48,433 nucleotides of DNA. It comes from Xylographa opegraphella (Eukaryota). Shown piece by piece: positions 1-48,433 of the stretch. Both the position numbers and the translations under genes were made by a program. The notes beneath the pieces were generated by a model, which was given only the letters and a program-made list of their open reading frames with translations, was not told the origin of the DNA and searched no databases. Numbering within the stretch: the stretch's first letter is position 1; every line of letters begins with the position of its first letter. The stretch covers positions 124,001 to 172,433 of the forward strand of contig JALDZX010000045.1 in NCBI GenBank assembly GCA_022813865.1. Reading direction: 5' to 3'.

Positions 1-1
1 C

Positions 2-2870
2 GCCGCAAGGGCAGAAGGCTTACGAGAAGTTATCGCTGCAGGCTCGGGGACTAAAGCGCAACGAAAGGGCCATATTCTCTATGATTTCATGGCACAGGGA
101 AATGATGAGGTGACGGTGGCTGTTGGCGACGAGGTGATTGTCCTCGATGATAGTACAGAAGAATGGTGGCAAGTACGGCGTCTCAAAAATGGGAAAGAGG
201 GAGTGGTGCCTGGCAGTTACGTGGAAGCCACAGGATTCGTCGCGCCAAATCCTCCGAGTAGTTCCGGCCTAAACGCAGGCCGGTCTACAACAGAAAAAAA
301 CCGACTTGAGGAAGACCGTCAGACTCGGGAAGCTATCAGGCTCTCAAAGAAAAGTGAAGGCACTGAATCAAAGGGTTCAGAGGTAGGCCCAGGAGTGAAA
401 TTGCCCACAAGAGGTAGCAGCTTGATGGGAGCTCAAGATAATAACGATTCGTCTTTACAGCAAAACAAGCGAGATAGCCGCTCCAGCACCAAGCCGAGTA
501 CATCTTCGTCCTCGAAGTCAAGTATGTTTCCTTTCCGGATGTGTGAACTTTGACTGACACAAGTACAGAGCCTGAGGTAGGAAGAACCCGTACGTGGACG
601 GATAGATCTGGGTCTTTCAAGGTTGATGCAGAATTCATTGGTTTGAAGGATGGAAAAATCCATCTACACAAGCTTAACGGAGTAAAAATCGCAGTACCTG
701 TTGTAAAGATGGCTATCGAAGACCTTGAATATGTTGAAAAGATGACGGGCGTATCGCTCGACGAAGATAAGCCTCTTTCAGACATTCGACGAAAAAGCCA
801 GAAAGAAACTCAAGCAAAGGAAAACGGCAAGGTACAGTCCTCGAACGCATCTGAATCTAATATATCGGCACTACTGGCAGCACAACAGACAAAAAAACCC
901 GACTACGACTGGTTCGATTTCTTCTTGAAGTGTGGCGTCAGCCCTTATCACTGCGACAGGTATAGCTCAGCTTTCAATCGTGACTCCATGGATGAAAGTG
1001 TACTTCCTGATATTACCCCACCAGTGATGCGTACACTTGGTTTAAAAGAAGGGGACATTCTCAAAGTTATGAAATATCTCGACAGTAAATTCGGCCGCTC
1101 TAACACCAAGTCAAAGTTGCGAAATGTTAGCTTTGGAGGCGAAGAATACTTCGGGAATGAAGATGGAAATGGCGCTGCAACGTCTCCAGGAGGGGGATTG
1201 TTTTCCGGTCCTGGCGGAGCTTTAAGAAACAACACACGAAAGGGACGTCCAGCTCCTACTGTCCAGACGAATGATACCGTTGATCCGGAAGCCTTCAAGC
1301 AAAGGGGCGAGGCGTCGCCCCCAAAACCTGTTGCAAAGGACAAATCTATCACACCATTAGCATCCGTTCCACCACCCGTAAGTAAGAGTTCTGGTGGTTT
1401 TGACGATGACGCATGGGACGTAAAGCCTTCGAAGCAGCGAAGAACCGATACACTGCCACTGACTGTCACGACCCCTGCGCCTACTGTGGCTACCCCTCAG
1501 CCTAAGCCCGCCACCGCGCCATCATCTCAACCTGCGTTGACTGGAACAATGGCAGACCTCTCCTTGCTTTCGCAGCCCTTGCAGCCTGTGGTAGCACACA
1601 ACATGGGGCAATCCTCCGCGACTCAAAATCAGCAACAGATAGGGCCACAGCAGACAGCCCAACAACAGGGACAGTTCCAAAACCCAGTACAGCAGCAACC
1701 ACTACCCACTATGCCTCAACAACAGCAAGCTCAACCGTTGCAGCAGCCCCCTGGAGCGTCTCCATCTTTCTTTGCCTCTCTCGGGCCCCAAACGAGCGGC
1801 GGACAGCAGCAATTAAATTATGGTTCACAGCCTCAATTTCCTCAAGTTTTCAATGCACAACCTACTGGCATAAGTCAACAGCAGAACTATAACCCCCAAC
1901 AGCAACAGCAACAACCACCGCAACCTCAGAGCTTGAACCCACAATCCACAGGATTCAATCAACCCCAATTCCAGCTCAATTCAGCGCCACGCCAGCGGCC
2001 ACAGGCCCCACAGTTCAACCAACAAGGCTCATTGATGCCTCCACCACCTCCCAGACCGCTGTCAGCGCCACAAAATGTCTCGACACAGAATAACTTCGGA
2101 CCTCCGCCGTTGCAACCGCAGCTGACTGGTGTTCCTATCCAAAATGGCTTTCAAAATCCAAATACCATGCCTGGTCAAAGTTTAAATGATCTCAATAAGA
2201 TGCGGATTCAGCAACAATTTCCGCAGCAATTGCCATTACAGAACCAATATACTGGATTTATGCAACCAAACCAGCCGCAGAATCAATTTAGCCACGGTTT
2301 CAGCCAACAGCCAAATCTCTATGGACAGCAAGCACAGCTTCAGCCGCAAATGACAGGCATTCAGCCTTCGCCTTTGTACCTTAATTCACAACAGACAGGT
2401 AGCCCGTTTGCTGATCCTCGGTCCCCCCCTCCTGGAATGTCTCAGCCTCAGTCAGCAAGTCTTACTGGATTCGCTCCGTCGATCTACAACCCACTTATTT
2501 CACAGCAAACGGGATCGATCAATTCGGGATTACCGCCTGCATTGCAGCCCCAGCAGACCGCTATGAGTGGCTTCAACCAGGCCGGATTTGGCCAGTCACA
2601 GCAGCAGCCTGGTGTGCCCCCATTGCCACCTATGCCTGCTATAACTCAGCCACAAGCACTGGCGCCTCTACAGCCGCAAAAGACCGGGCCCGCCCCTCCA
2701 GTTAGATTTGGGGTGGCGCCAGAGGCGAAAACACTCTTACCTCAAGCTACAGGACGGAGAGCCAATTTGTCTCATGCCAGTGAGTACTTGTCCCAGTGAC
2801 GTATTAATTGTGGTGCAAGCAGAGGTGCTAATTCGTCCTGGTAGCGCCTCAAAACCCATTTGGCTTCTGA
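2..2870 (+). CDS. SLA1: Actin cytoskeleton/endocytic adaptor Sla1, 5'-truncated by the window edge. Exons <2-521, 569-2779, 2845-2870
   Basis: SH3 domain (ILYDFMAQGNDEVTVAVGDEVIVLDD..EEWW..GVVPGSYV), SHD1 (TRTWTDRSGSFKVDAEFIGLKDGKIHLHKLNGVKIAVPV), SHD2/SAM-like region (DWFDFFLKCGV..MRTLGLKEGDI), Q/P-rich LxxQxTG repeats. Removing introns 522-568 (GTATGT..CTGAC..CAG) and 2780-2844 (GTGAGT..CTAAT..TAG) restores the frame and gives the typical end RRANLSHATPQNPFGF*. Confidence 0.95.
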
Positions 2871-3662
2871 ATCTGCCGACTTCGAGAATTACTTCATGAT
2901 CGTCGCAGGACATCAGAATGTCACGGCCTTGTCTTGTATATAGATATATCACCTGGTTATCCCGGTCTGCATTCAGCATTTCGGGCGTTTTTCTGACGTG
3001 ATTGTGGTGTGCGATTTGTAGATACCGTTTCTTCCGCTCATTTCATTTTTAAGCGTGTCACGTTCGAGATAATATTCTTTAAGGCATACTGGCACGGATG
3101 AGCGATGTCGACTTATGGATGTACAGGATGGATTCTGGGAGGAGAGTGGAGGGGAAATTCGATTTGTTGATTGTGTGACCAGTTAATATAGATACAGTGT
3201 CACGTAGTCTCTAGGCGCTATAGTCATATATAATTTCCCAAGTCATAGCAGTACACGCCTGTTGACTGGCTATTGATGTCGCCGCTTTATTTCTGTGCTA
3301 ACGTCATTGTCACCTCTCCAACTTCCCTATGCTGTCTCTTTCCTCCTGACTCTGTCTCACGCCGTAACCTACTGTGCTGGCATAATTGACGCTATGCTCA
3401 GCTGCGATCATTCCAGTTGTGAAAGTGGCAACCACAATGCTCACAACTCGAGTAACTCCGTGCAATGAAACCTGTCGGCTCAAAGACGATACTCCACACC
3501 ATGAAAGACGGACCACACAAAGTAGGTCCCTTGCCGGAGAAAAAGCCACTGAAGACAGGCGCACAACCGACGTCCAAACCATCATCATAGCAAGCCTTCC
3601 AGACATGTACATGGGTGCCCCACGAAACTGATGTACCATATACACCACACCCTACCGTCGTT

Positions 3663-5444
3663 TTACAACCGCATCCCTAGCTTGAAACCCCCGGGCACCT
3701 GTGTCTGGAACACACCCTTGGGATCATACTTCCTGCTCGCGGCCCTCAAGCGCGCCACGTTCGCCGGTCCGTAGCTCCCGATCGGATCCTGGCTCGGGTC
3801 CGCGTAGTTGATGTATACGAACCGATGCAAGAGGCCCATCCGCCGCGCGATGTCGGCTGCGTCTCGCATCATTTTCTGAGCGACCTGCTCTACGCGCCTG
3901 TTGGAGGCAGAGTCGGTCCAGATGCCTGCGAGGAGCAAAACTGGGTTCTCGTCAGCCGCGTGTGGGGCTTTGGGCGCGCTGAGTGTGAGTCGATTCGGAT
4001 GGGTACTTACTGATTGCGTTTCCGTCTTTCGGGAAGGTGCCGAGCGAATTTCCGCCTTTGAGGTCGCCGTGCTGGACAGTGGCAGTGGGGAGGGGTTCGA
4101 ATGCTAGGCTCCACAGGATGCCGTTGGGGATGTGGAAGTCGTACATGGTGGCGTTGAGGCTGTCGAAGATGGCGCTGAGAAGGGGAGCGGAGACGCTGTA
4201 GGTGCCGGTGAGGAAGGCCCAGTCGCTGAATGTGGGAAGTTGGTGTCAGCAATTGAGCCGAGTGGTTTGGTAGAAAGTGGAAGACTTGGTTTCATTTTAG
4301 GTGAGACGATAATGGAAGAGCGGAATATGAGAACGTGGTATGACCTACAGTGGTGGTGTCGGCGCTTCGGCCGTTAGGGTGCTGAGATTGGTAATATGCT
4401 GCGTGTTAGCAATGGTGGGTATCGAGAGCAGTTCATCATAAACCGGCGGATTCATAATAGGCTTAGTATAGATGGCCGTGGTAGATAAGGTCCAAGCTTT
4501 GCTTGTCGAGTTGAAGACAAGTCCCATGACGAGAGAGGCGTAGATGTCATACTTAGGGGCACCGGCGATATTGGCGAAAGCTTTGAACACCTCATCGCGA
4601 TGCGAAATATCTTGGACTATATTCCCACCAAGAATATCACCTTGAGAGAAAGCGGTCAGGTCGAAGCGAGTGACGATGCCGAAATTGTTCCACCCGCCTT
4701 TGAGAGCTCGAAAAAGGTCGGGGAGCGAGGTCGCGTTGGCATTGGTGAGCTTTCCAGACGCAAGAACGATCTAGAGCGTAAGCTGGTAAGCTCTATAATG
4801 GCTTTTTGTTATAGGACGAACTTCAAAATTGACAACAGTGTCGCATGCCCAACCTACGCGCGGCGCGAAGTAAGAGATGCCACCACCTAGAGTCAGCCCT
4901 CCAACGCCCACAGCTCCATTTCGTCCTCCGGCGACAGATAGTCCCAAAGCGTCGAGGTAAAGGTAGACGTCCAACCATGATACCCCAGATCCAACGCTGG
5001 CCACCGTATTATCACTGTTGACTGTCACAGATTTCAGACTCGTCATGTCGATGGTCATGCCGGTGTTAATGTTAGCGAACCCCGCTGCTGGTGCATGACT
5101 TTGGCCTTTGATGGCGAAGTGGCAACCCGCGATCCCAGATATGATAGAGACGGCTTCCGCAACGTCTTTTGAGGTCTCTGGTACAAGTATGCAGGCTGGG
5201 GAGAGTGTAGATTCCTGGAGGGACCAATATGACTCCTGCGTGGCGTTGTACGCAGGGTTACCAGGAAAAGACAACTTAGAGCCGAGAGTATTGGCAAGTT
5301 GCGCACACTAAAGAATACAAGAGCCAGTGAGTACAGGAACAGAAGTAGAGACACTAAACACGGAAACAACCTGAAGACGTTGAAACATACGCAGGTTGCC
5401 ACTGGCAGCGAAGGGAGCATAACAGGACTAAATGGTTGATCCAT
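3663..5444 (-). CDS. FAD-binding (PCMH-type, berberine-bridge-enzyme-like) oxidoreductase, multi-exon; true start uncertain and possibly further upstream
   Basis: Minus-strand exon fragments: YWSLQESTLSPACILVP..FAIKGQSHA (FAD-His motif)..VGVGGLTLGGGISY..GWACDTVVNFE | IVLASG..DLFRALKGGWNNFGIVTRFDL; C-terminal YINYADPSQDPIGSYGPANVARLRAASRKYDPKGVFQTQVPGGFKL, typical of this family. Confidence 0.9.
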
Positions 5445-7041
5445 ATTTTGAAGTTATGAGATAAGATAATCAGACGGAAGAAAAACTACTTGAGATTTTG
5501 TACCTCGAGCGCCAGCAACATGAATAATAACGTTATGATGAGAATTTAGCCTCGACCCCGCGAATGAATTGCTTATACAGGCTATACGATCACACTAGCA
5601 CATGAGTTGGAAGACCAAATACGACTTCAAAAGTTACATCACTGGCTGATTGGACAACTGGTTATAGCATCGGTAAAATGTGCGACTTGGATCCGGCACT
5701 CTTCTCCGTTGAGCAGGAGAGAATTGCGGAGAGTCCACAGAACCTCGCAGTATATACATTGAGACTAGGAGAACCCAGATGATCAACGAGCGAAATGGCA
5801 ATTCCAGTGATATCATTCGCAGCCGAACTAAAATTTATCGTAGGTCCTCAGTCTTGAGTCGAGCTCAATTCAAACATTTGCCTGTAACAAAATCGTTGTA
5901 TGCTTTACACTCGGCGCTAGTCCGTTTATGGAGCGGTCCGAGAGGTCGTAAGGAGATATATATCGATTTTCCATTCAGATCAAACCTCGTGGTTCGCGAC
6001 TTTGGAAGACATGTAGCAGCGCATAGAAAGGAATCGGTTTCTGCTTCGCTTGATCGTCCAGCTTGATTAATATGCATGGCTCGAATTCACAAGGAAGTCA
6101 GTGATTCTCCACACCCCGTAGAGAATCGAGCTCGACCTGAAAGAATGGTGCCTGTCCTCGCAAGATCTTAGGCTACCAATGTTCCCTTAAAATCGGCTTT
6201 ATAGGCCTCTGTTCAGTGCAGCCAGTACGCGAACCGGTGGTAAAGGCAAGGCTTTGATGCAGTCGGTAGCCCAATCGGCTGCAGAAGCAAGGTCTGATAT
6301 ATCGATTAGGCCGTTATGGCAGCCATTGGTATGCCACCGCTGGTCGCACATTGTGCCATTTGATCAAGGGTTTTCTTCGGCTCAAGGCCTGAAATCGCCG
6401 CAAGCATTTCAATGCAAATGAAGTGGCAGTGAACATTGGCAGAGTAGCTTTGCCACCCAATCAGAAAACAAAAGCGCCGACAACACAACGCATGGCAAAA
6501 TGCAAAGCTATCGGACCTATAACGTAGATGAAGCAGAGAGAAATCGGGCTGTGAGTAGAATTGTATCACTCAAATTCTTACATTTCATAACCTCCCAGAA
6601 GTAAACAACAAGCAGCCTTGAACCGGGAACAAAACTGCAAAACCAAGAAACTTTCCCGCTGTTCCATAGTCCAGACTTAGTAATCCAAGTCAACGTCAAT
6701 GAAAATACATGCTTCACAGGAGGCCAAAGCCGTTGCCATATATACTGTCAATAGCAAAGGTGTCGAAATAGACCTAATCCATTCTTGAACCTTACTACTA
6801 TATACGGAAACGTTCTCGAGCAATTTATTTTAAGAAATTCCAAACGAATGATGTTCTCCCTTGAGCATATCCAAGGTCTTTGCTGTAGCCGTCACTTGAG
6901 TTGTTCTTGGAATGACCATGGTGCGCAGATATGGGTATAAAACAAAGACACAGAATACAAGCGTTAAACATACCCCGACGGAGTCGTACCACACCCAATA
7001 AGCAATTCGAATTCGCACACAGCGGCGTCCTCGCCCTTGGT

Positions 7042-8883
7042 TTATATTGTCTGTCGTAACATCTCCTCGATCTCATACGAGAGACCTGGGTAGTACGCGC
7101 CGACCAAATCTACAATCTCGGCACTCCCAACCAGACTAGGGTTGAGCGCTCCCTTTTTGTACCTCCTCTTTGCAGGATTCAGAAATGCTACCTCGTTCAG
7201 CGGGATCTCGTCCCGTTTCAGAAGATCAGTCAAATGCTTGATGGTTTCCACCTTCTTTGCCAGTATCTTCAGCTTTGAGAGGTTCCCGTCATTTTCGTCT
7301 TCGGAATCGGTGCCCAGCTTATGAACATCGGCTAGGTGCTCCTGGAATATAATCATATCCACCTCCTTGTTCGCGATGCTCTCCCGCAATTCCATGATAC
7401 GGCGGCGATGGAACTGCTTGTTGGTCGTATACGACGTCGCCGTCAGTTGCGGAATTATTCCCGGTTTTGCTTTGAACGTTCCTACCCACTCTTTACCACC
7501 ATCTCGCCACTCCTTCATCGTCCACGACGTCTTTATGGAGTCCGTAGCATCTACCTTGAAACCCGGATAGTCTGGTTCGACGATGCTTTTGGTGCCTTCT
7601 CCACCGATACGGTACAGCCAGCCGCCGAACAAAAGCGGAGCTGAGAAGTGCCTTGTGGCCGGATACACTTTGATATCGTATTTGGTATCGTTGTCGATTT
7701 TCGAAAGCGCTTCTTTATCACGTTGGATTTGGCTTGCCCAACTTTTGACTCGATCCTCGGCCTTCATCTGCTTGACTCTTGTCTGACTCACCCGGGTCTC
7801 AAGTATCTTGCATTGAGCTTCCCAATTGAGTTGAACGCGGATCAGCCGCTCTCGACAGCGGTCGTCTATCAGAATCATCTGATCCAACTTGTACGGTGTC
7901 ATCTGATCTATCGGCATCCCTTCTCGGTGGGAGACCGCATTTAGTATCCGAGATAGCCCGTTCCGGGACATTAATTCCTCAAATGCCGATACTTCCCCAG
8001 TTTCTTCGTCAACCGCTGGCTTGCTGTCCAGGAGGAAGTGAATAGGATCGAAGCCGAAGGTCTCGGCGAATTTTTGCTGTCTGTTTTCCAGCACCTTGTC
8101 ATACACACTTTCAGTTTGGTGCCGAGAGTACCTGTGCTTCTTGCGCTCTTTCGACAGTTCCTGATCCCAAAATTTGACTGTGAAGTTCGTGTTGACGACA
8201 ACGACGGATGCGAATAGGTTGGGCATACATTTCCGGTAATACTTAAGCATCTCGCCAAGCGTAGACGCAAAAGCGGTCTGAATGCTCATGATAAATATCA
8301 CGGAGTTGAGCCGCGCTTGTCCTTTGGATTCGGTATGCATCCGGTTCAACAGGGTGACGACCTCCATGATGTTTGCAAAATCATTGCCGTCACTATCATC
8401 CAATCCAGGTGAGTCGATGATCTGCAGATGCAATCTCGGATCTGCTGAGTCGACAGGCACCACTATCTCATCTTCGGGTTCAGCCCAGAGGGTGTCGAGC
8501 ATCGCTTTCTCAGAGGCCGGCAGTCGCACATCTTTGCCGCTTTTCGAATCGACCAGCTTGTAGCTGGTGAGTGGAACATCGAGCAAATATGATTTTGCCT
8601 CCGTCGTCTTGCTGGATATTCGGTTCCCTTCCGGCGCGTACTCGCCAGGAATCCGAGCAAGACTTCTGATCCGATTGATAAATGTACTCTTGCCCGTCTG
8701 AGTTGGGCCGATGATGAGGACATTTGCTGTCACGGGTGGGGACAGCTTACCCGATTGAGCACCGGTTCTCCTATAATCTTGTTCTCTCTTTGTGGAGTTA
8801 CCATCCTTGTTGAAATGCCTTCCGTTCTGATCGGACGCATGAGGTTGTCCGCTTTGACGCTCGCCTAAATGTAACCTGTGCAT
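7042..8883 (-). CDS. GTPase gene A (613 aa): TRAFAC-like P-loop GTPase (septin/AIG1/dynamin-like superfamily) followed by coiled coil, beta-rich domain and coiled coil; intronless
   Basis: Uninterrupted 613-aa ORF; G1 NVLIIGPTQTGKST, G2-like Thr (SSKTT), G3 IIDSPGLDDS, G4-like VVVNTNF; heptad-rich helices either side of a Trp/Tyr/Gly/Thr-rich segment. Confidence 0.85.
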   Translation of the reverse strand: MHRLHLGERQSGQPHASDQNGRHFNKDGNSTKREQDYRRTGAQSGKLSPPVTANVLIIGPTQTGKSTFINRIRSLARIPGEYAPEGNRISSKTTEAKSYLLDVPLTSYKLVDSKSGKDVRLPASEKAMLDTLWAEPEDEIVVPVDSADPRLHLQIIDSPGLDDSDGNDFANIMEVVTLLNRMHTESKGQARLNSVIFIMSIQTAFASTLGEMLKYYRKCMPNLFASVVVVNTNFTVKFWDQELSKERKKHRYSRHQTESVYDKVLENRQQKFAETFGFDPIHFLLDSKPAVDEETGEVSAFEELMSRNGLSRILNAVSHREGMPIDQMTPYKLDQMILIDDRCRERLIRVQLNWEAQCKILETRVSQTRVKQMKAEDRVKSWASQIQRDKEALSKIDNDTKYDIKVYPATRHFSAPLLFGGWLYRIGGEGTKSIVEPDYPGFKVDATDSIKTSWTMKEWRDGGKEWVGTFKAKPGIIPQLTATSYTTNKQFHRRRIMELRESIANKEVDMIIFQEHLADVHKLGTDSEDENDGNLSKLKILAKKVETIKHLTDLLKRDEIPLNEVAFLNPAKRRYKKGALNPSLVGSAEIVDLVGAYYPGLSYEIEEMLRQTI

Positions 8884-9725
8884 CTTTTAACAACCCCTAT
8901 CTAGCCAACGTCAGGTTTATGATCTGATAAGAGAGTTTTCTGGATAGATCATCTGCAGAAACTGGTCATAGGCGTAACAGTATTATCATTGGGACCTATT
9001 GTCATTATCAGCAAACGCCAACTTATTGCCTGTGTGGATGCCAAGAGCCAAAGTTTCTCCCTTGGTGACACTGGAGGCGCGATCGATGGGTGAGATTTAG
9101 CAGGCTAGAACTAAGGTAGACTACAAGAGGCCCGTGTTCAATAGCTTATCTAGTGTCACGCCTTTTGACTGAGCTGAGGATAGTTGTGCAGCCTATCCCA
9201 GAGGACCATGAGTGGATTAGGGCCCGACGTCGAACGCCACGAGTAACCGAACCTCAACCCTCTAATTTTCTGCTGTGACAAATTGATATGTCTTTCACAT
9301 TTCATTGGTCTTCCAGGTTCTGCGACACTAATCGCTGCCAGGCAACCAGTGCTGCAAACAAGAATGCCTGTCGGAGAGCCTCTTTCTGCAGCCTCGCACT
9401 CTTAAAAAGCTGATCACGAGGCTATCACTGAGGACAGACCGCGTCGTGCCAACCACCTCTTCTCCTTAGTGGTTGTGGAATCCCAACCTAAATATCTCTG
9501 GAGTGTACACTAATTCAGCCCCACGCCACCGGACATATCCTGGTAACCTTGGCTATGGAGTTAAGCTCAGTGATATCAGGTCCGTAAAATCACCGGACGC
9601 ATGTTGATTTGATTACTGGAAAATTGTTGATATATCCCATGTCTGTGATTATTGAAATCAATTAACCCCTAATAGTAGATTTCTGCTGATCTAGATTTTG
9701 GAGCTGGATCAGGCCGACGGAAACA
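8884..9725. promoter_or_regulatory. Probable bidirectional promoter between GTPase genes A and B
   Basis: 842-bp interval between the two divergent ATGs, with no ORF in the track. Confidence 0.5.
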
Positions 9726-11324
9726 ATGGATCAGGATAGGGATAGTGAATCAATCCCGCCCCCATACAGTCCACAGAACGAAACGAGTGAGATCAATGTG
9801 CTGATTGTGGGGGAGACGCAGCATGGTAAGAGTACATTGGTCCAAGCAATATCGTCGTACGCGGGAGCCGGATACGAAGACATTGAGATCGGAGACAATG
9901 GTCAGTCCTGTACTAAAGAAGTAGGCCGCTACTCCATCACCACCACGATTGACCAATATCAGCTTGTGGATCACAATGGCCATCCGGTTCTTGAGCAGTC
10001 ATGGAAACAATTGTACAAGCTGAAGGCACGCGACGCTCGAGTGGAGAAGGTCGTAGAGCCCCGGCGACGCTCACCAATCACGTTCAATTTCTTCGATACT
10101 CCAGGACTTGGTGACAGTGCGGGCCGGGACATGGAGATTATGGTGGATATCCTGGGTCAACTTGCAACTTTGAAGTATGTCAGCGCGATGATATATGTCC
10201 GCGCCGCCGACAAGCCCTTCAGCACTTCATTCGCCAAATTCTTCGACTATCTTCGACGCTCAATGCCGTCGCTATGCAACGGACTGATCATTCTCCACAG
10301 CAAATACACGACCGCGCAGTTAAATGAGGCCCTTGATCGTGGCGAGGAAGACCCAGAGGAGAACCGGCGGCAAACATTCGCAAAGAAGACTGGCCTTGAC
10401 CTGACCCACTTCTTCCTCGACAATGTACCGAGCGAGAGGAGCCCCTTCGCTCAACTTCGGACCCTTAACGAAACGTCAAACCTGCTGTCTCATATAGGGT
10501 CTCAAGTACCGCTGGAGGTTACCAATCTTCGTCTGCTAAAGACAGAGAGGATTCAGCGCTTCCAAAGCTTCGTTGCAAGCGATTTGAGGGAGCTGGCGAG
10601 ACGCCTGGAGGCCAGATGGGAAGAATTACGTAAGACCGCATCGATGGCGGAGCAATTGACGATGGACTCGGAGGCTGAAGCGACGAGATGTGAGGCGGCA
10701 ATCGAACGAATTGAACGTCAGATCAGCGATCTGAGCGGGTCGGGATTGGAGATACTGGGCACCAGGACCGTGGCACAGGACTACAAGATTTACAAGCATC
10801 TGATCAAGAACGCGAAGGTCAACCTAAAGGATCAAACGGTTTACTTTGAGGGCGACTGCAAAATCCAAGAGGTCCGCAAGTCCGCGTCCAGCAGCAGCAA
10901 ATGGGGAAACGAGAGCACTCGAGGCTCGAGCTGGAACGGCACGCTGTCATCGAACATGTTGAGAAGCATGCACGGTACCGCGACCTTCTACGGACGCACG
11001 TGCGATATCAATGCAAAGGAAATTGCGCTATTGAGAGCATCGGTGAGCCAGCAGAGCACACAGCTAGATTTCGTCCGGAACCAGGCGAAGAAGCTGAGAC
11101 GCCTGACCGGCGGCGACGAGGAGATGGTAAAGAAGCTTCGGTGCGGGATCGAGGCGTGCGATCGGCAGATCAAAGCGGCCGACAGCGAGCTGTATGAAGT
11201 GAGCGTGCACGAAAAGATCAAAGATCTGTACAAAGTGGACGGGAGGCCTTCGAGGCCAGCCGTGATTCAATTCATCGAGGCGCTCGATCCGCAGTTGGCA
11301 ATGCTAATGGTTTCGTACGGCTAG
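9726..11324 (+). CDS. GTPase gene B (532 aa): same module as gene A; intronless
   Basis: ATG in good context (AACAATGG); G1 NVLIVGETQHGKST, G2 QSCT, G3 FFDTPGLGDS, G4-like IILHSKY; HFFLDN matches HFLLDS of gene A; coiled coil and beta-rich insert collinear with gene A. Confidence 0.85.
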   Translation: MDQDRDSESIPPPYSPQNETSEINVLIVGETQHGKSTLVQAISSYAGAGYEDIEIGDNGQSCTKEVGRYSITTTIDQYQLVDHNGHPVLEQSWKQLYKLKARDARVEKVVEPRRRSPITFNFFDTPGLGDSAGRDMEIMVDILGQLATLKYVSAMIYVRAADKPFSTSFAKFFDYLRRSMPSLCNGLIILHSKYTTAQLNEALDRGEEDPEENRRQTFAKKTGLDLTHFFLDNVPSERSPFAQLRTLNETSNLLSHIGSQVPLEVTNLRLLKTERIQRFQSFVASDLRELARRLEARWEELRKTASMAEQLTMDSEAEATRCEAAIERIERQISDLSGSGLEILGTRTVAQDYKIYKHLIKNAKVNLKDQTVYFEGDCKIQEVRKSASSSSKWGNESTRGSSWNGTLSSNMLRSMHGTATFYGRTCDINAKEIALLRASVSQQSTQLDFVRNQAKKLRRLTGGDEEMVKKLRCGIEACDRQIKAADSELYEVSVHEKIKDLYKVDGRPSRPAVIQFIEALDPQLAMLMVSYG

Positions 11325-12620
11325 CCTGCCGCTGAAGCGTGCGGCTGTAGCCCTGGACTAAAGGCAATATTTCTCTGTTGTCCGAACTGCCTGGCCGTTT
11401 TGCGCAGGAAGTTGTGTCAGTCCTTGCTTGTAGGTACGGTCGTTATGCAATTTCAATCTCGTAGCCATCACAAGAATCTGTACCTATTTGGTGGGCGTTT
11501 ATGTATATCTTTACACCGTATCCATTATCGAGGTTTCGATGGGCAAATCGAATCAGTCGAGACTCTCTTTTGCAGTATCTGCCTCAACCCCTCAATCCTT
11601 GTCTGCCTTGAAATTGGAGTAAGACGGTACCAGAACCCTTTGGTTCCCGCTTGAAGCCAAGCTTTCGTGAGGCGGATATGGTCGATCTGAAGAATCCACG
11701 GCTTTTGGCGGAGGAATACAGATATCCCTTCAACTACAGCTCGGCTTTCCTTGCGAGCAAATGCCTGAACAATTGTCCTTACGCCTCCAGTACCTATCTA
11801 CCACCGAACACTTTCAAGCATAAGGCACGTATATCACGGACCCCTGTTTTTATTGCGATAAAGCCTTGGCGTCTTACAGGGAGTTTGGACCAATCAGAAC
11901 GTAGTTTGCAGCACGGGGATTCCGCCTAGCCTTGTTAGGTCTATCAGGCGTCCTGGCCAAGACGCCGATCATTTGGTCGTCTCGCCGCTGACAGCAGTAG
12001 TCCAGCAAAGTCACACGCAGATCGGGCGCTGCTGATACAGCCCCCTTTCCCCTCTCCCCATACCTTTTGATTAATTTATGCAAGCCGATGTAAGCTATTC
12101 CGATTTCTGATAAGAGTATGTTGATTCGATGTCGGACGAAATCCCCCACTGCATGGAATCAGGCACATATCTCGATGGTGGCTGCTGGGGCTTCTGCTTA
12201 TGTTACTTATTGTTCCGTTGCTATGGCGAGCCATAAGGACTCCAGTGTTACGAAGCGGCTCGGCGCACTGTACTGTTAGAAACCGTACTGTCGAGGCTTT
12301 ATGAAGGTCCCTTATCGCTGCGGCTCTGCTGCTCGTAAATGCAGACCCTTGTTCAGAACTTCGAAGCCGTACACCTGGGATACAATGGAAGAGTACATAC
12401 TTCTCCTTACCACGAATTGTGTTACGGGATTATGTGATTCTAGGTCCCGGGAATAGCACCATCCGAGCTGGTTCTGTTTTGTAATTTATAGTGTTCATCA
12501 ACGGCCTCTTGATCACCGCGCTTCGTTCTGTTGAGTTTGGAGTGCTCGAGGCGGCAACGTGCTCCCGCCTTAGATTATAATCAAAAGCTTGTGGGATACT
12601 CAGTACAGTCTGTCTGCTTT

Positions 12621-15600
12621 ATGGCAGCACAGCCAGTACTCCTCGTTCTTGGTCGAGTACGGCGTCTCCAGCTCATCTTTCTGCGAATCCTGAACCGCCA
12701 CGCCGCGGAACCGGATGCGGACGTCAATTTTACACGAGGCGATCCCACCCAAGCCGCGGTCTACCAGACAGATTTTGTCATCGAGAATTGGGAGGCGAAA
12801 AGCAGAAAGCTTAATGACATTCAAGCTGACCCTAATGAGAGTGATAATGTGGCCTCGCCCCAGTGCTCTGCCAAGGTTGTGGTTGCGCCCAGTCTCGACT
12901 GTTTCAAGGTACGTTTGGAATCAGCCAAATGGCTGCTATGTCCCGGAGCGGGATGCGCTCGTCGCCGAATATCGAGACAAACTGACGCTTGAAAACAGAT
13001 AGATGACTACAAGCAGGTGCTGGCCGGTATATACTCGGAGCATCATGTCTCTCATTTTTGCTTGGTCCGCAGTGATGGGCCGGGCAGGGTCAGACCAGAC
13101 GAGATCGTCGTCGTCAACGACCTGATCCAGTTCATCACAAGCCGATTTCCTACAGTGCACGGGACCGCAGTCTACATCGACGAAGATACTCTGCCGGAAT
13201 TGCAGAATCCCGCGGACGGTCCACCGTGTCTGCGAGGACTGGCTAACATGTTTCTGTTCGCAACGGAGCCGATGGCCGCGCGGCCACGGTATGCGCAGGA
13301 GAGGATGGTCGCAAACTTTCTGAGCACCTTGAGCCTCGCTGTGGTCCCCTCAGAAGTCCCAAAGAGAAACCGGTTGCCTCCGATTGTGTTGGGTAATGCT
13401 TTCAGGACTCTATTCGGGGTGCTCGAACCATTGCTATCGTACAGTCGTGAACTGCTGGAAGAGACTCAGGGACAGTGGTCGACTTCCCAAACTCTTGTGG
13501 ATGAGCTGCAGAAGGAACTAGGGGACGTCGCCACTGCTCTCACTTCGAAACAAGAAAAGCTGGCAGATTTGGACACCGAGGCTCTTGAGCTGCTCAAGGA
13601 CGAGTCGTTTAAACAACGGTTCTACATTCGTCCCAAAGATTTCAAGATCCATCTCACGACCGAGTATCCCATTCGAAACGTGAAAGAGGCAATTGGAGAC
13701 GACTCTAAGCAGCACTCTTCGAGCCATGCCGGCAATGAGTACCATGGGATCGTGTCCAATGCAGCTTTCAAGATGGGCTTCGCCAGGGTGGAGCTCTTTG
13801 GCTGGAGAAAGGAGGTCTATGGGGCCGAAATCCTGGACTTGAGATCCATTGTCGGCATACTAGAATCCGATAAAGACGACGCAACTGCGCGCTTGTCTGC
13901 ACTCAAACTGGAAGTGGCCTCCAAGGAGAACCGAGCTGCTATTCTACTCAAGACGCTCGAGACGATGGAGGCCGACTTACAGGCATTACGACAGCCGTAT
14001 GGCCGGCACTGGGAGTACGTAGCTGCAAAGCCGCAGCTCACGTTGGGCTCTCTTACCAGTGTCACGCAATTGCTGGGACTGGAGACTGCTATCCCCAGGT
14101 CGTACCCTATATATGCGTCTGGGTCGACGGAGAGTCCAGTTTCGCCATATCCCAAACCCGAAGAGCAGGTCGCATTCGCCGCCGCGGTGGAACACACAGT
14201 AGAAGCCCTGAGCGAGGGCCTACTCCGAGCCTTGCCTGCGCTCTCCCTATCCATCAGAAAGATAAAGGTATCCCTGTATGCCACGATAGAAGAACTTCGG
14301 GCTCTTGACGTTATCGAAATCCCTACAGCCATGCGGGAACCAACGTCCTCGGAGTTTGAGAAATGCCCAGAATCGAAGTTGAAGACGGAGGCCAAAGGCG
14401 CAGTGGAGAGCGTACGCATACAGCTCGAGCAGCTCCAGCAAAAGATCGTCATTCCTCAACGAGAGCGCCTGGGAGCAGTCATGGTTCGGGCGATTGCTAC
14501 CGCGAACGAGGTTGATCATCAGATACGGGATATTGATCTTCGGTTTCTTGCCGTGCAAGACTTGCTGGAGTATCTACGTGGTAACGAGGACGTTTCGCTG
14601 GGGCTGGCAACTGATTTAATCTCTCAACGGTGTCCACTCAAAACAATACAGAGCTTACTGTTGGCCAAGCAACACCAACTGGCGCTCGAGAATGGCGGCA
14701 AGTCGCAAGTGAACGACTCAGAATGTTCTGCAGAGGATGACATATGGCTCAATAGCTTCGGCTCATGGGGCAAAATTGAAGAAGACGTGAAGCGGCCACG
14801 CCAAGAAGGCAGTACCCTCCATGAGCTTCTCCCTCGAACCTCGAGTAATAACGCGACAGGAAATACGAACCCTGTCAGAGTGATTGTCCTGGGCAAGACG
14901 CAGGCGGGTAAGAGTTCTGTGCTGAAAGCTCTCCTGGAGTACGGTGAGCACAAAGAGCTTGCAGCGCAGGTGGTCACGGGGCGTGCAGATGTCTCCATCA
15001 CGGACAATGTGTCGAACTATGCGGCCTCGATTCCGATCCGGAAGCACGTCTGCGCACGGAAAACCGGCGAGATCGTGGAGGAGGCAGATTTTCAGAAGAT
15101 GAAAGATATCGCGAAGCGGAAGTTGGTCTATAAGAACGATCTCTCAGCCTCTTGGACGGTAAATTTGAATCTCATCGACACGCCAGGCTTGGGAGACTCG
15201 AGAAATATGGCTGAGCACATGCGACGGACCGATCAATTATCTCCGCCCCGGAGCGGTGAACAAAGCCAAGCACGACCCGCTGAGTATGTCGCCAATTCTG
15301 TGGACGAGAGACATAAGCTGTCTATAGTCGCTGCCTTGAACAAGGAATCCTCCATCAACGCCGTTTGTCTGATCATTAATTCTCAAGACAGCCTTAGCGG
15401 ATCCGTGAGCGCGTACCTTAACCAATATGTTAAGCTATTTCAGAAAACAAATGTCGAGTACGTTGTCATCCACACCGCCGTCGACTATAGCAAGATTTCA
15501 GGGGAAGACATGGAGCAGCGCAAGCTCCATGTTGATGAATTACTTGGAATCCGTGGTAGCCACCATGTGATCCAGACCAAAGTGAACACGGAGCGCGCTT

Positions 15601-17519
15601 ACGAGGCACACGCGCTCAACTTGAGCATCGCAGGCATCCTGTCAACCTTCCGGATGTCGGAGCCGCGAAGCTTAGGAGCTCTAGCTTATCCGAAAGAGAA
15701 TCTTCATAACAATATGGACGACACCATCCGGACCGTGTACGACAAGTACCTTAACCGCCTGAAAGTCGAGCTCGTAACCAAGGAGACCGAAATCAAGGCG
15801 ATTGAGTCAACCGGTGAGTCTTCCCGGCTCAATGCAAAATCGAGAGAGATCGACAGGCAAATCCGGGTGTTGCAGGTGCGACTGACCAATCTTGATACTT
15901 CGGAGGAGATATGGATGGATGGCAAAGAAGGGTATGAGCCGTACCATTCTTTCCTTCCCGTGCATTCGACGATCAGCTTTAGCTTCCTCGTCGATCATCC
16001 CATCCGCCGGGCCAAGGAGACCCACGAGCAGTATGGCTCCTGGTACGGCCTCTCTGGTTGCGAAGGTGAACGGTCGCTATCATGCAGATGGGAGGCCAGG
16101 TCAGATTGTTACGCACGAGCCGAGATTCACCTATATACCCATAAGCGAGACGTTCACGCAGTAGACATCTCCGGCATCCGCGATCAACTTAGCGGACGAA
16201 GAGCAGAGAAGGCGAACGTGCAGCGTGAACTCGAAGATATTGCGGGCAAGATCAAGGCGCTTAAGGACTCTGGAGAAGAATGCCTCGTTCTAGCGCGGGA
16301 GGCTGTAGCTGACAGAAGCAAGATGGACGTGACGGAGTACTCCCCGACCGCTTTCCCCAAAACCTGGTTTTTGTTCTGCGGCTGCGACATCCTCTGCTCC
16401 TCGTTCGGGTATCAGCTCGGTCTCGGATTGCCGGACGAGATGTTCGGCGACGTGAAAGATTTGTTTGTAGGTTGGAAGGAGGCTCTCGAGGACGAGGAAA
16501 AGGAGCAGGACACCCGGGCGGAGGTGTGCAAGCTGGTAGTAAGCAGCATAGGTGAGTGCATCACGACCTTAGCAGCGCTGCAGACCGCGATGTCATCCAA
16601 GATCGAGCAATATGACCGCGTAGTGGAAAGTGTCAATCGTCGACTCGCTCAGACAGAAGTCGTAACCCATCCAGACCGCGACGTGCTTGTCCAGTCTTTG
16701 CTCGACCATATGCAGGACCGTCTTGACCTATCTGCTTCGACCACCCGGCTTCAACCGAGGTCAGATATTCGACAGATGATGACCGAGGAAGTCGAAGCTA
16801 CCTGCCAGCTTGTGGATAATCTATCAAACACCTACGAATTGACAAAGCAATGCCTAAGCGAGGAGACCGACAACCTATGTGAAACAAGCGAAGCTATCGA
16901 TGCCCTTCTTGCACAAATGCAAACTATCTGTGGCAAGTGGAAGGCCTCCGAGAGCCATCATTTTTTCCGGGCTGCGGCATCCGCTGCTGCCAAGCGACTG
17001 ATCACCGGCTCGATACAGGAGAAGCTCCTTCCGATCGGGGCGTGGACCATCCTGAACCGTGCGATCGAGGCACGCAGAATGCTCGCCAGCGAGCAGAAGA
17101 ATTCGGTCTCGAGCGGGAACGGCGAGGCAGACGGCGACGTAGAACAAGCAGCCAAGGGGCACATCATCCTCTCCCTGGTCAGAGCGCTCGCCGTATTCGG
17201 AGAGGTGACCGCGCTGTACCACAGCGGACAACAGGATCCCGAGGCTGACTCAAGCGGTAACGACAACTTCTCGAGACCACCTATGTCCAGTCCCGGCAGC
17301 GTTCGATGTGACTCCCTGAGCTTGGGACCGCTGGACATGGTTTCCCGCTGCATGGCAGAACCGCTTTTTGGAGGACTGCCTAGGAGGTCGGCGCCCGTGA
17401 ACATATTGGAAACGCCAAAGATAGTTAAGAGGCGAGCTGGATGGGATCGCCCGGCACGATCTCCCGCTGCATGGCCGAACCGCTATGTAGAGGAGATTCT
17501 GAGAGGACGCCACCCGTGA
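12621..17519 (+). CDS. GTPase gene C (~1600 aa): tandem fusion of a degenerate GTPase module and an intact GTPase module. Exons 12621-12908 and 12999-17519
   Basis: ATG at 12621; a phase-0 intron 12909-12998 (GTACGT..ACTGAC..CAG) joins ..SLDCFK|IDDYKQVLAG.. in frame with the 1500-aa ORF. The second module has G1 VIVLGKTQAGKSS, G3 LIDTPGLGDS and G4-like VVIHTAVD; both modules carry the coiled coil/beta domain. The last ~65 codons run through a 119-bp DNA repeat, so the true 3' end is uncertain. Confidence 0.8.
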
Positions 17520-17720
17520 ATATATTAAAATCGCCAACGATTGTTGGGAGGAGAGCTGAATGGGACCGCCCGGCACGTTTTCGCGCTGCATGGCAGAATC
17601 GCGTATTGAAAAACTTTCTGGGAGAACGCCACCCACTGCATAGCAAAACCGCTTCTCAAAGAACTTCCTGGGAGGACGCTGCCTGTGAATATATCAGAAA
17701 CGCCAACGATTGTTGAGAGA
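17323..17720. repeat. Degenerate tandem repeat, 119-bp period, two full and two partial copies
   Basis: Units begin TGGGAYCGC at 17323, 17442 and 17561; core CGCTGCATGGCMGAAYCGC..GTGAAYATAT..CGCCAA; the third copy is truncated at ~17634 and followed by a partial fourth copy to ~17720. Confidence 0.85.
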
Positions 17721-17998
17721 AGGGTTTGGTTGGAGGGACCCTTTGGGATCCTTTGGGGTAGAATCTGCCACTGACAATCTGGGAGTCGCCGTCTCAGTAG
17801 GTGAACTTTGCGCGTAGAAATTTTGTGATATCCCCATCGGATGTTCGCTGGTGGTAGCCCCCACTGGTAGATAGGGGCTTCGATATAATGTCTTGGCCGT
17901 AACCTCTGCCTCCCTCGCGACGTCTCGATACATTGGCTATGCCTCGACACCTCTGCCCAACGAAAACGGCAAATGCAAAGCCTGAAAGCCGACGGTAT

Positions 17999-18100
17999 TC
18001 ATAATGCATATGTATTGCGGTGAAGTAAACCTCGAACAATTTAACAGTCGATAGAAATCCGATATAATTACTCATAATGCGTATGTATTGCGGTAAAGTA
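17999..18100. repeat. 29-bp imperfect direct repeat
   Basis: TCATAATGCATATGTATTGCGGTGAAGTA (17999-18027) vs TCATAATGCGTATGTATTGCGGTAAAGTA (18072-18100); two A/G mismatches. Confidence 0.8.
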
Positions 18101-18235
18101 TACTCGCACTCTCATATATCATACTATATACAACAACCCCGTCCTTTCAAAATGCACCCAACTCCCTCCATTCACCGCGTGCCCATGCAATCCAACCCAC
18201 AAACGCCGCATCACAACACAGTCCAGACCTTGCAT

Positions 18236-19351
18236 TCAATGCACCATCGACTTCCCAATGCGGCTCTCCCAATCCCGCGCGCGCTCGAAGCCGTTGGAAT
18301 GCGTCTGGTAGTCCATCATCGCCTGATAGACCTCCTCCTGGCTGTTCAGCACAAACGGGCCGTACTGCACGACTTTCTGATCGAGCGGCAGGCCCGCGAC
18401 GAGGAAGAAGCGCCCGCTCTCCGCCGCCTGCGCCGGCACCTCGGCGTGCACGTAGTCGCCCTCCCGCTCGAACACGGTGTTGTGGTAGCTCGGAACCGCT
18501 TTCCGGGCGTCGCCCTCCCCGAACGTGGTCTCGCCTTCCAGCGAGTAGGCGAAGGCGTTCCAGCCGATGGGCAGCGGCTGCTGGATCTGCCCGCCCGGGG
18601 CGATGGTGACGTCGAAGATCCAGACGGGGGTGTAGGCCAGTTCCTGCACGCTGTCCGTGCCGTGGCTCTGGCCGCTGATGATCTTCACAGTCACCTTGCC
18701 GTCATCCACCTGTATTGTTGGGATCTCCTGCGCCTTCAGGTCGCGATAGCGCGGCTCGCACATCTTTAGCTTCGCGGGCAGGTCCACCCACAGCTGCATG
18801 CCGACGTTGTCGCCCGAGTTCGGGTTCGGCATCTCGGCGTGCATGATGCCTCGCCCCGCGGTCATGAACTGCAGGTCGCCGGGCCCGATGGTGCCGGCGT
18901 TGCCGGCGAAGTCTTCGTGGTCGACGCTGCCGGAGAGGATGTACGTGATCGTTTCTTGGCCGCGGTGCGGGTGGTCCGGGAAGCCGGCGCCCGGGTGGAC
19001 GGTGAAGTGGTCGAGCATGAGGAAGGGGGAGAGGCGGCGCAGTTGGGGGGTGCCGATGGAGCGGCGCACGGAGGCGCCGGCGCCTTCGGACTGGGAAGTC
19101 GCGAGGAAGGAGAGGGCGATGGAGCGGGGGGTTGACATGTTGGCCGGGCTGAAGAAGGACGGGGGAGTGAAGGGGAGGGAGAAGATGTTGAAGGCGGGAC
19201 TCGAGCTCGCGGACGAGAGACCGAGAGCGGTGAGGCTGCTGAAGCTGCTGAAGCTGCTGAGGGAGCTGGTGAGAAACTTGCTGAGGGAACTGGAGCTGTA
19301 GAGGAGAGAGGCTGCGAGGCAGATCGTGATTGAGAGCAGAAGGCGCTTCAT
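18236..19351 (-). CDS. Pirin (bicupin, Fe-binding) family protein; alternative start at 19138
   Basis: EGAGASVRRSIG..PFLMLDHF..GFPDHPHRGQETITY..HEDFAG..GDLQFMTAGRGIMHAEMP..MQLWVDLP and the C-terminal YGPFVLNSQEE are pirin N- and C-cupin motifs. Confidence 0.95.
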   Translation of the reverse strand: MKRLLLSITICLAASLLYSSSSLSKFLTSSLSSFSSFSSLTALGLSSASSSPAFNIFSLPFTPPSFFSPANMSTPRSIALSFLATSQSEGAGASVRRSIGTPQLRRLSPFLMLDHFTVHPGAGFPDHPHRGQETITYILSGSVDHEDFAGNAGTIGPGDLQFMTAGRGIMHAEMPNPNSGDNVGMQLWVDLPAKLKMCEPRYRDLKAQEIPTIQVDDGKVTVKIISGQSHGTDSVQELAYTPVWIFDVTIAPGGQIQQPLPIGWNAFAYSLEGETTFGEGDARKAVPSYHNTVFEREGDYVHAEVPAQAAESGRFFLVAGLPLDQKVVQYGPFVLNSQEEVYQAMMDYQTHSNGFERARDWESRIGKSMVH

Positions 19352-20238
19352 CGGGCTGAGGAGGAGTTTAAGTAGTTGAGAGATGGAGAACAGGATGGGG
19401 CTGGAATATTCTCCTCGTTCGATGGCATTAGTGAGGCACCGGTAAGGACTGACATATAATTATCATCTGTTCGAGTTGGGAATAGGGATTCGAAGGCTTT
19501 TTCTCGCCGCTGATTAACGCTTACCCAAGTCTTTGGAGTGCTAGTTGTCATCGTGCGCCACACTAGGCACTTTGCCTCGGCAGGCGGGCCGCCAAGTGGC
19601 GCTCGAGACGTTCTAGAAATGCTCGAATAATCAGTAAGAATTAATCGTGTGCGACTTGCAAACCAACACGGATATATTCTTGTTGTGCATATGCAAGAGT
19701 CATTGACTGCTCAGTGTTTGACTTGCCGAACAGGGAATCTACGTTCTCCAGAATAGTCACATACGCTATTGTAGCAATTCACCCACTGGGAGAAGATTTC
19801 TTGGATTTCACGGTATCTGCTCTCATAACATATCAGGGCAATGAATCCCTCTCAACCACATCCCGCCGACCTATGCCTCCCGCGACACCACGCACCTGAA
19901 CCCTCCCGTGACTCTCAATGCTCGTATCGCCCGGCTTGCTGAGCGAAATCAACACATCTTCCACTTCGTGCATGACCCGGTTCGGCGCCATGCGATCCAG
20001 TGTCCGTCATTGCAAAAGGCAACTGATTCCGTCTCAAGCCCAACCATTGCGCAAATGCACGCAGGTATTGCAGACTCCACGGCGACGACATGCACAGCAC
20101 GCCCAAACGAAACCGCTTCCCCCAATCCATCCTTTCCAATACCATCCCCCTCGTCCCCCCCTCGCTCTCCCCTCGCCCCCCTTCCTCCCTCCCTCTCTAT
20201 TAAACCCCCCTACTCCCTCCCTCTCCATCAGACCCCCA

Positions 20239-20922
20239 CTACTCCCCCACGAACTTAACCTTCACCGACGCATTCACCTCCACATCCTCCGGCTCAAGCG
20301 CCAAAACCCCAATCCCGCTCGCCCCCGACGGCGGCCCACCCATCCTCGCCGTCTGCCTCGTCCGCCCCATCGTCACCGATCCCAAATCCTCAATCTGAAC
20401 AGCCACGACCCGCCTGCCCACAACGTCGGCCAAGTCCGCAGCCTTGGTGACGGCATCACGCATGGCAGCCCGGCGCGACTCGGACGCCACGGCAGCGAGC
20501 GTAGCGTCGGTGAGCGTCCACTTGGTGCTCTCGATGACGACGTGCGGCGTCGCGAACAGGGCGCCGGCGACCTCGGCCAGGGTGGCGAAGGCGCGGAAGA
20601 TGACGTGGAAGCGCGTGCTGGCGGCGTAGAGGCGGGCCGGGAGCGGGTCGCCGTGGCGGTCGTCGGGCACCCAGGTCTTGGTCGTGAGGGCTGTGGTGGA
20701 GAAGACGGTGATGGCGGCGTCGGGGGCGGCGTCGCCGGTGGCGGTTTTGGGCGATAGGGCTTGGAAGGTGGCGCGGAGGTCGTGGGAGGTGGAGGTGACG
20801 TCGTGGGAGACGGTCGATTGCGAGGGGCCTTCGGACATGACGGTGAGGGAAAGCACGGCCCGCTCTGCGGGGCGGGAGATGACGGATGCGCCGGTGACGG
20901 TGATTTCGAGAGGGGGAGGCAT
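20239..20922 (-). CDS. SIMPL/DUF541 domain protein (~227 aa), intronless
   Basis: MPPPLEITVTGASVISRPAERAVLSLTV...SRRAAMRDAVTKAADLADVVG...LEPEDVEVNASVKVKF matches the DUF541 pattern (ITVxG..P/D.A.L; A..DA..KA..LA; P...V.A.V.V.F). Confidence 0.8.
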   Translation of the reverse strand: MPPPLEITVTGASVISRPAERAVLSLTVMSEGPSQSTVSHDVTSTSHDLRATFQALSPKTATGDAAPDAAITVFSTTALTTKTWVPDDRHGDPLPARLYAASTRFHVIFRAFATLAEVAGALFATPHVVIESTKWTLTDATLAAVASESRRAAMRDAVTKAADLADVVGRRVVAVQIEDLGSVTMGRTRQTARMGGPPSGASGIGVLALEPEDVEVNASVKVKFVGE

Positions 20923-23056
20923 GGTGAGGTCTGTGGACGGATGCTTGAGCGTTGTTTTTTTGCGCTGGCGGAGCTGGAGTGTACAGCTACTCAGATGTTC
21001 TGCTTCGCAAGCAGTCACGTGAGATTCTGATAACGAGAATTGGTACGAATGTCTGCTAGACGAAACGGGGAACGCAGACGCCAGGAGAGAAACGCTGTGG
21101 AACGACTGGAATGGGAGAAATCGATGGGTGTTTTGATCAACAGAACTCAGGAAGCTTTAGGCAGTAGTAGAATAGACAGCGACAGTGAGCAAGCACCGCC
21201 ACAGCAATAAGACATTCGTCCCGCAGATGTTACACCTCCAGCATGAGTCAGAGTAGAGGTATTTCAGAATGCAAGTATCGTCTATTCCTTGTATCATGAA
21301 AGACCTTCCGCCAAAATCTGTCCCATGGAAGAAACCGGTTAAGTCTTGGCAGTGTATAATCAGCCGCTCACGCAGCTTAGCGAAACAAAGCGTTTCTACT
21401 AATCAACAGAACAGTTCGAAAAGACCTGATCAAACAAATCATCCACGGCCACGATCCCACAGATTCCACTGCTTCATCTACATAAGATATCATGGCTAAA
21501 CGGCCCTCACTATACGAGCAGCGTTCGGCAACTGAGAAACTGTTTGATTCAAGACTGCTTTGAACCATCTCATCCCAGCCCCTCACGTGCTCCCAGCATT
21601 CACCATCCGCAGATCGACCGATGACCACCCGGGTCGGCAAAAGGGGGGAAGTAAGAGGGAAGGTGGAAGTTCTCCCGGCACCGACGAGAACGCAGGGGAA
21701 GGAAGGAAAGCCCTCCCCCGTCTTTCCACTAGAAAATGTACATCCGTTGAAGTGATTTCAAACCCCCCACAGCCGGCCCAGTCCCACTATACGCGTTCTC
21801 GAGAAGGGGGGCAGGAGAAATCGAGATCCCCAAACCCCCAGCCACGGGTCCCCAAACCTCCAGAACAGTAGGTAACTTCCTACCTAGATGTGAGGACGCA
21901 CGAACGCGCTTCCCTAAGCATGCAGCCAGCCACTCGCTGCACTGCACTTGCGCTGTGCTTGCGATGCGGCCAAGGCAGGCAGACAGGCAGCCCTGCAACC
22001 GCCCGATTCACCCACCCCGGAGCCAACATCCACCCAGTCCAGTCGTGCTGCATCCAGCGCGCGTCTGACCAATGGCCACGGTCGCGGGATTGATGCTTCG
22101 TACGTAGATGGATGGTATCTCTCCCTAGACTACCTTGCCTATCCCTCTCTCACACTGTGTGTGTGTGTGTATGTGGGTGTTTATGCATGAGACCTATACC
22201 ATGCAGCACCCCCTTCCACCATGCCCGAAGCCCGCCCGCCTGCCCCCCCCAGTTCCCAGCAGGCATGCGTCTCTGACAGCTGTCAGACGCGCATTAGTCC
22301 TCGGTCGCGTCGAGGGTCAGGGACGGGGAAGGAGGAGGAGGAGGGTGGCCGCATGGTGGTGGGTACGAGAGGGCCGGGGGGGGGGCGTTCCTACAGCTAT
22401 CGCGACGGGGAAGAGAAGGAGGGAGCTGAGGATATCGTTGGGTTATTCCCAAGGGGGGGGGAATCTGCAGATGTCTTGTCTTGCACGACTGGATGGGATG
22501 CTTGCTGCAGCGCTCCCTCCCTCCCTACCTCCCTACCTTACCTTACTTCCCCGGTGGAAGCGCTTGTGCACGAAGCTGAGGTGCGATATTCAATCGGTCA
22601 GGCAGACACTTCGCGCGTTGAGGAATAATTTGATACCGTGAAAAAAAACACGAGTTTCTCTAGATAGGGGGATTATGAAAGGGGGGGGGCCCCCTGACCA
22701 TGCCAAACCAACGCCTCGTCTTTCTCATCCCATCCTATTTATCGGAGCTGAGCGGTGAAAGTGTGGGATTACTGTACCATCCTTACCTTACCTTACTACG
22801 GAGCATGTAGTGTCCATCATCCCAGGCTCCCAGCCCAGGAGCAGAAGCAAAACATGGCATGACCACCCTAGCGCACGGATCCTTTCATCCTACCTTTTCG
22901 TACGTATTCCGTAAGGTATCGTATGATAACTAGGTAGATACCTTACCCTACCTTACCACACCTTACCCGAAACAGCTTAACATCACCCACCACCCACCAC
23001 CCACCCAGCTAGCCAGTGCCCCCTTAAACCCCCCCCTTAGCACCATACCCAGCCCG

Positions 23057-23086
23057 ATCGTCATCGTCATCGTCATCGTCATCGTC
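23057..23086. repeat. (ATCGTC)n microsatellite
   Basis: About five tandem ATCGTC units, read directly. Confidence 0.8.
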
Positions 23087-26000
23087 GCCATCGTACGATT
23101 GTGGTTCGGAAGCTGAGAGCAACTACCGAGGACGCGAGACGCGCATCCCCCCAGACACTATGAACGTGTCTCCGTTACGGGATTATTATGGTGGGAGGGG
23201 CGTGTGTTTGGGGGTGAGGGGGTTGTCGTAGGGGGTTTACAACGGATTACTGGACGGGGCGGAGGGTAGGGTACATGATGGGATGGAGAGGTGGTAAGTC
23301 TGGTGGAAAACTGTTGGAGATGGTATGATGAGGTGGTGAGGCGGTGAGGGACGTGTTTCTAGGGCCTTGGGTGGGTGTGCGCTTGGATCAGCGATCTTGT
23401 TTGGTTTTAGGGGTGAGGGTTTGGGGCGGTGGGTGGGAGTGTCAAGGGGGAGAGCTTGCGTGCGGGGGGGATGTGTTAGGGGTAATGTGGAGTATGGTGT
23501 ATAACCCGGGGGGGGCACCTGGATGTTTGGCGTCCGAGTGGAAGCGAGTTGGGTTTCTTCGTGGGGTGGATGGGGTTGTGGGAGGAGGAAGGAGGAATGG
23601 GTGCGGAAGGGTAGAATTAGAGCGTTTGGTAAGCCATCCATGAGCGAGATAAATGCATTCGCTGTCAACGAGATTGATATTCCTCCTCAAGATCATGGGC
23701 TCGATATCCAGAGGAGTCCCATCCAAGAAGCAGCCACTTCACCTTCAAGCCCACCCATCCACAACGAGTGCCAAGCAACCCACAACCACCAAGCCTCCTT
23801 CGAAGAAAGCCAAGCCTTTTCAGACCGAGGTATTCCGTTACGCCGAAGCACCATCCGCAACCATGGAAAAGCAACATTCGCAAACACGCGCTTCAAGCAT
23901 CAAGGTTGGCTTGTCAAAAAGCTCCGTCCCACGTGGCCGTGGCATGGCATGGCGCATTACTCCAAGCCCTGGTATCCCGTAAATGAAAAAAGGGTTTCCA
24001 GTCCACCACTCTCGGTCCCGGCATCAAAAAGGCGCACACCGTCCACCTTTCCAAGCGAGCGCCGAATCCACGTCGAGAGACTCACGCTCCCCATGATGTA
24101 GATACTCAGTAGTAGTAGTACTAGGCACCCACAGCCACGCCATACATTACCATACCATACCTTACCGACCAACATCGCCCAGCCCCCATCAGCATCCAAC
24201 TCGTCATCACCCTCCCCCCTTAGAACCACAGCCCCTACTCCCACCCTCCCCCCGTACGTTCCGGCCGTCGTCGAGCTCTGGAAGGAAAACGAGGGTGCTT
24301 CCCTCCTTCCCTCCTTCCCTTCCCTTACCTTCCCTTACGCAGCGAACCACAGCTACGGCCTTCCGCCCCCTCAAGCCGACCAAACGGTCGCCAATGGGCT
24401 TGCAACGCATCCGCTTCCCGTGCGGAGAGCGTGCCGAATGCTGGTCGGCACCATGGCGTTGTCCCTGCACGCGAACGTCGCTTGGTGGGCCTAAGGTATC
24501 TTGGCGAAAATAGTGCCGACTTCCCGAGTCCCGGTCGGGGCGGCGGGGGGGGCGGCTTGGGGAGTCTGTTTCGAGACGAGACGAGCCGAGGATGGATGGA
24601 TGGGGCGATATGTTTGGTGTCTCTTTGGGAGTGCCGCATTGGGTGTGGAGAGAAGGAGAGAAGGGAGAGAGAGAGGGATCAGGAGCACGCTAAAGCGGAG
24701 GTTATGCCAGACCCGGGAAACGGACGCTGGAGTTTTGAAAAACCGCAGGTGCTGGCGAAATGATTCATGGGTTCTTTGTGGCTGGCAGTGCGATGGGTGA
24801 ATCGTGCAGGCCGTCATAAGACACGTGATAAGGTAGCTTCACCGTTCCCTACCTCACCATTCAAGCCCCGACGCCTTCCATCCATGATACCTTCCTTTCC
24901 TCCCTGCTCCGAAGCGAAAAGTCGGTACTGCTGAAGGCTGACGAACCGCCCATCGGAGCCACATCCAAACACAGCTTAGCGCAATGAGCAGCAACCAGAA
25001 ATAAGCAGTGGTCCAAGCGCAGGTACCTTCCCGCCGGGGCATCCCCCCATCTGACACTTCGGCTCCGATTACCCCCCCTCTTCGCCCTCTTAGCGGGCGG
25101 CCCCCCCCCCTCTCCACTTCCTTCCTCGCATCGGGCGTCGACACGATCAGATTCGACGATCGGAGATCTCAACACGGCCGGCAGGTTCGCACGGCACTTT
25201 CTGCTGGGCCGGGATGGACAAAAGCTGCGCCAATGACAGATGGGGACAAACCAACCGATTTCATCGTCATTGCGGGCCCCCCTGTGGGACGACGGCTGAT
25301 GGACCACCACGGCGTCCGGCGAACAGTGACGATCGGCCTCATCTACGATTCACGGGGTTGGAAAGATCCTGCCCCTCGATGTCTACGGCTCTGTTCACTC
25401 GTTCGTGGCGGGTTCGTGGCAAGTGGCAACGGGTGACGATGGCTTTTGATTAGTCCGGAGGTGAGTCCGTCCGATTATGCGCACTTAGCGTTGCAGCTCG
25501 GTCCCTGGGTACGGTTAGGTAGGTAAGGTCCCCCCCCTTAGGGCCCATCTGAAGGGAAGAGGTGCTTGCTGGAATGTGCTGCATCTAGACAACGAATTTT
25601 ACGAATAAGCGCAGTGATATGAATTGTCCCTCGTGCGTATTGGTATTATTCAGGGAAAGGTGCGTTGATACGAGGCCCAACCGCCCAACGTCGTTGATGC
25701 TGGATGGATCGCGTGGTGGTGGTTCCACCTCATGGGAAAAGGATTTGATGTCAATGCGAAGGCTCGATACTTTATTATGCTAGGTACAGTACGCAACGCA
25801 CCGACTGCTTTTCGTGGTCTACACTTCTCCTTCAAGTACGGCCGGCTCGAAACATCACCGCGAAATCGGACAGTCAATCAGATTCATGTCATGCATGCAT
25901 GCCGTGCAACCCTTTCCCTTGCGCTGCCGATGCTACACTCAACAGGCGCGTTGCTTTTCCCGTGCTGCCAGCGGCCTGCACGAAACAGACGTCTGGACTG

Positions 26001-29000
26001 CGGCAGTGGTCTTTTGCAGCATCTCCACGCACATGCGTCCGACCTTGGGATGCGACAAAGACACCGGCGGATGCTTGCAGCTGTCAGTCATGTCCGGGAA
26101 TGTACCTCTCCGAGAGCCTGGTATGACTGTCATCCGGACCTCGGATTGCACGACCTGTGGTGTCGAACACGCCCTCTGGCACGGTGAGATGCCAGTGGAT
26201 ATCAAGAAGGCCGATATGAGACCCGAATGGCAATGCTTTACATGATTGGCAACGTGAAACCGTGGGTCGTATTCCTCTGTTGCACCTCCGGCATGCTTCC
26301 ATGTGGAGGTGTCTCTTGCGCGAATGCATCCAGATGGCCTTCCACCAGTTGTGACCGCTGCTGCAGGATTCGCGTGCACCGAAGCGACCTCTTGGGCGGT
26401 CACGTCGTGAGCGAGAAGTGGAAATCGTAAGCTAGATAGCGACCGGTGAACACGCCTCCAATCTCGATTACGAGCTGCAAGATAAACTTTCCTAACGGCT
26501 GAAACTGGGCCCGTTTCCACCAGCCCCCAAATTCCGCAATTGGGCGTCCTACCTACCTTGGTCTCCGACACGTCTTCGTAGCCGACGCCGCAGCCATGTC
26601 GAGCTCGGTAAAAGGAAATGATTGGGCTCCGAAAGCATACGTACGTACGACGGTCACCACAGGTGGCATGTCACTCTCGCGGGCCCGCCTTGCCCTCGAC
26701 CGTTGTCGAGGCGGCCATCCAGCAGCGATGCCTGGACATGGGACGTCCCGGTCAAGGGGACTACTATACAGTAAGACACCCCGAAGCAAGATGAACAAGT
26801 GAGAGTACGTACTCTATAATAAGGTCGTTGGGTAGCCATCCATCGTCGTCAGAGTAGGATTCGTATTAGCAGTACTGCAGTAGCATCGTCCATGGTTATG
26901 ATTAGAAATGATGAGCAAGCGATCAGCGTGTTCAGGCACCGATGGCCGGCGATCCAAATCCTGCCGACGATGACGAGCATCCAATGAAGAGCGGTAAGCA
27001 AAACCGGATCGCTTAGACCGTTGCCGAATGGGGGGAGACTTTGGAGGGGAAAAGAGTGGTATTTCGGGGGGCGAGTGATGATCGGCATAACCGCCGGGGT
27101 TGTCCCAGCCCCTGGAGAGTGTGACGGCAGGGGATGGGATTAGGGCACTGACCAGGGGGGCGGGCAGGGGGGGATGATGGAATTCTGGCGGCGATGATAC
27201 GGGACTTTCTTCGAGACGATGCACGTCCGGTCTGGAAACAGCGGTGGCGGCGACCACGCTTCCGAGAAGGGATGGGGCCTCCTCCAGCTGAACGTTCGAA
27301 CCAATTAATGGCCGTTCCCTTTAAGGATCTTCTCCCAGGCGGATCTTGCTTCCTTGCGAAGCGCTCCTGTTGGACCTTGGTCTGTTTCGAATCTTGCGCG
27401 GCAGTGCCACCCCGCGCTGTCATCGGTAACGCGGCTCATCTCCGATCTCTCGTGCACCAGAATAGCTTTTTCTGCACCTTCGCCCGATGCACCTTGGGCC
27501 ATAACTCCACCGGCTTCCGACGGCTCCGGGGGGGCGAGGGGTGGTGAGAGAGAGGGGCCACCCAGCTATTATTGAAAGCTGAGGGGAGGGGGGAGGGGAG
27601 ATGGGGGGCCACAGGGAATGGCTGACCCGGCAGCCTCCCAAGTAGGTAGTCTGTAGAAGTATTGCTGTTCCTCATGGCGAGCATGTCAACTGCAGCGGCA
27701 GCAGCGTGATCGGTCGAACCAGACAATGTACTCCCGTAGGTGGACTTGCAGTTCAGCTTCAACTACTTGAAAAGGAGGATCGGCCATGTTGTCCGCACCC
27801 ACACGCTACTTCCACCCACCACGGCCTCGCATGGGCAGAGCAAGCCTCATTCTGTCTCCAATCGCAGCTCCGACTGCTCGCCGTTGGCTTCCTTCGCCCG
27901 GCATCCACCGCACTAAGGCAGAGTTGCAGAGGGGCGGCGGCCCCCTCCCCTGGTAATGGTTCGAAGCTTTCCGATCTGCGATCTCAGGTCGTGGTTTAGT
28001 GGACTTTACACCTTGGGGGAGGACCCCTCCTTACGGTGTGCTACTCTACTGTACTGTAAGGTAGGTAGTCTACTGACACTGTACTGTTTCTCCCTCCTTC
28101 TCGCCTTCCCACCCACCACCTCCAGACTACCCACTAACTCTCACTCTCTCTCTCACTCCCTCACTCCCCTCCCTCGACTCACTCACTACCTACGTACCTC
28201 GTTAAGTCGTCCCTCCCTCAACCACTTCTCCGCCCGCTTGTGAAAGTCGTGGACGGGAACGTGGAATTGCCTTCCCCCCCAAAGTCCAAGTCCAAGTTCA
28301 GTCCAGTCCGGTCCGGTCCATCCATCCACTCGTCGTGCGGCAATCCTCTCAACCTTCCCCCCCTCCCCCGCTACTCCCATAAGGTAGATACTTAGTTATC
28401 GTTGCAAAGGCGCAAAAGCCTTGGCGCTCTTCGCTACAGGCTTGCCCCAAACTACCATCTTTCTCCCCATCGCTTTTTCTCCCGCCTACCTTACTCTATT
28501 CGCTATCCTTCCTTCACCGAAAATCTCCCCAAAACTCCATCTCTTGACGACCAAGCTACTGCCACTGGGCCTTGCTGTCCCTCGCAGCCTGCGTTATCTA
28601 CAGTCGGCCATCATCGTCTGCGCACCGCCGCCGTGGTTGCGATTCATCGATCGGAGAATCCGTCGTCGTCGCTCGGTGCTTGTTTCATGCGTTTGCTTGC
28701 CGTGAACGGCTTCCACCCTTCCGCATCCGCAACGCTCCCACGACCACCATACCACCGCCACGTATCGGTCAAGGCTTTCTGAAACCGCAGTTTCGTCGCT
28801 TTCCCGGACTCCTTGTCTTCGAGATCCGATTGTGCGTGGGTGCTGCCGTGGCTGGATTCCCGACAGCGGTCACGAATCGGGAACCAAGGGTGTAAGGACA
28901 GTGGTGAGAAAGGACAGACAGGAAGGGAAGCAAAGCCAAGGCGAGGAAAGGCCGAGGAACGTGGATGGACGGGTAGAGTGAGGACGTTGCTCGGACACAC

Positions 29001-29022
29001 AATCACCGTCTCGCTTGAGGGA

Positions 29023-30745
29023 ATGGACGCCGTGAGACGACGGTCAGCGTCTCCGCCATGGAAACGACCGCAACCGCCTCTCCCCTCTCCGGGCCACTTT
29101 CACAAACCTGATCGCTATGTTGACGGTCTGCCGTCAATCAGCTATTTGGACATCGACAAGATCAAAGCCGACACCTCGGACTACAGCCACGCGCATCTAT
29201 CCTCGGCAACGATGAGCTTGCCGGCAACGTTGCAAACGAGCCCGACAAACTTGTATTCGGGACCGCCTCCTCCATATTCCTACCCACCCTCCAGCGCCAG
29301 CTCCGTCGTGGGACTTGCGGGCTATATATCTCCTCCGGAATCCCGGCGAACCTCTGATGACGACAAAGAACCTCCGTCGCAACATCAGTCGCTCCCATCC
29401 ATCCACGAAGCGTTGGGCAAGGACCAGCAGATTCTCTACCGCACCAAACCGCCTCCGATTGTGCCCCCGCTGACCTCGCTCCCACCCTCCCTGCGAACGC
29501 CCACTACGCCCATCATCCCCCGTTCGCACCCAGAAGCAGTCCTCTCCGGTCCTCCCAACCCATACGCTCCACCCCAGGCGTCCATCTACAGCCACGACTC
29601 GTTGGACCGCAGATTGCAATCGACCACTTGCAAAGGATCCGACGGCGACGAATCAGTCTCTCGTCCGACACGACCTAGTCTTCACGACATCAGTTCGCAT
29701 TCGCATCCGACGCTTCCTACGAGCATTTCGAGTCCCAACCCTTCCGTCAATCCTAGTCCACGCGTACACCACCACCCGATCTCCTCGCCGATGTATCATT
29801 CTACCATTCCGCCGCCGTCCTCGATGCCTCAGCAACCGGTGTACTTCAATCAACCTGCATATTCGTACCCGCTTCAACCGCCAAGCGTCCTTGCTCCCCA
29901 TTATCACAGTATCCAACCACCGTCCTGGCAAGTCGACGGTACGGACGGTGAGAAAACCGAGGCCTCACGGAAGGGTGGATTGAAGGGCAGTCCTAGAAGT
30001 ACGCATCATTATGGAGAATCCGTCAAACGTCATCTGGACATCTTCGACCTGGAGACATCTCTAAACGAGGTAAGTGATACGCAACGCTGTGCGTGTTTGC
30101 AATCTGACCTTCTTCATCAGATTGCCGAAGGAAGCGGTCGAGCTTTGGAGTTCTCTCGCATTTTTGGCAATCGTGCACACACGAACCAGAGATCGGGTCC
30201 TCTACCGGGATCGTTGCCAACACTGGTCGAATGCGATGAAATGATCAAACGGCAGGACCGCGTGTTGGAATCCATGGCCCGAATCCGGGAAGTGATCGTG
30301 ACTCAACAGGCTGCTTTGGCGGAGCAACGGAGTCGTGAAGAGGCCAACAAGGTCCCGAGCGATTTCGGAGAAGACGGCAACGGTTACTCCGAGAAGAGTG
30401 AGGGCGGCGGTGGCTTTGCCGGTGATGCAGCGAAGAAAAGGCGTGGGGTAGGTGTATTTCCTTGTACTTTACGAGGGGTCTACTAATACCCTCTGACAGA
30501 GGCACGCACCTCCGGGGCGATGTCACAGTTGCAACCGGGCGGAAACGCCGGAATGGAGGCGCGGACCCGACGGAGCCCGGACCCTTTGCAACGCTTGCGG
30601 ACTCCGTAAGTATGCCGAGGAGGATGTGAGAGACGTCAACTGACAGCAGCTAGATTACGCCAAGCTGACTCGCAAGATGGGCACCAAGGCTTCTCTCGGC
30701 GGCTCCAACCTGCGACCGAAGGATGGCGGTCTTCCGTCGCCATGA
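29023..30745 (+). CDS. nsdD: GATA zinc-finger developmental regulator, NsdD/SUB-1/Pro44 type. Exons ~29023-30069, 30121-30447, 30500-30605, 30654-30745
   Basis: LYSGPPPPYS, GYISPPESRR, QSLPSIHEAL and YGESVKRHLDIFDLETSLNE motifs; the spliced finger reads [40 protein letters not shown] (C-x2-C-x18-C-x2-C); introns 30070-30120, 30448-30499 and 30606-30653 are canonical. The start codon is inferred. Confidence 0.92.
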
Positions 30746-31630
30746 TCTGTACGCTATCATATTACATACATAGCGTTCCATCTCGAACCAAATCCCGCAT
30801 ATACGACCATTTCTATACATTGGACACTTTCTGTTTTTCTCTGGAGCAAAAACTTCGTGGGGGGTAAACGAGAAGCGGGCGCTCTCACATCTCTTTTAGG
30901 GGAACCCACGGGAGCGCGGGGGGGTGGGGGGGGAAAAACCATGGCTTGCGGCGTCTTTTGTGGCGGAGCGGCGCTTTCATTCTTCCCAGGCGTCCAACAC
31001 GAAACCATTGCAGGTGTTTTATTTTTCTTGTCCTTTCTGCCTCGTGCCCGCGACGATTTCGCATTTTGCTGCGCATCGGAACCGCGAGCGACGTGTGCCG
31101 CTCCGCCTGCCTTATTAGAGGCCCCTTTTGCTGTCACATGTATGCGAAGATACCACCCGGCTTTATTAGAAGCCTTTTGCTTTTTTGGGGGGGAGGGGCG
31201 GGGGGAGGTTGTGTGTGTGTGAGTGTGAGTGTGTCTCTGTGTGTGGAGGCAGACACTCACATTCCGGCAGAAGAACTTTTTCCCGCCATTGATGGGGAAG
31301 CCGGGAGGGAGGTTCTTCTCTTTCTTTTAATTTGGTCGGATCATCTGTGGGGAGGCCGGCTCTTTTTGTTTTTCCCTCTGGTAATATAGTGTCTATCGCT
31401 GGCTCTTTGCTGCTTTTTTCCGAGCGGGGAGGGAAAGGCGGTTTGCTGGGTTGGGGGGTGGTTTTGGCCCCACCTACGCCGTACGTCTCGTTGGATAAAT
31501 AAGCGCACTTAGGCGAAGCACTTTCACCGTTATTATCGCTGGTGCGTGTGGTGCTTGTGACGGTGGTGGGAAAGGGAGGGGAGGGGAGGGGATGGTGGAT
31601 GTGCAATGGGAATCGTGATGCGTGATATCA

Positions 31631-31684
31631 GCATCTGGATCTGCATCTGCATCTACATCTGGATCTGCATCTGCATCTAGATCT
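31631..31684. repeat. (NNATCT)9 hexamer microsatellite in the low-complexity nsdD-FAS2 convergent spacer
   Basis: GCATCT/GGATCT/ACATCT/AGATCT units read directly. Confidence 0.75.
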
Positions 31685-33210
31685 TTCCCCTCGCGTCCCA
31701 AGTCCCACTCGAGCTCGATCGCTCATCTGATGGATCCCCCTTTCCCCGACCTGATTCCACCACCGGGACCCCGTTTCCCACGCCCCTCCCCCCTCCAATT
31801 CCACGCCCGTTTCCCCTCACTCCCTCCTACTCAATCCGACTCAACTCAACCCGACCTGGTCCCTCCGCCGTACTGCCCTACCGCCCGGGGACCCCGTCGA
31901 AGGCCCATTGCTGCCTATCTGCTACTCCGCATCCTCTCCTCCGCCCGCCCGCCCGTCTGCCCCCGCCCCTGCCGGTGCTGGCATCCCATCCCATCACATC
32001 CAAAAGCCGCCCTCCCTCCTCTTCTGCTTCTTCTTCTCCCCCTCCCCTTCCTGCCTGCTTCCCCCTCCCTCTCTCGGCCCTTGTCGACTTGCCACCCCAC
32101 TTCATAGATCCACTACTTTGACATCCTTACTCTTATTCCCACTCCCATCCCCCATTCCTATTCCTATTCTCGATCGCTTTCCCCTTCCACGGCTCCACGG
32201 CTCCGTGCCAGTTCCCGGTCCCGATCTTTCTTCTCCGGATTTCTCCGGATCGGGATCTTGGCGGTACTTTCTCCCGTTACGGTTACGGTTACCGTTGGGT
32301 TTGGGGGGAGGGGAGAAGAGGGGAGGGAGGTTACTGTTTGGCGCCGGGGCCGGGGCCGGGGCCGGGAGAGAATAAGAATGGGGAATGCGGGAGGGCGACG
32401 GGGAGGGGGAGGAGACAGCGCACGTGTCTGGATAGCGGCGCACATACACACCCACACACACACAACCACCGACATCCCCACACATCCCACACACCCACCC
32501 GAACGAAACACGCACAACACCGCCGCGCTGCGCGCAAAGTTCAGCAGACGAGGCGACGAGCGGCGTTTGGATGCAGAACAGAATCACTACCAGCTACCAG
32601 CTAATAGACAGAAAAAGGGGGAGACGAGCCGAATTACCCCCCCTTCGCCAGTACCAGAAGACCGCCCCAAAGGTGGTAACTCAGATCGAGGCCAGGCCAG
32701 GCTAGTGAAGGAAGCGAGCTGGATCTATACGTACGGGGAGGAAGGGAGGGAGGGAAGGAGGAAGGGCGCTGGGCTGCGGCGGCGAAGTTGTCCGTTGGGA
32801 GTGAAGAAAAGGAAAGGAAGGGGAGGGAAAGGAAAGGAACTGTGCGATCATGCGCCAGCCCGCGCGAGGGCGTGGTGGCACAGCGGCGCCGCCGCGAAAG
32901 GGGGCCGACACCTCGGGACGCACAGACATCTCGCACGCACGCACACGACGAAGAGAGGCGGGAGCGAGGTGTGTGAAAAAGCGGGAAATCCACTATTGTC
33001 GGACAGCATGCGACATGTACACAGCTATCGAGCATCTGAGTCGAGCGAACGACTGGCTGGAGCCTGAAACCGCGGGCCCCAGAACGAACGCCCGCGCAGA
33101 GAGCCAACCGAACCAGGCAGCGAGCCCAGAAAAAAAAATTCTATCGGCAGAGCAAGGCACGCAAGAATATACAATGGGGAAAGCTGCGCAAAAGCGCGCA
33201 AGGTGCCTTC

Positions 33211-36200
33211 CTAGAACCTGGAGACCGCGATCGCGATCGCCTGGGTGTCGTCGTGGCTGATGCTGACCTCCACACCTTGGACGCCAGCTTTTGACGCTGC
33301 GGCTTTGGCATCGCCGTGTAACTGAGCTGTCAGTTAGTCGCATGGTTGGGTGGAAGCTCATCAGGGACGAGACTTACAGTAACCGTCGGAGCTCCCTTTT
33401 CGTCATTCAGCACTTCGATATCCGCCATGCCTGCACCGGCCCCTTTACCACTGACCCCCAAGCTCTTGAAGACTGCTTCTTTTGCGCTCCATTTGCCTGC
33501 GAAGCTGGCTTGCGGATTGGGTGCCTTGCGGCAGTACTCTTGTTCCTTGGCCGTGAAATTTCGCTCCAGGAAAGTCTCGTTCTCGACGTTGATAGCATCG
33601 ATGCTCTCGACATCAACCCCAAGCTTTGAGTTCTTCATCGCAGTGGCTTTGGCGAGTGATTCGACCATCTGCTTGGTCGATTCGGCTTTCTTTTCCACGG
33701 CTGGATGTTTGGGTGCTGATTTCTGCGGCGCCGCGGTCTTAGGAGCCGACACTGGGTAGGTGAGGTCCGAGGTCTTCTTGTTGATTGAAACTCTTGCGGT
33801 AGGATTGAGGAAGACTTCGTTCATCTGAGCTTCCTCGTAGGGAGAGTGGGTTTTCGCAACGAACAGGGTGTTAGTGATAAGGCCGTTGTGGAAGTAGCGG
33901 TAAGCACGCTTCTGCCGGGCCTGCACCTTCGTTCGGTAAGTCTGATATTGAGCTGGATCCAATGTCGCATAGAGATATTTTGGATGAATACCAATGGCTT
34001 GAGCTCCTTTCTGACCAAATCCAAATGAAGTCACCGAAAATGCCTTGATACCATCGGTTTGTATACTCCGGCTCGGGTAGACTATGTAATCAAACTTTTC
34101 CATCACCTTATCGACATTATCGGCATTCCGGTTACCAGGAACGAGGCCGCTGTTCAGAACCTGCAGACAACCATTAAACATCCAAGCACCGGCAGCTCCT
34201 TTCGGATGTCCAGTGAGATACTTCTGGAATATACCCAGCAGAGCATTGCCCTTCTGTCGACCTAGGTGCTTCATTTGCTGGCAGATAACATCGGACTCGT
34301 TCTTATCATTAGCAACAGTGGAGGTTCCGTGGAAAGACGCAACATCAAGGTCATCAATAGTCAGACCCCACGTCGCAAGCGCTCCTCTCAACGGTGCAAT
34401 TCGTTCGTCTTGTTTCCAGAAGTTGTTGCCAAGGCTATACATTGCATCTTTTTCTTGCCGCATGGCTTCTCTGGCGATGTGCTGAACACGGTCTTGCATG
34501 TACTCCGATTCGTCAAAATCGTCACCTTGAGACTTCATTGCACTCAGCTCTTCCTGGAGGTATAGTAACTCGGACTCTTGCCACTGCTTAATTTGGTTCT
34601 TTCGGAGATCAAGCTGGCGTCTCCGGTAGTTGATGTCAAGAAGAGGTGACGGGTACTTGGAGGGGAATTCGCGAGCAGTGGTCAATACACCCTTGCCAGG
34701 TGCCGGGACAGATCTACCAATTTTGTCTGTAGCAGTCGCGGTAAATGCGACAACACCGTATATTGGCACACCCATATCCAAAGCCAACTGAGCACTCATA
34801 ATTATTTGCATGCCACACCCTTGGGATTCCATGAAGCCATTTCGAGTAGTGGTAGTGGGTCGTGACATTTCCTTTGGCGTTCTTCCATGCGCAATTTCCT
34901 CTTCAGCATTGCTTGTGGCCTTCATATTTGCGAATTCATAGGATCCTTCCTCTTGGAAGTCATCAAACCCACCAACAAAGCAGACTCGGGCCTTGCCTTC
35001 AACAATGGTCTCATAGCCGATGTCGATAGATTCGACAGCTGTTGCACAAGCCCCCACAGGTGTTTTAATTGGCCCAGTAGATGATATCAGCAGCATGTTG
35101 ACCCAGGCACTCATGGTGTTGATAAACGACTCTTGGAGGATGTCTTTTTGAAGTGGCTTATCCATGTACCTGTCTTTATACATGCCTCGTAGTGCGGTCG
35201 TTCCACCAAGGCCAGAGCCAACACAGTTCCCGACTTCGGATATATGAACGTACTGATAGAATTCGTATGGGTCGGTGATCCCGGATGCCAATAAGGACTC
35301 TGCGGTGCAGACGAGAACATAGAGAGTGACCGGGTCGACTTGAGAAATAATATCATCTGGGATACCGTAGTGCTTGGCATTCCAGCCAGTAGGGATTTGA
35401 CCAGCTACAAGTCGATCGAATTTGAGCGCCTTCGGGATCAAGAGCGTTGCGCCCTTCTTGAGGCGTACAGTGTACTCTCCTGAGTCCGACAGCTCGAAAA
35501 TCTCAACTTTGTCGCCATGTTCTCGCTTGAATTCTTCCGCGGTTTCTTTTGAAGCTTCGAATTGTTCAAGATCCTCCTCGATGACAACTTCCTGCAGAAG
35601 TTGTTTCTTCTTAGGATCATAGCCATTAAATAGTTCCGATTCGATAAGTCGGATACCGGAGTGCTCGAGAACATATTTCTCGTATTTTGGCTTCACGTCC
35701 TTGTCGTCAACCGGCTCGCCCGACTTAGCATCTACCCAGCCAGAATAGGATTTGCCTTTAAGCGGCCCATTGTGGTTTTTAATGAGCCCCATAATCCACG
35801 CCATCTCCACACATCCCTCCAAGGAGAATTGTCCATATGCTTCCATTTCCCATCGTGTTCGCGAATTACCCCATGGGCCGACCTCGGAAAATCCAGTTAC
35901 CACAACAACTTTGTCCAAATCAACCATTCCTTTCAGTTTACTATTCAAAGGTTCGACCTCTTTTTTCCAGTCTGGCAACTCTGGAAATTCATATTTGATG
36001 TTAGCTCTTGGTTCGATGGTAACCTTCTTGTAAAGCGCTTCACTGTCCTCTCCATTCACGATGGTATTTTCAATTGCTGTCTCTTTTGTTACTGCCTTTC
36101 TGATTTCACTCTTCTCCATGATCTCCTTGCGAATATCGGTCATGAGATCTTTCGCATTAGTAATGAATTGAAATCCTCCATTCAAGTCCGCAAAAACAGG

Positions 36201-38964
36201 CTCAACTTGGCAGAGATCTACTATAGTAGGTGACATAAGACCGAGAATGTTGAAAGCCATTTCCTGTTGAGAAAAGGTTCGAACGCCATAGCGTTCAAGC
36301 CCTTCTGCGACTATGTTGTTGCCACTCATGAGACCAGTCCCTCTTGTCCAGCCAATGACTGCACCGCAAATAGTCAAGAAATTGCTCCAATTTTCGGAAT
36401 GCCAACGATTGAAAAGAGTTTCGAGAGCCAACTTGGATTCGGAGTAGAGACCATCGTTCCCAAATGTTCCATGATTAGGTGAAAGTGGTAGCATGACCTG
36501 AGCCGGACGTGTTTCGAAACCTCTCTCCTGCTTCTGTGACTTGACGCATCCAAGGAGTCTGAGGAGGTTAGTCAGCATGATTCTATGCGCGAGCTCGGAT
36601 TTTGAATCAATGCTATCGATTTCGCGGCCATTCTCTGGAATTGCTGCAAAGGGAACGACGAAATCAAGATCCCAGCCCAGGCCCTTCTTTGAGTCATATA
36701 TGTACTCAACAAGAGCCTCGACATCCTGCTTGCTACCTTGGTTGAAAGGGACAACCACGAGCTGCGAGCCACTCGAGCCGTACCGTGCATACATTGACTG
36801 ATAGTACTCTGTAACTTCCCTCGAGAATCTGCTGGTAGTAACGACAACCTTTGCACCACCACTTATCAGGCCTTGCAATACGTCGGCGCCGATCGACCCG
36901 GCACCTGCACCAGTCATCAAAGCATTTTTGCCCTGGAACGTGACTCCCTCTCTGGCAGCCAGTTCTAGGCCGTCAAGGTAAAGTCCAGTAAGCTTTTTAC
37001 TATATTCCCAGCCGTGCTCATCCTTCCTCTTCAGATGCAGAAATGGTATCGTCTCGACTTTCCCAGGCTTGAGGTTACCATTCATACCTGGTTTAGAACC
37101 ATTCTTACCACCTCTCTTAACATGTCCGTTTAGTGCCTTTCCGTTTTCGAGAGGCATGATCTGCCCCTCGTTCATGGCCAGCGATCGAATCACGTTCTCG
37201 TACAAGGATTTAATCTGTAGTTGAGAGGACTTCGAGAGCTTGTGTTGTTGTTTGATGAGTTTGTAAATGCGGCTAAGGTCGTTCTGCACTTTAGTACGAT
37301 TGCCGTACTCTGATATCTTCCCACCATCGGCCATCTCGCGGACATAGTGTTCAAGCTTGCGTACGCTGGGTCTGGGAACCTCTCTATAGTCAAGGTTACC
37401 TCGGTGGTCGACTGTGGTCTGCGGACCAGTTGGTACCGCAACGTCTTTGTAGACTGGGGCCTCATTGATCACCTCCTTACAGTTCTCGATCAATTGTTGC
37501 CCAAGTTCTTTTGCAAGCTTGTATGTTTCTCCTCGTTCCGTGGGGCAGTTGTCGATGTGGTACTGCATGAATTCGAGCAAAAGAGGGTTGGATCGATTCA
37601 TTATGCGTATGCACTGGCTGACAATTTCGCGGTCCACGGCCTTTAGTCGACCGAAAATGATATCGTAGTACATGGACAAAGCATCTTGGCGTGCCCAATT
37701 CCATGCAGAGTCATACACGCGAGCTTTGAGTTGACTGAAGGACGGTTCAATGCCGTTAGCATAGAACTCGCCGTGCTCCGTGTTCCATAGATCGAGCTGC
37801 GCCTGAAGAACTTTCTGTGAAACTTTCGAGTCAACGTATGCTTTGTCACCTGATCGAAGATCTATTTTAAGATAACGTGCATAGAGCTCTAGCTGTTGCT
37901 TGAATAAAGCACGCTGATCTTTTGTGAGAGCGTCGATTGCGGCAGGATCCATCATCATCCCACCCGCTGAACCTCCATTATCACGGCCTGCAGCTGGTAC
38001 GGAGAGGTTGATGCCAGCTGCAGCGGCGTACTTGTTGGCCACGTCGTCCAGGAATGCCTTTGCGTCCGGCTCCGTACCCAGTCGAGCTGCTGGCTCCATC
38101 GTGAGGGCCAAGAGTAGCACACCGTCCTGTCTCCCTGCACCTAGACCCCACCGTGTTTCAAGGTATTTTCTAACCGCGGTTATATTGAATCCACCCGGCA
38201 TCTTTGAGGAGACTAGTCGAGCAACCAACGAGGAAGACTGTTTGCCCAATTGGCCGTTAAAAGTCGCTTGCATCGACGCGCCAAGCTCGTCGAGAGGAGT
38301 ATCTTCAGGCTTTTCCGGTGTTGAACCAAACTCCTTACCAAGATCTCCGAGAATTTCATTCTGCAAGGTTGATTTACCTATAATGATCATAGATTAGTAT
38401 AGAACCATCTCATTCGCATGAAACCAAAAGCAACCTACCTCCTACCAAGTCTTTAATAGCTTTACTAAGAGGGATCTCCATAAGACCCTTCTTGAGCTTT
38501 TGGGCTATTAAGGCCCGCACTATATCTACAGCAGTGACAGGCGCATCTGCGACAGCTGCAGCAGGCCCTGCACTAGGGACCGCTGGGGCTGCAGAAACAG
38601 GTGCCGGTTGTGTCTGTGTTGGGGAAGGTGAGGGAGCAGAAAGATCTGCACTTGTTGGACTCGGTGTGGCCTCCTCTTCGACAGGGTCAACTTCGTAGTA
38701 AATCTCTTTCGCATCCTTATTATAGCAGAGGATTTGCCGTTGAAGAGACAGAGCGGCATCGTAGGCTTCGTATTTTGAAGCCAAGGTCCGCTTGGCCATG
38801 CCCCCTAGGGTATCTGCAGGCCCTATCTCGACAATTCGTTCTGTATTCCTCTCCGCCAAGATGACATCCTGAGTCTCTATCCATCTTACCGGCGACGCAA
38901 ACTGGTATGCCAACAGTTCAATCAAGAGGGTATGTGCAAGCTCTTGCTCAACTTCGGGGCGCAT
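33211..38964 (-). CDS. FAS2: Fatty acid synthase subunit alpha (MPT C-part, ACP, KR, KS, PPT). Exons 38964-38439, 38377-33378, 33321-33211
   Basis: [48 protein letters not shown] across intron 38438-38378; [56 protein letters not shown], with the last exon [24 protein letters not shown] after intron 33377-33322. Confidence 0.97.
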
Positions 38965-40157
38965 CGCAAGGACAGTTTAACGTCCAAGGACGACTGAATG
39001 GATGGTGTGCTGGAGCTATGCTATGAGGAACACAGGTTGTAGGAATTATAATGAGATTAAAGTCGTTCAGCGAAACGCGTTTGAGGGTGAGGTTTTCAGA
39101 TTGTGGTGTGAGATTATTTCATTGATGAAGTTGAGCAATCTGCGACATGAGCTCGATATCACTCCAGGTATTCCGGCTTCTAGCCTAAACGGATGCTGGA
39201 GATCTGATGCATGTACGACTGTTGGGGCCGAACTGCATCCGTGGACAGGGAAGCTTTGAGTTTTGAGACTTGTCCTAACGGTAACCAAAGAGCGTTGATA
39301 ACGCTAGCTTCAAAGCTAGCAAAAAGAAGGAGGTACGGTAGGTAATTTATGTCGGATGGCACTACAGCTCACTGGTGCTTCAGATTAACAGAAAGATGGC
39401 CCAGTCAAGGTGGACACTCAGAATTTGGTACGACAAAGCCAGCATGAGCAGTAGTTAGCTGTCGAACATTTTAAAACCTGTGGTATCAGTTCAAAGTCTG
39501 CTTTGTAGCTCTACAGGTTTGGCAAGAAGCTAGTGTTACGAAACACTTAGTTTCCCAACCTTGAATTAGCGGGGACATTCCCCGGATTTTGGGGATTACG
39601 TCAAAAAAATCTTGCCCACCACAACGGCGCGTGGTCTCGGCTTCAACAGCTTGGATTGCGCTCAGGGCTGCATGTGATCAGTCGTGCTACGTAGATTTCA
39701 GCTAAAACGATGCCAATGATACGCTGCTTGGATTTTGTACAACCCAATTCCCGCCCAACACCCAGCTCTGTTCAGTAATCCCATCTCAGTTCACGCGGCT
39801 AGCGTCATAGGGATCGCTCAACGTGTGGCTGATCCCTGCATCTTGTTGGAGCTCCTACTCAACCCGCTAGATACGAAAAGTCTCGTGATCAGCCTATGTT
39901 TCGCTATAGGAACAACCATTCGCATTTTACTATACAAGTGCAACAGCTTCGCGCGAGAGCATGAACAGTTCGCCTATTGTTCAGCTTGTCTATCAATAAT
40001 TTCCTTGCGTTCTCGCAGCTGGTTGACGTTTGGTGACGCTGCCGATTTATTAACAGCTTGCTTGCGGAATTCATCCCTGGCGACGTAAGGAATTTGTATT
40101 GTCATCCAGCTGATGAAGTAGCTAAAATCGGGGCAGACAATCCTTCAATTCCCCACA
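38965..40157. promoter_or_regulatory. Shared divergent FAS2/FAS1 promoter; likely 5'-UTR intron of FAS1 at 40085-40136
   Basis: Head-to-head arrangement typical of Pezizomycotina FAS pairs; palindrome CGGGGA-CAT-TCCCCG at 39570-39584; GTAAGG..GCTAAA..CAG just upstream of the ATG at 40158. Confidence 0.6.
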
Positions 40158-43100
40158 ATGTCCCCAAATACACTTCAGATCAATACTCTCCACCTGCCAG
40201 GCCATTCAAGCAATGGCCCCCAGACGGGTGTCTCGACGCCTCGATCGTCATCCTCTCTCCGCCCTCTTGTACTCTCTCATGGATCACTAGATTACTCTCT
40301 CCTTATACCTACCGCACTTCACTTCCAAGCTTCACAATTAAAGGACCGCTTCACTGCGTCGCTTCCTGCACCAACTGATGCTCTGGCACAAGATGATGAG
40401 CCCTCATCAATTCCAGAACTTGTGGCCCGATTCCTTGGTTTTGTTGTCAAAGAGTCTGATGAAGACGATGATGCACAAGGATCGTACGAAGAGGTATTGC
40501 AACTTATACTTAATGAGTTCGAAAGAGCATTCTTACGGGGGAACGATGTGCATGCTATTGCGGCATCGCTTCCCGGTATTGAACAGAAGAAGCTCTTGGT
40601 GGTCAAGGCATACTTCATGGCCCGAGCTGCCACAAACCGGCCAATTCGACCGAACAAGTCTGCACTTCTCCGAGCATCGAGTGATGACGAGGCCGCCCTA
40701 TATACTATCTTTGGTGGTCAGGGGAACATTGAAGAATACTTTGACGAGCTTCGCGAGGTCTATACCACATACCCCTCATTCTTGGAGGAATTGATATCCG
40801 AGTCTGCCCAGCTTTTGCAATCATTGGCCCGAGAGCCCCGAGCAGAAAAACTCTACTCTAAAGGGCTCGATGTCATGCGATGGCTTCATGTCAAAGATTC
40901 CCAGCCTGATACAGATTATCTTGTGTCTGCTCCAGTTAGCTTGCCTTTGATCGGGTTAGTGCAGCTTGCGCATTATACGGTCACTTGTCGAACATTGGGA
41001 ATTACTCCTGGGGAATTTCGGGATCTCCTCAAAGGTACTACTGGACATTCACAGGGAGTTGTCACAGCAGCAGCTATTGCTTCCGCAGACTCTTGGGAAT
41101 CTTTCAAGAAAGCCGCAAGGAATGCTTTAATTATGTTATTTTGGATTGGATCCCGAAGTCAACAGGCTTACCCCCGGACTTCTCTTGCCCCTTCGATACT
41201 GCAAGATTCCCAAGAGAACGGAGAAGGTACGCCTACGCCTATGCTGTCTATCCGAGATCTTCCACTCCGTGCAGTGCAAGAGCACATCGATACCACCAAC
41301 CACCATCTTCCAGAAGATCGCCATATCGGTATATCTCTGGTAAACAGTGCACGGAACTTTGTTGTAACTGGGCCGCCGATTTCTCTTTATGGTCTTAACC
41401 TCAGGCTTCGTAAGGTAAAAGCTCCTACAGGCCTTGACCAGACCCGAATCCCGTACACACAGCGCAAAGTTCGGTTTGTAAATCGTTTCTTACCAATCAC
41501 TGCCCCTTTTCACAGTCCTTATCTTGCTGAGGCATACAAACATATCGAGGAGGACTTGAAAGATATTCAAATTCCTCCGAAAGCTCTCGGCATTGCAGTT
41601 TACAATACCAACACCGGCAAGGACATGCGTGGCGATGATTCTGCAAATATTGTCCCAGCATTGATCCGCATGATAACACAAGATACCGTGAATTGGGAGA
41701 AAGCGACTGTGTTCCCTAAAGCGACCCATGTTATCGACTTCGGGCCTGGCGGAATCTCGGGCCTAGGTGTTCTGACGAACCGGAGTAAAGAGGGTACTGG
41801 TGTCCGAGTGATTCTCGCTGGGGCTATGGATGGAACCAACATAGAAGTTGGTTACAAGACAGAGCTCTTCGATAGGGATGAAGAACATGCCGTCAAGTAC
41901 GCTATCGATTGGGTCAAGGAGCACGGGCCGAAGTTAGTCAAAACCTCCGTTGGCCAGACATTTGTCGATACCAAGATGAGCCGGCTTTTGGGGGTCCCTC
42001 CAGTGATGGTAGCTGGGATGACTCCTTGTACTGTGCCTTGGGATTTTGTCGCTGCTACCATGAACGCTGGCTACCAGATCGAGCTCGCAGGTGGCGGCTA
42101 CTATAACGCAAAGACTATGACTGAGGCTCTTACCAAGATTGAGAAAGCCATCCCTGCAGGACGTGGTATCACCATCAACTTGATTTATGTCAACCCCCGT
42201 GCTATGCAGTGGCAGATACCGTTGATCGGACAACTTCGAGCTGACGGCGTCCCAATCGAAGGTCTGACAATCGGGGCCGGCGTGCCTTCCATCGAAGTCG
42301 CAAACGAGTATATTGAGACGCTTGGCATCAAGCACATAGCCTTCAAGCCGGGCTCCATGGAAGCTGTTCAGCAAGTCATCAATATTGCCAAGGCAAACCC
42401 ACACTTTCCTGTATTGCTTCAGTGGACCGGTGGACGTGGTGGGGGGCATCATTCTTACGAGGACATGCATCAGCCTATTCTTCAAATGTATGGAAGAATT
42501 CGAAGGTGCGACAACATTGTCTTGATTGCTGGAAGTGGTTTCGGTGGCTCCGAGGATACGTACCCTTACATGACTGGTGCCTGGTCCTCTAAGTTCGGCT
42601 ATCCACCAATGCCCTTCGATGGGTGCCTTTTTGGCAGTCGTATGATGACAGCTAAAGAATGTCATACATCAAAAAATGCGAAAAAAGCAATTGCGGACGC
42701 AGAGGGTGTTGATGACGGCCAATGGGAGAAGACCTACAAAGGCCCTGCTGGTGGCGTAATCACTGTACGCTCCGAAATGGGAGAGCCTATCCATAAGCTT
42801 GCAACTCGAGGTGTTAGGTTCTGGGCTGAAATGGATCAAAAGATTTTCAGTCTGGATAAAGCTAAGCGCGTTCCGGAACTCTTGAAGCAAAAAGAGTATA
42901 TCATCAAAAAACTCAATGATGACTTCCAGAAAGTCTGGTTCGGTCGAAATGAAGCCGGCGAAGTAGCTGACCTTGAGGATATGACTTATGGTGAGGTCAT
43001 TCGTCGGATGGTAGATCTCATGTACGTCAGGCACGAATCGCGTTGGATCGATCAATCACTGCAACGCCTGACAGGAGATTTTATTCGACGAGTCGAGGAA

Positions 43101-46100
43101 CGATTCACTAAGAAGACTGGTCAACCATCTCTTCTTCAAAGCTATGCCGAGCTCAACGAGCCGTACAATGTCGTCGGCCTGATCCTCAATTCGTATCCTC
43201 AATGTCGAGAGCAACTTATAAGTGCTCAGGATGTGCAGCACTTCTTACTACTTTGTCAGCGCCGAGGTCAGAAGCCTGTTCCCTTTGTACCTTCGTTGGA
43301 TGAGAACTTCGAATTCTACTTCAAAAAGGACTCTCTCTGGCAATCTGAAGACCTTGAGGCAGTGGTGGATCAAGATGTCGGAAGAACATGTATCTTGCAA
43401 GGTCCCACGGCAGTGAAGTATTCCAACACGGTCGATGAGCCAATCAAGGACATCTTAGATGGCATACACAACGATCACATCAAAGGGTTGACCCAGGACT
43501 TGTATGGCGGAGACGATTCTGCTATACCTATCGTGGAATACTTTGGTAGTCAATCTCTTGTCGATGCAGATGGTCCTCTTGATGTGGATGGGCTCACGAT
43601 AAGCGAAGAGACAGGAAAAATAAGTTATCGTCTTTCTCAAGCGGCCAATGCTCGTCTACCGGAAACAGAGGCCTGGATGCATCTACTCGCCGGGAAAGCG
43701 TACTCATGGAGATATGCTCTGTTTACTACTGAAGTGTTCGTCCAAGGTCAACGATTCCAGACTAATCCAATGAAGAGGATATTTGCACCCAGCAAAGGAA
43801 TGCTCGTAGAGATCTTCCAGCCTACCGAACCGCTGAAAACCGTCATCTCCGTGAAAGAAATATCAAATTCAGGAAAGGAGCTGAAGACGGTTGAAGTCAA
43901 AATGACCCAAAAGAACGAGCTGGTCGTGAACTTGTTTGAAGAACGAAATGCAGAAGGAAGAGCAGTTGCATTGCCCCTCAGATTCACTTACCATCCTGAA
44001 ACTGGCTACGCTCCTATCAAGGAGGTTATGACTGGCCGTAATGACCGTATCAAAGAGTTCTACTTCAAGATCTGGTTTGGAGACGAAGAAGTTCCTTTCG
44101 ATACCCCTGCTACTAGTACCTTCGAAGGTGGACGAGCGACTGTTACCAGTCAAGCCATTGCCGACTTTGTTCATGCTGTTGGCAACACCGGTGAGGCTTT
44201 TGTCGAGCGGCCCGGAAAAGAGATTTTTGCACCGATGGATTTCGCTATTGTTGTTGGATGGAAGGCTATTACCAAGCCAATATTTCCTCGCGAGATTGAT
44301 GGAGACCTACTGAAATTGGTTCACTTATCCAACGGTTTCCGAATGCTACCTGGTGCCGAACCATTGAAGAAAGGAGATGTCCTTGACACTACAGCACAAG
44401 TCAACGCGGTCATCAACCAGGATTCGGGCAAGATGGTTGAAGTATGTGGAACAATTAAGCGGGATGGAAGACCAATCATGGAAGTGACGAGTCAATTTTT
44501 GTATAGAGGCGCTTATAACGACTTCGAGAACACATTCCAGCGAAAAGAAGAAACTCCGATGCAGCTTCACCTTGGGACTACCAAAGACGTCGCTGTTCTG
44601 CGTTCGAAAGAATGGTTTCGAATGGACGAGTCTGACATCGATCTTCTGAACCAAACGTTGATATTCCGACTACAAAGTCTCGTCCGCTTCAAGAACAAGA
44701 CAATGTTCAGCTCAGTGGAAACCATTGGTCAAGTGCTACTCGAGCTTCCAACTAAGGAAATCATCCAGGTGGCGGCCGTTGATTACGATGCTGGCACGTC
44801 TCACGGAAACCCCGTCATTGATTACCTGCAGCGGTATGGTTCCTCAATCGAACAACCTGTTCATTTTGAGAACGCTATTCCACTCAACAGTAAGACTCCA
44901 CTCATTCTAAGAGCTCCAGCATCGAACGAAACTTATGCTCGCGTCTCTGGCGATTATAATCCGATACATGTGTCTCGTGTTTTTGCGAGTTATGCGAACC
45001 TCCCCGGAACTATCACCCATGGGATGTACTCCAGTGCTGCTGTTCGAAGTCTGGTCGAGACATGGGCTGCCGAGAACAATATTGGCCGTGTGCGATCTTT
45101 CCATTGTTCACTTGTTGGTATGGTCCTCCCCAACGACGACATCGAAGTGAAGTTACATCACACTGGTATGGTGTCTGGACGTAAGATAATCAAGGTAGAG
45201 GCCAGCAACAAGGACACAGAAGACAAGGTCCTCATTGGCGAGGCCGAGGTTGAGCAGCCAGTATCTGCCTATGTCTTCACCGGACAAGGCTCTCAAGAGC
45301 AAGGTATGGGTATGGAACTTTATGCTAGCAGTCCAGTGGCGAAAGAGGTGTGGGATAGAGCGGATGCCCATTTCATGGAAAATTATGGTAGAGTTGCCGA
45401 CTTGTTACTGTATGAATTTTACTAATTTGGTCGCAGGATTTTCGATAACCAATATTGTCAGAAACAACCCTAAGGAGCTAACAATACACTTCGGAGGTCC
45501 TCGTGGGAGAGTCATCAGGCAGAACTATATGGCGATGACCTTTGAATCCGTCAATGCAGATGGCACAGTCAAGTCCGAGAAGATCTTCAAAGAGGTTAAG
45601 GAGAACACCACTTCTTACACTTACCGATCTCCTACTGGCTTACTGTCTGCCACTCAGTTCACACAACCGGCTTTGACATTAATGGAAAAGGCAATCTTCG
45701 AAGATATGCGCTTCAAAGGACTAGTACAGAGAGACAGTAGCTTCGCCGGTCACTCACTGGGTGAATATTCTGCATTGACTGCACTTGCCGAAGTTATGCC
45801 CATTGAGAGTCTAGTGTCCGTGGTCTTCTATCGTGGTCTAACGATGCAAGTTGCCGTCGAACGTGACGCACAAGGCCGATCGAACTACTCTATGTGTGCT
45901 GTTAACCCAAGCCGCATATCGAAGACCTTTAATGAGCAGGCGCTGCAATATGTCGTGGAGAATATTGCGGAAACAACAAGCTGGCTATTGGAGATTGTCA
46001 ATTACAATATTGCGAACATGCAATACGTTTGCGCTGGTGATGTGAGTATCCCAGCCTCACCACAATATATCCTAGCTAACCTATCATAGCTTCGCGCTCT

Positions 46101-46572
46101 TGATTGCCTCACCAATGTCACCAACTACCTCAAGGCCCAGAATATTGATATTCAGTCTCTCATGCAAAGCATGTCTCTTGAAGATGTCAAAGCTCGTCTT
46201 GGCGATATCATACATGAATGCGCGAAACAAACCGAAGCCAAGCCAAAGCCACTTGAGCTGCAACGTGGATTTGCAACCATTCCTCTGAAAGGCATTGACG
46301 TTCCTTTCCACAGCACCTTTTTACGGTCTGGTGTTAAACCTTTCCGAAGCTTCTTACTCAAAAACATTCACAGGACAACGATCGATCCGAGTAAATTGAT
46401 CGGCAAATACATTCCCAATGTCACGGCGAAGCCGTTCGAGATCACCAAAGAGTACTTTGAGGAGGTCTACAAGCTGACCAACAGCCCTAAGATTGGCAAC
46501 GTGCTGGCCAATTGGGACAAGTACGAAGCCGAGGATGGCAAGACCGATTTGCCAAAACCGCAGGTTGTGTAA
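40158..46572 (+). CDS. FAS1: Fatty acid synthase subunit beta (AT, ER, DH, MPT). Exons 40158-45387, 45437-46041, 46090-46572
   Basis: [19 protein letters not shown]-terminus; [44 protein letters not shown] and AGHSLGEY; removing introns 45388-45436 and 46042-46089 restores the frame. Confidence 0.97.
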
Positions 46573-47010
46573 TTGGAGACTAGGTGTGTATGTAGTATTT
46601 GGCGGCGGCGTTGTAGCCAGGGACATTGCATAAGGTCATATGTGGCCTTTGGCGGCTTTCTGTGGTTTAGATATCTTGCTTGCAACAATTGCATCAGAAT
46701 GTTTAGCTGTTTTAGAGAACTGTGCTCCTTAGGTCCTTGAGCCCTGGGAGAAACCAAGTTAGACAATGAATCCCCGTCGACCAAACATGAGCATCGACTT
46801 GAACGGCAGTCGTGTCTGCAAATCAGCCCCTTCACCGCAAGACGTCGTCCCCTTTTCCCACCCTGCACACCACAAGGAGGCCCAGTCCTCCCTCCAAATC
46901 CCAGTCTCCTCCCTCCCACTCATCCCCATATACCACTCCAAGCTCTCTCACACTCTCTCCCTTCTTCCCCTGCTCGCGCACCCCACACGCAACTCCCCCC
47001 TCCAACCCCC

Positions 47011-47660
47011 TCACTTATCCCCACCACCCAACATCGCCAGCGCCCCCACCGCCAGGATCGCCCACCAGTACCTACAGCCACACGTCAGTCGTCACCGTCC
47101 CCCCCTCCGCTTCAACACCAGAGCGAAAAAGCAACTCACTTCTGCAAAAACGTCTTCTCCACCACCTCCTCCTCCGCTACGCCCTCCCGACTCACCACCA
47201 CTGGCCTATTCAGCACCGGCCGCGGCGGCCGCGCTGCATAAGCGACGCGCACGCTCGGCCACGCTGCCTTGTCGGGGGAGGCGCTCGTGGCTGGGTCGTG
47301 GGGTGGGAGCGGCTCGGCGTTTCCGGGCTGGAAGGAGACGCTGAGGGTGCGGTTGTCGAGGGCGGAGAGCAGGATTAGGATGTGGGAGCCTGGATGGTGG
47401 AGGGCGGAGGCGAGGGTGAGGGTTGAGGGGTTCTGGGTGGTGGTTGAGGGTGAGGCGGAGAAGCTGAGGCGGAGGAGGGAGCTGGATGGTGGGGGTGGGG
47501 TGTAGGCTGTTAGGGTCGGGGGGGAGATGGTGAGGAGCGCGAGGGGGTGGGGGGAGGGGTAGGTGAGGGGCGTGTAGGTTAGGGTGAGGGTGGTGGAGAA
47601 GGCGGGGGGGAGGAGGAGGAGGGTGAGAGAGAGGAAGAGGGTGAGGAGGTGGGTGTGCAT
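47011..47660 (-). CDS. EMC10: ER membrane protein complex subunit 10-like protein. Exons 47660-47140 and 47071-47011
   Basis: N-terminal signal peptide (MHTHLLTLFLSLTLLLLPPAFS); PRPVLNRPVV..EEVVEKTFLQK|YWWAILAVGALAMLGGGDK* after intron 47139-47072 (GTGAGT..CTGAC..TAG). EKxFLQKYW followed by a TM helix is the EMC10 C-terminal signature. Confidence 0.7.
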
Positions 47661-47980
47661 TGTTGCGGTGGTGGTGGTTGATGGGGTGTGGAAGAGTGGA
47701 GGAAAGAATTGGGTGAACGAGTTAGTGGGAGGGGGCGTGTGGGTAGGTATTGAGGCGTTTTGGTATGGAGACGCGTGGTGGCTTTAGTTGCACGAATTGA
47801 TGTTCACGTGATGGTTTTGGAAATGAACATTCTCCTACCCCGATTTATTATTGTCGCCGTGAAATAGGTCCTTGGCCAATTTGCATCTTGTGTGTATACA
47901 GTAGCTAACTCTTTTGAAAGACTATTCCGATGCAAAAGATGTTTTTCGAAAAATTCGAAAATTCAAAAAATAGGTTTCGA

Positions 47981-48433: not shown

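Follow-up and report, generated by a model that had tools for sequence, protein, structure and literature searches.

A two-module large GTPase of Xylographa opegraphella that probably joins a degenerate pseudoGTPase head to an intact one

Precedents exist for tandem GTPases, for pseudoGTPases and for dynamin-like pseudoenzymes. Tandem IRG proteins have a proposed decoy role, the G domains of GIMAP8 and of the tandem IRG proteins retain their P-loops, and many septin pseudoGTPases still bind nucleotide. DynA reportedly originated through gene fusion and binds GTP at both of its heads, each of which has to be loaded for hydrolysis (PMC8844932), and GIMAP8 is described as carrying three potential G domains (PMC4201521). 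The GTPase-like domains of p190RhoGAP reportedly lack nucleotide binding and are required for full activity (PMC5593906); AAGAB is described in terms that make it a precedent for a scaffold or interaction role of a pseudoGTPase (PMC12490416); and septin pseudoGTPases are reported to have lost catalysis while still holding their place in hetero-oligomers (PMC10731463). Mmc1, a fungal dynamin-related pseudoenzyme reported to be devoid of GTP-binding residues, self-assembles according to its authors and was proposed to be a scaffold (bioRxiv 10.1101/2023.10.03.560745). In the literature searched (“pseudoGTPase” together with “dynamin-like”), no description was found of a live head joined to a paralogous dead one that brings a stalk of its own. 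Here we describe a gene of X. opegraphella, gene C, which probably encodes a two-module large GTPase with a degenerate first module (a class i pseudoGTPase) and an intact second module.

Gene C is located on the + strand at positions 12621-17519 of the window (the whole stretch of 48,433 nucleotides that was analyzed) and consists of two exons and one intron, with a product of 1602 amino acids (aa). Exon 1 (12621-12908, + strand, 288 nt) starts with an ATG at 12621 and comprises 96 codons (aa 1-96) ending in SLDCFK; it is predicted to span β1, α1, β2 and β3 of the pseudo-G domain. The intron (12909-12998, + strand, 90 nt, phase 0) has a GTACGT 5′ end, a CTGAC branch-like site and a CAG 3′ end, and contains an in-frame TGA at 12990-12992. 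Exon 2 (12999-17519, + strand) opens with IDDYKQ and ends with a TGA stop at 17517-17519. A preliminary description of this DNA had joined a 96-codon exon to the long reading frame through a 90-nt phase-0 intron, and this joining was borne out by the coordinates and by conservation of the exon in three species. The exon had also been called hidden, which it is not: the spliced product is 100% identical over 1602 aa to the public NCBI model P0005 (hypothetical protein, X. opegraphella), which already has exon 1. Because the joined product is identical to that existing model, the exon is real yet not a new find.

Comparison among species indicates that exon 1 and the intron are real. The same 96-aa exon recurs without gaps in the NCBI models P0011 and P0012, which come from two further Xylographa species, with pairwise identities across the three species of 66/96, 56/96 and 56/96 (58-69%), and the GC1/GC2/GC3 profile of exon 1 is similar to that of exon 2. 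The likeness between species ends at the ATG on one side and at the GT donor on the other: in-frame translations match at just 2/24, 6/30 and 2/24 positions past the donor, and upstream of the ATG the identity is 3/47. It is very improbable that exon 1 lies outside gene C, as a separate small ORF or as an artefact common to one annotation pipeline. The three NCBI models may share a pipeline, judging from their similar locus-tag style, and intron-blind ORF calls begin at Met97 in two relatives. However, codon 97, the first of exon 2, is ATA in the window (Met in P0006, P0007, P0011 and P0012) and the next Met lies near aa 180, so that the conserved aa 97-179 have no start of their own and need one upstream; moreover, the conserved stretch coincides exactly with the interval between ATG and GT donor, and a translation continued across the intron meets a stop or a frameshift. 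In the intron-blind ORF fragments P0013 and P0014, a Val (GTx) directly follows FK; one of the two then reaches a stop, and P0014 continues across the intron and enters exon 2 in the wrong frame. Among the contigs of three runs compared at 80% likeness, no sequence of a relative was present.

Two single-module paralogs lie in the same window. Gene B (9726-11324, + strand) encodes 532 aa with a G domain and a coiled-coil/β domain, and orthologs of 532 aa exist; gene A (7042-8883, - strand) is a 613-aa ORF with the P-loop GPTQTGKS and the motif DSPG. In Pfam, gene B reached 26.2 bits for MMR_HSR1 (cut-off, 21.9), and module 2 of gene C, at 19.9, fell just short of it but has both GKTQAGKS and DTPG. 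Scores for Dynamin_N (cut-off, 27 bits) were 18.2 for gene C, 23.0 for gene A and 20.4 for gene B, all below the threshold, which P0016, a distant Podila relative, passed with 51.2 bits. The Podila relatives have 2-4 intact P-loops in tandem. The AIG1 score of gene C, 14.3 bits, was below the cut-off of 27. A PDB sequence search with gene B and module 2 gave nothing below E 0.005; its best match was rejected as spurious. The family to which gene C belongs sits between the dynamin-like and the AIG1/MMR_HSR1-like families.

The intact G domain of gene C (aa 715-975; 14853-15635, + strand) contains a P-loop, GKTQAGKS (14892-14915), followed by DTPG (15177-15188) and IHTAVDY (15468-15488), in agreement with the preliminary description, which had placed an intact second GTPase from about 14870. 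In a regular-expression scan, GKTQAGKS at aa 728 was the sole canonical P-loop in the 1602 aa, with DTPG at aa 823. All of the strings previously quoted from genes B and C are present, including VLAGIYSEHHVSHFCLVRSD, which corresponds to aa 103-122 of the gene C product. Downstream of the G domain are coiled-coil/β domain 2 (aa 1010-1200; 15738-16310, + strand), with DHPIRRAKE at 15990-16016, and a C-terminal region that runs to the TGA stop (aa 1201-1602; 16311-17519, + strand) and shows 60-64% identity between species. No clear membrane segment was seen in the product by hydropathy scan.

The first half of the protein has a corresponding coiled-coil/β domain 1 (aa 246-445; 13446-14045, + strand), which matched gene B by BLASTP (E 2e-5), includes an (E/D)(Y/H)PIRxxKE motif at 13662-13688 and is predicted by AlphaFold to form a long helix, a β tip and a second long helix. 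In the model, the helices comprise residues 224-295 and 366-427 with the β tip between them, and pLDDT, which is low in the other parts, peaks at 77 within the helices. With domain-only profiles, hhalign aligned domain 1 with domain 2 of gene C (E 2.7e-5) and with gene B (E 3.1e-4). When the two halves were compared, aa 266-402 aligned onto 1040-1181 with E 2.9e-4 and a score of 42.1, a value reached by none of 26 controls (maximum of 25 shuffles, 30.4; reversed sequence, 15.2). The claim that both halves contain the same coiled-coil/β domain was thus reproduced. The whole N-terminal module matched a 9-sequence family module profile (hhalign E 1.9e-9), its Viterbi path running from 7-418 onto 15-467 of the family with a score of 75.6 that none of 30 runs with the columns of aa 1-245 shuffled could reach, and the C-terminal half matched the gene B family with E 6.2e-11. 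Pairwise searches gave less: self-BLAST of the N- and C-terminal halves detected nothing significant (best colinear match, E 9.5), and BLAST of the N-terminal half against gene A gave only E 1.1. These profile comparisons support the reading of gene C as two modules of the same fungal dynamin/AIG1-like GTPase family.

Whether the shared module extends to the N-terminal domain was examined with aa 1-245 alone. In a profile-profile Viterbi alignment to the family, aa 7-156 aligned onto 15-180 with a score of 28.3 and a P value of 0.0045, which needs to be discounted for the approximately six profile set-ups tried. None of 110 column-shuffled controls reached this score (maximum, 21.2; mean, 15.0; sd, 2.4), and the reversed sequence scored 13.2. 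This sequence support for a G domain came from one set-up out of several. With shallow hhalign profiles, comparison to the G domains of module 2, gene B and gene A was not significant (E 0.25-0.6); with a 22-domain G profile the match was in register yet short (E 0.088); hhalign in global mode scored 8.8, with shuffles up to 11.3; and in hmmsearch with a G-domain HMM, 400/1000 and 33/1000 shuffles reached the observed score, the third ortholog being unscored. The positional alignment with the G domains that had been claimed for the N-terminus was therefore upheld in its register, which was reproduced exactly over aa 7-156, while four other tests of it were not significant. A phmmer search of aa 1-245 against 1.84 billion representatives returned 3 proteins, all of which matched Xylographa models and none of which was a GTPase, and Pfam assigned no family to exon 1 or module 1. 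Among Atlas features, aa 1-245 scored 0.80-0.82 with AIG1/MMR_HSR1 clusters, which is a lead only, as shuffled proteins score likewise.

Predicted structures were consistent with a G-type fold. Two AlphaFold models both ordered aa 1-245 as β1-α1-β2-β3-α2-β4-α3-β5, at low confidence (mean pLDDT, 47.5 and 47.9, with lower values for the remaining four models of each run; the alignments comprised only 4 sequences). Exon 2 contributes the remaining pseudo-G domain (aa 97-245; 12999-13445, + strand), predicted to contain α2, β4, α3 and β5 followed by a low-confidence helical part. The AlphaFold check proposed earlier for residues ~1-250 gave a G-domain topology in the two models, but only at low pLDDT (47.5 and 47.9). 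In Foldseek searches, which rest on these low-confidence models, 44 of the 46 matches listed for the pseudo-G domain were GTPases or subunits of complexes that include a GTPase (lowest E, 3.6e-4). In a search with the model of module 1, the top matches were bacterial dynamin-like proteins, weak ones with E values of 2.6e-4 to 3e-3 and TM scores of 0.14-0.2, and septins were also among the structural matches. A complex prediction between the two G domains returned “no answer” (score, 0.01) and carries no weight for or against.

Considering these results, we regard it as unlikely that only the coiled-coil/β domain was duplicated and that aa 1-245 are an unrelated α/β domain or a fast-evolving sequence. 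Most of the sequence tests against G domains were not significant, neither phmmer nor Pfam gave a GTPase, AlphaFold confidence was low, and three-layer α/β folds are common. On the other hand, the 144-column in-register profile alignment exceeded all 110 shuffles and agrees with the strands and helices predicted by an independent method; the structural matches were almost only TRAFAC-type GTPases, not generic Rossmann or flavodoxin folds; and the domain and the coiled coil are spaced as they are in the family. A further explanation, that the first ~28 residues (hydrophobic, Arg-rich and amphipathic) are an organelle presequence or membrane anchor and not β1/α1, seems to us more improbable still. 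By our own reading of the sequence, aa 6-24 rank third in the protein for hydropathy (1.53), R12, R14, R15 and R22 are present, and no acidic residue occurs between A2 and E30. However, both models place aa 6-11 in a strand of the sheet and aa 14-28 in the next helix, among the better pLDDT values of the domain, the profile alignment begins at aa 7 in register with β1, and the orthologs have Glu at position 3.

At the positions aligned with the family motifs, module 1 is degenerate, as the preliminary description had observed. GRVRRLQL (aa 11-18; 12651-12674, + strand) occupies the place of the P-loop GETQHGKS or GKTQAGKS; the motif GxxxxGK[ST] is absent from module 1 in 3/3 species, which have GRVRRLQL, GRGRRLQR and GRPRRLQL there. 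VVVAPSLD (aa 86-93; 12876-12899, + strand) aligns with the switch II/G3 sequence F(N/L)xxDTPGLGD, and no DxxG follows β3 in module 1 of the window or in the orthologs, which have VVVAPGID and VVVAPSFD. A DGPG at aa 122 falls after β4, is MAPC in one species and is no equivalent of G3. The guanine-specificity motif, which in this family is HTxxD after β5, is likewise lacking in module 1; the Viterbi alignment ends at aa 156, and in an extended alignment YIDED (aa 155-159) stands opposite the H(T/S)xx stretch of the family. A comparison of orthologs had been proposed for the GKS and DxPG motifs, and module 1 proved to be without both in all three Xylographa species. Identity between species is 72-75% for aa 97-245 and 75-77% for the active G domain; the two modules are conserved to about the same degree.

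Given the loss of these motifs, module 1 should neither bind nor hydrolyze GTP and would be a class i pseudoGTPase, as judged from its sequence. There is only a slight chance that module 1 is instead an atypical regulated switch, binding nucleotide through non-canonical residues such as those of the Arg-rich GRxRRLQ. Conservation of GRxRRLQ in 3/3 species would fit a switch of this type, as would conservation of module 1 to the degree seen in module 2, but other residues stand in place of Lys/Ser in the P-loop, of Asp and Gly in switch II and of the HTxxD of the family, and the modeled β1-α1 loop is merely ~2 residues long in both models.

The origin of the two-module gene was also considered. 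Region 1, which comprises the sequence after coiled-coil/β domain 1 and a linker (aa 446-700; 14046-14810, + strand), matches no family and has no Pfam match; aa 246-700 gave no usable Atlas match. An extra helical region had been said to recur after the second GTPase, a point on which hhalign (best E, 0.03-0.4) gave no significant sequence support. In a tree of modules, those of gene A, gene B, the second half of gene C and Podila formed an open polytomy, with the N-terminal module on a long branch (2.76). Because the polytomy is open, the internal duplication of ~750 aa postulated earlier is indistinguishable from fusion of neighboring paralogs, and it is not supported over such a fusion. 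A read-through fusion of two paralogs of the A-B-C cluster is thus a real possibility, to which we give somewhat less than an even chance. Three paralogs lie in a row at the locus, orthologs of genes B and C have adjacent locus tags in a second species, DynA is reportedly a gene-fusion product (PMC8844932), and the N-terminal coiled-coil/β domain is nearly as close to gene B as to the second module of gene C; the polytomy and the long N-terminal branch are also compatible with fusion. Nevertheless, the two modules of gene C are still the best pair, and both of them, unlike gene B, bear a long region past the coiled-coil/β domain, although these regions share no significant similarity.

As a whole, we propose that each module of gene C would consist of an α/β G-type domain, a helical hairpin with a small β “tip” domain, and a further region without family assignment. 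Module 2 keeps the GTP-binding motifs, whereas module 1 would be a degenerate copy that retains the strand and helix order of a G domain and weak in-register similarity, and that has lost the P-loop (GRxRRLQ for GxxxxGKS), the DxPG of switch II and the HTxxD of the family. The dead head was presumably kept as a structural part and may act as a fixed, nucleotide-independent partner or as a scaffold that holds the stalks together; one catalytic head would then remain per chain, dimerizing in trans with further copies of the protein or with the paralogous products of genes A and B. By analogy, known pseudoGTPases that serve as interaction modules or scaffolds provide precedents for such a role. 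A far more speculative reading, to which we assign very little probability, is that the cluster of genes A, B and C corresponds in fungi to the immune GTPase loci of animals, and that gene C has a built-in decoy or sensor in the form of its dead head. Such a head would keep the shape of an active one and be engaged by an effector of an antagonist or by a partner paralog, and the live head of that chain would be switched as a result, as proposed for tandem IRG proteins; if true, this would be the first “integrated decoy” GTPase in fungi. If the two-module reading with a pseudoGTPase head is true, gene C provides a natural experiment on the role of G domains beyond catalysis in assembly-stimulated GTPases, and it offers a defined pair of constructs (aa 1-245 and aa 715-975). 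The stakes are limited, in that every protein in which the N-terminal domain was detected matched a Xylographa model and the gene model is already public.

Among the known systems, GIMAP8 and the tandem IRG protein Irgb2-b1 resemble gene C in having several G domains of the same family per chain. They are animal immune GTPases, however, and Pfam AIG1 and IIGP scores in the gene C family are far under the cut-offs. In p190RhoGAP, as in the proposed reading of gene C, a pseudo-domain shares a chain with functional domains, but the family and the architecture are unrelated, and the pseudo-domains lie beside a RhoGAP domain and not beside a paralogous active module with a stalk. AAGAB and Irc6p, which are class i pseudoGTPases, differ in that the G-like domain is small and stands alone, the partner is unrelated and the structure has been solved, whereas module 1 of gene C is a low-confidence model. 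Septin pseudoGTPases are separate polypeptides, in contrast to the fused pseudo-head of gene C, and Mmc1, likened here by description, is a stand-alone protein of the mitochondrial inner membrane, whereas gene C would fuse a dead head to a live one. The parallel with DynA that had been drawn in the preliminary description holds for the two-module architecture and for that only, because both DynA heads are reported to bind GTP (PMC8844932). Head 1 of gene C has no P-loop, leaving one P-loop in 1602 aa where DynA has two GTP-binding heads, and the gene C product has no outstanding paddle-like hydrophobic segment by hydropathy scan and no detectable sequence relation to DynA. What gene C would share with DynA is the arrangement of two G-domain-plus-stalk modules, head to tail, in a single chain.

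Gene C starts at an ATG at 12621 on the forward strand, and its first exon (12621–12908, 96 codons) is joined to the second (12999 to the TGA at 17517–17519) across a 90-nt intron (12909–12998, GTACGT...CTGAC...CAG) containing an in-frame TGA at 12990. The window DNA is fungal. The preliminary description had placed these boundaries exactly, and the splice signals are canonical; exon 1 was not hidden, as it had supposed, because it is already part of the public model P0005 (NCBI hypothetical protein, Xylographa opegraphella), which shows 100% identity to the joined product across 1602 aa. The case for exon 1 is comparative, drawing on other Xylographa models and on ORF fragments. In P0011 and P0012, NCBI models (1601 aa each) from two other species of Xylographa, the initial 96 residues align with those of gene C without gaps (identities 66/96, 56/96 and 56/96); the three models may come from one pipeline and are then not independent, whereas the ORF conservation is. 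P0013 and P0014, intron-blind ORF fragments from a 1.84-billion-protein library, are identical to the two species' NCBI models over the first 96 matched residues and show Val-Ser immediately after ...SFK, as expected from a GT donor. Past the donor, in-frame translations from the three species differ (identity 2/24, 6/30 and 2/24), and 5′ of the ATG translated identity is just 3/47, so that the similarity of exon 1 begins at the ATG and ends at the donor. P0013 ends at a stop 24 codons past the donor and P0014 enters exon 2 in a different frame, indicating that splicing is needed in all three species; the protein letters of P0014 alone imply an intron of approximately 89 nt in its species. Codon 97 is ATA in the window and Met in P0011, P0012 and two further relatives (P0006 and P0007), the next Met of gene C lies near aa 180, and aa 97–179 are >70% conserved, thereby requiring an upstream start. 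GC content by codon position in exon 1 follows a pattern similar to that of exon 2. Judged by these comparisons, exon 1 is real sequence with canonical signals. Within it, at 12817–12886, the assembly graph branches in the contigs of run X1, which may be the source of this DNA, five contig pieces joining within ~70 nt, and summed depth rises approximately fivefold at 12844–12880. These features point to a short genomic repeat, of which the window has no other copy.

Gene A (7042–8883, reverse strand), gene B (9726–11324, forward strand) and the second half of gene C (C2) all carry GxTQxGKS and D(T/S)PG. The three genes gave weak Pfam matches to MMR_HSR1, Dynamin_N, AIG1, Septin and IIGP, and only gene B passed a cut-off (MMR_HSR1, 26.2 vs 21.9 bits). 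A word-indexed search with aa 701–1200 detected distant relatives of 989–1566 aa in Podila (Mortierellomycota), with 2–4 intact P-loops in tandem, one of them above the Dynamin_N cut-off (51.2 bits). Having several copies of this G domain in tandem is thus usual for the family, and the unusual feature of gene C is a head without motifs, not the tandem arrangement. In two Podila proteins with 3–4 intact P-loops (P0015 and P0017), the third G module has a degenerate DxPG (KGPS, EGPG) and keeps its P-loop; partial decay of single heads may be recurrent in this family. In a second species, the B and C orthologs have adjacent locus tags. The divergent genes A and B share an 842-nt intergenic region (8884–9725), and the A-B-C cluster may be co-regulated. 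Elsewhere in the window, 2–2799 (forward strand) encodes an SH3 domain followed by SLA1 homology domain 1 and resembles an SLA1-type endocytosis adaptor gene truncated by the window start. A divergent fungal type I fatty acid synthase pair occupies 33330–38390 (reverse strand) and 40158–45425 (forward strand), with alpha-subunit (ACP, KR, KS, PPT) and beta-subunit (FAS_N, SAT/AT, helical, DH, MaoC) domains and a G+C of 0.48, lower than in the neighbouring 18–34 kb (0.56–0.59). The ~15 kb at 18000–33000, of higher G+C, has only short ORFs in the standard code, four of which (192–557 aa) matched no Pfam family; it may hold intron-rich genes or none.

Both modules of gene C contain the same coiled-coil/beta domain, as proposed. 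BLASTP aligned aa 246–381 with gene B 288–440 (E 2e-5), and hhalign placed 266–402 of the N-half on 1040–1181 of the C-half (E 2.9e-4, score 42.1; maximum of 25 column shuffles, 30.4; reversed control, 15.2), with LxxLDT, (Y/H)PIRxxKE and (F/Y)AR(V/A)E...(E/D)(V/I)(Y/H) in common. Profiles of this domain only gave E values of 2.7e-5 (N–C), 3.1e-4 (N–B) and 4.9e-3 (C–B). The proposed recurrence of an extra helical region after both modules is not supported, since the two regions are not significantly alike (E 0.03–0.4). The preliminary description had derived gene C from an internal duplication of ~750 aa. In the module tree, A, B, C2 and Podila form a polytomy, which makes this duplication and a fusion of neighbouring paralogs about equally likely.

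Sequence evidence that head 1 (G1, aa 1–245) is a G domain is mixed. Shallow profiles gave no significant match (E 0.25–0.6), a 22-domain G profile gave only E 0.088 (aa 6–33, in register), global mode and hmmsearch performed no better than shuffles, and phmmer of aa 1–245 against the 1.84-billion-protein library listed no GTPase among its matches. A whole-module profile of nine sequences (two B, three C2, three Podila and A) matched the N-module (score 75.6, E 1.9e-9; Viterbi path, aa 7–418), a score reached in 0/30 runs with G1 columns shuffled, whose paths began at aa 222–246. Against this profile, aa 1–245 alone scored 28.3 over 144 columns (7–156 on 15–180; P 0.0045, to be discounted for the approximately six set-ups tried), compared with 0/110 shuffles (maximum 21.2, mean 15.0, sd 2.4) and 13.2 for the reversed control. 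The alignment, which reproduced the positional match to the G domain noted earlier, sets LLVLGRVRRLQLIFL on VLIVGETQHGKSTLV, VVVAPSLD on FFDTPGLGD, VLAGIYSEHHVSHFCLVRS on ILGQLATLKYVSAMIYVRA and RFPTVHGTAVYI on SMPSLCNGLIIL. AlphaFold models of aa 1–245 and of P0011 aa 1–442, with mean pLDDT of only 47.5 and 47.9, both showed the strand and helix order of a G domain (beta1 6–11, alpha1 14–28, beta2 ~50, beta3 82–88, alpha2 97–111, beta4 115–120, alpha3 129–145, beta5 ~151), the longer one also having a pair of long helices that flank a beta tip. In Foldseek, 44/46 rows listed were GTPases or chains of GTPase-bearing complexes, and bacterial dynamin-like proteins came first among the matches of the longer model, at low TM. 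The predicted structures give separate support for a G domain, weaker than that from sequence.

Module 1 lacks the P-loop, DxPG and HTxxD in 3/3 Xylographa species, so the motif loss is shared by the orthologs. Identity between species over aa 97–245 is nonetheless 72–75%, vs 75–77% for the live G domain and 57–64% for the two regions beyond the coiled-coil/beta domains. In the tree, the N-module branch length is 2.76, vs 1.1–1.6 for other modules; this fits rapid divergence once catalysis had been lost, with constraint setting in later. As a whole, the observation underlying the proposed pseudo-GTPase/GTPase fusion is confirmed and its interpretation partly supported.

Because the P-loop Lys/Ser and the switch II Asp/Gly are missing, head 1 is predicted to be unable to bind GTP. 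Known pseudoGTPases have roles as scaffolds or in mediating interactions, among them AAGAB (PMC12490416) and, as a proposed scaffold, Mmc1 (bioRxiv 10.1101/2023.10.03.560745). Head 1 and its stalk might act as a fixed partner of module 2, and the one live head left per chain would then pair in trans in a GTP-dependent manner. The suggested parallel with DynA extends to the two-module architecture, but not to the heads: each head of DynA binds GTP and is required (PMC8844932), whereas head 1 of gene C has no P-loop. Gene C is a variation on already known kinds of protein.
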